In this document: piece after piece, positions 1-37,049 of the stretch | How the letters are laid out: every line of letters begins with the position of its first letter | How positions within the stretch are numbered: position 1 is the stretch's first letter | Assembly: GCA_043809585.1 (NCBI GenBank) | Contig: JBDROZ010000091.1 | Location: forward strand, 1-37,049 | Source of the DNA: Candidatus Eiseniibacteriota bacterium | GTDB lineage: Bacteria > Orphanbacterota > Orphanbacteria > Orphanbacterales > Orphanbacteraceae | Direction: 5' to 3' | Length of the DNA stretch: 37,049 nucleotides | Program-made: the position numbers and the translations under genes | The notes under the pieces: generated by a model | Told to the model about the DNA's origin: nothing | What the model saw: only the letters and a program-made list of their open reading frames with translations | The model's database searches: none

Positions 1-155
1 CGCCTGCGAAGCCTCCTTTCCGTCGCCGCCTCCTCGACGTAGTGCATGACTACGCCTCCGGTGGCGGCTCGTCCAAGTCGGCTTCTCGTCAGGCGATCCG
101 AGCCCTCGTGACGGAGATTCATGCATAATCCAGGCTAGACCCACGGGGAGACATC

Positions 156-2288
156 GTGCTCAAACGGTTCCTGCACGGTTCCCTCCTGGGAGGGGGAGCG
201 GCCGCCGTCGCCCTCGCGCTTTGGGGGGCCGGCGCCCTCGACCGCTGGGAGGACACCACCTGGGCGTGGCGCGTCCGTCACTTCGCCCGGCCTTCGGCGG
301 CCACCGAAAGCATCAAGATCATCCTGCTCGACCAGGAATCCCTCGACTGGGGCCGGGACCAGAACGGCTGGTCGTGGCCGTGGCCGCGGGAGGTTTACGG
401 CCCGATCATCGACTTCTGCCGCCGGGGCGGGGCCCGGACCATCGCGTTCGACGTTCTCTACACCGAGCCTTCCCTCTACGGCGTTTCTGACGACGAAGCC
501 CTCGGGGCCGCCGCCGGACGGGGGGCGGACTTCATCGGCGCCCTGTTCCTGACCGACGAACAGGCGGGGGAGTCGGCTTGGCCCCCGGAAGTGCCGCGGC
601 CCGACTGGAATTTCACGGGCCTCCCCGGGAAAGGGGACGAAGGCCCCGCGCGGATCCGAAGCGCCGCGGCGGCCCACTTCCCCGTTCCCGAAGTGGCCGG
701 GGCCGCCGCCATCCTGGCGAACGTGTCGGACCGGCCGGACGAAGACGGCGTCTTCCGCCGCGCATCGCTCCTGCGCGAATTCGACGGCCGGCCGATCCCC
801 TCCCTCGGTCTCGCCGCGTATCTCCACGGCCGCGCCGAACTCCGCGCTCCGGGGGCGCTGCGCGTGGAGGAGGACCGCCTTCTCCTCGGACCGCTGCCGG
901 TTCCCATCGACGCGAAGGGGCGGAGCATTCTCCGCTTCCCGGGACCGACGGGGACCTACCCGGCCGTCAGCGCCGCCTCCGTGATCCAGTCGGAGCTCAG
1001 GATGCTCGGCGGGGAGGAACCGGTCCTCGATCCGGCCTTCTTCCGAGGCGCCCACGTCTTCTTCGGATTCAGCGCGCCGGGGCTTCTCGACCTTCGCCCC
1101 ACGCCGCTCAGCCGGGTCGGCCCCGGCGTCGAGATCCATGCCACGGTCTTGGACAATCTACTGACCGGCGGCTTCCTCCGGGAGCCTCCGCGGCTGCTCA
1201 CGATCCTCGCGACCCTCCTCCTCGCCCTTCTCGCGAGCACCCTCGTCGTTTCGACCAGGAGGGCCTGGCTGAGCGCCCTGGTCCTGCTTCTCCTCCTGCC
1301 CGTCCCCGCCCTCCTCGGCCTCGCCGGGTACGGGCCGGGGTACTGGTGGCCCATTGTCGTCGGCGAGCTGGCCGTCGCGCTCTCCCTCGTCGGCGCCATC
1401 GTGCTGAATTACGCCACCGAGGGACGCCAGAAACAGTTCATCAAGCAGGCTTTCAAATTCTACCTGAGCCCGGAGGTGATCGAACGGATCCTGAAAGACC
1501 CCTCCCAGCTCCGGCTCGGCGGCGACCGGCGTGAGCTGACGATCCTCTTCTCCGATATCGAGGGCTTCACCTCCATCTCCGAGAAGCTCGACCCGGCGGG
1601 CCTCACCGCGCTCCTCAACGACTACCTGTCCGACATGACCGACATCGTGCTGGACGAGGGGGGGACGCTGGACAAGTACGTGGGGGACGCGTTCATCGCC
1701 TTTTGGAACGCGCCCCTCGGTCAGCCGGACCACGGGGAGCGCGCCGCCCGGGCGGCCTGGCGCTGCCAGCGGAGACTCGCGCAGCGGCGGGAGGAGTTCC
1801 GTTCCCGGACGGGGGCGGAGCTCCGCATGCGGATCGGCATCCACACCGGTGAGGCCGTCGTCGGCAACATGGGATCGAAGCAGCGCTTCAACTACACCGT
1901 GCTGGGCGACGCCGCGAACCTCGCGTCGAGGCTCGAGGGGGCGAACAAGGTCTTCGGCACCTACACGATGCTGTCCGAGTCAACCCGGGACCGGGCCGGG
2001 GGGGCGATCCGGGCGCGGGAAATCGGGCGGCTGCGCGTGGTCGGACGCCGGACCCCGGTGCTCGTCTACGAGTTGTGCGGGATGGCCGGAGATCCGGCGC
2101 CGGCCCGGCACGAGGCGTTCGAGCGCGGCCTCCGCCTCTGCTACGACGGGGCGACGCGCGACGCCCTTGCGGTTTTCGACGAAATCCCGGATGATCCGGT
2201 GTCGCGGGCTTACGCGCGGCGTTGCCGATCGCTGCTCACCGAACCCGGAGCGGCCTGGGACGGGATCTGGAACCTGACGGAGAAGTAG
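156..2288 (+). CDS. CHASE2-domain membrane adenylate cyclase (class III)
   Basis: N-terminal TM, CHASE2-like region (WPWPR, IAFDVLY, D-x-DGVFR, GVEIHA), TM helices, then class III cyclase motifs ILFSDIEGFT, DKYVGDA, MRIGIHTG, YTVLGDAANLASRLEG. The Lys and Thr specificity residues favour ATP. Confidence 0.93.
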   Translation: MLKRFLHGSLLGGGAAAVALALWGAGALDRWEDTTWAWRVRHFARPSAATESIKIILLDQESLDWGRDQNGWSWPWPREVYGPIIDFCRRGGARTIAFDVLYTEPSLYGVSDDEALGAAAGRGADFIGALFLTDEQAGESAWPPEVPRPDWNFTGLPGKGDEGPARIRSAAAAHFPVPEVAGAAAILANVSDRPDEDGVFRRASLLREFDGRPIPSLGLAAYLHGRAELRAPGALRVEEDRLLLGPLPVPIDAKGRSILRFPGPTGTYPAVSAASVIQSELRMLGGEEPVLDPAFFRGAHVFFGFSAPGLLDLRPTPLSRVGPGVEIHATVLDNLLTGGFLREPPRLLTILATLLLALLASTLVVSTRRAWLSALVLLLLLPVPALLGLAGYGPGYWWPIVVGELAVALSLVGAIVLNYATEGRQKQFIKQAFKFYLSPEVIERILKDPSQLRLGGDRRELTILFSDIEGFTSISEKLDPAGLTALLNDYLSDMTDIVLDEGGTLDKYVGDAFIAFWNAPLGQPDHGERAARAAWRCQRRLAQRREEFRSRTGAELRMRIGIHTGEAVVGNMGSKQRFNYTVLGDAANLASRLEGANKVFGTYTMLSESTRDRAGGAIRAREIGRLRVVGRRTPVLVYELCGMAGDPAPARHEAFERGLRLCYDGATRDALAVFDEIPDDPVSRAYARRCRSLLTEPGAAWDGIWNLTEK

Positions 2289-2294
2289 TCGTTC

Positions 2295-3137
2295 ATGAAG
2301 GTGACCTTCTGCGGGGTCCGCGGGACGGCCCCTGCCTCGGGGCCCGAATTCAACGAGTTCGGCGGGCACACGACGGCGGTCCTCGTCCATGGCCGGGACG
2401 GGGAGGCGGTCTGCATCGACGCCGGTACGGGCGCGATCGACGCCGGACGCATCCTCGATTCCGGCGGCGGGCCCTCTTCTCTGCTCCTTCTCGTGACGCA
2501 CTGTCATCTGGATCACATCATGGGCCTCGGGGTCTTCTCTCCGCTGCACGGCCCGGACTGGCGGGTCCGATTCGCGGCGCCGCGGCGGGACGGCCCGTCG
2601 GTTCGCGACGGGATCACGAAGATCCTCGACGAGCCTTACTGGCCGGTCCGGCTCGCCGGCATGGCCGCGACCATCGAGTGGGTCGACCTGTCCGACGGGG
2701 CGCCGGCCCCCTACCTTCACGGGGGGCTACAGGTCCGATGGTGTGCCGTGCGCCACAACGGCGTCTGTACCGCGTACCGGCTCGACGAACCCGCGACGGG
2801 GGCCTCCCTCGTTTTCGCCACCGACATGGAGTGGGGGCGATCCACGGATACGGAAAAGGCCGCCTTTCTGCGTTTCTGCGCCGAACCGTCGCCGGCCCGT
2901 CTTCTGGTCATCGACGGGCAGTACACGCGGGAGACGTACACGGAGCACCGGGGATGGGGGCACGGCACCGTCGAGGAAGCCGCGGAAATCGCGGGAGAAG
3001 CCCGGGTCGGGAGGCTGCTCGTCACCCATCATGCGCCGGACCGGACGGACGCATTGCTCCGGCTGGTAGAGGCGAGGCTGGCCGAACTGGCGCCGAACGC
3101 GGGCCTGGCCCGCCAAGGGATGATCGTCGAGGTCTGA
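2295..3137 (+). CDS. Metallo-beta-lactamase-fold hydrolase (putative cyclic-nucleotide phosphodiesterase)
   Basis: GVRGT, IDAGTG, THCHLDH metal motif, ATDME, DGQYT, GWGH, THHAP. Starts 6 nt after the cyclase stop. Confidence 0.88.
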   Translation: MKVTFCGVRGTAPASGPEFNEFGGHTTAVLVHGRDGEAVCIDAGTGAIDAGRILDSGGGPSSLLLLVTHCHLDHIMGLGVFSPLHGPDWRVRFAAPRRDGPSVRDGITKILDEPYWPVRLAGMAATIEWVDLSDGAPAPYLHGGLQVRWCAVRHNGVCTAYRLDEPATGASLVFATDMEWGRSTDTEKAAFLRFCAEPSPARLLVIDGQYTRETYTEHRGWGHGTVEEAAEIAGEARVGRLLVTHHAPDRTDALLRLVEARLAELAPNAGLARQGMIVEV

Positions 3138-3203
3138 TTCCTCATTTCGTCTCGTCCGCCCGCCCGGCACGGAGAGCGGGGGGAGAGGGAGCGGGTATTC
3201 GTC

Positions 3204-4832
3204 GTGAACGAGTACATCGGTTACGCCAACGCGGCGCTCTTCTACCTCGTCATCTATCTGGCCGCGGGGGCCCTGTGCGCCTTTTACCATCGACGGTCGG
3301 GCGGAGATCGCGACGCCCTCCACGTATCCGCCGGCAGCCTGCGCCGCCTGCTCGGTTCCGTGCTTCGTCCGGTCGCCGTTCTGTTGCTGACCCAGCTCGG
3401 GCTCCGGCTCCTCCGATTCGACGGCTCGGCCCCCGACTGGATCGCCCTCCATTCGAGCCACGTCACGGCGTGGAGTCTGTTCTGGATCGGTGCCCTCGTC
3501 GTGCAGCTCGCCGAGGGCCTGGCCCGCGAGGTTTACACCCTCCGCAAGCGCCCTTTCCCGATTCCGGACCTTCTCTTCGGGATTCTCCGCGCGCTCCTTC
3601 TCCTCGCCATCGCCTTCGCCGTGCTCCGCGTCGAAATGGGCATCGACATCGCCCCCCTGCTCGCGTCCACGGCGCTCCTCACCGCCGTGGTCGGCTTCGC
3701 CCTCCAGGGGGTTCTCGGCAACCTCCTCGCCGGCATGTCCCTGCACATCGTGAAGACCATCCTCCCCTCCGAATGGGTCATCATCGGTGACGTGGAGGGC
3801 CGCGTCGTCCGAACCAACTGGCGGGAAACCCGTCTCCGCTCGAGGGACGGGCATTCACTGATCGTGCCGAACAGCAAGGTCGCCGAGTCGCTGATCAACA
3901 ACATGGTCCAGCCCGATTCCCGGAGGCGCCACAAGATCCACGTCGGTGCGAGCTACGCCGACGCGCCCGACGAGGTGATCGCCGCCCTCGTGGAGGCGGC
4001 CGAGAGCGTTCCCGAGGTGATGCGGCACCCCGCTCCCGACGCGTTCATCGTGGAGTTCCAGGACTACGGCATCAACTACCGGCTCCGCTTCTGGACCGAC
4101 CAGTATTCACGGCGCGCGGAGATCGAGGGGAACGTGGGCCGCATGATCTGGTATCAATTCAAGCGTCGGGGCATCGAGATCCCGTTCCCCATGAGCGACC
4201 AGCTCCTGAACGACTTCATGGCGGTGGTTTACAATCAGCGCCACATGCAGCCCGAGCAGAGGGAACTGGACTCGCGGGTCTCCGACCTCGGAAAGAGCGA
4301 CTTCTGCGGCAAGCTCTGTGTCGACAAGGAAGGCGCCCCCCTGCTGAGCGACGAGGACCTCGCGATCGTGGCCCCCTTCGTGCGGCGGGTGCGCTACACC
4401 CACGGCGAGACCCTCTTCCGGCAGGGGGACGGCGGCGAGTCGTTCTACGTGGTCGTCAAGGGGAAGCTCAGGGGCCGGATCGATCAAGGGCAGGGGGTGC
4501 CGGCGACGGAGTTCGAACTCGGCCCGGGTGTGATTCTCGGGGAGATGAGCCTGATGACAGGCCTCCCCCGCACGGCCACCATCGACGTGACCGAGAGCGC
4601 CGAGCTGCTCCGGTTCGACCAAGAGGCCTTTGGCCTCGTCCTCGGCCTGCACCCGGACATCCCGGAGATCCTCTCCCGCCTCGCGGCCGACCGGGCGGCG
4701 CAAAACGCCGCGGATCTCGAGCGGCTCGTCAAGCTCCGCTCCGAATCCACCCTCGAGGATCTGAAGCAGCCCAACATCCTGAAACGCTTCATGAAGATGA
4801 TCCGGCGGACGGGCGCCCCTCCCGCACGCTAG
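3204..4832 (+). CDS. MscS mechanosensitive channel with C-terminal cNMP-binding domain
   Basis: TM helices, VGFALQGVLGNLLAG, NWRETRL, VPNS, GIEIPFP (MscS). cNMP domain LFRQGD...FYVVVKG...GEMSLMTGLPRTATI. Confidence 0.92.
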   Translation: MNEYIGYANAALFYLVIYLAAGALCAFYHRRSGGDRDALHVSAGSLRRLLGSVLRPVAVLLLTQLGLRLLRFDGSAPDWIALHSSHVTAWSLFWIGALVVQLAEGLAREVYTLRKRPFPIPDLLFGILRALLLLAIAFAVLRVEMGIDIAPLLASTALLTAVVGFALQGVLGNLLAGMSLHIVKTILPSEWVIIGDVEGRVVRTNWRETRLRSRDGHSLIVPNSKVAESLINNMVQPDSRRRHKIHVGASYADAPDEVIAALVEAAESVPEVMRHPAPDAFIVEFQDYGINYRLRFWTDQYSRRAEIEGNVGRMIWYQFKRRGIEIPFPMSDQLLNDFMAVVYNQRHMQPEQRELDSRVSDLGKSDFCGKLCVDKEGAPLLSDEDLAIVAPFVRRVRYTHGETLFRQGDGGESFYVVVKGKLRGRIDQGQGVPATEFELGPGVILGEMSLMTGLPRTATIDVTESAELLRFDQEAFGLVLGLHPDIPEILSRLAADRAAQNAADLERLVKLRSESTLEDLKQPNILKRFMKMIRRTGAPPAR

Positions 4833-6010
4833 CATCGCCGGCGTTCCGGTAGATCGGTTCGGTCGGGGCCGCGTTGTTGTCGCGGTAGATGAAGTGGGTC
4901 AGGTCATTGTAGAAGAAGTTGAGGAGGTTCGTGATTCGGCCGCCCTTCAAAGCAATCGTCGGGGTGAACTGCACGGAGGTCAGGTGTTCCGGCTCCAGGT
5001 CCCTGGCCCCCCGGTAGCTCGCCAGGGAGTTATAGCGATACCAGTAAGGGGCGTCCACGAAGGACTGCGAGTAAGACAGCTTCACGTTGAAGCGAGCATT
5101 CGGAAGGTAGATCGCGGCCAGGCGCGGACTGAAGTTGCCGATGCGCGGTCCGTCGTGACGATTCTTGTTGTCGTACCTCACGCCGAGATTGAAGATGTAC
5201 TGATTCCGGATTCTCTGCTTCAACTGGGAGAAGGCGGAGTAGATCTCTTCCTCACCGGTCTCCAGCACTCGAACATCGCTGTTGTCGGCGATCGATGTGT
5301 ACTCGCCTCCGGTGCCCAGGGGAAACATGCTGTCGGTGAGTTTCATGCCGTCGTACTGGACACCGACGAGCAGGTTGCCGGAGCCCACACCGTTCCACTC
5401 GTAGTGTTTGCGAACGTGGCCCATGAATCCCATGTCGGATTCGGTCCATTGTGGGATCCCGATCTTCTGGATCGACGGATCGATGATCAGCGCGACGTCG
5501 ATCCGGTTGAAATCGCGGTAGACGCTCATGTTGACATCGATGTCGGACTTCAGGGTTTTTTCATAGGAAAGATTGAAATGTCTGAACGTCGATCCCAATC
5601 CCGGTCCGGTTCCCATGAACTCACGGTACTGACCGTATTTGTAGGTCTCTCCCGTGACGCCCCCCGCCGAGAAGGGCTCGATGTACTTGCAGTAGCGTGC
5701 GCCGGCAAGCAGTGACCACGGACCCCTTGAATACCGTAGCCCCGCATCGTAGGAGGACGGATCCTTGATGCCGTCTACGATTGCCGCGCCGCCGGCGGGA
5801 TCCGACGAGTAGTCTTCATCGGGAGAGATGGATATCTCTTCGCCGTCCGCCTCATACGACGCCCCCCACAGCAGGAGGTCGTCCCCTTCATCGAATGCCC
5901 GTCCGTAAACGGCGCTGTATCGGGTCTGGCCGAAATTCCCCCGGCCCAAGGTGGCATCCAGGCCTTCGGCGTCGCGGCCCTTCTTCGTCACGAGATTTAT
6001 GACCGCCGCT
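4833..6010 (-). pseudogene. Internal fragment of a TonB-dependent receptor
   Basis: Begins at the end-of-plug motif AVINLVTK and has barrel motifs LGVRYD, FSPRLAAIY, KLSYSQSF and DLEPE. No signal peptide or plug start, and no C-terminal Phe strand. Breaks off at YRNAG next to the mscS stop. Confidence 0.75.
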
Positions 6011-6245
6011 TTCCGGCCGGCCGGGAGGGCGACTAAGTCGATATGAATAATGGGGTTAGGCGGGAGGAGCGGCTGTCCGCGGTGGCGGGAGAAGTTTCTC
6101 GGAGGGGCGGCCGTCTTGGGTGACGGATGATGTTTCGTCCGGGTACAAAGGTGGTAATATGGGGCGAGAGCGTTTTGAGCCGAGATCTCATGGAAGATCA
6201 AGGCTAGACGATCGAACCTTGGGACACACACGACGGAGAGGCACG

Positions 6246-6410
6246 ATGCCGACCTATGAGTTCATCTGCCGCGCCTGCAAGAAGAAGTTCACGGTGGTGA
6301 AGCCCATCACGGAGTACGACCCGAAGAAGCTGGCTTGCCCGAAGTGCAAGAGCAGAATGGTCGATCGCCGTTGGAGCGGCGTGTTCGTCAAGACGTCCAA
6401 GAAGAGCTAG
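6246..6410 (+). CDS. FmdB-family zinc-ribbon protein
   Basis: MPTYEFICRAC...CPKC with two CxxC pairs. RBS GGAGAGG upstream of the ATG at 6246. Confidence 0.88.
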   Translation: MPTYEFICRACKKKFTVVKPITEYDPKKLACPKCKSRMVDRRWSGVFVKTSKKS

Positions 6411-6606
6411 CGGGGCCGCGGCTCGATCCGTCTCCCTAAAGACGGGTCAAGGACCGATCGGCCGGCCCGGCGCGGCACCTTCAGGGCCGCACGATATTTT
6501 CACGCGGGGCGGACGGTCATTGCGGCCCTCCCTTCATCAACCCAAAGCCAAGACCGTGAGAGAGAATGACAAGACGCGCATTTCCATCCACGAGTAGACG
6601 AATGCC

Positions 6607-7986
6607 ATGCGACTCCATCTGATCAATCCCTCCAACCCGCTCGTCAGCATTGTCAAGATCAAGGAGAACCGCTGGAACCGTTACCGCGTATGGAAGCCGC
6701 TCAGCCTCATGGTTCTCGCGGGCCTGACCCCACCGGAATGGGAAATCACGATCCTCGATGAGAACCTCGGCCTGCCCGACTATTCCGCCATGCCTCGGCC
6801 GGACCTCGTCGGCATCACCGCTTTCACGTCCCAGGCCAACCGCGCCTACGAACTGGCCGCCCACTTCCGGCGCCTGGGCGTGCCCGTCGTGATGGGCGGC
6901 ATTCACGCGACCATGTGCCTCGAAGAAGTCATGGAACGGGTGGATTCGGTGGTCACCGGGGAGGCCGAGGGCATCTGGCCCCAGCTGCTGGAGGACGCCC
7001 GGCACGGCCGCCTGAAGCGCCGGTATGACGGAGGGCTGGCCGAGATCGAGGATGTTCCGGTCGCGCGGCATGATCTGCTTGACGAGGGATATGCCTTCGG
7101 CGCCGTTCAGACCACGCGGGGCTGTCCGTTGAACTGCAGCTTCTGCAGCGTAACGGCGTTCAATGGGACCCGGTACCGGCAGCGGCCGATCCCGGATGTG
7201 GTGCGTGAATTCCGGTTGGTCCGCGAGAAACGTGTTCTCGTCGTGGATGACAACCTGATCGGTACACGCCCAGAACACATCGCGCGCGCCAAGAACCTGT
7301 TCCGCGCATTGGCCCAGGCGAATCTGCGAAAGGAGTGGGTCGCCCAAGCGACCATCAACTTCGCCGATGACGAAGAACTTCTGGCGTTGGCCGCGAAGGC
7401 CGGGTGCAGAGGGGTCTTCATCGGCTTCGAATCCCCCACGCCGGAAGGGCTTCGGGAGCTGGGCAAGAAGTTCAACTTGATCAAGGGCCGGGACTTCAGG
7501 GCGTCCGTGCGGCGCATACAGCGGCACAACATACTCGTCGTGGGCTCCTTCATCATCGGCCTGGACATAGACGAACCGGGCATCGGAAGACATATCGCGG
7601 AGGTCGCCAGCCGTTACGGCGTGGACAACCTCAACCTCCTGTTTTTGACGCCCCTGCCCGGCACCCGCCTCTGGGATCAAATGAAATCCGAGGACCGCAT
7701 CGCCCTCAACGAGTTTCCCGAAGATTGGAAATACTACACGCTGACCTATCCGGTGGCGCGTTACAAGCGCTTGTCTCTCGACGGCGTCATCCGAGAAGTG
7801 CTCGCCTGCAGCCGCGACTTCTATTCCGCGCCTCGCATCGTGCGCAGGGTCTGCCGGAATCTGTGGCGACGCCGCGAGCCGCTGATCACCTTGGTGGGCA
7901 ATCTCTCTTACAGGAACAACATACGGGTGAGTTCTCACGCGTATGCGGACTTCCGCCGTCAGGTGGGCGGCAGGTTCGGCGAGTAA
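6607..7986 (+). CDS. B12-binding radical SAM protein
   Basis: B12-binding N-terminus (VVMGGIHAT, VVTGEAE), TTRGCPLNCSFC (CxxxCxxC), VDDN, FIGFES, TPLPGT. Confidence 0.92.
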   Translation: MRLHLINPSNPLVSIVKIKENRWNRYRVWKPLSLMVLAGLTPPEWEITILDENLGLPDYSAMPRPDLVGITAFTSQANRAYELAAHFRRLGVPVVMGGIHATMCLEEVMERVDSVVTGEAEGIWPQLLEDARHGRLKRRYDGGLAEIEDVPVARHDLLDEGYAFGAVQTTRGCPLNCSFCSVTAFNGTRYRQRPIPDVVREFRLVREKRVLVVDDNLIGTRPEHIARAKNLFRALAQANLRKEWVAQATINFADDEELLALAAKAGCRGVFIGFESPTPEGLRELGKKFNLIKGRDFRASVRRIQRHNILVVGSFIIGLDIDEPGIGRHIAEVASRYGVDNLNLLFLTPLPGTRLWDQMKSEDRIALNEFPEDWKYYTLTYPVARYKRLSLDGVIREVLACSRDFYSAPRIVRRVCRNLWRRREPLITLVGNLSYRNNIRVSSHAYADFRRQVGGRFGE

Positions 7987-8082
7987 CCCCCCGCCCTCTT
8001 CCGCAATCCATGGTCGCCTCTTTCTCGCGCGGGGCCCGGACATCGTACCCAGGGACTTCCTCGTCGCAAGCTCGAAGACGAT

Positions 8083-9051
8083 TCACCCGACCGGTGGGCG
8101 GGGGGTGGGTTGTCCGCGTCGCTCGAGCCACTCCAGCATCTCCCGAAGGCTCCCCGTGGCCAGGGCGATGCTCGTATCGGCCGCGCCATAATACAAGTGG
8201 ATGGTGTCGCCATCGGGGGCGATCGTGTAGCCGCAAGGAAAGACGACGTTCCCTACATCCCCGACCCTTTCGTAGGGCTCTTCCGGGCCGAAGATCCACT
8301 CGTCGCCCCGCGCCAGGCAATGCTCGGGTTCGTCCAAGTCAAAAAGAGCGAGTCCGAGCCGGTAGAGACAGCCACCGGCGGTCATCCTCACGCCGTGGTA
8401 AACCACGAGCCAACCTCGCGAAGTTTCGATGGGCGGCGGAGAGAGGCCGATCTTGTTCGCATCCCACCATCCCCCGCGCCGGGCTTCCAGCATCAGCTTG
8501 TGGCTGCCCCAGTGCCGCAGGTCGGCCGAATAGGACATCCACATGTGCGCGCTGGGGGCGCTGACCGGCCGATGGATCAAGGCCCAATTGCCGCCGATGC
8601 GGTGAGGAAGAAGGGCGGCGTCTTTGTCTTCCGGCGGCATGATCACGCCATAGCGCTCGAAGTGCTCGAAATCTTCCGTGAAAGCCAGGGCCACGCCGGG
8701 GCCGTCACGGGTGAAGGCGGTATAGACGACAGCATACTTTTCCAATTCCGGGATGTAGGTGATGCGCGGATCTTCAATGCCTCCCGATTCTTCCGGGAAG
8801 TGTTCGGGATCCGCCGACAGTGTCGGCTGAGGGTCGATGCGCCAGCGGTCCACACCGTTGGCCGAACGGGCCGCGCAGAAATGGGAATGGCCACGCCGAT
8901 CTTCCACGCGGCACAACAGAAGGATCGTCCCGTCGTGCAGCACCGCGGCCCCCGGGTTGAACACACTATTGACCGGATAGGGCCAATCGGCGGCGGTCAG
9001 AATGGGATTCAGCTTATGCCGGAGAAAAAGCGCGGTACGTTCATCGCTCAT
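8083..9051 (-). CDS. GH130-like glycosidase/phosphorylase (beta-propeller)
   Basis: NPIL, VFNPGA, GIEDPRIT, EDKDAAL, LIHRP, GNVVFPCG, YYGAADT. The ATG at 9051 overlaps the upstream stop (ATGA). Confidence 0.9.
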   Translation of the reverse strand: MSDERTALFLRHKLNPILTAADWPYPVNSVFNPGAAVLHDGTILLLCRVEDRRGHSHFCAARSANGVDRWRIDPQPTLSADPEHFPEESGGIEDPRITYIPELEKYAVVYTAFTRDGPGVALAFTEDFEHFERYGVIMPPEDKDAALLPHRIGGNWALIHRPVSAPSAHMWMSYSADLRHWGSHKLMLEARRGGWWDANKIGLSPPPIETSRGWLVVYHGVRMTAGGCLYRLGLALFDLDEPEHCLARGDEWIFGPEEPYERVGDVGNVVFPCGYTIAPDGDTIHLYYGAADTSIALATGSLREMLEWLERRGQPTPRPPVG

Positions 9052-11333
9052 TTCGAGGGCGCCTCCTCGGACAAATGTGCGTTCTCGGCCAGGCGCAGTT
9101 CCAGCAGAGCCTGAAGAAATGCGAGCATGGACTCCGCGCCCTGATTCTCGTTCGGGCGATCGGGATGCAGGCCGTCCCGGCAACCCCCCGTAGTCGGGTC
9201 GTAGATGGGCAGGTTCAGGTCGTTCCGCCCAAGGAACCAATCAAAGGCGCGCCCGGCTTCCTTGCGCCAACTCGGGTCGCCTGTGATCCGGAAGGCTTCG
9301 AGGCAGGCGGAGACCATCGCCTGCGCCTCCACCGGCTGTTGATCGAACCGCGCCCTTTCGCCGTCGCGCTCATAGAAACCCTCTGAGCCGATCGGGACAA
9401 AATGCCCCTCGTCCGCGCTCTGCAAGTTCGCCAGCCAACCGAGCGACTCGAGCCCGGCCTCCGTCATGGCGGCATTCGGCGTCCATCGGCCGCTCAGGAG
9501 CAGGGCATGGGGCAACGTGGCGTTGCAGTAAGTCAGGGCGTTCTCGTACCATCGCCATTCGTCCGAACGATGCTTCCGGTACAACTCGAGCAGCCGCCCC
9601 GCCAACTCCTCCCGGACCTGGCTCGCCATGCGGTCGCCGGCGAAACGCCGCAGGTACTCGTGGATGCCGAGGAGTGCGAATGCCCAAGCGCGCGGGCTGG
9701 TCGTCTCCAGAATGGCCGGCAAAGCCTTTTCGAACAGGCGGCCGACCATGCCGCTGCGGATGGCGGGCGTGTTCGAGCGGCCCACCACGGTTCCCAGCGC
9801 CCACAGTGTGCGACCGTGACAATCGTCGGAGCCGGTCTCTTCCATCCAACGGCGCTGGTAATCCAAGAAATTGCGGACCCGTCCGGTCTCGCCATGGAAG
9901 GCATACCATACGAAGGCGAGATACCGGGAAGTCAGATCGAACGCCTTCCCGCTTCCCAGTTCCTCCAAGAGAGTGCTCACCATCAAGGCCCGAGCATTGT
10001 CGTCGGTGGTGTATCCCTCGCGGTAATTCGGCACGGTGAAGACGGCGTGCTGCAAGATGCCGGTTTCGTCCGTCATGTGACGCAAGTGATCGAGCTTCAG
10101 GGGCGGAAGTTCACGGGGGCGCTTGTCGAGCGGCTTGACCGCGAAGCCCGGGAGAGTGAAATGCCTGCGCTCGGCGCGGGCGCGCTCGAAGCATTCCATA
10201 TAACGCCGAGCGACACGGGGCCATATCATCTCCCGTCCGAACAGGTAGGCCCGCTTCCGCATGGCATGTCGTTTCGAATCGTCGCCCAACAGGTCAATCA
10301 CCTGCTCGCTCAACGCCGCGGCATCGCCGAACGGCACCAACGCCCCCCGCTCGTCCGCCAGCATCTCTTCCGCGTACCAGTAGGGCGTGGAAATCACGGC
10401 CTTTCCGGCCCCCAGGGTGTAGGCCAGCGTGCCGGACGTGATCTGGGCTTCGTTGAGATAGGGCGTGATGTAGAGGTCCGCTGCGCCGATAAACTGCAGG
10501 AGTTCCTCCTGGCTCACGAAGCGGTTATAGAAGATCACGTGACTCTCAACGCCCTTCTTCTGGGCCAACCATTCCAGGGACAGGCGATACGTTTCCCCGT
10601 CCTGTTGAATCACGTGCGGATGGGTCGCTCCGAGAATGATGTACACCACGTTCGGATATCGAGCCGCGATCGCGGGCAGGGCTTCGATGACGGTTTCGAT
10701 CCCTTTGTTCGGGGAAAGCAATCCGAAGCTGAGCAAGACGATCTTGCCTTCGACACCGAACAGGTCTTTGTGAAAACTCGGATCGACGAAGGGCACGTCG
10801 GGGATGCCGTGTGGGATCATGTCGATCTTTTCGGGATCTACTCGGTATATCTCCCGAAGAAACTCAGCCCCCCGCTCGCTCATGACCACTATCCGATTGG
10901 AGAGGGTCGCGATCTCCTCCAGCACCCGCCGCTGATCGGTGTTGGGGGCGCGCAAGACGGTATGCAGGGTCGTGACGACGGGCATGCGCAATTCGCGCAG
11001 TAGAACCAGGATGTGGCTGCCGGTCGGTCCGCCGAAGATGCCGTACTCGTGCTGCAGGCTCACGATGTCGACGTTGTTGATGTTGAGGAAATCGGCGGCG
11101 CGACGATAGGAGTCGATGTCCTTCTCCGTCAGCTCGAAGCGGACGCGGCTCGGATAAGCGTATCCGGCTTCATTGTCATTGACGGGCAGGGCGATGCACG
11201 TTGTGTGGGCGTTTTCGGTGGCGATGGCCTCGCATAGGCTCGTCGTGAACGTGGCGATGCCGCACTGGCGCGGCAGGTAGTTGCCGATGAACGCGATGCG
11301 GTTGATCGTCGAATCCGGCGCGCCCTGCTCCAT
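9048..11333 (-). CDS. Glycosyltransferase family 4 with C-terminal helical glycosidase-like domain
   Basis: YLPRQCGIATFT, QHEYGIFG, GLLSPNKGIE, SGTLAY, ISTPY (GT4). C-terminal GYTTDDNARAL, FDQQP, GCRDGL, NQGAES. Start placed at ATG 11333 with RBS GAGAGGAG. Confidence 0.9.
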   Translation of the reverse strand: MEQGAPDSTINRIAFIGNYLPRQCGIATFTTSLCEAIATENAHTTCIALPVNDNEAGYAYPSRVRFELTEKDIDSYRRAADFLNINNVDIVSLQHEYGIFGGPTGSHILVLLRELRMPVVTTLHTVLRAPNTDQRRVLEEIATLSNRIVVMSERGAEFLREIYRVDPEKIDMIPHGIPDVPFVDPSFHKDLFGVEGKIVLLSFGLLSPNKGIETVIEALPAIAARYPNVVYIILGATHPHVIQQDGETYRLSLEWLAQKKGVESHVIFYNRFVSQEELLQFIGAADLYITPYLNEAQITSGTLAYTLGAGKAVISTPYWYAEEMLADERGALVPFGDAAALSEQVIDLLGDDSKRHAMRKRAYLFGREMIWPRVARRYMECFERARAERRHFTLPGFAVKPLDKRPRELPPLKLDHLRHMTDETGILQHAVFTVPNYREGYTTDDNARALMVSTLLEELGSGKAFDLTSRYLAFVWYAFHGETGRVRNFLDYQRRWMEETGSDDCHGRTLWALGTVVGRSNTPAIRSGMVGRLFEKALPAILETTSPRAWAFALLGIHEYLRRFAGDRMASQVREELAGRLLELYRKHRSDEWRWYENALTYCNATLPHALLLSGRWTPNAAMTEAGLESLGWLANLQSADEGHFVPIGSEGFYERDGERARFDQQPVEAQAMVSACLEAFRITGDPSWRKEAGRAFDWFLGRNDLNLPIYDPTTGGCRDGLHPDRPNENQGAESMLAFLQALLELRLAENAHLSEEAPSK

Positions 11334-11737
11334 GCACACTTCTCCTCTCGCCGCCCCCCCCCCCCGAGGAGTTCGTCCGCCCCGACCCGGGCGACGATTC
11401 GAGGGTGGAGTCTCAGCCTCATGCCATGATACCACTTGTCCCTCGTAGAAAGGCGTCCTCCTTGCGGCGATCGAGGGATGTCGCCGCCGCTCCCCATGAT
11501 CGCGGGCGTGTTGGCCTGCTTGACGTTACCGGCTTCCACGTTCCCGGGAGACCGCCGGCAGGGGAGCCTGCTCGTGGACTTCATGCCCCCCCCGGCCAGG
11601 CCCTCCCTCTTGAACCGGACGCGAATCCCGGCGTTCCCTGGCCCCGGAGAGTCCGAAGCGGACGATTTCTTCGGTAGGGGCGCCGCGGCGAGACGAGGCC
11701 GACGGAGACGATATTGCTCGGGCTCCGATCTTTTCTC

Positions 11738-11765
11738 TTGACTTTCAACGGATTCGGACGATACT
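11738..11765 (+). promoter_or_regulatory. Putative sigma70 promoter for the RRM gene
   Basis: TTGACT-16 nt-GATACT in an AT-richer intergenic stretch. Confidence 0.45.
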
Positions 11766-11980
11766 TAGAACATAGCAGAGGATTTCTCCTGCCGAATCGA
11801 CTCGCCGCTAACGCCCCCGTTGATTCGAAACTTGGTACCGGAGTAACGATTCGAAGCTATGCCGGATCCCGGGTTATTGCGCGGAGAGCGCAGGTCCCGG
11901 GCCGGACCGAGAAGCCGCCGGCATGTCGCCGGATCGGCTCATCTTTCAGATTGCGGGGCGGAACGGAATTGGAGTCGAGA

Positions 11981-12247
11981 ATGAAGATGTACGTTGGAAA
12001 CCTCCCTTTCAGTGCCACAGAGACCGAGTTGCGCGACATGTTCGGGCGGCACGGAAGCGTCGAGTCGGTCAGCCTGATCACCGACCGTGACACGGGCCGG
12101 CCCCGCGGGTTCGGCTTCGTGGAGATGAATGACGGCGCTGAGGCCGCGATGAGCGCCCTCAACGGCACCGAGATGGGTGGTCGCAACCTGACGGTCAGCG
12201 AAGCCAAGAAGCGCGAGGACAACGGCGGCGGACGCAGCCGCTGGTAG
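11981..12247 (+). CDS. RRM (RNP-1) RNA-binding protein
   Basis: RNP2 MYVGNL, RNP1 RGFGFVEM, Gly-rich tail. RBS GGAG before the ATG at 11981. Confidence 0.95.
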   Translation: MKMYVGNLPFSATETELRDMFGRHGSVESVSLITDRDTGRPRGFGFVEMNDGAEAAMSALNGTEMGGRNLTVSEAKKREDNGGGRSRW

Positions 12248-12284
12248 ATCATCGACTCGCCTGAAGGCTTGATCGATAATCGCA

Positions 12285-12317
12285 AAATGCCCGGGGGCCG
12301 GTGGTTCCCGGGCATTT
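12285..12317 (+). terminator. Intrinsic terminator-like hairpin
   Basis: Perfect 11-bp inverted repeat AAATGCCCGGG...CCCGGGCATTT about 40 nt after the RRM stop. Confidence 0.65.
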
Positions 12318-12819
12318 CTCCGTTATCCCTCCCGAGAATCCCGTCCGAGTCGGCCCGCTTGATCTTACGGCGATTGTAAAGCACTCCTAGCCTTGATCTT
12401 GCAGAATCTGCGGTTCTGAATTCGGTGGGCGGGAGCCAGGGGATCAGGGCTGGCTTGTTCAAACAGTCCTCGCGCGCCGGCCCAGGCATCGAGGCGTCCC
12501 GCCACAGCGAGAGGGGCCTCCGAAACGAAAGTGTAAAGGTGGCCCTCCAGGTAGCCGCTTTTGGCAAACGAGTTCTGTTAATCGACGAGATCTTCGCGTC
12601 TCGTGGGGTAAAGCATCGACTGCTCTGGGATCCGCTTGGAGTGATCACGCTCGCCGCAAAGATCGATGAAATCTTGAATGGGCCCCTACCGAGTGCAGAG
12701 GAATTGGAGGAATTGGAGGTGCTAATCCCGGACAAGAGCTCCACACCGGGAGTGCACTCATTCCATCATTAGAATCGGGCATCCAAGGGGCTCCTTAGAT
12801 CGGAGTCCGGGCCGGCGGT

Positions 12820-15800
12820 CTATCCACCTCCTTCTCCTTCGCCTCCTCTCAAAAACACCAACGGCAGCCTCAGAAGCATTGCCGCGAGTAACCTCGTTCG
12901 AATTCCGAGTAACCCGAGGAGAAGACGGCGACCGCTGTGAATCACACAGGCGTCGGCGAGGCGTTCCTTCGTGATCGACCGGCAATTCATCTTTAGGCAC
13001 GGGATCTCGTCGAAGTCCTCGTAGTGTCTCTTGAAGACGGCGTTCATGATCCCGTAGGCACCGAATGGCTCGAAGGTCTTCAGAAACGCGTCAACGCTCA
13101 TGTCTCCGAAGCGACCGGTGATGACGATCCAGAGGAGCTGAAAGCCCCTCGCACCGGCGAGGGAGTCGTCGGGAGGAATGCGGGCCAGGTAGTGCGAGAC
13201 GATGACCACGTCGTCCAGCTTGTCTCGAAAACCGGTGGGCAGACACTTCAACTCGTTGTTCGGCGAGTTGTTGGCTGTCTTACCCTGGTCGCGAATGTTG
13301 GCGGCGGCGGGGCTGTTCTCTATGACGTCCCGGATAGTAAGGACGCTGCCGGCGATCGTTCCGTTTCGAAGGAATTCGAGGGTTCGGACGACACCGTATG
13401 GCACCTGGACCCAGTTGACGGCGTTGTATCCTTCCAAATACTCGTTCGATCCTGACAACTTGTTTTCGATGAAACGGGTCTTCGACCCCCAGAAATCGGA
13501 AGACACGACGACCGACCAGTTGGCGGATCCCTCCACGAAGAGCTTTCCCTGAAAGGGAATGTTCTGGGGATGAAAGAGGGGGGACAGGCCCCGCAAGAAC
13601 CGGAGGGGACGGAACGAGTGAACTCCCCATGGGCCGTCCATGTCCCAATCGCGATAGTGTCGGAGCCGGGGGCCGAGGTTTCCCTCCCCCTGGAAGTTAT
13701 GGAAGTACTCGTGGATGACGATATCCTGCGTTTTCGCCTCGGAGAATCCGGGCACGATGAGGATCATCTTCTTTCCGTGCCTGCAAAGCCCCGCCCAGCC
13801 CCCTCCCGTGTTCCTAACGTCGTCCTCGGTCGCCAGCCGGAATCGGTAGGGGCGCCGAACGAGGGAACGCTGCTTGTCCGCCATCACCCGCAGACACTTC
13901 TCCTTCATCTGTCGCAGTTTCCCGTTGGATGAAACGGACCTCTTCTCGCCGAGCAATGCGGCCTGGACGTGGGCTTCCTGATCATCACCGAGGACGTCGC
14001 TCAGAAAACCGAGAGTAGCCCATTTGTTCAGCAGGGGGTCGCCCGGACCGTTACCGTGGCCGGGGTCGGAACAGCTCCAATCGTGAAGGCATCCACAACA
14101 ACCCGAGTCTTCATCACAGGGGCAGTCGGCGAGTATGCGCCAAGCCCGGCGGAAGGCGGATAGAATCGCTCCCTCCGTGTCGAGGTCGGCGATCGCCTGG
14201 GCGCTTCGAAGAAGGTCGTCGTAGATGTAAATGGAGCTTTCGGTCGCGACGAACTGGAGGCGCGAGTGAAGACTCCCCTGTTCGACGCTCAGCGCGCTTC
14301 GAAGGAGATGGGCCACGCCATGGACCACCGAAGCGCCATGGCCCGAATCCCCCCGGGCCAGGGAAATTCGGAGGGCCGGGGCTTCGAATTCCCGCCGGGG
14401 AGGGGATGGCCCCGCCCACATCTCCGACTCCCCCTCCGTGTCGAGGTCGAGACCTTGGTAGGTGCGCCGGCCGATCACCTCCTCGGTGACCTTGACCTTC
14501 CACCTTCCGAACGAATACCCATCGGTCTTGACCGCTCTGCCGATCTCTTCGACTTCCTCGATGGCGATGCGCGATATGCGTTTCGACATTTGCGCACGGG
14601 GCTCCGCCTGCACGAGAATATCGTCACCCGCATTTGACCATCGGTTTACCCGGTGCCGGCGGCCGTGCATCACGAAGACCGCACCCTCGAAGTAGAGCGC
14701 CGGGGCGTTCACCGCATCGACCCACGCGAGGATCCTGTCCGCCGCGCCACCGATGTCCCGGATCGCCATGACTCGATCGGTAATGACCTCGAGTGTGGCC
14801 AGAGCCTCCTGCACCCGGGAATCGGGTGCCCCATCCGAATCTTCGGATGCCGCCCGCTCTCTTTCGGCTTTCTCGACGGCGGCGAGGAAATCGGACGAGA
14901 GTAAGTTCCTCGCCAGATCCTCATCGACCGGTCCCTCTAGTTCTCCGAGGAAGGTCTCGGCATGATATCGGAGCGCCTCTTCCGATCGAACCGGCAGGTT
15001 GTAGAGCGTTCTCGGCAGGGGGCGTACCTCTCTGTGCATATCGTCCGCAACATCGATCAACTCGTCCGGCCGGTTCATGTAGTACTGGTAGAGCGGGGTG
15101 CGTGGGGCGAGGAGGAGAATGTCCAGGTGTCCCGCAGCAGCCAAATGGCGCGTCTCGGTTTCCAGAAAAGCTCCTGCGTTCTGATATCCCGCGAGGAGAA
15201 GCGTCCGGAGGTCCCCGATATCCTTCCCCTTCTTCAACAGCGCGGAGCGGAGCGATGGAAGATCGGACCCGAGGAAGAGAATCTCGTCGAGATCGGGGAC
15301 GGGAGGCGATTCACCCTTTTCGATCCTCAGTCGAACGTCGTCGAGAATCTGGTTGATCTCGGCGTCTGTTGCGCGGATTTCGCCGCTGATGATCCCCGTC
15401 GTCCGCCCCGTCGCAATCGAGGTGGAGGCCAGATTGACGAGTTCCTGCCAGTACCGGCGCCGGACGACGCGGAGCGTCATCGAGGGACCCGAGTCGCCGG
15501 AGACAGACTCGATGTCGACGTTCATGGCGCTCGGAGCCCAGACACTGAGGCTCCTCGTCGAGGTCCCGGCCCGGTCCACCAAGTCCTCGACCCGGCCGGG
15601 AATTCCGAGCTGGCCCGCGAACTCGGCGGGGTTCGTCATGCCCGGTAGCACCGTGATCCAGGGGGGTGAGAAACCCTTCGAGGCCAGGAAATAACGATAA
15701 CGGCCGATGACGTACCGGGCGTGACTGGCCATCGGACCCTCGAGGGATTCGAGATCTTCGGCGATCACGGCTTCCTGAAAGACGGCGAGTTCGGCGACGT

Positions 15801-16377
15801 CCTTTCCGTACTCCCGGAGAAGCCGGTGGAGGGTCGGAAGATCCGTGAATATGGCGGTGCCCGGCAAGAGAGAGCTTCCGAGCCGCTCCTCGAGATCACG
15901 TGTTCGAAGCTGGGTGAGGCCGACAAGCCAGGAAAGATGGGCGCGGTCGAGAGCGCCCTTCCAAAGCTCCTTCTGCCTACCGGCGAGGTCGTCCGTCGGG
16001 CAGAGAACCAGGACCGACCGACCCCTCTCGAAGAGACGGGGAAGGAGCCAGAGAGCGATCGCCGTCGTCCGGCCGCTCCCGAAGGGGAGGGCGACGGTCG
16101 TCGAGCGGTCCTCGCTGTCCGTGCCCGGGCGCGCCAGGCGGTCAAGAATGGCCTGCTGGTGTTTGTACACCTTCTCGATGCGGAGGGCCGTGGCGACCAG
16201 CGATTCGGCCCCTCCCCCGGGGGGGTGGTACTCGACCGACTCTCCCGGGGCGCCGCGAAGGCGCGGAACTTCGCGGCAGAGCGATCCCTGATACTCTTTC
16301 CAGAGAAGACCCTCGTTCAGCAGGCTGCGAGGATCCTGCCTGGATCGACTACGTCCCATGATCGATTTCGCGCTCAT
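12820..16377 (-). CDS. Degenerate MrfA/DUF1998-type SF2 helicase fused to an HExxH zinc metallopeptidase domain
   Basis: Q-motif VYKHQ, degenerate Walker A (PFGSGRTT) and Walker B (IAEDLE), PLYQYYMNRP, DUF1998 Cys cluster CPC..GCCGCL..C, then IHEYFH...FVEG. The start may be ATG 16359 instead. Confidence 0.78.
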   Translation of the reverse strand: MSAKSIMGRSRSRQDPRSLLNEGLLWKEYQGSLCREVPRLRGAPGESVEYHPPGGGAESLVATALRIEKVYKHQQAILDRLARPGTDSEDRSTTVALPFGSGRTTAIALWLLPRLFERGRSVLVLCPTDDLAGRQKELWKGALDRAHLSWLVGLTQLRTRDLEERLGSSLLPGTAIFTDLPTLHRLLREYGKDVAELAVFQEAVIAEDLESLEGPMASHARYVIGRYRYFLASKGFSPPWITVLPGMTNPAEFAGQLGIPGRVEDLVDRAGTSTRSLSVWAPSAMNVDIESVSGDSGPSMTLRVVRRRYWQELVNLASTSIATGRTTGIISGEIRATDAEINQILDDVRLRIEKGESPPVPDLDEILFLGSDLPSLRSALLKKGKDIGDLRTLLLAGYQNAGAFLETETRHLAAAGHLDILLLAPRTPLYQYYMNRPDELIDVADDMHREVRPLPRTLYNLPVRSEEALRYHAETFLGELEGPVDEDLARNLLSSDFLAAVEKAERERAASEDSDGAPDSRVQEALATLEVITDRVMAIRDIGGAADRILAWVDAVNAPALYFEGAVFVMHGRRHRVNRWSNAGDDILVQAEPRAQMSKRISRIAIEEVEEIGRAVKTDGYSFGRWKVKVTEEVIGRRTYQGLDLDTEGESEMWAGPSPPRREFEAPALRISLARGDSGHGASVVHGVAHLLRSALSVEQGSLHSRLQFVATESSIYIYDDLLRSAQAIADLDTEGAILSAFRRAWRILADCPCDEDSGCCGCLHDWSCSDPGHGNGPGDPLLNKWATLGFLSDVLGDDQEAHVQAALLGEKRSVSSNGKLRQMKEKCLRVMADKQRSLVRRPYRFRLATEDDVRNTGGGWAGLCRHGKKMILIVPGFSEAKTQDIVIHEYFHNFQGEGNLGPRLRHYRDWDMDGPWGVHSFRPLRFLRGLSPLFHPQNIPFQGKLFVEGSANWSVVVSSDFWGSKTRFIENKLSGSNEYLEGYNAVNWVQVPYGVVRTLEFLRNGTIAGSVLTIRDVIENSPAAANIRDQGKTANNSPNNELKCLPTGFRDKLDDVVIVSHYLARIPPDDSLAGARGFQLLWIVITGRFGDMSVDAFLKTFEPFGAYGIMNAVFKRHYEDFDEIPCLKMNCRSITKERLADACVIHSGRRLLLGLLGIRTRLLAAMLLRLPLVFLRGGEGEGGG

Positions 16378-18505
16378 AGAAGTTCAATACTCCGAACCGT
16401 CCTCTCCCGCGGACCGGGAGGAGGGCGATTTCGCCTCTGTCCGACAAGCGCTTCGAAAGCTCCTCCGCCCACCCGGCGTAGCCGTCGGGGAAGAAGAGAA
16501 TCCCTCGTGATTGCCCCGCCTTGTGGTAGTACGGAACGGGGCGATTGGACCTCAGTTCCCTCTCGATGCGATCAAAGACCGACTCGACCATTCCCGCGGT
16601 TTGGAGGGCGCCCGCATCTCCCAAGTACCTCTTCTCGACGAAGTGCTCGCTGACCCGATCCCGAACCCACACGAGAAAGCCGTCGGGGTCTTCTACGAAA
16701 TCGGGCAGGTTCTCTTTCGCGAGCCTCGCCGATACGGAAGTCGCGATCTCTTCGACCCGGTGATCCTCGGGCTCGAGCTCGAGGAGCCGGATCGCCTTTC
16801 GAACGACCTCGTCCGAGTAGGCCTTCGCCAGTTCTCTGATTCTCTCGTGATCCACGACCGAGATGGCTTCCGTCTTCTCCGCGAAGCTCCGGAGGTAGGT
16901 GAGAAACGCGCCGAGCCGCCCACGGAATCGACCGACCCGCGCCGCGGCCCTTTCGACGGTCTCCTCGATGAACGAGAGCCGCTGCTGGTGCTCATTCGCG
17001 AGAAAGAACCGGCGAATTCCATCGGATCGATCCGAGAAGTCCCGCCGAAGTTTCAATTTGCTCCGGTGAAAGAAGAACGCGCAAACAACCGTATAGAGCA
17101 GGGCGCCCAGCAGAGTGAATACGATGAGGCGGGGGAAGAGGGAATAGTCACGAATCAGCGGGATCTTCTGTTGGTAATGGCGGAGAAGAAGCATCGCGAT
17201 GATCGCGAGAGCGGGCCAGACGTAAGCGAGCCACCGGGGCCTGAGAAATCGATCCGCACGGATCTCGCGAACCTGCTCCCATTCCGTCCAACCGACCCGA
17301 TGACGAAGCTTGCCTGTCAGGGTCGCCCTCGCCTTCGCGATCCAATCGCGGCAGTGCGTGGAAAGGCGTCCTGCTCCTCCCTCTACGACGAGTATCCCCA
17401 ACACGTTGTGAAGATCTTTCGGCCAGAGACGCCCCGAGTTCCCGGCCCCCCTCACCCGATCGATCGTGGAGCCCAAGAATCGGGCTGTCCAGCCCGGAAC
17501 GCCTCGGAGGCCCTCCCGGTGGCGCTCCGAGACATCGGCGCCCGCCTGCATCATTCTGGACGCGTAGTCTCGGAGGCCGTTCCGGAGCTTTCGTTCCACA
17601 TCTTCGTAGTCCGCCTTCTTGCTCGATTGGGTCGAGAAGAAGCGGAGGTCATCGGTCGACACGTTCGGGTGGTCGGGAAGGGTCGGCCCACGCTCCCGTA
17701 TCAATTCGCCCGAGATCTGCTCGAGGGCCTTTTCGGCGAGGGCGTTCGCCAACTCGACATCCGATCCTTCCTTCATGGTCTCGGCCGTGGCAAGGAGGGC
17801 GAGAGCCCGCGGATAGTTGGCGTCTACCGCCGCGAGCCGGAATGCCTCGAGAAGATCCCGGCCGGGATCGAAAACGGCCGCACCCGGTATGATCCTTCGT
17901 CCGAGACTCGCGCCTTGGAGGAGGGGTTCCAGGGTTTGTTCATGGGGAGAAGCCGAGTTCACGAGGAGGTCGATAATCGTGAGGGCCGTGTCGCGAACAC
18001 GGGCCGGCGCCACCGGATGGCCGCCGGCGGGGTTTCTCTCTTCCACGAGAATCGGGACGAAGGGAAAGTCGCGGCGAAGTTCACAGGCGGCTTTCTCGTC
18101 TTCCTCGGCGAGTTCCGGGGCGATCAGGATCACCGCCCCCTCGCACGACAGTCCGAGAGCCCGGGCGCCGGCGCAGGCCTCCCGCAGCGAAGCCCAGAGG
18201 GCGTCCCTGGATCCGTCGCTCCCATCGAATACGAAGAGAAAACGGATCACGAAGTGCTCGAGGCCGGCGCTTCCCCCGATGAACGTATCGCCCCCGGCCT
18301 CCGCGATCGTCTCCACTCGAGCGCGGAGAAGGTCCCAGCTTTCGCGTAAAGAGCTCTCGTCGTATCCTCGGGCCAAGACGACGAACGGGGGGTCGTGCGC
18401 CTCTGATGCCTCCCGATAGGCGTCGTCCACGAGCGAACGGCCGGTCTCCGGATCCGGGACCGCCCTCACCGGCACGATGATGGTCGGACGAACCTCCCAG
18501 GGCAT
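16349..18505 (-). CDS. Membrane protein (2 TM, helical/coiled-coil regions), possibly with an inactivated tubulin-like N-terminus
   Basis: 718-aa ORF tightly coupled to both neighbours. Two hydrophobic helices (WLAYVWPALAIIAMLLL; LIVFTLLGALLYTVVCAFFF). Confidence 0.75.
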   Translation of the reverse strand: MPWEVRPTIIVPVRAVPDPETGRSLVDDAYREASEAHDPPFVVLARGYDESSLRESWDLLRARVETIAEAGGDTFIGGSAGLEHFVIRFLFVFDGSDGSRDALWASLREACAGARALGLSCEGAVILIAPELAEEDEKAACELRRDFPFVPILVEERNPAGGHPVAPARVRDTALTIIDLLVNSASPHEQTLEPLLQGASLGRRIIPGAAVFDPGRDLLEAFRLAAVDANYPRALALLATAETMKEGSDVELANALAEKALEQISGELIRERGPTLPDHPNVSTDDLRFFSTQSSKKADYEDVERKLRNGLRDYASRMMQAGADVSERHREGLRGVPGWTARFLGSTIDRVRGAGNSGRLWPKDLHNVLGILVVEGGAGRLSTHCRDWIAKARATLTGKLRHRVGWTEWEQVREIRADRFLRPRWLAYVWPALAIIAMLLLRHYQQKIPLIRDYSLFPRLIVFTLLGALLYTVVCAFFFHRSKLKLRRDFSDRSDGIRRFFLANEHQQRLSFIEETVERAAARVGRFRGRLGAFLTYLRSFAEKTEAISVVDHERIRELAKAYSDEVVRKAIRLLELEPEDHRVEEIATSVSARLAKENLPDFVEDPDGFLVWVRDRVSEHFVEKRYLGDAGALQTAGMVESVFDRIERELRSNRPVPYYHKAGQSRGILFFPDGYAGWAEELSKRLSDRGEIALLPVRGRGRFGVLNFYEREIDHGT

Positions 18506-18514
18506 TCTCGTCCC

Positions 18515-21418
18515 CTAGAATTCGAATACCGCGGTGGAATAGGCTTCCTGTTCGATCGCCCATTCGACGGTCTTCACGTCCCGGGCGTAAACTTCCTTCA
18601 GGCTCTTCGCCGTCTTCGGGTTGTCTCTTTTCTCCTCGAGCGCCTTCTTGAGGGCGGTGAAGATCTTCTTTCTTTCCTCGGGCGGCTGCTTTCTCCAGAC
18701 CCGGGTCGTATCATCCGACACGGCGGCCCGGGTCTCCGTCGGCTCGGAAACGAACCAGTCGATCACGTTTTCCCGTCCCCGAAGACCGGTCTCGAGGTTG
18801 TTTTGCCGGTACTTGTAAACGGCGCCCGCGATCCGAATGACCTCGAAGTGTTCGGCCAATAGGAAGACGAGCCGCGCGAAGCTCCGGCGGTCCTCGGAAA
18901 CCTCTTTTTCGGTGATACTCTTGTCGAGGAAGATCTCCCGACCCTTTTCCTGGGCCCAGACGGCGCTGTCCCTCCAAGTCCGGTTCGCGACGAGATCGTC
19001 GGGCACGAAGCCCGCGAGAACGGCGAAGAAGGAGACCTCGTAGGGATTCCCCGGCATGCGGGGATCGTTCGAATCGATCTTGAGCTCGTTCCCCATCCTC
19101 TCTCCGCCGGCGCCCGCGGACATGTATTCCGACAGCGAGGGAGCGTCCTTGCCGGATTTGCCACTGAGGACCTTTTCGTAGAACTCATTCCAGGCGTTCT
19201 CGTTGTAGAGCATGTAGCTGTGAGTTTCCGACCGGGCCGTATCCCGTAGAGAGGCGAAGGGGGCCGCGATGCGCGACGTTTTGGCCAGGAGATCGGTACA
19301 GTAGCTCTCGACGTCTCTTCCGGCCTCCGAGGCTTCTCGATCTATCGCCTGCCACACCGTCATGTCGACGGAGGACTGGAAACTGCCCTGCAGGGAACGA
19401 AGCATCTCGGCGCGGAGAGAGAATCCCCAATTCAGACGAAGCTTCGGGGTGAGATCCCCTCCCGTCTCGATGAAATCGAGGAGCCTCTCGACGACGAACC
19501 GTCCCAAAACCGTCCGAATTCGACCGCGGGCGACCTCCATCTGAGCCGCGAACTCGGGCTCGGAGGCCAGCTTCTTGTAAGCCGTCTCGGCGACCCCCTC
19601 CTGTCCCAGAACTTCGACGACTACTTCCGTCTTGACGTAGATATCGTTGTCCTCGAAGTCGGGGAAGGCCGAGTTCTGCAGACAATCACGAAGAGCCTGA
19701 ATGGCGAGCAGGAACGTATTCTGGAGGCGGGCATCGAGGTTCTCGACGTGTGCGATGTCCGCCGTCAGAGTCGCTTCTCTCCAGTGCGCGCCCAGGAGGG
19801 TACCGACGGACTTCTCGAGGTCTTCCTTCGAGGAGGCGCGCCGCACGCGATGAAGGAAGGACTCGTAGGTCTTCCTAAAGCCCTCGAGATCCTGGGCCAT
19901 CCGGCGCTCCGCGCTTTTCGATCGCTCCTGCTCTTTGTTCCTCTTCTTCGTGAGGTCTTGAGCCGCCGCCTGCAAATGCCCGGAGAGGGAGCGAAGCATG
20001 GCGTCGAGGGCGCCCCACGGAAGGGGCCGGTCGCCCGAAATCCGGGAGAGAAGACCCTCGCGAAGTTCTTTCCAGTCCGATTCGAGCTCCGGGTCCGTGT
20101 TGGCACTGATGTGTTCGTTGACCTGAGACTTGAAACGCTCCCACTCGGTGAGGACCTGCTCGCTGACCTGATGATAATTATCCGAATCGGCTCCCTCGAT
20201 CGCCGATCCGAGCTTGGAGGCCAGCTTGGCGGGAAGCTCGAGCGTCCTTACCGCTCCGAAACGGCGGATCGGCTTGCGGTAGTCCTGCGACAAGAGGGTC
20301 TCACGGAGGGAGTTCCAGACCTCGGACCCGACACCGTGACCCAGCTCGACGACATCCTTGTTCGTGAGTCCGTCCGAATCCCGGAGGTAGTCTTCGATGA
20401 CCAATCTCGCCAGCCGGTCTTGGTGCCTGAGAATCGGATATCGGAGAATCGATTTGCCTCCCGCCCCGAGGGGGTCCACGTTCGGCTTCTCCGCGAGTCC
20501 CATCGCGATGTTGATGAGGATCGGCTGCTCGCTGCTGAACTCGAGATCGAACAGGAAGTCCGCCGCGAGCTGCTCGTATTCGGTGAAATGATCGAGGAAC
20601 TGGCCGTGGGCGGAGCTGCCGTCCACGAGATAGAGAAGATCGAACGGCTTCGGTGGATCGGCCACGGCCTCCAGGGGCCTCGGATCGTCGAGGAAGAACC
20701 GGTAGCTGTACTTCGTTTCTCCGCACAGCACTTTTCGCGTCCAGAACGAGTTCTCCCAGAGGAAGGCGTACGTGTTCGCCTCGAAATAGCGATGGGCCCC
20801 CTTGGTCTTGCCGACCTGTGTTCCGGGGAGAAGGGCGATTCCGACGATACGGATGTCCCGAATGCCTTCCCTGTCGAAGAGCCAGCGGACGTAATGGGCG
20901 AGCGGGATCATGATCCCGGCGCCGGTTCCGCCGCACAGAGAGGCCGCGAGAAAGACCGTCGGCGTAGAGCCGGCCTCCGCCTGGACCCGTTCGACGGCCA
21001 TCGCGCTCTGGTGTGCGGAGAGGAGCACGTCTCGAATGAGCGAATCGAGGGGGTCGTAGGATCGGCGGTTCAGGTGATAGATGAGCCCGAGCTTCCCCTG
21101 GGGGCGGCGCTGTCCGAGTCCCGCGGTTCCGACATAGGTGGCGCACTTGTGCAGCGGTATGGGCCACCAGCTCGTGTCGAAGTCCTTCTCCTGCAATTCG
21201 CGAACATAGTCCGCGGGAGAGAACTTTCCCGTCCAGCAGTACTGGGAGCGCGACTTCATCTGGTCGTGCCAGATCTCGCCGTCGAATCCGAAAACCTTGT
21301 AGATGTACTGGGCTTCTTCGGAGTCCTTTCCGTAGAAGTCGACGATTTTGTCGTGGAGCTTGTTCGCCACACCGATGCCGGTGCCGCCGACGCCTATGAA
21401 GTACTTGGGTTGAGGCAT
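18515..21418 (-). CDS. FtsZ/tubulin-like GTPase (Tubulin_2 / FtsZl type) with long helical C-terminus
   Basis: FIGVGGTG, GLGQRR.G, tubulin signature SLCGGTGAG, EANTYA, PFDLLYLVD, coiled-coil middle region. RBS AAGGGGAG. Confidence 0.9.
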   Translation of the reverse strand: MPQPKYFIGVGGTGIGVANKLHDKIVDFYGKDSEEAQYIYKVFGFDGEIWHDQMKSRSQYCWTGKFSPADYVRELQEKDFDTSWWPIPLHKCATYVGTAGLGQRRPQGKLGLIYHLNRRSYDPLDSLIRDVLLSAHQSAMAVERVQAEAGSTPTVFLAASLCGGTGAGIMIPLAHYVRWLFDREGIRDIRIVGIALLPGTQVGKTKGAHRYFEANTYAFLWENSFWTRKVLCGETKYSYRFFLDDPRPLEAVADPPKPFDLLYLVDGSSAHGQFLDHFTEYEQLAADFLFDLEFSSEQPILINIAMGLAEKPNVDPLGAGGKSILRYPILRHQDRLARLVIEDYLRDSDGLTNKDVVELGHGVGSEVWNSLRETLLSQDYRKPIRRFGAVRTLELPAKLASKLGSAIEGADSDNYHQVSEQVLTEWERFKSQVNEHISANTDPELESDWKELREGLLSRISGDRPLPWGALDAMLRSLSGHLQAAAQDLTKKRNKEQERSKSAERRMAQDLEGFRKTYESFLHRVRRASSKEDLEKSVGTLLGAHWREATLTADIAHVENLDARLQNTFLLAIQALRDCLQNSAFPDFEDNDIYVKTEVVVEVLGQEGVAETAYKKLASEPEFAAQMEVARGRIRTVLGRFVVERLLDFIETGGDLTPKLRLNWGFSLRAEMLRSLQGSFQSSVDMTVWQAIDREASEAGRDVESYCTDLLAKTSRIAAPFASLRDTARSETHSYMLYNENAWNEFYEKVLSGKSGKDAPSLSEYMSAGAGGERMGNELKIDSNDPRMPGNPYEVSFFAVLAGFVPDDLVANRTWRDSAVWAQEKGREIFLDKSITEKEVSEDRRSFARLVFLLAEHFEVIRIAGAVYKYRQNNLETGLRGRENVIDWFVSEPTETRAAVSDDTTRVWRKQPPEERKKIFTALKKALEEKRDNPKTAKSLKEVYARDVKTVEWAIEQEAYSTAVFEF

Positions 21419-21452
21419 GATACTCCCCTTTCCGGCCGTGCCGTCGAAGCTC

Positions 21453-22874
21453 CTATCCGGAGGAATACTCCGCGCGATACTCTTCGTATTCGATGTCGGC
21501 GTAGCTGCCGAGTCGCACCTTTGGGCCGGTGAGCTCCTCGCCGTCCACCTTCAGGCCTTTTCGTTTCCTGTGCAGGATGACGTCGCCCGACCAGGTCGCG
21601 GTGAGGACGGCGACCACGCCGCCCGTTTCGCCGAAAGGAACGCCTTTCCGCGGTCCCAGCGAGATGCGGTGGCCGCAGAGTCGCGCCCGATTCTTCAGCC
21701 GGTAGTCGATCTCCCCCGTGGATATGGTCTGCTTGCGGAACTTCGGAAGAGCGAGGCAGGCCAAGAGCACGAGAATCAGGAGCAACAGGAGGGCCTGAAG
21801 CCAGCGGGGGAGGTCGAGGATCCACGACTTGACCCGCTGCCAGAGGGGGGGCTTCGATACCTTGATCTTCACCGGTACGTGGACGACCACGCGTTCATCG
21901 CACTCGAGCCCGGAGGTCTTCGGTGTGATGCGGACCTGGAGCTCGATGGTCTCCGATCTTGTCCCGATGGGGAAATCCAGGCTCAGATCTTTCTTCTGGC
22001 CCTGTTTGGTGAACCGCATTTCGGTCGGTGAAAGGGAAACGCCCGAGCCGCCGTCAAGGGCGATGTCTTTCGGCTCTCCGGGGGGAAGAGCGTGCGCCGC
22101 CTTCAGGGTGATTTCAGCTCGCTGTCGGCATTTCTCGGCGGGAATCCTCCCGTCCGGGTTCGCCTTCACCTCGATCTCGTCGAGGTAGTAATTCACATCT
22201 TCGAATCGGAGGATGGATCGCGTGATCTGTTCGGAAGCGGCGGGGGCTTCGACGACCTCGATCTCCTCCGGGATCTCCGAGGCGTCCAGCTCGGATCCGG
22301 GCAGTTGGACCAGATACACTCCCACGCCGTCGTTCCGGACGATACCGCCGGCGAACTCGTCTCGCATGACCGACTTCCAGTCGTTCGGCTCGGCGGCATC
22401 CGGGGGAGGATCGTGCTTTCCGTCCGTGAAGATGTAGACTTCGCTTCCGCCGAGGTCGTCCCCGGCCACCTCCCGGATCCACCGGGCGGCGTGGTAGACC
22501 GCACCGGTCAGGTTGGTATACTGGCCGTTCGGAGGATCCTGGCGGAGTGCCTGGATCGTCTGCCGAATGCGATCTTGCCCCCGAACGTCGAACTCATCCC
22601 TCTTTACCGTCTCGTGATCGAATGTGAAGACCGCGCAACGGATCCCGTCGTCGAGGTGCGCGGCATAGCGATTCTCGAGATCCGTGAGCAACCTCTCGTA
22701 CATATTGCCGCGAAGCATGCTCTTCGACGTGTCAATGACATAGGCGACCCGCTTCGGTTCGTCGTAGACCTTGTGGGTGGCCGGGGACCGCTCGGTTGAA
22801 TCTTCACAACCGGAATGGGCAAACAGGATGGAGAGCAGGGCGAGAAGGGAAGGGAGGTGACGTGGGAGCTTCAA
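21453..22874 (-). CDS. Membrane-anchored von Willebrand factor A domain protein
   Basis: MIDAS DxSxS (VIDTSKSM), YTNL, FTDGK. N-terminal lipoprotein-like signal (..LFAHSGC), C-terminal TM, short FHA-like tail. TTG at 22874 lies 8 nt after GGAGG; the start is uncertain. Confidence 0.85.
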   Translation of the reverse strand: MKLPRHLPSLLALLSILFAHSGCEDSTERSPATHKVYDEPKRVAYVIDTSKSMLRGNMYERLLTDLENRYAAHLDDGIRCAVFTFDHETVKRDEFDVRGQDRIRQTIQALRQDPPNGQYTNLTGAVYHAARWIREVAGDDLGGSEVYIFTDGKHDPPPDAAEPNDWKSVMRDEFAGGIVRNDGVGVYLVQLPGSELDASEIPEEIEVVEAPAASEQITRSILRFEDVNYYLDEIEVKANPDGRIPAEKCRQRAEITLKAAHALPPGEPKDIALDGGSGVSLSPTEMRFTKQGQKKDLSLDFPIGTRSETIELQVRITPKTSGLECDERVVVHVPVKIKVSKPPLWQRVKSWILDLPRWLQALLLLLILVLLACLALPKFRKQTISTGEIDYRLKNRARLCGHRISLGPRKGVPFGETGGVVAVLTATWSGDVILHRKRKGLKVDGEELTGPKVRLGSYADIEYEEYRAEYSSG

Positions 22875-23036
22875 AGTGCACGCCTCCATTGGTATTGAAC
22901 TCCTGGCGCTCCGATATCGCAGCGGCACTTCCGTGGGCCCGCAGAGGATGCGGCCCGGCCCTCCGGCCACGCCAACCAACACATTGAAAATTAATGAGTT
23001 GGGAGAGCGCCGGACCGAAGATACCCTTGTATGGAT

Positions 23037-23066
23037 ATTTTACTACTTATGGTGGGGTATTTTGAA
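23037..23066 (-). promoter_or_regulatory. Putative promoter of the vWA-tubulin operon
   Basis: Minus strand TTCAAA-18 nt-TAAAAT in the AT-rich stretch at about 22985-23095. Confidence 0.35.
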
Positions 23067-23429
23067 TAGAAAAAGCGGGCGGTATCTGGTTTAAGGCCCG
23101 AAAGTTGGGCGGATTGCCCGCGCCAACAGGGCTGGCGACGCCCCGGGCGGAGGCCCGCGAGCTTACTGGGAAGGGCGAAACGTCTCCCCCCCGTGGACGG
23201 CCCACATCCAGAGCAGCACAATGAACGGCGGCAGGTCGGCCTACGGGGCCAGGTACATCGGCACGATATCGATGATTCTCTCTGGTAGTCTTTTGTAGAT
23301 TCCTCTAATGCTCTGTGGGACAGTTCTGGGGGAAAGCCCCCCCCAGCGAGACCCGGCCCCTTGCTCGGAAGTTCGTTCAAGTCCCCCTGTTTTGCGTTGC
23401 TTTCCGACGTTCTCTTCAAAACCCGTGGA

Positions 23430-25112
23430 TCAGCCGATCAGCTTTTTGATCACCCAAGAACCGCGCCAGAGCAGTACGAGAGAAATTATGATTCCGAGAA
23501 GTAACGCGGCGGACCCGAGACGCGCAACGGCACTCCACCAGGTGCTGTGAGTGATAGTCAGGGTGGTGCCGGCAACGCTCAGCAGCGCAACGCCGAGAAC
23601 GCTCAGGTTCAGGTAGGTCAGGCGCCCCAACCGACGGTTCACCGTTGCGAGACTGAACTCGTGAAGAGCACGAATCTGTTGATCCACCTCGGAGAAAAGG
23701 TGTTCATTGTCCATGTTCCTGTTCCATAGCGAAAACATCTCGATGCCCTGTTCTTGAGCCGTTATCTCGCAGGACCAGTACTTGGTATGAAACCGAAGAA
23801 AATCGGATCGAAGGCGCTCAATATCGTCTCCGACAGACCTCTTGTCAAGATCTTCGGGCGAACTAACTCTCTGAGCAATCATGGTGCAACGGTGTGACAG
23901 ATCGAGAAGCCCCGCCCGATAGACGAGGAGGAGACACGCCATCTGAAAATACATAGAATCGAAATGCTTCAGTAATACGGATCTCGTGAAGCCCTCGGGG
24001 TCTGCGGCGCCGATGGGGGGAGTGGATCGGGGGCCGTCCGCGTGGAGGAGAAAGACCCCACTACATCGGGTGAACCCCATATATGTGCTCTCGTCCCGGT
24101 ATCGGAGATAGAGCCAATTGCTTAGAAAGCTGTCCCGGAGCCCCGGATTCGCGACGTAGTCTTTCCCTGCGGGATCGACCGCCAAGAGACGGAGAAGGGC
24201 CGACCGAAATAATTCGGGCTCGTCCGTAAGCTTTCCGAATACGTTCTCCGGGCTGGAAGCGAAGTCGGGAAGCTCGCTGGCACCGCCATCGATGGCTGTA
24301 TCGCCCCTGTCCGCGAGCACAAAGGAATGGACGAATCCACGCTCATCCAGGATGGGCGTGCTCTCCGAAACATCCAACCCGAGATCAACGGCGATTCTGT
24401 CGAGCCAAAACTGGAAATGGTTGCCCACGTATGGAGTTTTCGACGCTGACGAAAAGACCTCGTCGAACGAGTCGCCGAAGTCCTCCATCGCCTGCACCTT
24501 GTCCGGGGACTCGATTGAAATGGCCTCCGCCAGTTCTCGCTGGGCCTTTTGAATTCCCGCCCAGCTTCCTGCCGGCACATTATTGGGTGTCGGGCCATTC
24601 ACGGGGAAGGTGCTCGTATCGATAAACGAGGGGGCGCGGCGGCGGACCAGGTTATTGAGGTCGAGGAGGTCGTCGAAAGAGAAATCACCCGATAAACCGA
24701 CGCCCTCGGCGATCCGGTAATCCCAGTAGACCGAGAAAGACAGGACGGCGACACCGAGATCATAGAACATGACATGGACATCCGCCAGACCGAGGATTTT
24801 CTCAATCGCCTGGTCGACATCATTTCGAGGAGGCAGTTTCACGCGGAACTTCCAACCCCGAATCTTCTCATTCGGGACCTCGTACGCGAGCACGGATCTC
24901 TGTTCTTTAATAGGGCCGAAGAGAAGGTCTCGAGCATGGGGATGGAAGTAAACATACTCAGCGTAGGTTCTCGGGTCGCTTTGGCGAATCTGTTCCGTGG
25001 GCTGGAACATTGCGTCCGCCTTCTTGTGTTCGGGATTCTTCGCGCGAAGGCGTTCAAAGGATCCCGGGGGAAGGCAGAAAGGATAAAAGAAATGGGTCTT
25101 TATGAGCCTCAT
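23430..25112 (-). CDS. corA: CRISPR-associated CorA-like membrane effector
   Basis: Follows cmr6 directly. HFFYPF, YAEYVYFHP, LDERGFV, HFDSMYFQM, EITAQEQGIEMF, and two C-terminal TM helices, the pattern of type III-associated CorA. Confidence 0.82.
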   Translation of the reverse strand: MRLIKTHFFYPFCLPPGSFERLRAKNPEHKKADAMFQPTEQIRQSDPRTYAEYVYFHPHARDLLFGPIKEQRSVLAYEVPNEKIRGWKFRVKLPPRNDVDQAIEKILGLADVHVMFYDLGVAVLSFSVYWDYRIAEGVGLSGDFSFDDLLDLNNLVRRRAPSFIDTSTFPVNGPTPNNVPAGSWAGIQKAQRELAEAISIESPDKVQAMEDFGDSFDEVFSSASKTPYVGNHFQFWLDRIAVDLGLDVSESTPILDERGFVHSFVLADRGDTAIDGGASELPDFASSPENVFGKLTDEPELFRSALLRLLAVDPAGKDYVANPGLRDSFLSNWLYLRYRDESTYMGFTRCSGVFLLHADGPRSTPPIGAADPEGFTRSVLLKHFDSMYFQMACLLLVYRAGLLDLSHRCTMIAQRVSSPEDLDKRSVGDDIERLRSDFLRFHTKYWSCEITAQEQGIEMFSLWNRNMDNEHLFSEVDQQIRALHEFSLATVNRRLGRLTYLNLSVLGVALLSVAGTTLTITHSTWWSAVARLGSAALLLGIIISLVLLWRGSWVIKKLIG

Positions 25113-25151
25113 GTCTATTTCCCCGTCGGCAGTTTCATGCAGAGGGTCGAC

Positions 25152-26264
25152 CTAGTCGGAACCGGCGACGTTTCGCAGGTCCCGGTAACGTTTCTTCTTG
25201 GCGTCGGTTCCCCCTTCCCACTTGGCAATTACTTTTTGTCTCGGACCTGAGAGTAATGCCCGGGCATAGTTCCTCTTTTCGTCGGTATCCGGAAGGGCCA
25301 TGATGAAATCGAACATCTTTCGCAATCGACCTTGGGAATCGGGAACTCGGTTTTCCAGGGATTGCCAATAGGTCTCTATTTCGGGATCCTTTATGGACCC
25401 GAGGCACCTTTCCAGGGCTTTCGCTGCCGGGTCCGAAGATTCCAGCCGACCATAGCCGCTCGTCGTCTTCGCCCCGATCCCTTCCTCCTCGAGTGCGAGG
25501 CATAGAATATCGGTGGCCCTCTTTCTCCAGTCGTCGGCACCCTGGATGGCAACCAAGAAGCATGCCCCGGGAGCGACGGTCAGGTACGAGACGGGGTTGG
25601 GGTCGTCCCAATCGGCGGGAGGAGGCGGGTTGCTGCTCGCGCCATAGTACTCTGGATGATGGACAGTAATCACGTCACGCAGGAGTGACTTCTTGGACCT
25701 GGGATCGGGGATGAGCCATGCGTCGTGGAAGACGATTCCTCCCGCCCCTTCAGCGTGACCGAACAGGGTGTCATACGAAGTGAAACCCCATTCCTTGTCC
25801 AGCCCCATCTTGAGCCGATCATCTTGCTTTGTCGGGTTGCTTCCCCGGTAGTCGGCATGCAGCGATCCGAAACGGCTCAGGCAATATCGTCGGGCGAGTC
25901 CCTTGAGGGCCGTGCCGGGGAGTAGGGGAACTCCGTAGGTTTGGTGGAGGGTGATGGAAGTTTCGAGCACACTATCGGAACCGATTCCGACGATAATCCG
26001 CGAGAGTGCCTCCATCGGAGTCAAGGCGACTTTATTCTCCGCTTGAAGCAGATTGTGCCATCGTTGAAAAGCCCTGGAGTAGAGGGCGCCCGATGGGCAC
26101 TGAATGTCGTTCAGGACTTGGTCAATGGCATCTCTTTTCGCCGCCCCCTTGTCTCCCAACCTCTCGACCCATCGATCGAGCCACAAGCCGGGATGGGTCG
26201 ATGGGGTGGGAGCGATGCCGGCCAACGCCCGGCGTCTCGAGGAGACTTCGCGGGTCGGGCTCAT
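25152..26264 (-). CDS. cmr6: Type III-B RAMP protein Cmr6
   Basis: ETSITLHQTYGVPLLPGTALKGL, FHDAW, DVITVHH..YY, DWDDPNPV, GIGAKTTSGYG. Confidence 0.95.
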   Translation of the reverse strand: MSPTREVSSRRRALAGIAPTPSTHPGLWLDRWVERLGDKGAAKRDAIDQVLNDIQCPSGALYSRAFQRWHNLLQAENKVALTPMEALSRIIVGIGSDSVLETSITLHQTYGVPLLPGTALKGLARRYCLSRFGSLHADYRGSNPTKQDDRLKMGLDKEWGFTSYDTLFGHAEGAGGIVFHDAWLIPDPRSKKSLLRDVITVHHPEYYGASSNPPPPADWDDPNPVSYLTVAPGACFLVAIQGADDWRKRATDILCLALEEEGIGAKTTSGYGRLESSDPAAKALERCLGSIKDPEIETYWQSLENRVPDSQGRLRKMFDFIMALPDTDEKRNYARALLSGPRQKVIAKWEGGTDAKKKRYRDLRNVAGSD

Positions 26265-26641
26265 GCCCCGTCTCCCTCGTCAGTCTTCTTGATTCCGAGA
26301 ATCGCCTCGGAAAACCTCGCGTAGTACACGGCCGCCGCCAGGGCGATCCGAGTGGCTTGCATGTAGGCCGGGTAATCGGCGCCCCTTAAGTAGTCATAGA
26401 CCGACCCCGTCCCTTCCTCGGGGAGCACAAGCTTCCCCAAGTGGTCGAGAAAGGCCGTGTTGGCGTCATTATCACGACTCGCGTAGAAAGCGACGGTTTG
26501 CATCAGTCCGTTGGTCAATACGAGGCCGGGAAAGCGGAGCCACAGCCGACCGTAGTCCTTCTTCCAGGTCCGGTCGCCCACGGAGTTGATGTGGTCGAGC
26601 GCCGTGCCGGCCAGTTTCTGGGATCGCGTTTGGTTCGGCAT
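26261..26641 (-). CDS. cmr5: Type III-B small subunit Cmr5
   Basis: 126 aa, Y...FPGLVLTNGLMQTVAF, YMQATR; lies between cmr4 and cmr6. Confidence 0.92.
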   Translation of the reverse strand: MPNQTRSQKLAGTALDHINSVGDRTWKKDYGRLWLRFPGLVLTNGLMQTVAFYASRDNDANTAFLDHLGKLVLPEEGTGSVYDYLRGADYPAYMQATRIALAAAVYYARFSEAILGIKKTDEGDGA

Positions 26642-26650
26642 CCTCCCCTC

Positions 26651-27535
26651 CTACGACTTCACCAGTCGTGCCCGGCCGTACCCGACAGTTGCCTTGCCAC
26701 CCAATTGAAGAATGCACTCCTTGCAATTGTCGTTGCTCTTGTCGCCGGTGAAGGCAAAGTTGATGATCTCGTTCGGACCGAGATTGATTCCTTCTTTGTA
26801 CGATTGTTCTGCGAGGGCGATTCCCCAGAGAATGCTCTCCGCGGGCAGGGCCTCCTCATACCAGAGAGCACCTTCCTTGACGACTTTCAGGTTCTCTTCA
26901 AGACGAATGCGGGCCCGAACCTCGAGAGCATTTTCGTACAAGAACGAAAAGACATCGTCTCCCAAAATGGCGAATCGTCTTCGAAACTCGGCCTGCCAGG
27001 GCTCATCGTCGGGAAAGACGAGTTTGCCGATTCGCTCCGCCCACTCCTTGGCAACCCCCTGCTCGTCCGGGCGCCGTTCGAGATCCAGGTCCTCCAGTAG
27101 TATCTTCTGGCCGTTCTCCGGCAGGAGGAGGGATTCAGAGTCTACGACATGGGCCTGAAAGCCGTTCAGTTCGATCGGTTTCCAATTCGGCAACTCCATG
27201 TCCCTCGCGAGGCGATGGAGAACGATCGGCGACGTGGTCCAGGCGAAGGTACCGCAGATGGATCGGACGGGGAGACAGAGGAGGCGGGCGTCGGAGAAGG
27301 TGATGGCCCCGGCATGCTCGTCCGATTTGTCCGTGTCGGGGCCGAATACGGCCACGAAGTCATCCGTTGGGGAGGAGTGCTTCGCCCGGAGCACCCCTTT
27401 GATCCCGCTCCCATAGTAGACCGGGAGCCTGGTGACCACCTCCCGGGCGATCGGGAGATCCACCGGACCGACGCCGGAACCGATGCCGGCGTGCAGCGGA
27501 GACAAGGCGTGGATGAAATATGTGCAGACCTTCAT
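26651..27535 (-). CDS. cmr4: Type III-B RAMP protein Cmr4 (Cas7, target RNase)
   Basis: SPLHAGIG, VDLPIARE (catalytic Asp), GSGIKG, DARLLCLPVRS, ALWYEE.LP.E, QLGGKATVGYG. Start ATG 27535. Confidence 0.96.
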   Translation of the reverse strand: MKVCTYFIHALSPLHAGIGSGVGPVDLPIAREVVTRLPVYYGSGIKGVLRAKHSSPTDDFVAVFGPDTDKSDEHAGAITFSDARLLCLPVRSICGTFAWTTSPIVLHRLARDMELPNWKPIELNGFQAHVVDSESLLLPENGQKILLEDLDLERRPDEQGVAKEWAERIGKLVFPDDEPWQAEFRRRFAILGDDVFSFLYENALEVRARIRLEENLKVVKEGALWYEEALPAESILWGIALAEQSYKEGINLGPNEIINFAFTGDKSNDNCKECILQLGGKATVGYGRARLVKS

Positions 27536-27552
27536 GAAAGATCCTCCATTCT

Positions 27553-28710
27553 TCACTCGGTGCGCTCGGACCATACTCCCCAGAGCGCCAGGCCGAAGCC
27601 ATCCAGGCGATCTTGAGGGTCGTCACAGACGGACTGAAGCCAGGTCTTCCGCGTGAGATCCGAGGGATTCCCCGAAATGACTCGGAAGTAGTATACACTG
27701 CCCGCAGGCGCCAACCGGCGAAGCGGCTTAGGCCCCTTTCGCTGCAGGTCCCATCCCCCGAGGGACTCCCATCGTGGGACACAGGCGCCGACGAGCTCGA
27801 GGACGGAATCGCCGTGGATCCCCGGTGGCGTGCCGCGAAGGGGCTCTTTCTCGGAAGTCTTGTCCGGACCCATCCATCCCGGGCACCAGCCCCCGTTAAA
27901 GATTCCAGGTGTGGCGAGCTGCATGCGCAAGAGTTCCGAGTTCTTCAATGCGTCATCGAGCGCGGAGGGGGGGGCTGTTGGCCAAGGGTCGTCCGAGTCG
28001 CACGGCTCGAAACGCGCCATCCCTCCATCGCCGCCAATCCGATGCATCGAGTCCTCCACGGGAGAATGGGTGCGGACGAGCAGCTCCCCACTCCTGACGC
28101 CCGATATGCCGGGAGCCGGCGATTTCACCATCAGAGAGACCATGTCCGTGACGTAGAGCATGCCCTCTTCCGAAGTTTCCGTGGCGTTGTTCGTCTTGTG
28201 CCTAGTCCTCGAATCCACCGAGGGGGTGCACCACCAATCCGCATTGATATTCGTCTTCTTGAGTCGGCCCGTGAGCCAGTCGTAGGTGGCGGACGCGGCG
28301 AGGAAACTACCGAAGGCGTCCGGTTTCGCTGAGACGGAGGAATGACCGATCGGACGGAGTTGATGAGGGAGATTCACGCCCTGTGATGATTCGAGAGCGA
28401 CCGGGCCCATATCCTGGATTCGACCGTCCCGGATCCGCAGGTCCGCCGGCGATGGGAAGTACACGACGGTCTCAACGAAAAGAAGGGGCCCGAGAACCGG
28501 CCATGTCCGGATCTCGGTGACAGCGCTCGGATCACCGAAATCCATGCCCCTCTGCTTTGCCAGCAAGGTGCGCAGAGTCCCGGTGGTTACCGAAGGGTAG
28601 GGGAATTCCCTGCTCCGGGCGCGGGCTCCCCCTCCCAAACCGTAAGGACGAGTGTCGCGAAACATGAGCGAGCCGTGGGGCAAGATCCGAACGGTGTGCA
28701 TCTTCATCAC
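27553..28710 (-). CDS. cmr3: Type III-B Cmr3 (Cas5)
   Basis: LMFRDTRPY, PYPSVTTGTLR, IGGDG, LATPGIF..GW, GGWD, PAGSVY, DGFG. Confidence 0.94.
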   Translation of the reverse strand: MMKMHTVRILPHGSLMFRDTRPYGLGGGARARSREFPYPSVTTGTLRTLLAKQRGMDFGDPSAVTEIRTWPVLGPLLFVETVVYFPSPADLRIRDGRIQDMGPVALESSQGVNLPHQLRPIGHSSVSAKPDAFGSFLAASATYDWLTGRLKKTNINADWWCTPSVDSRTRHKTNNATETSEEGMLYVTDMVSLMVKSPAPGISGVRSGELLVRTHSPVEDSMHRIGGDGGMARFEPCDSDDPWPTAPPSALDDALKNSELLRMQLATPGIFNGGWCPGWMGPDKTSEKEPLRGTPPGIHGDSVLELVGACVPRWESLGGWDLQRKGPKPLRRLAPAGSVYYFRVISGNPSDLTRKTWLQSVCDDPQDRLDGFGLALWGVWSERTE

Positions 28711-30417
28711 CTACCTCAGGTGGGCGGCATGAAAGTTCTGAGCAATGATCATCTCGTTGGCCAGAGCCGCCAATGAGCTTACGTCGGACACGAGGTTAAT
28801 GATGAAATCGCGGTTCTCCTCGGCCAGTCTTCCCGCTTTCGGTCTTTTCTTGCCCAGGAGCCGCCCCACCTCCTTGCGGAGAGAATCGCCTTTGTCGAAT
28901 GCGTCGACTCCGGCATATTCGCCGGCCATCCTGTATAGATCACGTGACAGGCCCTCGGGGATGAGTTCGCTTTCGAGCAATTCGATCCAGCGGCCGAACC
29001 GCTTTGCCGGGTCGGCGGCCCAAGAGAGGCACACGTTCGTTGGCGATCCGGAGCGCTTCTCGAGCAGGACGGCAAGGGCGCCTTTCCGCTGCTTCGCGAT
29101 GCCATTCAGGGCCTCACCCGCGTGCTTGACCATGGTACCCGCCATGGGGGTGAGGATGTGAGTGATCGCGATGCCTACCGACAGCTCGCCCCCGACCTGT
29201 CGGAGGAATTCAGAGTGCAGTTCTTCCGCGCAGCCAATGGCCTGATCGACCGGCGAGAAGGCGAGAAGATCATCCCCACCGGCATAGACCACGACGCCGC
29301 GATGGCCTTCGACTATTTCCGGGACCTTGGACGCGAAGAGAGACAAGCTCCTGCCGAAATTCACGTGCTGCTCCGCGCTGGAGCAATCCCGAGTCCGTTC
29401 TCCCATTCCGTCGCCATCGGCGCAGATAGTGGCTACGTACGGAAAGGGGGTCCGTCCGATCTTTTTCAATAACAGAAGAATCGAATCGGCCAGACGAGCG
29501 GCTACTTTCTTCTCCTCCGGCTCGAGAGCGTCGAGCTGCCGGCTCTTGCCGTTGGCGATGGTCCGGGCGCGCGATTCGAGGAGGAGCTCGGCGTCATATG
29601 GGAAGGAACCATAGATCGGAGGGTGTTCAACCTTGGACACCAGACCGAGGGCCGATAGCTCGCGCATTCTCTCCAGCAGCTTCGTGACCTCCTCGGGATG
29701 ATCGTGTTCCGCCCATCCGATCCATGAATCGAGCGCGATGCGGGATACGGGGGGAAAGCGGCCGGATCCGACGCGCTTCACGACTCCCGGAAGATCGAGC
29801 TGCTCCGCCCTGTTGATACCCGCCTGAAAGCGTGCCCGTTCATGAGACGCACCGGGACCGAGCACCGTCTCACGGCGTCCGTCGAGAGAAGACTTGGGCA
29901 CTCCCGCGCTGAGCGGATTCGGGGAGAAGTCGGTAAGGGTCTCCCGCGCCCGGAAGAGGTTTTCCAATTTCTGGCGGGAGACATTGTAGTCCTTACCGAG
30001 AGGAGACCACGCTGCGAAGAATTCGACCAGGTCCGAGTCCCGCTGGGCGGTCCACCGGGGATCCTCGACGCCAATGTCCCATCGCTTCTTCGCGAGTAGT
30101 GCCCGGGTGTTGTCGGCGGCCTCTTTCCATATGTTGTGGGCCGCTTCTTTCGCGACATCCGCTGCCGACCGAGGGTCTTTTCCCTCGGGGATGATGGCGA
30201 GGACTTCATCGGAGACCGGTACTTGGTCCTTATCCGCACCCGATGGAACGGCCGGGACGATGAGCTCCGCCTCGAACTCGGCTTGGATTCGGAACGCCGC
30301 GGCACGGGCCATCCGGGCGACGTGCTGGGAGGAGAAGAAGAGATCCCGCGTCCGTCGAGAGGAATCGATGAACTCCGCCACCGGCCCCACGGAGAACATG
30401 AGGAGGTGGCCGCTCAT
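28711..30417 (-). CDS. cas10: Cas10/Cmr2, HD-less, intact cyclase palm
   Basis: SVGPVAEFI..RRTRDL, KSSLDGRRE, YVATICADGDGMG, VYAGGDD, SVGIAITH. 568 aa with no N-terminal HD domain. Confidence 0.95.
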   Translation of the reverse strand: MSGHLLMFSVGPVAEFIDSSRRTRDLFFSSQHVARMARAAAFRIQAEFEAELIVPAVPSGADKDQVPVSDEVLAIIPEGKDPRSAADVAKEAAHNIWKEAADNTRALLAKKRWDIGVEDPRWTAQRDSDLVEFFAAWSPLGKDYNVSRQKLENLFRARETLTDFSPNPLSAGVPKSSLDGRRETVLGPGASHERARFQAGINRAEQLDLPGVVKRVGSGRFPPVSRIALDSWIGWAEHDHPEEVTKLLERMRELSALGLVSKVEHPPIYGSFPYDAELLLESRARTIANGKSRQLDALEPEEKKVAARLADSILLLLKKIGRTPFPYVATICADGDGMGERTRDCSSAEQHVNFGRSLSLFASKVPEIVEGHRGVVVYAGGDDLLAFSPVDQAIGCAEELHSEFLRQVGGELSVGIAITHILTPMAGTMVKHAGEALNGIAKQRKGALAVLLEKRSGSPTNVCLSWAADPAKRFGRWIELLESELIPEGLSRDLYRMAGEYAGVDAFDKGDSLRKEVGRLLGKKRPKAGRLAEENRDFIINLVSDVSSLAALANEMIIAQNFHAAHLR

Positions 30418-31889
30418 AGGACGACCTCCGTCATGTTGACTTCACCCTCTCGGAGCTTCAGCCACTCGAAGAAGGCCGTCCGGACTCTGTCGCCGGGCAA
30501 GGCGCTTGCCACAGCCGGCTCAGTCAATGCGGAGAAGCCGACCGTGTCGCCCGGCGCGGAAATAACGTCGAACCGGGCGGCGGAACCACGGACTTCATTA
30601 TCACCGTCGAAGAGGACGACCTCTCCGTCGGGATACGTGCCTTCGAACCAAAGACCGGCCGGGCGCCATGAGCCGTCGGCGAAATTGATCGGTCGGACGA
30701 CAAGAGGGCTGGAGAGTCGCTCGTTCACGGTTCCCGCGCGTTTCCATTTGAGAGTGAGCTGGCGCCTTTTCCAAGCAGGATTCCCTAGATGGTCCACGAC
30801 GGCATTCCCGTCCCTGTCCCTTCGAGCAGAGAATCCCGGTTCCGGATTCGGATAGTTCGTACTTTGGTTCTGCTTGTCCTGGAACTTGATCACGATGGGG
30901 AGCCCGAACGAAGACCTAGGCCACGTGGGTCTGTCCGTCAGTGCTATCGATGCCGTATGTTGCCATGACGTAAAGGGGAGAGGAGGCGTCAGCAGCAACC
31001 GGATCTTGTCCGGCTCGGGCCAGCTCGTGCGACCGGGGTGGTTTCCGATACCGCCGGTTCGAGGTACTCTCTGGCGGAAATCAACGATCCAGGCCAGGCT
31101 CTCCCGCCATGCCGGCTCCGGGTCTCCAGCGGCGCCCGCGGAAGACTTGACGATTACACGTGAGGATCGAAGGTGCGGCACAACAGTAGGGGCGGTCGGG
31201 GAGGGCGTATCCTCGAGCCAGCTACCCAAGGCGGCTGGCGTCTTCGGCCTCCAAAAGCCCGGTTCTCTGAGGTTCGGGAGTCGCGTGAATCCCAAGGCGC
31301 CTGCGCCGCGCCTCGTTCGTGAACCGTAACCGCCGAAGGCGACCCAGGCTCGAAGCGCCTGGCAGACATGATCCTCGATCGGTCTGCCGGCGACCTCCAT
31401 GGATGGGGGAAAGCGAAGCGAGAGTTCGAACTCCACGCCACTACGGAGGGAGCATCCCTGCACGCCCCTCGACGGGAAAAAGGCATAGTTCGTGATGTCA
31501 TTGGATCCTGGGGGGGGCTGCGACTCTCCACGGTTTAGAAGTCGCAGCCTCACCTCCACGGCGGATGGAAGACTGTTCCCTCCCGATCCCCCCTTCCGCC
31601 CCGTGGAGTCGCGCGCCTGAGTTCCCCCCCAGGCCTTGAACTCCGCTTGACGCATCTCTTCGAGGTCCGAGAACGCGGCGCCGATGGTGGCGCGCCACCA
31701 GAAGCGGAGATGCCCTCGAATGGACGGTGCTCGGATGGGATCCAGGTCGTCCGATCGACCGGCTTCGGCGCCCCCACCGTAGACGGGAGTCGCCACGTGG
31801 ATTTGGCATCGAATACTCTGCCTGTCGTCCTTCCGACTCTCAGGCAGACCACCTTGTGGCGGGGGGGCGGGTGTTCTCACGGGGCACAT
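30414..31889 (-). CDS. cmr1: Type III-B RAMP protein Cmr1
   Basis: TPVYGGG, IRAPSIRGHLRFWWRA, FGGYGSRTRRGAG, WPEPD, FGLPI, RLSSPL. Confidence 0.95.
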   Translation of the reverse strand: MCPVRTPAPPPQGGLPESRKDDRQSIRCQIHVATPVYGGGAEAGRSDDLDPIRAPSIRGHLRFWWRATIGAAFSDLEEMRQAEFKAWGGTQARDSTGRKGGSGGNSLPSAVEVRLRLLNRGESQPPPGSNDITNYAFFPSRGVQGCSLRSGVEFELSLRFPPSMEVAGRPIEDHVCQALRAWVAFGGYGSRTRRGAGALGFTRLPNLREPGFWRPKTPAALGSWLEDTPSPTAPTVVPHLRSSRVIVKSSAGAAGDPEPAWRESLAWIVDFRQRVPRTGGIGNHPGRTSWPEPDKIRLLLTPPLPFTSWQHTASIALTDRPTWPRSSFGLPIVIKFQDKQNQSTNYPNPEPGFSARRDRDGNAVVDHLGNPAWKRRQLTLKWKRAGTVNERLSSPLVVRPINFADGSWRPAGLWFEGTYPDGEVVLFDGDNEVRGSAARFDVISAPGDTVGFSALTEPAVASALPGDRVRTAFFEWLKLREGEVNMTEVVL

Positions 31890-32026
31890 GGGCCTCTCCT
31901 TGTTCCAAGTTCAACAGGCCTCTCTATATTACTTCATTCTCTCTACATCAGTTCCTTTCGTTCACGCTCGGCCCAAGGGGCCCCTGAGACCGACCCTCCA
32001 CACAATATAAAGGAGTCGGCCATGGA

Positions 32027-32846
32027 ATCTCAATCCCTTATCCGGCCTTTCCCTCTGAGACTGGAACATCGAGTGGCTTCCCACGCTTCAGGTGATCAAG
32101 TCGCAATCCCTTATCCGGCCTTTCCCTCTGAGACCTCGGTTGATGGTGCTACAGAAACTGCGCCAAGAAAGTCGCAATCCCTTATCCGGCCTTTCCCTCT
32201 GAGACGCTGCGCGCACGGGCTCATTCCTGTCATGTGGCCAAAGTCGCAATCCCTTATCCGGCCTTTCCCTCTGAGACCCACAAGCCCATCCCGCGCAATG
32301 GCCTGAATCGAATGTCGCAATCCCTTATCCGGCCTTTCCCTCTGAGACACGTGGACGTACATCATCATCGCCGAGGTCGTCAAGTCGCAATCCCTTATCC
32401 GGCCTTTCCCTCTGAGACTCCCCGGGTACTGCCTGGAAATCATTCGGAGACTGAAGTCGCAATCCCTTATCCGGCCTTTCCCTCTGAGACACCTGGATCA
32501 CCTGAACCAGCTCTTCTCGAGGTTCCGCAGTCGCAATCCCTTATCCGGCCTTTCCCTCTGAGACGCAAGCTCTTCGACCTCAAGCTCACCTACCCGGGGT
32601 CGCAATCCCCTGGCGGCCATTCCCTCTGAGACCTTCAACTGGTACTTCATGCAGGAACACTTCGCTGAGTCGCAATCCCTTATCCGGCCTTTCCCTCTGA
32701 GACACGGAGATGACATCTGCGTTCGCGGCCATTGGATCGGGTCGCAATCCCTTGTCCGGCCTTTCCCTCTGAGACCACAACGCAGGTCGATCCGAAGTTC
32801 TGCCCGCAGAGGTCGCAATCCCTTATCCGGCCTTTCCCTCTGAGAT
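32027..32846 (-). CRISPR. CRISPR array 1: 12 repeats, 11 spacers (34-39 nt)
   Basis: 35-nt repeat GTCGCAATCCCTTATCCGGCCTTTCCCTCTGAGAC (+ strand). Minus orientation inferred from the ATTGCGAC 3' end and the degenerate left repeat. Variant repeats at 32027, 32599, 32741, 32812. Confidence 0.97.
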
Positions 32847-32938
32847 TCCTGAACCCGCTCGCCGAAACGGAGAAGAAGGCGGGCGAGCCGATCGCGAAGT
32901 CGATCATCCTCGATATCGTAAACCACCACGTAAAGCAT
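32843..32938 (-). pseudogene. cas2: 5' fragment of cas2 truncated by a CRISPR repeat
   Basis: MLYVVVYDIEDDRLRDRLARLLLRFGERVQES is a canonical Cas2 N-terminus. It runs straight into the repeat in place of the usual VFE... Confidence 0.88.
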
Positions 32939-32961
32939 AGGCAATCGATTTGTCGCGCCCC

Positions 32962-35835
32962 CTAGCCCCGTCGCCGGAGCGGCCGGTACTCCTCGTCGTT
33001 TCGGAGGATGAACGCCCGGATCCGGGCGGCCTGCCGATCCATGAACTCCCGGTACGTGACCTTCTCCCCGACGGGGGGAGTGAATCGGAGATCGAGACGC
33101 TTCTCCATCGTCTGGAGAAAGAGGCGCCGGAAGTCGTCTTTCATGAGGCAGGGAAACCGGCCATCCGAGGAGGGGGCGAATCGATCGGGGGAAGTTTCCC
33201 GCCGCCGGATCAGGGCGAGGACCGTGGCCTCCACGAGAAACCGGAACTCCTCCACCAGGTCCGAGGCGAGGGCGTGATGGGCGCCGCGTCTTCGATGGTA
33301 GAGGCCGATGCACGGCTGGAGGCCCGCCGCGATGACCGCTGTCGAGGCATGCCGGTGGAGGACCGAATACCCGAAGGAGAGCATGGCGTTCACCGGGTCG
33401 GTCGGCGGGCGCTTCCTCCGCCCCGAGAATCCCCACTCCCCGGGGATGGCCTCCCCCATGGCCCGGAAGAGGAGGGCCGTGCCCCGCCCCTCGATTCCAC
33501 GGACCGAGGCGACCGTCTCCTTGTTCATGAGAGAGCGTTCCAGTTCACGAATCTCTTCGGCCGTGGATCCCGCCGTGTCGAGCCGGAATCGGGAAATCCC
33601 GGCGGCGGCGCCGTGGAGGCGGGCGGCGACGACGGCTCGGGCGAAGACAAGCCGCCGGCCTTCGTCGTCCGCCGCACGGGCCTGGGCTTCCCAGACGGGC
33701 CAATCGGGTTGGAACGGTCCGAAGACATTCCGCAGATTTCCCCCCCGGTCACAGAAGAAAACGGGGACGCCGGAGCGCGTCAGCTGGAGAATCGTCGGGG
33801 TCGTCACGCGGGAATGCCCATGAATGGTCAGGGACGCGACGGACTCGATCGGGAAGCTTCGGGACTCCTCCTCCGGTTCCTCGATCTGGATGGCCCCGTT
33901 CCGAAGAAAGATCCGGGCGAAGGGAGTGAGCACGTGGAGAGAACGCTTCGCCGGGGGGGACGATGGGGGCTGTGGATGGAGGGGGATCGCCTGGATGGTC
34001 TCCGACCTCCCCGGCCGGTTCGACGAGGGGAGAAGGGCCCGAACGCGCTCGAAGGGGACCGAGGCCAGCCACGACGCGGCGGGAACCAGGTCCGTGGCCG
34101 CGCTCTCTTCGGCGCCGGTCTCTCTGTCTCCATTTTCCTCGCTCTCGAGCGCCACAGAGCGGCAGAAGAGATATCCCAGATACGTGAAACCGTCATCGAG
34201 GGAGCGAATCTCGGTCTTCGTGGGATGGAGACGGAGTCCCATCTCGTCGAGGGAATGGGCGACCACTTCCTTGGCCCGCCGGGCGTTGTCGAGTTCCTTG
34301 CAGAGGACGACAAAGTCGTCGGCGTACCGTACCAGGCGAAATCCCCGCCCCAGAATCTCCTCGTCCAGCTCGTCGAGATAGAGATTGGCGAGCATGGGGG
34401 CGACGGGCGATCCCTGGGGAAGGCCCTGATGGCGTTCGATCCGGCGCCCCTGGAAGACGACGGGGGCCTTTACCCATCGGCGGATCTCTCCGACGAGGGG
34501 CTCGAAGGGGAAGAGGGCTTCGATCTTCGCGAAGAGGCGCTCCCAGGGGACGGCATCGAAGAAGGACTCGATGTCGGCATCCAGAACGTACCGGTATCCC
34601 TCCCGGTAGGCGCGTTGAATGGCGAGGGCCGCCCCGGCCCGGGAGAAGCCCTTCCGGTAGGCGTAGGAGCACTCTTCGAGAAGCGCGTCGATGGACGGGG
34701 CGAGAACGTCACAGGCCGCGCGCTGATAGACCCGGTCCTTTACCGTGGGGATCGCGAGGGCCCGCGCGCGCCCGTCCTTCTTCGCCTGAATGAATCCGAG
34801 CAGGGGAGACGGGCGGTAAGCGCCTCCTCTCCACTCTTCTGCAATCTCCTCCATGTTGTGATCGGCGAATCGACCGTACTCTTCCGGCCCTACTCCATCG
34901 ACGCCGGGCGCTTCCGAATGCGTGGTCACATGGGTGAGGGCGGGCTCGAGGACCTTGGGATCGGCCATGCATTCGTGAAAGGAGCGGGCGGGTGAAAACG
35001 GCTCTTCCCCGAAGGTCTCGATACCGGAGAAAAGATATCGGCCGAAACCGTAGTGCGTCTTCTGGCCGGCGTGAAGGTGCCGCCCGAGAAAGAGGAGGGG
35101 GGCCCAGGAGGAGGGGACGCCTTCGAAGGTCACCGTACCGATCACACCGCCCAGGGTGAAGCCGCGGGGCCGGTTCGGGTCTTTTCGGGGCGCACCACGT
35201 ATCGGCATGTCGATCCAGGTGAGACAGCGGCCCCCCTCGAGGAGACCGGGGGGCAGGTCCGGTGGGCCATCGGGGACGAACTCGGCGAGGGCCGGACAGG
35301 CTTCCGCGAGGAAGCGGAGGCGGCGGTGGAGCCGGCGCAGGAAATGATCTGCCGGAAAGAAGGACTGATTCACGTAGCGTTCGCCGGGGGCCTCGGCGCC
35401 TGCGGGACGGGCGAGACGAAGGGGGGAGAGAAGGCGGAGGGACAATGAGGAGCGGCAGAGAAGCCCCCTCGCTTCATCGAGAGATGGTGAGGGGGGGCGC
35501 TGAACGTCGACAACGCGATAATTGCCTCCGAAGCGAGGCGAATCTTCGGCCCCTCGCCCGGACCGGGAGCCGATCGACTCGATCCGGCCCAGAAGATCGG
35601 GGACGATCTTCGACTCTTCGCCGATGAGAGTCAAACCCAACCGATAGGGATCGCCGGGCTCGAAAAGGACCCGGCCCGATTCGGGAGTCGCGGGGATCAG
35701 TTCTTCCGGCAGGTCGTGCGTGCCGAGCGCTCGACAGAGGAGCCCCATCACCGCCCCTCCATGAAGGAAGGGGAAGGTCGCCCTCTCGGTGAACTCGAGG
35801 GTGAGCGAAATGCGGGTGATGGGCAGCGAGTCCAG
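32962..35835 (-). CDS. cas1: Cas6-reverse transcriptase-Cas1 fusion
   Basis: Cas6 G-loop GQKTHYGFG. RT motifs APGVDG, LAIPTVKDR, DADIESFFD, GLPQGSP, RYADDF, FTYLGY. Cas1 motifs RGIEG, R.KRPPTDPVNAMLSFGY, GLYH, LASDLVEEFR. The ORF track start is 35751; a CTG start at 35835 is proposed. Confidence 0.95.
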   Translation of the reverse strand: MDSLPITRISLTLEFTERATFPFLHGGAVMGLLCRALGTHDLPEELIPATPESGRVLFEPGDPYRLGLTLIGEESKIVPDLLGRIESIGSRSGRGAEDSPRFGGNYRVVDVQRPPSPSLDEARGLLCRSSLSLRLLSPLRLARPAGAEAPGERYVNQSFFPADHFLRRLHRRLRFLAEACPALAEFVPDGPPDLPPGLLEGGRCLTWIDMPIRGAPRKDPNRPRGFTLGGVIGTVTFEGVPSSWAPLLFLGRHLHAGQKTHYGFGRYLFSGIETFGEEPFSPARSFHECMADPKVLEPALTHVTTHSEAPGVDGVGPEEYGRFADHNMEEIAEEWRGGAYRPSPLLGFIQAKKDGRARALAIPTVKDRVYQRAACDVLAPSIDALLEECSYAYRKGFSRAGAALAIQRAYREGYRYVLDADIESFFDAVPWERLFAKIEALFPFEPLVGEIRRWVKAPVVFQGRRIERHQGLPQGSPVAPMLANLYLDELDEEILGRGFRLVRYADDFVVLCKELDNARRAKEVVAHSLDEMGLRLHPTKTEIRSLDDGFTYLGYLFCRSVALESEENGDRETGAEESAATDLVPAASWLASVPFERVRALLPSSNRPGRSETIQAIPLHPQPPSSPPAKRSLHVLTPFARIFLRNGAIQIEEPEEESRSFPIESVASLTIHGHSRVTTPTILQLTRSGVPVFFCDRGGNLRNVFGPFQPDWPVWEAQARAADDEGRRLVFARAVVAARLHGAAAGISRFRLDTAGSTAEEIRELERSLMNKETVASVRGIEGRGTALLFRAMGEAIPGEWGFSGRRKRPPTDPVNAMLSFGYSVLHRHASTAVIAAGLQPCIGLYHRRRGAHHALASDLVEEFRFLVEATVLALIRRRETSPDRFAPSSDGRFPCLMKDDFRRLFLQTMEKRLDLRFTPPVGEKVTYREFMDRQAARIRAFILRNDEEYRPLRRRG

Positions 35836-36074
35836 TGGACGCCTCCAGGGGCGGGGAGCGCGATGGGGTTACGACATGGAAAGGGCGGGGTCTTTTCCCT
35901 TCTCAATATATGGGGCGATGCGGGCGGTCCCCCGCGGATGAACCAACCCTGCTCCTCCCCTCCCGCCGAAGCACCCAAGACCGCACCGCACCCCGTGGGC
36001 TGCCCCCGCGGCTCGTCTCGAGCCTTATCCCGCTAGTCCCTCGACAAATGGACGTTGATCGCCCGCGACGCGAA

Positions 36075-37031
36075 GTGGCAGTCCCCTGTCCGGCCTTTCC
36101 CTCGGAGACTTCAGCACGACGCGCGTTCACCTTCGGATGGAGGTCGCAATCCCTTGCCCGGCCTTTCCCTCTGAGACTTTCTCAAACCCGCGCGATCGCG
36201 CATCTGCAGAAGTCGCAATCCCTTATCCGGCCTTTCCCTCTGAGACCCCCAGTGGGTCATCGATCTCGTGAACGACTTCTGGTCGCAATCCCTTATCCGG
36301 CCTTTCCCTCTGAGACACGTGGATCACCTGAACCAGCTCTTCTCGAGGTTCCGCAGTCGCAATCCCTTATCCGGCCTTTCCCTCTGAGACTCATTGAGTA
36401 GGGGAGGTCACCTGGTCGGTGTAGAGTCGCAATCCCTTATCCGGCCTTTCCCTCTGAGACAAGTCTGCGAAGTCAACCGAACCGGTAACGTGATCAGAAG
36501 TCGCAATCCCTTATCCGGCCTTTCCCTCTGAGACCATAATGACTCGCACGCAGGCCATGTCCAACGAAGAGTCGCAATCCCTTATCCGGCCTTTCCCTCT
36601 GAGACCTCATGATGGATTTCGGCAGTGGGGCGGTAGAGAGAAGTCGCAATCCCTTATCCGGCCTTTCCCTCTGAGACCAGGATTCACTTAATGGAAGGTC
36701 ATCAACATCGAAGTCGCAATCCCTTATCCGGCCTTTCCCTCTGAGACTCGGGATTCTACATCCAGCTCAAGAATGAGCTGAAGAAGTCGCAATCCCTTAT
36801 CCGGCCTTTCCCTCTGAGACCACAATCGTACGATCCGATCACCCGCATCCTCGAAGAAGTCGCAATCCCTTATCCGGCCTTTCCCTCTGAGACACGCGCT
36901 CTTCGACGCCAAGCTGGTCGTTCGTGAGTCGCAATCCCTTATCCGGCCTTTCCCTCTGAGACCAATGGCAAATGGTGGAAACCGCAACCCATAAAAGTCG
37001 CAATCCCTTATCCGGCCTTTCCCTCTGAGAC
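36075..37031 (-). CRISPR. CRISPR array 2: at least 14 repeats, 13 full spacers, probably continuing beyond the window
   Basis: Same 35-nt repeat. Degenerate repeats at the left/trailer end (36075, 36143), and 18 nt of spacer-like sequence at the window edge. Confidence 0.97.
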
Positions 37032-37049
37032 TGGGTTAGGGTGAAAGCG

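Follow-up and report, generated by a model that had tools for sequence, protein, structure and literature searches.

A conserved vWA-Tubulin_2 gene module with a putative helicase-zincin fusion beside a type III-B CRISPR locus

The question raised by this locus was whether four adjacent minus-strand genes of a Candidatus Eiseniibacteriota bacterium belong together, and what they might do. The DNA analysed, referred to below as the window, was a stretch of 37,049 nt (contig JBDROZ010000091.1). A sequence-only reading had described the genes as an unrecognised combination of a vWA sensor, a tubulin-like scaffold and a nucleic-acid-sensing protease effector, possibly directed against phages. Based on all comparisons, it was concluded that the four genes are a conserved, self-contained and so far uncharacterised module, associated with the membrane and found in many unrelated uncultured bacteria. 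The defence role and the roles of sensor, scaffold and effector are ones that we infer from genomic context and domain logic.

Gene layout and the four proteins

The operon consists of four co-oriented open reading frames separated by a 34-nt gap, a 9-nt gap and then a 29-nt overlap, and the ORF coordinates thus reproduced the tight spacing (34 nt, 9 nt, overlap) reported from sequence alone. The vWA gene (-) extends over 21453-22889 from an ATG, or over 21453-22982 from a GTG; the start previously placed at 22874 was replaced by the ATG at 22889 as the likely one. The VWA_2 profile matched its product with 30.9 bits (cutoff 27, E 4.5e-7). The metal site is present as DTSKS and TDG, and the MIDAS DxSxS and the later TDG Asp were invariant in all nine aligned operon vWA proteins. 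The N-terminus resembles a signal or lipoprotein segment; residues 394-412 (GTG-start numbering) are hydrophobic and precede a 97-aa tail. The protein is predicted to be exported and held by one C-terminal TM anchor with a cytoplasmic tail of ~97 aa; the intact MIDAS and the TM anchor of the sequence-only reading were both recovered.

The second gene (18515-21418, (-)) encodes a 967-aa protein classified by its profile match as a putative GTPase of the Tubulin_2, FtsZl1 type (PF13809, 102 bits against a cutoff of 27, E 5.4e-29, residues 7-296). The GTPase domain covers approximately residues 7-296 and a long helical C-terminal region lies beyond it. Both the glycine-rich N-terminal loop (GVGGTGIG) and CGGTGAG were found, and the GGTGAG motif noted earlier is intact: the GTG of the GGTG[SA]G signature was invariant in 12 of 12 operon homologues, as were the alignment columns G12, G162, T163 and G164. 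The nearest operon homologue belongs to locus L014 (2.3e-39). When the PADLOC check proposed along with the sequence-only reading was run, no system model was matched; at E <= 0.01, PADLOC-DB 2.0 gave for the four proteins a weak, non-specific Cas11 match only (14 bits, E 0.0089), located on the coiled region of the Tubulin_2 protein.

The third gene (16349-18505, (-)) encodes an orphan membrane protein of 718 aa, here named X, which was defined by its topology and position; profile and sequence searches returned neither a family match nor a homologue. It comprises a ~430-aa N-terminal alpha/beta and helical region, a central hydrophobic hairpin (~ residues 433-481), which accounts for the 2-TM protein expected in the third position, and a ~230-aa C-terminal region. 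This topology was common to 15 X proteins at the equal operon position of other loci, yet sequence comparison of the window X with them gave no homology. The AF2 model of X was unusable (pLDDT 40). In the ESM Atlas, X lay near a cluster that is partly Tubulin_2 and showed a structural likeness to a Tubulin_2 cluster with a TM of 0.42, and the look-alikes of the window X were common to the X of locus L028. From the earlier notion of a tubulin-like pair, the Tubulin_2 member stood, and the assignment of X as the second member is kept as a lead given by this proximity and likeness.

The last gene (12820-16377, (-)) encodes a fusion of 1185 aa, named HMP (helicase-MZB-peptidase), whose motifs indicate three parts: an SF2 helicase core that is MrfA-like but degenerate, a Cys4 zinc domain (MZB) and a gluzincin of M1-like type with HExxH...E. 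On the window protein the DEAD and MZB profiles stayed below threshold (22.4 against a cutoff of 26, and 22.9 against 24.2, respectively). However, HMP proteins of operon relatives passed the MZB gathering score with up to 54.7 bits, so the MrfA-like homology was taken to be real but diverged.

Throughout the HMP family, residues of the peptidase and zinc sites are almost invariant, but the helicase motifs are degenerate. In the window protein GSGRT replaces GSGKT and AEDLES replaces DExH. The helicase N-domain could be aligned in 72 peptidase-bearing members; 17 of these kept the Walker-A Lys, 42 had Arg in its place and 13 another residue. DExH occurred in none of the 72, whereas 32 of 39 peptidase-less relatives had it. 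The zinc cysteines C752, C754, C760 and C763 (CPCx5CxxC) were each kept in 117-124 of 126 proteins. At the zincin site, the HExxH residues H889, E890 and H893 (HEYFH in the window) were kept in 93-95 of 95, E949 in 96 of 96 and Y980 in 94 of 96. The description of the gene product as a dead helicase carrying an HExxH domain was thus extended from one protein to the family. Some HMP forms also bear N-terminal hydrophobic or membrane segments.

The fold of the peptidase was approached with an AF2 model (pLDDT 70). Its best 8 VIA matches were M1-family catalytic domains (aminopeptidases and LTA4 hydrolases; Z 10.2-11.6, rmsd 3.0-4.7 over 160-185 residues), and the model suggests a thermolysin-like catalytic fold for the C-terminal domain. 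MATCAP was among the fold matches with a Z of about 8, and SPRTN and Wss1 with Z 7.1-7.2, a Z of ~7 being inside the stated background range of VIA. Foldseek gave no match at E <= 0.001, and hmmsearch against PepN reached an E of 0.95 only. With the M1 gluzincins aminopeptidase N, LTA4 hydrolase and tricorn-interacting factor F3 the HMP shares HEYxHNW, the Glu of xEGxA and the Tyr of YxEG. It differs from them by lacking the N-terminal beta domain and the GAMEN-like motif, whose place before HExxH is taken by AGLC, and by the longer distance from HExxH to Glu, 55 residues in the window protein against 18 in M1 enzymes. Given these three differences, an endopeptidase is more likely. A true M1 aminopeptidase was considered and rejected, as GAMEN, the beta domain and a Peptidase_M1 Pfam match were all missing.

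Conservation and acquisition of the module

The sequence-only reading had made synteny in other genomes a point to be checked, and the order vWA-Tubulin_2-X-HMP was found repeated identically in 8 other loci (L008, L014, L016, L017, L018, L024, L026 and L028). The same gene order was seen at L012, which is cut inside its first gene. In 11 of the 12 loci where this position could be read, the Tubulin_2 gene was the second gene upstream of HMP, and in 8 of 10 the vWA gene was the third. The contigs with module loci span a GC content of 0.28-0.73, and 6 module loci were recorded in a species-genome scan with one search pattern. Tubulin_2 and HMP proteins were alignable everywhere; X and vWA proteins were beyond phmmer detection yet kept their topology. 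Pairwise distances of the Tubulin_2, HMP and X proteins were correlated over 11 loci (r of 0.92, 0.85 and 0.87). The module could have been inherited as a unit, and shared host ancestry could also contribute to these correlations.

Among 10 genomes of the phylum, the HMP peptidase profile matched that of the window alone, and a close homologue of the Tubulin_2 protein was found in none of them. The GC content of the module is 0.619 compared with 0.664 for the genome, which places it in the lowest 2.8% of 10-kb windows. The module appears to lie in a foreign-looking island acquired by horizontal transfer. Searches for HMP on plasmids or phages returned no match.

Possible functions and the adjacent CRISPR locus

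We proposed that the module is an anti-phage or anti-mobile-element system, a reading to which a probability of about 0.45 was assigned. The exported vWA/MIDAS protein with its one TM helix would be the fast-evolving part that binds a ligand or senses the envelope. X, with its membrane hairpin and two large cytoplasmic regions, would anchor the cytoplasmic Tubulin_2 GTPase, which would assemble on it in a GTP-dependent manner. In HMP, the helicase function being lost, the SF2 core and the Cys4 MZB domain would bind nucleic acid or a nucleotide, and this binding would gate the M1-like zinc endopeptidase. The peptidase would then cut either one of the module's own proteins, with the tubulin-like protein and X as the obvious candidates, or a protein of the invader or host, and the cleavage would switch on membrane remodelling or damage that blocks the infection. 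A more specific version, which was considered improbable, would be an immune system of a new kind: a helicase-derived nucleic-acid sensor would gate an M1-like zincin that processes Tubulin_2 or X, comparable to the trimming of tubulin tails by MATCAP; GTP-driven polymerisation at the membrane would thereby be released and would abort the infection, and the window copy may in addition be wired to the type III-B/CorA locus.

Besides the type III-B Cmr and CorA genes next to the window module, the flanks of other loci give an anecdotal context, including a LeoA/LeoBC-like fusion, Cas6 and PrimPol at L032, a PD-T4-6-like kinase at L020, PADLOC candidate families at L016, L017 and L024, TCAD9/HD-CE at L014, an integrase at L006 and a transposase at L015. 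Against a defence role, several loci have ordinary neighbours, such as L007 and L028 (in L028 glyS, UbiA, VIT1 and a histidine kinase).

Neighbours of another kind bear on whether the module is instead a non-immune machine of the envelope, or of membrane remodelling and lipid homeostasis, where an X-anchored Tubulin_2 polymer would shape or repair the membrane, the vWA protein would contact the wall or outer membrane and HMP would act as a quality-control protease. An MlaD-like lipid-transport gene follows HMP at L018, L024, L010 and L031 (at L026 below cutoff) and fits envelope maintenance as well; L026/L027 and L031 have another Tubulin_2 gene downstream, and sigma-54 response regulators adjoin L008 and L014. 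Three of the proteins, namely vWA, X and some forms of HMP, are membrane-bound at least in parts of the family, and membrane remodelling was predicted for FtsZl1+vWA operons rich in membrane proteins by Makarova and Koonin 2010 (PMC2875224). However, none of the 9 other genomes of the phylum contains the module, which is also rare in the species-genome scan, has a low GC content for its genome and contains fast-diverging X and vWA proteins, and a nucleic-acid-type sensor made of an SF2 core and MZB would serve no obvious purpose in lipid homeostasis. An envelope role was rated as somewhat unlikely.

The type III-B CRISPR-Cas/CorA locus directly before the operon was missing from the sequence-only reading. 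Its effector genes (23430-31889, (-), identified by profile matches) encode Cmr1, Cas10/Cmr2, Cmr3, Cmr4, Cmr5, Cmr6 and a CorA-like membrane effector (CorA 4.6e-57). The Cas10/Cmr2 has GGDD, and no profile match to an HD domain was obtained in it. Two CRISPR arrays lie at about 32030-32846 and 36157-37031 (no strand assigned), and between them a Cas6-RT-Cas1 fusion (32962-35751) and a cas2 remnant; all of these features are outside the module. Between corA and the vWA gene is a spacer of 540 nt (22890-23429, (-)), downstream of which the module begins. It contains a sigma-70-like site, TTCAAA-18-TAAAAT, at 23066-23037, hence the module probably has its own promoter, separate from the CRISPR locus. 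A 142-aa ORF in the spacer had no family match and is probably not a gene.

It was considered whether the module could be an accessory effector arm of this type III-B system, switched on by a Cas10 signal or by the Cmr complex. All genes from cmr1 through HMP run in one direction within a single low-GC block, Cas6 and a CRISPR-type PrimPol lie 7-10 kb downstream of the module at L032, and Altae-Tran et al. 2023 (PMC10910872) label CRISPR-associated candidate loci '(vWA + Tubulin)' and '(Tubulin + other protein + vWa)'. Such coupling is nevertheless quite improbable: the spacer with its promoter-like site parts corA from the vWA gene, and CorA already serves as the effector of the type III-B locus. 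CARF, SAVED or another signal-binding family was detected in none of the four proteins with Pfam, NCBIfam and PADLOC, the N-terminal alpha/beta region of X being unassigned. Of the fetched module loci only the window has CRISPR arrays, and L032 was the only other locus with a cas-type flank match; with one query, Cas10 was not found in either of the genomes that contain L008 and L009. Since signal-binding families were not detected and cas genes are lacking around most relatives, the module looks autonomous rather than CRISPR-coupled.

SPRTN and Wss1 are DNA-dependent proteases acting on DNA-protein crosslinks. That HMP is a DNA-repair factor of this kind, MrfA-like and with three unrelated neighbours, would agree with the sub-threshold MZB (MrfA Zn-binding) and DEAD matches and the SPRTN and Wss1 fold matches, but is hardly credible given the lost helicase motifs, the membrane segments on some HMP forms, the background-level Z of those matches and the fixed synteny with Tubulin_2 and X.

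Relation to described systems and significance

Pairs of a helicase and DUF1998 are known from DISARM and Druantia. HMP resembles MrfA/YprA-type SF2 helicases in having an SF2 core followed by the Cys4 MZB (DUF1998) domain; unlike them, most HMP proteins have lost the catalytic Lys and DExH, and a zincin is fused at the C-terminus.

Operons of FtsZl1 (Tubulin_2) and vWA genes, with a predicted function only, were described by Makarova and Koonin 2010 (PMC2875224). In those operons, Tubulin_2 likewise stands beside a MIDAS-intact vWA protein with signal or TM segments and is surrounded by lineage-specific membrane proteins. Protein kinases, P-loop GTPases and OmpA-like proteins recur as partners there but are absent from the window operon, whose fixed partners are X and the HMP fusion. 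The word 'helicase' has 0 occurrences in the main text of the article, whose associated families (A1-A2 and B1-B9) are set out in Additional Files 5 and 6.

Systems with GAP1-N2/DO-GTPases, tubulin and vWA were argued to be conflict systems by Kaur et al. 2020 (PMC7159879). They similarly place tubulin-family proteins, extended at the C-terminus by helical or coiled-coil regions, beside a membrane vWA protein with an extracellular vWA domain. In contrast, they are defined by TRAFAC GTPases, some also by HSP70 and FNIII proteins, and are presented there without a helicase-MZB-peptidase partner or the word DUF1998. TRAFAC GAP1-N2/DO-GTPase, HSP70 and FNIII proteins were not found in the window operon, and the four genes of the window and of the 8 other full loci contained no GTPase family besides Tubulin_2. 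The CRISPR-linked candidates of Altae-Tran et al. 2023 (PMC10910872) also combine vWA, tubulin and TM genes, and their seed genes (3135 and 2970 nt in Table S3) are similar in length to the Tubulin_2 genes of the operon described here. The comparison was by label, and in the files searched these labels mention no helicase or peptidase partner.

No published description of this four-gene combination was found. What appears to be undescribed is HMP as a partner and the fixed order of the four genes, and in these two respects the suggestion of an unrecognised partner combination was supported; Tubulin_2+vWA operons and CRISPR-linked 'vWA + Tubulin' loci were already in print.

None of the Tubulin_2/FtsZl1 systems is known to have a demonstrated function. 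The module, with its fixed set of four parts, provides mutational handles in GGTGAG, the MIDAS, the Cys4 cluster and HExxH, and the union of a degenerate helicase with a conserved protease in one protein leads to concrete predictions for biochemistry. If the module is an envelope machine, it would give the first handle on the function of FtsZl1 proteins. Should it prove to be a defence system, bacterial immunity would gain a cytoskeletal GTPase and a zincin gated by nucleic acid, and the 'vWA + Tubulin' loci near CRISPR arrays would be explained.

Order and recurrence of the four genes

Four co-oriented, tightly spaced genes at 12820-22874 had been proposed by the sequence-only reading, and this layout was confirmed, with gaps of 34 nt and 9 nt followed by a 29-nt overlap. 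The genes encoded a vWA protein, a 967-aa Tubulin_2 GTPase (Tub; FtsZl1-type, PF13809), a 718-aa orphan membrane-hairpin protein (X) and a 1185-aa fusion (HMP) of an MrfA-like helicase, a Cys4 MZB domain and an M1-like HExxH zincin. All relevant genes of the window lay on the minus strand. A gene for an RRM_1 protein (11714-12247, plus strand, 1.5e-20) converged on the operon end; RRM proteins are uncommon in bacteria.

Relative loci (designated L006-L033) were sought in other contigs by using a 7-row alignment and one peptide pattern, hence the counts were lower bounds: at least 6 loci in one-genome-per-species contigs and at least 22 in metagenome contigs. L009, L032 and L033 were the same DNA, and L017/L023, L020/L021 and L026/L027 overlapped or were near-copies. 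ORFs were called as the longest ORFs and then scanned against Pfam. Synteny was found in L008, L014, L016, L017, L018, L024, L026 and L028, where the order vWA-Tubulin_2-X-HMP was complete, and in L012, where the first gene was cut by the contig end. A Tubulin_2 gene stood two genes upstream of a full-length HMP gene in 11 of 12 readable loci (the nine ordered loci, L032 and L011); the exception was L015 with a DDE transposase at that place, and L030 was left out, as it encoded just a short peptidase-like protein, in another context. A Pfam-detectable vWA gene was found three genes upstream of HMP in 8 of 10 readable loci, the remaining two being L012, with its cut gene, and L032, in which the upstream genes were on the opposite strand.

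The GC content of the relative-locus contigs ranged from 0.28 to 0.73, and the module loci included MAGs labelled Spirochaetes, Proteobacteria and Chloroflexota. No HMP match was obtained in the plasmid and phage collections. Across 11 loci, Tub, HMP and X were correlated in their pairwise distances (r of 0.92, 0.85 and 0.87), and the observed value was reached in 0 of 5000 permutations. Such a correlation would fit inheritance as a unit, to which shared organismal ancestry would also add.

It was also observed that in one branch HMP was directly followed by an MlaD-domain protein (L018:11515-12795, L024:13048-14319, L026:12050-13429, L010:1462-2784 and L031:855-2117), with an LppM domain in two of these proteins and a below-cutoff MlaD match in L026. 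A second Tubulin_2 gene came after the MlaD-domain gene in L026/L027 and L031. Because of these additional genes, the cluster of this branch may be larger, with six to eight genes.

Properties of the encoded proteins

The vWA protein exceeded the VWA_2 threshold (30.9 bits against 27), and its claimed intact MIDAS was confirmed. It had a signal-like N-terminus and, at the C-terminal end, a single hydrophobic helix (the claimed TM anchor) with a tail of 97 aa, and its likely start was the ATG at 22889, preceded by GGAG. Both the DxSxS and TDG residues and an N-terminal hydrophobic leader were present in all nine aligned operon vWA proteins, most of which also carried a C-terminal transmembrane helix and a tail of 100-146 aa. 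An FHA-like nature of the tails was unsupported, as a Pfam search of them at E <= 5 gave no match.

The GTPase claimed to possess an intact GGTGAG motif matched Tubulin_2 with 102 bits and contained both GVGGTGIG and CGGTGAG. G12 and the G162-T163-G164 signature were invariant in 12/12 operon homologues. The C-terminal region of Tub had no Pfam match at E <= 5, a word-indexed protein search returned just two weak matches for the whole protein, and the profiles of Tub and X gave no meaningful hmmsearch match among PDB sequences. A second Tubulin_2 gene of the same genome (L005:9771-13037 on contig C109; 1088 aa, 3.6e-61) belonged to a different co-oriented cluster with zinc-ribbon, P-domain and TPR proteins and proteins without a family.

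The description of HMP as a dead helicase with an HExxH domain held: its DEAD and MZB matches were sub-threshold, GSGRT replaced GSGKT, AEDLES replaced DExH, and the CPCx5CxxC cluster and HEYFH were present. An exhaustive phmmer search gave 125 representatives at E <= 1e-3, 44 at <= 1e-10 and 11 at <= 1e-30, the weak end of the list grading into ordinary peptidase-less helicases; about 93 representatives bore the peptidase. The helicase N-domain was aligned in 72 peptidase-bearing members; in these, the Walker-A lysine was kept in 17, was Arg in 42 and another residue in 13, and DExH was found in none, compared with 32 of 39 peptidase-less relatives. Within the family, H889, E890 and H893 were conserved in 93-95 of 95 sequences, E949 and G950 in 96/96, Y980 in 94/96 and each of the four zinc-domain cysteines in 117-124 of 126. 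Judged by these motif counts, the helicase is decayed family-wide, and strong constraint acts on the zinc domain and the peptidase.

The HMP peptidase was modeled with AF2 from residues 800-1185 of the window's HMP and a 15-row alignment (pLDDT 70.3). The top eight matches of a VIA search (all against representatives) were M1-family catalytic domains of aminopeptidases and LTA4 hydrolases, with Z of 10.2-11.6 and rmsd of 3.0-4.7 over 160-185 aligned residues; Foldseek found no PDB match to the model at E <= 0.001. The HEYxHNW, xEGFA and YxEG motifs paralleled those of aminopeptidase N, a likeness for which the hmmsearch E value was just 0.95. Unlike the M1 enzymes, HMP had no M1 N-terminal domain and no GAMEN-like motif was seen; on this ground the peptidase would more likely be an endopeptidase. 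Three or four extra N-terminal hydrophobic segments were carried by HMP of L017, L018, L024, L026, L028, L032, L020 and L025, a feature absent from the window protein.

The third protein, previously called a 2-TM protein, indeed contained a central hydrophobic hairpin. It had no match in Pfam, NCBIfam or PADLOC, its two halves had none in Pfam at E <= 5, and the word-indexed protein search returned no homologue beyond itself. The X-position proteins of other loci formed two sequence groups linked by hhalign at 89% probability, with L017 X assigned to group B at 98.7%, and the window X matched neither group by phmmer or hhalign. Nearly all X proteins shared one plan of 370-500 residues, a hydrophobic hairpin and 220-290 residues. 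The ESM Atlas listed the same neighbour cluster (866 aa, 52 members) for the window X (0.95) and L028 X (0.94), and for both a 1016-aa cluster with Tubulin_2 in 17% of its members. The Atlas model of the window X resembled a Tubulin_2 cluster at TM 0.42, the hhalign probability of group B against the Tub alignment (52.7%) was too weak for use, and a single-sequence AF2 model of the window X (pLDDT 40.5) was unusable. As leads, the Atlas results hint that X could be a decayed, membrane-anchored tubulin paralogue.

Published relatives and possible role

The module belongs to the known but uncharacterised class of Tubulin_2 and vWA operons. FtsZl1 was defined by Makarova and Koonin 2010 (PMC2875224), who reported vWA partners with an intact MIDAS and many membrane proteins and proposed membrane remodelling; the main text on those operons makes no mention of a helicase, whereas here HMP was a partner. 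Kaur et al. 2020 (PMC7159879) described conflict systems that are centred on GTPases and include tubulin as well as extracellular vWA proteins; as presented there, they require TRAFAC GTPases, which the window module did not have. According to Altae-Tran et al. 2023 (PMC10910872), an association with CRISPR loci exists for vWA systems that include tubulin and transmembrane proteins; the entries '(vWA + Tubulin)' and '(Tubulin + other protein + vWa)' of Table S3 in that study are possible counterparts of the module. The partner combination had been unrecognised in the sequence-only reading, and full-text searches of open-access papers and bioRxiv retrieved no description of the four-gene module.

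A role in defence was proposed tentatively, at slightly below even odds. The raw flank-gene counts are no more than suggestive of it: the flanks of L032 held a dynamin fusion resembling LeoA/LeoBC together with Cas6, PrimPol and a TOTE-type AEP domain, those of L020 a kinase similar to PD-T4-6 together with vWA and FHA genes, those of L016, L017 and L024 PADLOC candidate families, those of L014 TCAD9/HD-CE, those of L006 an integrase and those of L015 a transposase. Against defence were the ordinary flanks of L028 and L007 and the MlaD-like genes after HMP (L018, L024, L010 and L031, with L026 below the cutoff). The MlaD-like genes would also fit an envelope function of the module, which was regarded as rather unlikely. 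The observations of the sequence-only reading were upheld, and its interpretation as a conflict or anti-phage system was supported in part only.

The dynamin-like protein of L032 (L032:11595-15425, 1276 aa) was located ~1.1 kb downstream of the module with one gene between. It matched both PADLOC LeoBC (4.1e-73) and LeoA (1.4e-66) and was therefore taken as a fused dynamin-like pair; downstream of it lay Cas6 and a PrimPol/TOTE AEP gene of the CRISPR type. Further, sigma-54-dependent response regulators (Response_reg and Sigma54_activat) stood beside the module in two unrelated loci (L008:366-1850 and L014:16805-18235). Their RtcR/PspF-like score in PADLOC came solely from the AAA+ portion of the model, and they could be regulators of the module.

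Foreign origin and the adjoining CRISPR-Cas locus

The neighbourhood of the module was assigned as a type III-B CRISPR-Cas locus whose membrane effector is CorA, from the following features. A CRISPR array (~36157-37031) was followed by a Cas6-RT-Cas1 fusion (32962-35751, minus strand; Cas1 2.4e-65, RVT_1 6.8e-34, Cas6 2.2e-8), a second array (~32030-32846), the genes for Cmr1, Cas10/Cmr2, Cmr3, Cmr4, Cmr5 and Cmr6 (31889-25152, minus strand) and a CorA-like protein (23430-25112, minus strand; PADLOC CorA 4.6e-57). The earlier account of the operon left this adjoining locus unmentioned. Between the fusion and the second array, a cas2-like ORF starting at 32938 (32812-32938, minus strand; MLYVVVYDIEDD...) ran for ~31 codons and then straight into the outermost CRISPR repeat (32812-32846), so that cas2 appears truncated.

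The phylum was represented in the collection by 10 species genomes, and the HMP peptidase profile matched the window's genome only; seven of the nine others were at least 90% complete, and none of the nine had a close Tub homologue. The GC content of the module was 0.619 against 0.664 for the genome (lowest 2.8% of 10-kb windows) and that of the cmr-corA block was 0.601 (lowest 0.6%). In this genome the module is a foreign element. An ORF at 4789-6231 (minus strand), with weak, partial matches to TonB-dependent receptors in its C-terminal part only (best E 1.5e-4), could be a fragment on the border of the low-GC block. Neither Rfam families nor tRNAs were detected in scans of the window.

A 540-nt spacer with a sigma-70-like site (TTCAAA-18-TAAAAT, 23066-23037) separated corA from the vWA gene. 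Contigs from sequencing runs were short and of low depth, and the junction of corA and vWA was spanned by none of them; no RNA run carrying it was listed among those runs. A 142-aa ORF at 22991-23419 was rejected as a real gene, for example for a signal-degrading enzyme of the CorA system, as it had no family match and the region looked intergenic with a promoter-like site. No NrN/DHH-type or lyase-type signal-degrading gene was recognised beside the CorA-type III-B locus (22890-25112).

Functional coupling of the module to CRISPR was considered improbable: Pfam, NCBIfam and PADLOC detected neither a CARF nor a SAVED domain in the four proteins, the other module loci fetched contained no CRISPR array, and cas-type flank genes (Cas6 and PrimPol) occurred in L032 only. 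Cas10 was not found with the query used in the genomes of L008 and L009. A reverse transcriptase near L008 was dismissed as a cas gene, being a split RT without Cas1. From the promoter-like spacer, the failure to detect CARF/SAVED domains, or arrays in the other loci fetched, and the restriction of cas flanks to L032, the module was read as an independent unit sharing an island with the CRISPR locus. A role in DNA repair was given hardly any weight.

It was concluded with a probability of about 0.95 that the four genes constitute a module of four parts that is conserved, mobile and associated with the membrane, and that has a Tubulin_2 GTPase and a pseudohelicase-zincin fusion as its basis.

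Follow-up and report, generated by a model that had tools for sequence, protein, structure and literature searches.

A vWA/FtsZl1 operon encodes an MrfA-family pseudo-helicase fused to a gluzincin-like domain

The window, a stretch of 37,049 nucleotides from a Candidatus Eiseniibacteriota contig, carries a four-gene operon on its minus strand, the strand of every feature given coordinates below. The genes run co-directionally in the order vWA, Tubulin_2, X and pseudo-helicase-zincin. The first two junctions are gaps of 34 and 9 nt, and at the third gene X overlaps the start of the last gene by 29 nt. The first gene (21453..22982) encodes a 509-aa vWA-domain protein (Pfam VWA_2, E 4.5e-7). Its N terminus resembles a signal sequence, the MIDAS position reads DTSKS, and a single hydrophobic stretch in the C-terminal part (387-405) precedes a tail of ~100 aa; these features suggest a membrane-anchored topology. 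The second (18515..21418) encodes a 967-aa FtsZl1-type tubulin-like protein (Pfam Tubulin_2, E 5.4e-29), whose glycine loops GVGGTGIG and GGTGAG are presumably the tubulin T1 and T4 loops. The 718-aa product of gene X (16349..18505) has a central pair of hydrophobic segments (423-441 and 455-473), presumably a membrane hairpin, and homologue searches and family scans gave no match for it. The reading frame of the last gene (12820..16377) is open through 1185 codons without interruption. In its product, residues ~60-770 form an MrfA/YprA-type SF2 helicase with a Cys4 zinc (MZB/DUF1998) domain, and residues ~771-1185 a gluzincin-like domain (HEYFH...E949-G950...Y980) that ends in a Cys-bearing helical tail. 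Directly upstream of the operon, 447 bp away and co-directional with it, lies a type III-B CRISPR-Cas-CorA locus that comprises a Cmr/Cas10 module and a gene for a CorA-like protein. Neither the vWA-FtsZl1 operon nor this locus figured in the sequence-only reading of the DNA.

Several comparisons establish the origin of the helicase part. Pfam DEAD matched residues 73-165 under its gathering cutoff (E 1e-4), TIGR03817 matched residues 64-637 (E 2.4e-11), and phmmer with the 1185-aa protein reached B. subtilis MrfA/YprA (6znp, E 2.5e-6). A family profile aligned to the same structure at E 3.4e-107, profile positions 25-720 corresponding to MrfA chain positions 26-731. The full-length AF2 model (pLDDT 84.3, pTM 0.88) retrieved 6znp_A with Foldseek at E 4.5e-31 and 6zns with a TMt of 0.70. 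These matches, with the 6znp alignment, delimit a RecA1/RecA2-like core with altered motifs (residues ~61-450, 15028..16197). From the family profile and the model, residues ~451-680 (14338..15027) are the counterpart of the WH/OB/CON accessory domains, named after those of MrfA (PMC7797055), and the model is β-rich at residues 536-673. The MZB/DUF1998 zinc-binding domain follows (residues ~681-770, 14068..14337). Its CPC...GC..C cysteine cluster, CPCDEDSGCCGCLHDWSC, spans residues 752-769 (14071-14124), and Pfam MZB matched residues 686-764 at E 1.4e-4 with 22.9 bits against a cutoff of 24.2. Among 58 aligned family members, C752 is conserved in 56, C754 in 55, C760 in 51 and C763 in 57. The window protein shares RecA1, RecA2, the accessory domains and the Cys4 MZB with MrfA/YprA helicases, with significant matches in both sequence and structure.

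Searching a library of 1.84 billion representative proteins returned 125 matches at E<=1e-3. They form two groups, one that has HExxH but neither DExH nor GRxGR, and one of canonical MrfA-like proteins of 700-900 aa that carry both helicase motifs and no HExxH. The fused architecture is common to about 80 cluster representatives and also occurs in 6 genomes. In a FastTree phylogeny of the helicase and MZB columns only, a single branch with SH-like support of 100 parts 58 fused from 22 canonical sequences. The fused proteins are a single clade and not a decaying lone copy, and the 58 aligned members are only 16-35% identical to the window protein. Two representatives with an Arg-type P-loop, P0024 and P0090, stop <=100 aa after the MZB without a zincin domain and could be either fragments or halves of a split protein.

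Motif retention was scored on 104 columns conserved in the canonical MrfA-like set. The Q motif is kept: V-Y-K-H-Q (residues 70-74, 16156..16170) aligns to LYTHQ of MrfA, in which Y56 and Q59 bind the adenine base (PMC7797055). The family has Tyr, Phe or Trp at position 71 (31, 9 and 2 of 58), and H73 and Q74 in 42 of 58 each. The P-loop PFGSGRTT (residues 98-105, 16063..16086) retains its Ser and Gly positions (G102 in 49/58), with R103 aligned on the Walker A lysine of 6znp; this position is Arg in 31 members, Lys in 14 and another residue in 13. The remaining motifs are lost or replaced. In the motif II equivalent VIAEDLE (residues 204-210, 15748..15768), E207-D208-L209-E210 of AEDLE (206-210) lies on D-E-L-H of MrfA in place of D-E-x-H, and the counts among the 58 members are E26/D13 at 207, D28/N11 at 208 and D22/E19/H7 at 210. 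LPG (residues 244-246, 15640..15648; P246 in 38/58) aligns on SAT of motif III. Both arginines are gone from the motif VI equivalent (residues 407-414, 15136..15159), where the aligned stretch is TRHLAAAG (residues 409-416), H411 and A414 lie on the two arginines of MrfA, and QxxGRxGR is absent; H411, which replaces the first, and G413 are each found in 41/58. GRxGR occurs in 0/58 by selection, one protein with GRLGR (P0051) having been excluded. Nor does the family retain motif Ia (TKAL..DQ); in motif IVa, 44-48 of 58 members have gaps at the Tyr, Arg and Glu, and other residues stand in for the Thr, Glu and Gly of motif V. The sequence-only reading had described an MrfA/DUF1998 helicase with a GSGRTT Walker A, AEDLE for DExH, LPG for SAT, no QRxGRAGR and an intact Cys cluster, and had proposed structure prediction and comparison with MrfA; every element of that description was recovered, now aligned to 6znp.

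This pattern suggests that the helicase part has probably lost ATP hydrolysis and DNA translocation. Because the DNA-contact motifs are lost while the Q motif and P-loop are kept, nucleic-acid sensing is disfavoured and a nucleotide-binding, non-hydrolysing module is favoured. Such binding would not be universal, since 13 of 58 members lack a basic residue at the Walker lysine position. An earlier proposal that the helicase fold senses a nucleic acid or a ligand holds better in its second half, since the kept Q motif and P-loop fit a putative ligand sensor. It is unlikely, if the most serious of the alternatives, that the dead helicase still clamps DNA or RNA and that this binding turns the protease on. 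MrfA uses its accessory domains and MZB to encircle ssDNA (PMC7797055), the complete MrfA domain set including these ring-forming parts is kept and modelled with high confidence, and an RNA-guided type III CRISPR locus adjoins. However, the family as a whole lacks the canonical DNA-contact motifs Ia, IVa and V, and the neighbouring operon genes encode membrane or cytoskeletal proteins, not nucleic-acid enzymes. By the crude measure of net charge, the helicase and MZB region is also negative in 58/58 members (median -2.6 per 100 aa), whereas in the canonical set the same region has a median of -1.0 per 100 aa and is positive in 5/22.

The gluzincin-like domain that follows the helicase-derived part (residues ~771-1005, 13363..14067) was delimited from the AF2 model, invariant columns and weak zincin matches. 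It contains HEYFH (residues 889-893, 13699-13713), E949-G950 within VEG (residues 948-950; E949-G950 at 13528-13533) and Y980-x-x-G983 (13429-13440). All 58 aligned sequences have H889, E890, H893, E949, G950 and G983; members were chosen for the alignment on the three HExxH residues, not on the others. A952 (56/58), W954 (51/58) and Y980 (57/58) were likewise not selected for. HExxH is intact in 79/81 representatives that cover the site, the exceptions being P0074 (HVYAH) and P0081 (YQRFH). By rough estimate, one HExxH is expected by chance in an 1185-aa protein in a few per cent of cases, which is not rare; the motif is significant because it is conserved family-wide. In the model of residues 770-1185 (pLDDT 84.9, pTM 0.85), three strands lead into the HExxH helix, and the Glu helix comes next. 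Between the two helices lies an insert spanning ~897-935, which includes low-confidence residues ~912-931 (13585..13644, pLDDT <50). HExxH and Glu are 55 residues apart in the window protein, within a family range of 24-55 (median 32).

Foldseek and Pfam signals for the domain all stay under threshold, yet nearly all come from zincins. No Pfam family matched above threshold, the best being DUF6782 (24 bits against a cutoff of 27), and sub-threshold matches in family members were to DUF6782, M1, M61, BSP and DUF2268. No significant match was obtained with Foldseek against the PDB (best E 0.45, TM about 0.24), by profile search against the PDB (best E 0.09) or in the viral library (best E 0.06). 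Among the Foldseek PDB rows listed, 34/44 are metallopeptidases or HExxH proteins, including M1, M9, M61, minigluzincins, IrrE, SPRTN, lethal factor and MATCAP. With a C-terminal-only profile, the non-MZB PDB matches, all under threshold, were M1 aminopeptidases on HEYxH(N/Q)W, except for ribosomal protein S12 rows on a different profile region. As no peptidase match is significant, the zincin assignment draws on motif and topology, together with the enrichment of the weak matches in zincins.

The domain shares with clan MA(E) gluzincins such as M1 aminopeptidases and M9 collagenases an HExxH followed by a Glu helix in an E-G-x-A context, which we take to resemble the M1 'NEGFA' motif, a conserved downstream Tyr, and weak profile and fold matches mostly to M1, M9 and M61. 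It differs in matching no family significantly and in its HExxH-to-Glu spacing, which in M1 is 18. A GxMEN-like exopeptidase motif is not visible in the window protein, and the N-terminal β domain of M1 is absent, the pseudo-helicase being fused instead. We consider H889, H893 and E949 the probable zinc ligands, with E890 as putative general base and Y980 as candidate transition-state Tyr; on this basis the domain would be a protease. That it is a zinc- or iron-dependent enzyme of another type, HExxH oxygenases being one example, or a binding module without catalysis is rather doubtful. Every fold match is non-significant, the Foldseek list includes the HExxH-domain oxygenase 8s5f (E 3.7), and two members have lost the motif. 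On the other hand, the gluzincin triad, the EGxA(x)W helix and the near-invariant Tyr are kept in 79/81 representatives, the secondary structure runs from sheet to HExxH helix to Glu helix, and most of the weak matches are peptidases. The zincin-type C-terminal part, HEYFH...VEG and Cys-containing tail read from the sequence alone are all there, and the conservation of HExxH and the spread of the fusion (roughly 80 clusters and 6 genomes), which that reading had named as checks, both point to a family-wide feature. The C-terminal helical domain (residues ~1006-1185, 12823..13362) is helical in both AF2 models and carries C1045, C1127, C1132 and C1144, found in 27, 24, 27 and 19 of 58 members, the others having mostly gaps there.

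Genomic context was taken from 6 related loci, all in MAGs and several ending at contig ends. The order vWA-Tubulin_2-X-pseudo-helicase-zincin recurs in L003, Tubulin_2-X-pseudo-helicase-zincin in L004 and L006, and X-pseudo-helicase-zincin in L001. Tubulin_2 is present in 3/3 related loci where two upstream genes are visible, and an ORF of 660-830 aa with central hydrophobic segments occupies the X position in 4/4. The X proteins of the window and the related loci have no detectable pairwise similarity, so X is a positional, not a demonstrated homologous, partner. The four genes are a conserved operon in which the pseudo-helicase-zincin comes last. Some family members carry an insert in the RecA2 region, and in 3/5 insert-bearing members scanned with Pfam it contains a vWA domain.

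FtsZl1-vWA operons were described by Makarova and Koonin in 2010 (PMC2875224), and tubulin and vWA pairs in GTPase-centric conflict systems by Kaur et al. in 2020 (PMC7159879). As in these systems, a Tubulin_2/FtsZl1 gene stands beside a membrane-associated vWA gene and lineage-specific membrane proteins. The main texts of both papers contain no DUF1998 protein and no helicase-peptidase component, and Additional file 6 of the former describes bacterial partner families B1-B9 only as membrane-associated or low-complexity proteins. Unlike the GTPase-centric conflict systems, the window operon has no GAP1-type GTPase by Pfam. MrfA/YprA helicases also occur in DISARM, Druantia, Dpd and ARMADA; here the partners are vWA and FtsZl1 rather than MrfB or defence-system proteins, a gluzincin takes the place of a nuclease as the C-terminal fusion, and no PADLOC model matched. 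The words tubulin, vWA, peptidase and protease are absent from the main text of a 2025 survey of the YprA family (bioRxiv 10.1101/2025.09.15.676423), and we found no description of the pseudo-helicase-zincin architecture in the literature searched.

The explanation we favour, and think probable, is that of a pseudo-helicase-protease encoded by the last gene of an operon for a vWA protein, an FtsZl1 tubulin-like GTPase and protein X. An MrfA/YprA-family SF2 helicase with accessory domains and a Cys4 zinc domain would have lost ATP hydrolysis and DNA translocation, kept an adenine-nucleotide-type pocket (Q motif and P-loop with Arg or Lys) and become fused to an M1/M9-like gluzincin domain. The protein, probably cytoplasmic, would use its rigid helicase-derived body as a nucleotide- or partner-dependent switch and a docking platform on an FtsZl1/vWA/X membrane assembly, and the switch would time cutting of a system component or target protein by the fused metalloprotease. 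The pseudo-helicase-zincin would then be the likely catalytic part of a poorly understood operon around a bacterial tubulin-like protein. The system may act in conflict or defence, possibly in connection with the neighbouring type III CRISPR locus.

Sensor-fused proteases are known in prokaryotic immunity from the SAVED/CARF-Lon proteases of type III CRISPR. The logic is the same, a ligand-binding non-catalytic module joined to a protease with type III CRISPR adjoining, signal binding being putative here; the sensor, however, is an SF2 helicase fold and not CARF or SAVED, and the protease class is gluzincin and not Lon or caspase-like. By analogy with cyclic-oligoadenylate-activated proteases, the operon might be an accessory effector of the type III-B locus, a Cas10-made nucleotide in the adenine pocket activating the protease. 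The kept Q motif and P-loop and the co-directional position 447 bp downstream of Cmr/Cas10 and the CorA-like gene fit this, as does PMC10910872, which reports tubulin-domain proteins in vWA-related systems close to CRISPR loci and whose Table S3 has the labels 'vWA + Tubulin' and 'Tubulin + other protein + vWa'. We nevertheless regard it as improbable. Domain scans found no CARF or SAVED in any operon protein, a CorA-like effector is already part of the locus, and a promoter-like site, only a 9-of-12 consensus match, lies 5' of the vWA gene. Only the window has cas genes nearby; L003, the sole related locus with long flanks (10 kb each side), has none in the scanned ORFs, and no CRISPR arrays were found in L001-L006.

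A DNA-protein crosslink repair protease of SprT/Wss1-like logic, derived from the MrfA mitomycin-repair helicase, is very improbable: MrfA acts in the repair of mitomycin C damage (PMC7797055), and weak SprT-like signals occur in members (Pfam E 0.012-0.26), in Foldseek (6mdw, E 3.6) and in several viral-library rows, but the DNA-contact motifs are lost, the conserved partners are vWA, tubulin-like and membrane proteins rather than repair nucleases, and the better weak matches are of M1, M9 and M61 types. A decaying helicase gene with a fortuitous HExxH, which the sub-cutoff DEAD and MZB scores might suggest and which the sequence-only reading had tied to homologues with active Walker motifs, is almost certainly wrong: fused homologues also lack DExH and GRxGR, and the family size, the tree, the confident full-length model, the uninterrupted 1185-codon frame, the conserved operon and the conservation of the replacement residues themselves (R/K103, [ED][DN]x[DE], H411-x-G413 in 58 sequences) contradict it.

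The target ORF (12820-16377, minus strand) encodes 1185 residues. Translation of window sub-ranges verified HEYFH, PFGSGRTT and the Cys cluster, and every motif listed in the sequence-only reading was found where that reading had placed it. Two Pfam models matched below their gathering cutoffs, DEAD at residues 73-165 (E 1e-4) and MZB/DUF1998 at residues 686-764 (E 1.4e-4; 22.9 bits vs a cutoff of 24.2), and Pfam gave no match beyond residue 770. The MrfA-type NCBIfam model TIGR03817 matched at E 2.4e-11. Among solved structures, B. subtilis MrfA/YprA is the closest in sequence (6znp, E 2.5e-6), and the alignment of the family profile to it (E 3.4e-107) extends from chain position 26 to 731, taking in the RecA1-RecA2 core and the WH/OB/CON accessory domains. 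In the alignment with 6znp, R103 takes the place of the Walker A lysine, E207-D208-L209-E210 that of D-E-L-H, LPG that of SAT, and TRHLAAAG that of the GRAGRR region of motif VI. Motifs I (GK[ST]), II (DExH), III (SAT) and VI (QxxGRxGR) of active helicases are all absent. The four-cysteine zinc motif of the MZB domain (CPC...GC..C) lies at residues 752-763, and its Cys residues are kept in 51-57 of the 58 full-length fused family members. Judged on sequence, the target belongs to the MrfA/YprA (DUF1998) family by descent and, by its motifs, is predicted not to be an active helicase. The full-length AF2 model, produced from the alignment of the 58 members, has a mean pLDDT of 84.3 and a pTM of 0.88, and the domain arrangement is therefore considered confident and compact. 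Foldseek placed four MrfA entries at the top of its PDB matches, from E 4.5e-31 (6znp_A) to 3.9e-20, with TM scores normalised to the target of 0.59-0.70 (6zns, TMt 0.70); other SF2 helicases followed at ~1e-7.

Apart from one MrfA-like protein, a word-indexed homologue search with the target returned a single full-length relative (P0002, 34% identity), so the family became visible only when 1.84 billion cluster representatives were searched exhaustively with HMMER, which gave 125 proteins at E<=1e-3. Motif screening of these revealed ~80 that have HE[YF]xH in their C-terminal portion and lack both DExH and GRxGR, and 28 canonical MrfA-like helicases with DExH and GRxGR and no HExxH. The 22 canonical proteins of 700-900 aa served as the comparison set, and family members were aligned both as 58 full-length sequences (A2) and as 78 sequences that include shorter ones (A1). 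Because members were selected on HExxH, the invariance of this motif is partly by construction; unselected columns are equally conserved among the 58, with E949, G950 and G983 found in 58/58, Y980 in 57, A952 in 56, G995 in 56 and E991 in 54. Running an HMM of the C-terminal domain over the left-out sequences identified three further carriers: P0051 has an intact motif (HEYAH), P0074 has lost the catalytic Glu (HVYAH), and P0081 has lost the HExxH motif (YQRFH). The motif is intact in 79 of 81 representatives. P0024 and P0090 have an Arg-type P-loop, lack the zincin and end <=100 residues past the MZB domain; these may be fragments or split forms.

A FastTree phylogeny of the helicase and MZB columns only has one branch that divides the 58 fused sequences from the 22 canonical ones with an SH-like support of 100, in a quick method with several long branches and a small canonical sample. 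As far as the sequences go, the tree is consistent with a single origin of the fused family. The sequence-only reading had named a decaying copy, or a fusion confined to one genome, as outcomes that would speak against it. Neither applies, as ~80 representatives share the fusion, with HExxH kept and the canonical DExH and GRxGR gone across them.

For a motif census, the 104 columns with >=85% conservation among the 22 canonical sequences were read in the 58 family members. Among the elements kept are the Q motif (position Y71 aromatic in most members, H73 and Q74 each in 42/58), the P-loop residues S101 (35/58) and G102 (49/58), a basic side chain where canonical members have the Walker Lys (R in 31 and K in 14 of 58), the PxxPxxQ stretch that follows motif VI, and all four MZB cysteines. 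Other conserved residues have replaced motif II ([ED][DN]x[DE]), SAT (S/T-x-P) and the first motif VI arginine (His in 41/58). Lost across the family are motif Ia (TKAL..DQ), the Tyr, Arg and Glu of motif IVa (gaps in 44-48 of 58), the Thr, Glu and Gly of motif V, and the second arginine of motif VI. The available description of the MrfA structure assigns Y56 and Q59 to binding of the adenine base, places K82 and R384 near the gamma-phosphate, and names R298 and R333, from motifs IV and IVa, as DNA contacts (PMC7797055). Set against these roles, the census reads as preservation of a base- and phosphate-binding pocket together with removal of the elements for hydrolysis and nucleic-acid tracking. 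The helicase and MZB part is also net acidic in 58/58 members, net charge being a crude measure. The sequence-only reading had proposed that the dead helicase fold serves as a nucleic-acid or ligand sensor gating the fused protease. With motifs Ia, IVa and V lost and the acidic charge shared by all members, a nucleic-acid sensor is probably wrong. Since the pocket is kept, the tracking elements are gone and the charge is acidic, the switch we favour is one that binds a nucleotide or is purely structural; in 13 of the 58 members the P-loop has no basic residue, and nucleotide binding therefore cannot hold for all of them.

In the C-terminal part, H889, E890, H893 and E949 are invariant in 58/58 members (HExxH by selection, E949 unselected), and in the AF2 models these zinc-site residues sit on helices 880-900 and 946-963. 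The model of residues 770-1185 (alignment A1; pLDDT 84.9, pTM 0.85) runs from three short strands to the long HEYFH helix, then to a helix starting just before E949 and a helical bundle, an order of secondary-structure elements that fits the zincin fold. Searching the PDB with this model in Foldseek gave no match at E<=1e-3 (best 0.45). Among the matches listed, 34 of the 44 PDB rows are metallopeptidases or HExxH proteins, comprising M1 peptidases, M9 collagenases, M61, minigluzincins, IrrE/PprI, SPRTN, lethal factor, MATCAP and one HExxH oxygenase. The top local superposition is with abylysin (4jiu; probability 0.80, TMt 0.50, rmsd 2.6 over 81 columns). The BFVD viral library likewise returned nothing at E<=1e-3 for the C-terminal model (best E 0.06), and its weak matches to IrrE-like, SprT-like and M48 proteins present the same picture as the PDB. 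An ESM Atlas look-up of the domain gave unnamed clusters only, with scores of 0.88-0.89, below the lead threshold.

Outside the MZB region, a C-terminal-only profile matched M1 aminopeptidases in the PDB at E 0.09-1.6, with HEYxHNW falling on the M1 active-site helix; its other PDB rows were ribosomal protein S12, aligned to a different region of the profile. Peptidase_M1 is also found in some members as a sub-threshold Pfam match (best E 3e-4; 20.9 bits vs a cutoff of 27.7), as are DUF6782 (best E 2.1e-5; 24.4 bits vs a cutoff of 27), M61, BSP, DUF2268 and SprT-like models. The M1 family is defined by a GxMEN exopeptidase motif and an HExxH-x18-E spacing. In contrast, the HExxH-to-Glu spacing in the fused family is 24-55 residues (median 32), no GxMEN is visible in the target and there is no significant profile match to M1; the target falls outside M1 as so defined. 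An analogy to tubulin-tail proteases through MATCAP, a tubulin carboxypeptidase that heads the Foldseek rows (E 0.45, probability 0.10, TM 0.11-0.13), was dropped because the match is not credible and the C-termini of four FtsZl1 proteins are not conserved.

We consider the C-terminal part likely to be a gluzincin-type domain outside every curated family, its fold not being statistically established. Both halves of the protein had been recognized correctly in the sequence-only reading, as an MrfA-type helicase (6znp, E 4.5e-31) and a zincin-type domain (HExxH in 79/81, E949 in 58/58). The target's HExxH-to-Glu spacing of 55 residues is the longest in the family, which is explained by an insert of low confidence at residues 912-931 (window 13585-13644). 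This insert between the two zinc-ligand helices is lineage-specific and might be a loop for autoinhibition or for binding a partner. An additional helical domain with four cysteines occurs in about half of the members, the target among them.

Members also differ in their accessory modules. An N-terminal extension of >180 residues precedes the P-loop in 19 of the 58, and in 11 of the 58 the RecA2 region is longer by 160-200 residues. A Pfam scan covering five of these 11 found a vWA domain in the insert (~318-450) of P0038, P0045 and P0058 and none in P0027 and P0084. P0021 and the protein of related locus L006 (5894-10582) contain a transglutaminase-like domain. Accessory modules have evidently been swapped within the clade, and the vWA domains fused into some members tie the family functionally to vWA proteins.

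The target is the last gene of an operon on the minus strand. A vWA gene (22982-21453; VWA_2 E 4.5e-7) is followed, 34 nt away on the same strand, by a Tubulin_2/FtsZl1 gene (21418-18515; Tubulin_2 E 5.4e-29) and then by gene X (18505-16349), which overlaps the target by 29 nt. The adjoining vWA and Tubulin_2 genes are the arrangement by which FtsZl1-vWA operons were defined (Makarova and Koonin 2010), and it is also found in related locus L003. In the vWA protein the N-terminus is signal-like, the MIDAS position reads DTSKS, and there is a C-terminal hydrophobic segment with a tail of ~100 residues. The FtsZl1 protein has both of its glycine-rich nucleotide loops intact, and its C-terminus is an acidic and aromatic tail, ...EQEAYSTAVFEF, that differs in the three related FtsZl1 proteins. 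X has no match in Pfam, NCBIfam or PADLOC and no homologue in the word-indexed search, and the five positional equivalents show no mutual similarity by blastp or phmmer. All of the X proteins have one or two central hydrophobic segments; as similarity among them is not detectable, we treat them as positional and architectural analogues and not as demonstrated homologues. PADLOC at E<=0.01 returned no match for the target, X or the vWA protein, and one weak match for the tubulin-like protein (typeIV_Cas11, E 0.0089, 14.2 bits). By PADLOC, the operon has neither the model matches nor the partner genes of DISARM, Druantia or Dpd.

Upstream of the operon, window 23430-37031 (minus strand) holds a complete type III-B CRISPR-Cas locus. 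A CorA-like putative effector gene (25112-23430, minus; PADLOC E 4.6e-57) is separated from the vWA gene by a 447-bp gap and is itself preceded by genes for a RAMP, Cas10/Cmr2, Cmr3 and two more RAMPs of the Cmr type (31889-25152, minus). Further upstream are a Cas6-reverse transcriptase-Cas1 fusion (32962-35751, minus) and two CRISPR arrays with a ~36-nt repeat (32525-32845 and 36282-37031); the locus also contains a Cas2 signal.

A genome scan with the single pattern [ASI]HEYxHN[WF]Q, taken from a 19-sequence alignment, found six related loci, all on MAG contigs, and because the pattern gave only six the context statistics are thin. L003 encodes, in order, a response regulator, a vWA protein (800 aa), a Tubulin_2 protein (1035 aa), an X-like protein (662 aa) and the target equivalent (964 aa); L004 and L006 have Tubulin_2, X-like and target genes, L001 has X-like and target genes, and L002 and L005 are cut. 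Tubulin_2 is upstream in 3/3 loci that show two upstream genes, and a 660-830-aa ORF abuts or overlaps the target in 4/4 that show one. Defence or mobile-element genes occur near three loci: the window has CRISPR, L003 an SNF2 helicase with an MmeI-like methyltransferase, and L001 an integrase. The surroundings of L002 are housekeeping genes, and neither cas genes nor CRISPR arrays were found in the available sequence of L001-L006.

Taken together, these data very probably define a conserved clade of YprA/MrfA-derived pseudo-helicases that carry an apparently active, predicted gluzincin and form the terminal gene of vWA-FtsZl1 operons. The individual functional steps are less certain, and each by itself is on balance less likely than not: that nucleotide is bound in the retained pocket with no turnover, that the helicase body governs the protease, that the protease would cleave a component of the system, and that the system has a part in conflict or defence. 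In a fuller and decidedly speculative version, which we think improbable, the vWA protein, FtsZl1, the membrane hairpin and the pseudo-helicase-gluzincin would be a self-contained, membrane-spanning immune module with a nucleotide-switched metalloprotease effector. The extracytoplasmic vWA sensor and GTP-driven tubulin-like polymerisation would set the threshold, and the helicase fossil, still able to bind an adenine nucleotide, would be the allosteric switch that frees the effector. The bound nucleotide might be a signal from the adjacent type III CRISPR. If correct, the YprA family would gain its first member coupled to a protease, and FtsZl1 systems would have a catalytic output assigned to them for the first time.

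Several defence systems, namely DISARM, Druantia, Dpd and ARMADA, have YprA/MrfA helicases at their core. To our knowledge, the described members are all active motors paired with nucleases, and no biochemistry has been assigned to FtsZl1-vWA operons since their 2010 description. A clade without the motor that has retained a nucleotide pocket and acquired a protease would represent a new reuse of the YprA scaffold, and a conserved, apparently active (predicted) protease in one FtsZl1-vWA branch provides a concrete, testable handle. In the available text on FtsZl1-vWA operons, the partner families are characterized only as membrane-associated or low-complexity proteins, and 'Helicase' and 'DUF1998' are absent from the text and supplements (Makarova and Koonin, PMC2875224). 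The accessible part of Kaur et al. (2020, PMC7159879) describes tubulin and vWA neighbourhoods as NTP-dependent conflict systems around GAP1-type GTPases and does not contain the term DUF1998. The main text of a 2025 YprA-family survey, as far as available, mentions no tubulin, vWA, peptidase or protease (bioRxiv 10.1101/2025.09.15.676423). The accessible part of Altae-Tran et al. (2023, PMC10910872) reports, in the vicinity of CRISPR loci, vWA-related systems that include tubulin-domain proteins, and DUF1998 was not found in the portions of its supplements available. In open-access papers and preprints, we came across no account of a DUF1998/MrfA/YprA protein with this architecture. Because the type III CRISPR-CorA locus adjoins the operon and vWA/tubulin systems have independently been reported near CRISPR loci, a link to CRISPR signalling is worth testing.

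Several neighbouring genes merit mention. In L003, genes for an SNF2-type helicase and for a methyltransferase resembling MmeI/Eco57I, the latter with a target-recognition domain (15005-22345, plus strand), lie ~2 kb downstream of the operon, which suggests a defence-island setting. An MlaD-domain gene adjoins the pseudo-helicase-zincin gene in two of the six loci (L003, 12962-14115, minus; L005, 1462-2784, plus), accompanied in L003 by a PqiA gene; the adjacency could be fortuitous or could point to a connection with membrane lipid transport. In L001 (5501-7228), a 202-aa FGE-sulfatase-domain protein directly follows the target and precedes a phage-type integrase. Formylglycine-generating-enzyme-like domains are listed among vWA conflict-system effectors in the available text of Kaur et al. 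(PMC7159879).

Just downstream of the target, and convergent with it, is a small RRM_1-domain protein gene (11714-12247, plus; E 1.5e-20). A 295-aa ORF on the opposite strand (11857-12744, minus) is Ser/Arg/Pro-rich, overlaps the RRM_1 gene and is probably not a gene. Elsewhere in the window, a CHASE2-adenylate/guanylate cyclase gene (156-2288, plus) is followed by one for an MscS-type channel with a cyclic-nucleotide-binding domain (3204-4832, plus), and the two may be a pair of cyclase and cNMP-gated channel. Beyond the RRM gene are a 795-aa GT4 glycosyltransferase and a GH130 mannoside phosphorylase-like gene (8083-11435, minus), and the GT4 protein has a weak match (E 0.0049) to the 'GT4-conflict' Pfam model.

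Follow-up and report, generated by a model that had tools for sequence, protein, structure and literature searches.

A type III-B CRISPR module combining a CorA-like membrane effector with a Cas10 whose acidic acceptor pocket appears to be independently derived

Gene content of the locus

The window analyzed here (the whole 37,049-nucleotide stretch of a "Candidatus Eiseniibacteriota" contig) contains, on the minus strand at positions 23430 to 31889, a single co-directional operon comprising the full cmr1 to cmr6 set, with an HD-less cas10, and a gene for a CRISPR-type CorA, with CRISPR arrays flanking. In order of reading, the operon consists of cmr1 (30414..31889, 491 aa; RAMPs and TIGR01894), cas10/cmr2 (28711..30417, 568 aa; Pfam Cmr2_N and Cas10-Cmr2_palm2, NCBIfam TIGR02577), which was predicted to encode a SAM-conjugating synthase, cmr3 (27553..28710; Pfam Cas_Cmr3, E 1.5e-55; NCBIfam score of 98.4 bits, below the cut-off of 100.4), cmr4 (26651..27574; TIGR02580, E 2.1e-62), cmr5 (26261..26641; Pfam Cas_Cmr5), cmr6 (25152..26264; TIGR01898, E 2.4e-42), and a gene encoding a CRISPR-associated CorA-like membrane effector (23430..25112, 560 aa; PADLOC CRISPR-CorA models). 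All six cmr genes were matched by Pfam or NCBIfam with a CRISPR array adjoining, as in type III-B (Cmr) systems. The preliminary description had read the locus as type III-B with CorA, and the elements that it named were all located where it had placed them.

Next to the operon lie two CRISPR arrays and a gene fusion. Array 1 (32021..32846) contains 12 repeats, and array 2 (36069..37031), which extends to the window end, contains at least 14 repeats of approximately 35 nt (GTCGCAATCCCTTATCCGGCCTTTCCCTCTGAGAC), for at least 26 repeats together. The adaptation and crRNA-processing module is a 929-aa Cas6-reverse transcriptase-Cas1 fusion (32962..35751, minus strand; Pfam CRISPR_Cas6, RVT_1, and Cas_Cas1; NCBIfam cas1). 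A cas2 remnant (32834..32935, minus strand) was matched by Pfam and NCBIfam at Cas2 positions 1 to 32 only and by tblastn with the Cas2 of a related locus (L004); about 34 N-terminal residues are recognizable, reading directly into array 1.

No CARF, SAVED, Csx1/Csm6, NucC, or similar effector was found in the window by Pfam, NCBIfam, and PADLOC scans of ORFs (≥150 aa outside the operon), and neither Csm6-2 nor a ring nuclease was seen in the same scans. The earlier reading of corA as the sole effector gene thus held for the window ORFs scanned. Genes with VWA and tubulin-like annotations downstream of corA were ruled out as partners, being missing beside the module at four related loci (L003, L004, L085, and L120).

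Cas10 domains and the acceptor pocket

The Cas10 matched TIGR02577 with 124.8 bits (cut-off, 79.4). As had been proposed, it lacks an HD domain and carries GGDD: the protein begins directly at the Cmr2_N motif, with only 8 open codons upstream, and the GGDD catalytic motif occupies residues 380 to 383 (29269..29280, minus strand), in a column that shows little or no variation across 120 homologues, with a DGD motif at residues 334 to 336. Among the best 120 Cas10 sequences (the query plus 119 matches), column 70 was N in 114 and D in 6, and column 159 was K in 114, E in 5, and T in 1. The codons for D70 (30208..30210, minus strand, "VSDEVL") and E159 (29941..29943, minus strand, "ARETL") were confirmed, bearing out the description of an Asp for the usual Asn and a Glu for the usual Lys.

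Alignment to the SAM pocket of Bacteroides fragilis Cas10 had been set in advance as the point at which a SAM-AMP reading could fail. In a joint MAFFT alignment, window D70 fell on D70 and E159 on E151 of Bacteroides hominis Cas10, and the same pairing was recovered by an independent profile-profile alignment (hhalign, probability 99.7%), with low local similarity near E159, where the alignment is anchored mainly by an E/K-x4-F pattern, and only about 18% identity overall between the window Cas10 and the B. fragilis-type clade (hhalign). The reading stands on this point: both positions are acidic, as in B. fragilis Cas10, where cyclic oligoadenylate synthases have Asn and Lys/Arg. In Pyrococcus furiosus Cmr2dHD, column 70 landed on the Asn at chain index 106, which we take to be N300, provided that the chain starts at residue 195. 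The HMMER alignment to this chain did not reach R436, and E159 was linked to R436 through its alignment with E151 and the published equivalence of E151 and R436. The B. hominis Cas10 is near-identical to PDB 9lq5_B, and its residue numbers agree with those published for B. fragilis (D70, E151, and D328/D329); from this agreement we infer that 9lq5_B is the B. fragilis Cas10.

The replacement of an Asn and a basic residue by acidic ones in B. fragilis Cas10, stated in the preliminary description, is present in the sections of Chi et al. (2023; PMC10600005) covered here, in which D70 corresponds to P. furiosus N300 and E151 to R436, both flank the methionine moiety of SAM, and the enzyme mutated at both sites (D70N/E151R) loses SAM-AMP synthesis. 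A 2026 paper (PMC13294483), in the part covered, likewise cites a B. fragilis Cas10 structure for a SAM amino-acid moiety near D70 and E151.

Further pocket columns differ from those of Cmr2 proteins bearing Asn and Lys (N/K Cmr2). Column 14, Gln in 59/59 N/K Cmr2 ("GPVQxFI"), has a different residue in both acidic lineages, which in the window is Ala (A14, 30376..30378, minus strand); column 162 is Arg in 58/59 and Thr in the window (T162, 29932..29934, minus strand). Only nine columns were conserved at ≥85% in N/K Cmr2 and altered in the window clade, Q14, N70, K159, and R162 among them. The Q14, N70, and K159 columns were also altered in all 46 rows of the main acidic clade described below.

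Phylogeny of Cas10 and association with CorA

In the full Cas10 tree (113 rows), the window clade (7 rows, SH-aLRT 100%) was placed inside a 99%-supported set containing 31 N/K rows and stood apart from a 46-row main acidic, CorA-linked clade. Judged by its B. hominis and Clostridium members, the 46-row clade probably corresponds to the published CorA-1 cluster (Chi et al. 2023), and the window Cas10 would thus fall outside that cluster. Forcing all 28 D-bearing rows together cost 120.8 log-likelihood units and a single origin was rejected (p-AU 0.000335; 64-row subset, LG+G4), for a group that was defined by the trait and named after the tree was known. The acidic pocket residues thus apparently evolved independently in the window clade, within N/K Cmr2. 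The earlier reading missed the separate evolutionary origin of the acidic pair, as well as the absence of the usual SAM-AMP-degrading partner.

Residue state followed the presence of CorA. Cas10 genes beside a CorA gene encoded D at column 70 in 53/53 cases and E at column 159 in 49/53, and all 59 Cmr2 sequences without a known CorA link (29 close homologues and 30 Bacillota Cmr2) had N and K at these columns. The nearest relatives of the window Cas10 are HD-less N/K Cmr2 of Planctomycetota, Bacillota, and others, presumed cyclic oligoadenylate (cOA) synthases, with 31 to 38% full-length identity and the same domain layout, GGDD, and DGD; they differ in keeping Q14, N70, K159, and R162. No CRISPR-type CorA was found in the five genomes holding the nearest of them (a weak 22.7-bit match to the CorA transmembrane part in one of the five was on a different contig). 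That the same substitutions arose on two occasions, each next to CorA, is an argument for a functional role.

The CorA effector

The corA product had no Pfam or NCBIfam match, even at E 10; identification through these general libraries failed, and the PADLOC CRISPR-CorA models were decisive. Matches to PDLC01174 (E 4.6e-57, residues 28 to 547 on profile positions 30 to 433 of 446) and PDLC01043 (E 1.9e-56) were nearly full-length, and a profile of the subfamily recovered 2,553 relatives at E ≤ 1e-3. Two hydrophobic helices were read from the sequence at the C terminus (approximately residues 499 to 521 and 531 to 554). A family profile that includes the window CorA (A3) matched Thermotoga maritima CorA chains with E of about 6e-6 over the stalk and TM1-TM2, consistent with the two-helix membrane domain of CorA Mg2+ transporters. 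Relatives of the window CorA pass the Pfam CorA model, although the window protein alone does not, and as a single sequence it matched solved structures only at noise level. By our reading, the position of the transporter GMN motif is G-T-T in this protein. The AlphaFold2 model, built on an alignment of 3 sequences (mean pLDDT, 40.5), was too poor for use and therefore lends no structural support to a channel reading.

Residues required for B. fragilis CorA function were largely retained. R157/R158 correspond to B. fragilis R152/R153, D256 to D219, and R258 to R221, each invariant in 55/55 sequences; E257 occupies the position of D220, a column that is D in 51 sequences and E in the 4 members of the window clade. 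Alanine mutants of R152/R153 and D219/D220 lose immunity according to the sections of PMC10600005 covered. The window CorA lies on a long branch (1.68 substitutions per site), and its ligand specificity may therefore differ.

These residues also bear on whether the signaling arm has decayed, with RNA cleavage by Cmr4 as the sole activity of the locus and with neutral drift accounting for the acidic changes. The truncated cas2 and the lack of both a degrader and a second effector would fit such decay. Against it, GGDD and DGD are invariant, D70 and E159 are retained in 8/8 clade members at approximately 37 to 57% identity across at least two phyla, family-invariant CorA residues are kept, and the arrays comprise at least 26 repeats, making loss of signaling very improbable.

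Messenger-degrading enzymes

ORFs encoding NrN, the CorA-linked DEDD nuclease, or the SAM-AMP lyase were absent, adjacent or fused, from the five module loci (the window, L003, L004, L085, and L120, the last found as one further locus of the subfamily in a metagenome scan); for L085, this result comes from a whole-genome search of G007 and gene order, with no locus-level scan. Whole genomes G000, G007, G010, and G011 gave no match to the NrN profile, the DEDD profile, or the lyase protein, and positive controls for these searches were recovered at 5e-103, 9e-73, and 3e-93, respectively. Pfam DHH does not recognize NrN and was rejected as a detector; NrN and DEDD profiles were instead built from CorA-neighbor genes, and the DHH motif was checked. 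Overall, NrN or DEDD was present at 58/80 CorA loci, and the literature passages covered call a SAM-AMP-degrading partner typical or obligate at III-B CorA loci. Reconstituted B. fragilis and Clostridium botulinum CorA immunity strictly needs SAM-AMP degradation, for a cause that is not known according to the passages of PMC10600005 and PMC12255297 covered. This strict need in B. fragilis stands against a SAM-AMP reading of a module in which no degrader was found.

The missing degraders could indicate that this Cas10 has kept the synthesis of an oligoadenylate, either cyclic or linear (cA6, for example), and that this CorA subfamily senses it. Hoikka et al. (2024; PMC11229360), in the part covered, read the same absence in another CorA clade as possible activation by cA6, and other members of the window Cas10 lineage carry N/K cOA-type residues. 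That clade, from Actinomyces, shares with the window a CorA without NrN, DEDD nuclease, or lyase, but its Csm6-2 is co-occurring or fused, whereas the window has a SAM-type acidic Cas10 and is without CARF, SAVED, Csm6-2, or ring nuclease. Moreover, all four of Q14, N70, K159, and R162, each invariant or almost so across 59 N/K Cmr2, have been replaced; the acidic residues introduced at two of these positions would repel a triphosphate, and in B. fragilis the reverse changes push the enzyme toward pppApA (PMC10600005, sections covered). Oligoadenylate signaling is distinctly unlikely on this evidence.

The same absence of all three known SAM-AMP-specific degraders would also suit an acceptor other than SAM or a longer, SAM-AMP2-like conjugate, whether or not the messenger is turned over by housekeeping enzymes. 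The pocket is of independent origin, at R162 and Q14 it did not change in quite the same way as in the main clade, and the CorA belongs to a long-branch subfamily and has Glu at the D220 equivalent; product variation is already known in type III-D2 (PMC13294483), and a 2025 CRISPR classification paper (Makarova 2025, PMC12669027) points to exceptions to the degrader rule as places for new messengers and nucleases, both in the parts of these sources covered. Nevertheless, the B. fragilis SAM residues are reproduced exactly (Asp and Glu), the CorA retains both motifs (RR and D-x-R) of its SAM-AMP-binding counterparts, and nothing positive indicates another acceptor, so that we consider a different messenger unlikely.

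Comparison with known systems and proposed mechanism

The module shares with the B. fragilis Cmr-CorA-NrN system (PMC10600005, sections covered; PDB 9lq5 to 9lq8) an HD-less GGDD Cas10 with Asp and Glu at both SAM-pocket positions, the full cmr1 to cmr6 set, and a CRISPR-type CorA with RR and D-(D/E)-R motifs as the sole effector recognized. The systems differ in Cas10 ancestry, the window protein nesting among N/K Cmr2; in gene order (cmr1-cas10-cmr3 to cmr6-corA versus nrn-corA-x-cmr1-cas10-...); in the lack of NrN; in crRNA processing, presumably by the Cas6-reverse transcriptase-Cas1 fusion here and by an NYN ribonuclease at the B. fragilis locus; and in CorA length (560 aa versus approximately 490 aa in the B. 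hominis homologue). Type III-D2 Cas10-CorA (PMC13294483, in the part covered) is similar in its CorA effector, in having no NrN, DEDD, or lyase at the locus, and in a SAM-dependent messenger, which for the window is a prediction. However, type III-D2, whose messengers are SAM-AMP and SAM-AMP2, has a different effector complex (Cas7x3 and Cas7-5), recognizes SAM through other residues (E8 and Q186), and carries beside corA a VapBC-like toxin-antitoxin module proposed as messenger degrader, whereas the window module has no such pair. Neither a III-B Cas10 that is linked to CorA and independently derived nor a III-B CorA lineage lacking degraders is described in the literature passages covered, and full texts and supplements may list such loci.

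Judging from a few pocket residues and from gene content, this type III-B module probably signals not through cOA but through a conjugate derived from SAM, with SAM-AMP as the likeliest candidate. The Cas6 domain of the fusion probably cuts crRNAs from both arrays, with which the Cmr1 to Cmr6 complex would be loaded, and binding of a complementary foreign transcript would activate the HD-less Cas10 at its GGDD palm site. The acceptor pocket, which lacks the putative triphosphate-holding residues of cOA synthases (Gln14, Asn70, Lys159, and Arg162), would use Asp70 and Glu159 to accommodate SAM at its positively charged methionine end, and the enzyme may therefore join ATP-derived AMP to the SAM ribose 3'-OH. 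The messenger would bind the CorA-like protein, the product of the operon's final gene, in its cytoplasmic domain, where the conserved RR and D-E-R motifs are located, and CorA would perturb the membrane via its two-helix C-terminal domain, so that the infected cell stops growing or dies. The product, the activation of CorA, and the phenotype are each predictions of this scheme.

More tentatively, it is possible that a Cas10 lineage derived from cOA-type Cmr2 independently rebuilt its pocket (N70D and K159E, with Q14 and R162 lost) for SAM or another cationic acceptor and drives CorA without a dedicated degrader. If so, either CorA immunity would not depend on SAM-AMP turnover in every case, or the lineage would rely on another messenger or on a degrader that escaped recognition.

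The lineage is known at five loci, and the genomes carrying it include some from Myxococcota and from a small phylum for which sampling is poor; its module is compact enough for reconstitution in a laboratory host. As a type III-B lineage in which none of the three known degraders was found, it offers a test case for the need of CorA for SAM-AMP degradation. The combination of Asn-to-Asp and Lys-to-Glu changes apparently arose twice in Cas10, both times beside CorA, and constitutes a natural replicate; this double origin supports a role of these residues in setting SAM specificity, and the acidic signature may be usable to predict the messenger type of uncharacterized type III systems.

Acidic residues at SAM-pocket positions of Cas10

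The cas10/cmr2 gene of the window (28711-30417, minus strand) encoded a protein of 568 residues that began directly at the Cmr2_N motif and was therefore without an HD domain. It carried DGD at residues 334 to 336, GGDD at residues 380 to 383, D70 within VSDEVL, and E159 within ARETL; the codon coordinates assigned to D70 and E159 in the preliminary description were correct. Across the query and the 119 homologues listed, column 70 was occupied by Asn 114 times and by Asp 6 times, and column 159 by Lys 114 times, by Glu 5 times, and by Thr once. Among these matches, only the query and the four homologues nearest to it (P0006 to P0009) had the D and E pair.

A genome scan with the CorA family alignment produced 79 loci, including L070 from Bacteroides hominis, the Cas10 of which matched PDB 9lq5_B across all 600 residues (1301.5 bits) and bore D70, E151, and D328/D329 at the published B. 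fragilis numbers, as counted along the printed alignment. Joint alignment with MAFFT L-INS-i placed D70 and E159 of the window Cas10 on D70 and E151, respectively, of L070. The same pairings were recovered independently by profile-profile alignment (probability, 99.7%; identity, 18%) of 6 sequences from the window clade, comprising the window Cas10 and close relatives with D70/E159, with 18 from the main acidic clade, which holds the B. fragilis-type Cas10. When the window's Cas10 group was aligned as a profile with P. furiosus Cmr2dHD, column 70 fell on the Asn with chain index 106 and R436 lay outside the aligned region; this Asn is presumably N300, if the 677-residue chain begins at residue 195. 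Chi et al. (2023; PMC10600005) equated B. fragilis Cas10 D70 with P. furiosus N300 and E151 with R436, described D70 and E151 as absolutely conserved in Cas10s of the CorA-1 cluster, and reported undetectable SAM-AMP synthase activity and raised pppApA in a D70N/E151R double mutant. The proposal that D70 and E159 occupy SAM-pocket positions was borne out by the agreement of the two alignments on the B. fragilis-type D70/E151.

Only nine columns that were at least 85% conserved in N/K Cmr2 (Asn at column 70 and Lys at column 159, presumed cOA synthases) were altered in the window clade. These included Q14 in the motif GPVQxFI (all 59 N/K rows), N70, K159, and R162 (R in 58 of 59); the Q14, N70, and K159 columns were altered also in all 46 main-clade rows. 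SAM's amino acid portion has been placed near residues 8 to 12 and Q186 in type III-D2 Cas10 (PMC13294483), which would fit a contribution of the N-terminal motif to the pocket. One Cmr2 nested within the N/K clade (P0013) combined Asp in column 70 and Thr in column 159 with a retained Arg162, which could be either a transitional state or an unrelated change.

Among Cas10 genes adjoining a CorA gene, D was found at column 70 in 53 of 53 and E at column 159 in 49 of 53. The exceptions at column 159 (L005, L010, L027, and L044; Y, F, or G) formed their own clade, with CorA and NrN, a known SAM-AMP-degrading enzyme, both present. In this third small CorA- and NrN-linked Cas10 clade, Asp occupied the D70 column and the alignment at the E151 column was uncertain; the pocket may differ again. 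N and K occurred together in 29 of 29 N/K homologues of the alignment set and in 30 of 30 Bacillota Cmr2 (the best TIGR02577 matches among 401 genomes). The five genomes with the N/K Cmr2 nearest the window clade contained no CRISPR-type CorA, the one match (22.7 bits), to the transmembrane part, lying on a different contig.

Apparent independent origin of the acidic pair

The Cas10 tree (113 rows and 571 columns; LG+C20+F+G4 by PMSF, quick search, SH-aLRT support) was built with three trait columns removed and near-duplicates left out (P0006, L095, L110, L090, and L092). The window clade, consisting of the window Cas10, L085, L003, P0009, L004, P0007, and P0008, had 100% support and was nested in a 99%-supported set holding 31 N/K rows. 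The 46-row main acidic clade, including L070, was split from it by several further well-supported N/K lineages, and well-supported branches required the D/E label to change at least twice. Uniting all 28 D-bearing rows cost 120.8 log-likelihood units (AU test, p-AU = 0.000335; 64-row subset, LG+G4), with the D-bearing group named after the tree had been seen, many rows of skewed composition, and no outgroup beyond Cmr2. Because N/K was present in every other sampled Cmr2 lineage, a history of two gains is much more parsimonious than a single gain with many double reversions.

Organization of the locus and its relatives

The module lay in a single co-directional block on the minus strand, from a Cas6-reverse transcriptase-Cas1 fusion (32962-35751) through cmr1 (30414-31889), cas10, cmr3 (27553-28710), cmr4 (26651-27574), cmr5 (26261-26641), and cmr6 (25152-26264) to a corA-like open reading frame (ORF) of 560 amino acids (aa) (23430-25112). 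CRISPR array 1 (32021-32846) had 12 repeats, and array 2 (36069-37031) extended to the window end. A cas2 remnant of about 34 N-terminal residues (32834-32935, minus strand) ran directly into the first repeat of array 1; cas2 was intact in relatives (L004:16110-16400), and a weak Cas2-like match lay on a different contig (C37) of the window's genome. No second signalling effector was seen among the window ORFs scanned with Pfam, NCBIfam, and PADLOC. The description of the Cas10 and of corA as the only effector gene was confirmed from sequence and gene content.

The order cmr1-cas10-cmr3-4-5-6-corA was common to four further loci: L085, whose genome belongs to the window genome's family (Cas10 and CorA 57% and 53% identical to the window's; L119 is apparently the same contig), L003 and L004, from Myxococcota metagenome-assembled genomes, and L120, a metagenome contig. 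Directly after corA came a CRISPR array in L003 and L004, a reverse transcriptase (RT)-Cas1 fusion in L085, and a convergent RT-Cas1 in L120. Cmr2 was found in 2 of the 10 species genomes of the window's phylum in the collection searched, a small and poorly sampled host lineage.

Immediately downstream of corA were four large co-directional genes (12820-22982, minus strand), encoding a VWA protein (21453-22982), a 967-aa Tubulin_2-like protein (18515-21418), a protein of 718 aa that matched no family (16349-18505), and a 1,185-aa DEAD-helicase/MrfA-Zn-binding protein (12820-16377). This gene set, which may be a separate defence or conflict system, did not accompany the module in L003, L004, L085, or L120. 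On the plus strand, a CHASE2-adenylate/guanylate cyclase (156-2288) and a nearby MscS-like channel that contains a cyclic-nucleotide-binding domain (3204-4832) look like an ordinary signalling pair with no relation to the CRISPR locus.

A divergent CRISPR-type CorA

The 560-aa ORF had no Pfam or NCBIfam match, even at an E value of 10. It matched the two PADLOC CRISPR-CorA models over almost the full length (E = 4.6e-57 and 1.9e-56), and a 38-sequence family profile matched solved CorA Mg2+ transporters over the stalk and TM1-TM2 region (E of about 6e-6); the ORF was therefore assigned as a divergent CRISPR-type CorA. A search of 1.84 billion representatives with a profile of the window CorA and two homologues retrieved 2,553 proteins at E ≤ 1e-3, of which only about eight were close; the C-terminal part of several more distant members passed Pfam CorA.

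When 55 sequences were aligned, R157/R158 and D256-E257-R258 of the window CorA fell on R152/R153 and D219-D220-R221 of B. hominis CorA, the numbering of which matches published B. fragilis CorA. The R, R, D, and R positions (window R157, R158, D256, and R258) were invariant in 55 of 55, and the D220 column held D in 51 and E in the four members of the window clade. Alanine mutants at the equivalent B. fragilis positions lose immunity (PMC10600005). In the CorA tree, the window clade sat on a long stem (1.68 substitutions per site) inside a 98%-supported 12-row set, with CorAs partnering a Cas10 group having D but not E.

Degrading enzymes and the probable messenger

Degrader profiles were built from CorA-neighbour genes, the NrN family carrying a DHH motif. 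NrN was found at 48 of 80 CorA loci (fused to CorA in 19), DEDD nuclease at 10, and neither at 22, many of which end at contig ends. Neither profile matched in the window, L003, L004, or L120, nor, even at an E value of 10, among the 29,541 ORFs from six-frame translation of the window's genome (97.5% complete). Gene order left no room beside corA in L085, and its whole genome was without an NrN, DEDD, or lyase match. A genuine homologue of SAM-AMP lyase (L078:14749-15171; PDB 9gad_A, E = 5.7e-51) found nothing in the window's genome when used as the query, this single-sequence search being the weakest of the three. Whole-genome searches of four genomes (the window's, that holding L085, G010, and G011) gave no match for the NrN profile, DEDD profile, or lyase protein; positive-control genomes were matched at 5.1e-103, 8.6e-73, and 3.0e-93, respectively.

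Other CorA loci had unusual neighbours. In L077 (8261-10756), an 832-aa protein joined an N-formylglutamate amidohydrolase (FGase) domain to the CorA effector; this locus had no NrN or DEDD match, and the FGase domain may therefore be a candidate alternative messenger-processing domain. In two Campylobacterota loci (L042:8678-9805, directly upstream, and L029:2013-3173), a protein with a Card1-like endonuclease domain adjoined corA, which places an effector of the cA4 type alongside a presumed SAM-AMP effector; of the two, only L042 gave a weak match to Card1 CARF. A HEPN and minimal nucleotidyltransferase pair directly 3' of corA in three loci (L045:11314-12059) is reminiscent of the TA module next to corA in type III-D2.

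Within the limits of sequence analysis, the earlier suggestion of a SAM-AMP-type signal was supported, and the system would work like the B. fragilis Cmr-CorA SAM-AMP pathway; the messenger is probably of the SAM-AMP type. A different conjugate seems unlikely. The window Cas10, unlike that of B. fragilis, lies outside the main acidic clade. The gene order also differs, being nrn-corA-x-cmr1-cas10-... in the main clade. A degrader-less CorA clade was read as possibly cA6-activated by Hoikka (2024; PMC11229360). For the window system, a cOA messenger appears quite improbable: its Cas10 carries D and E at the columns where presumed cOA synthases carry N and K. III-B CorA loci typically encode cleavage enzymes, with exceptions flagged for study (Makarova 2025; PMC12669027), and no such degrading partner was found for the window system. 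Its absence matters because reconstituted B. fragilis immunity requires NrN or lyase (PMC10600005 and PMC12255297).
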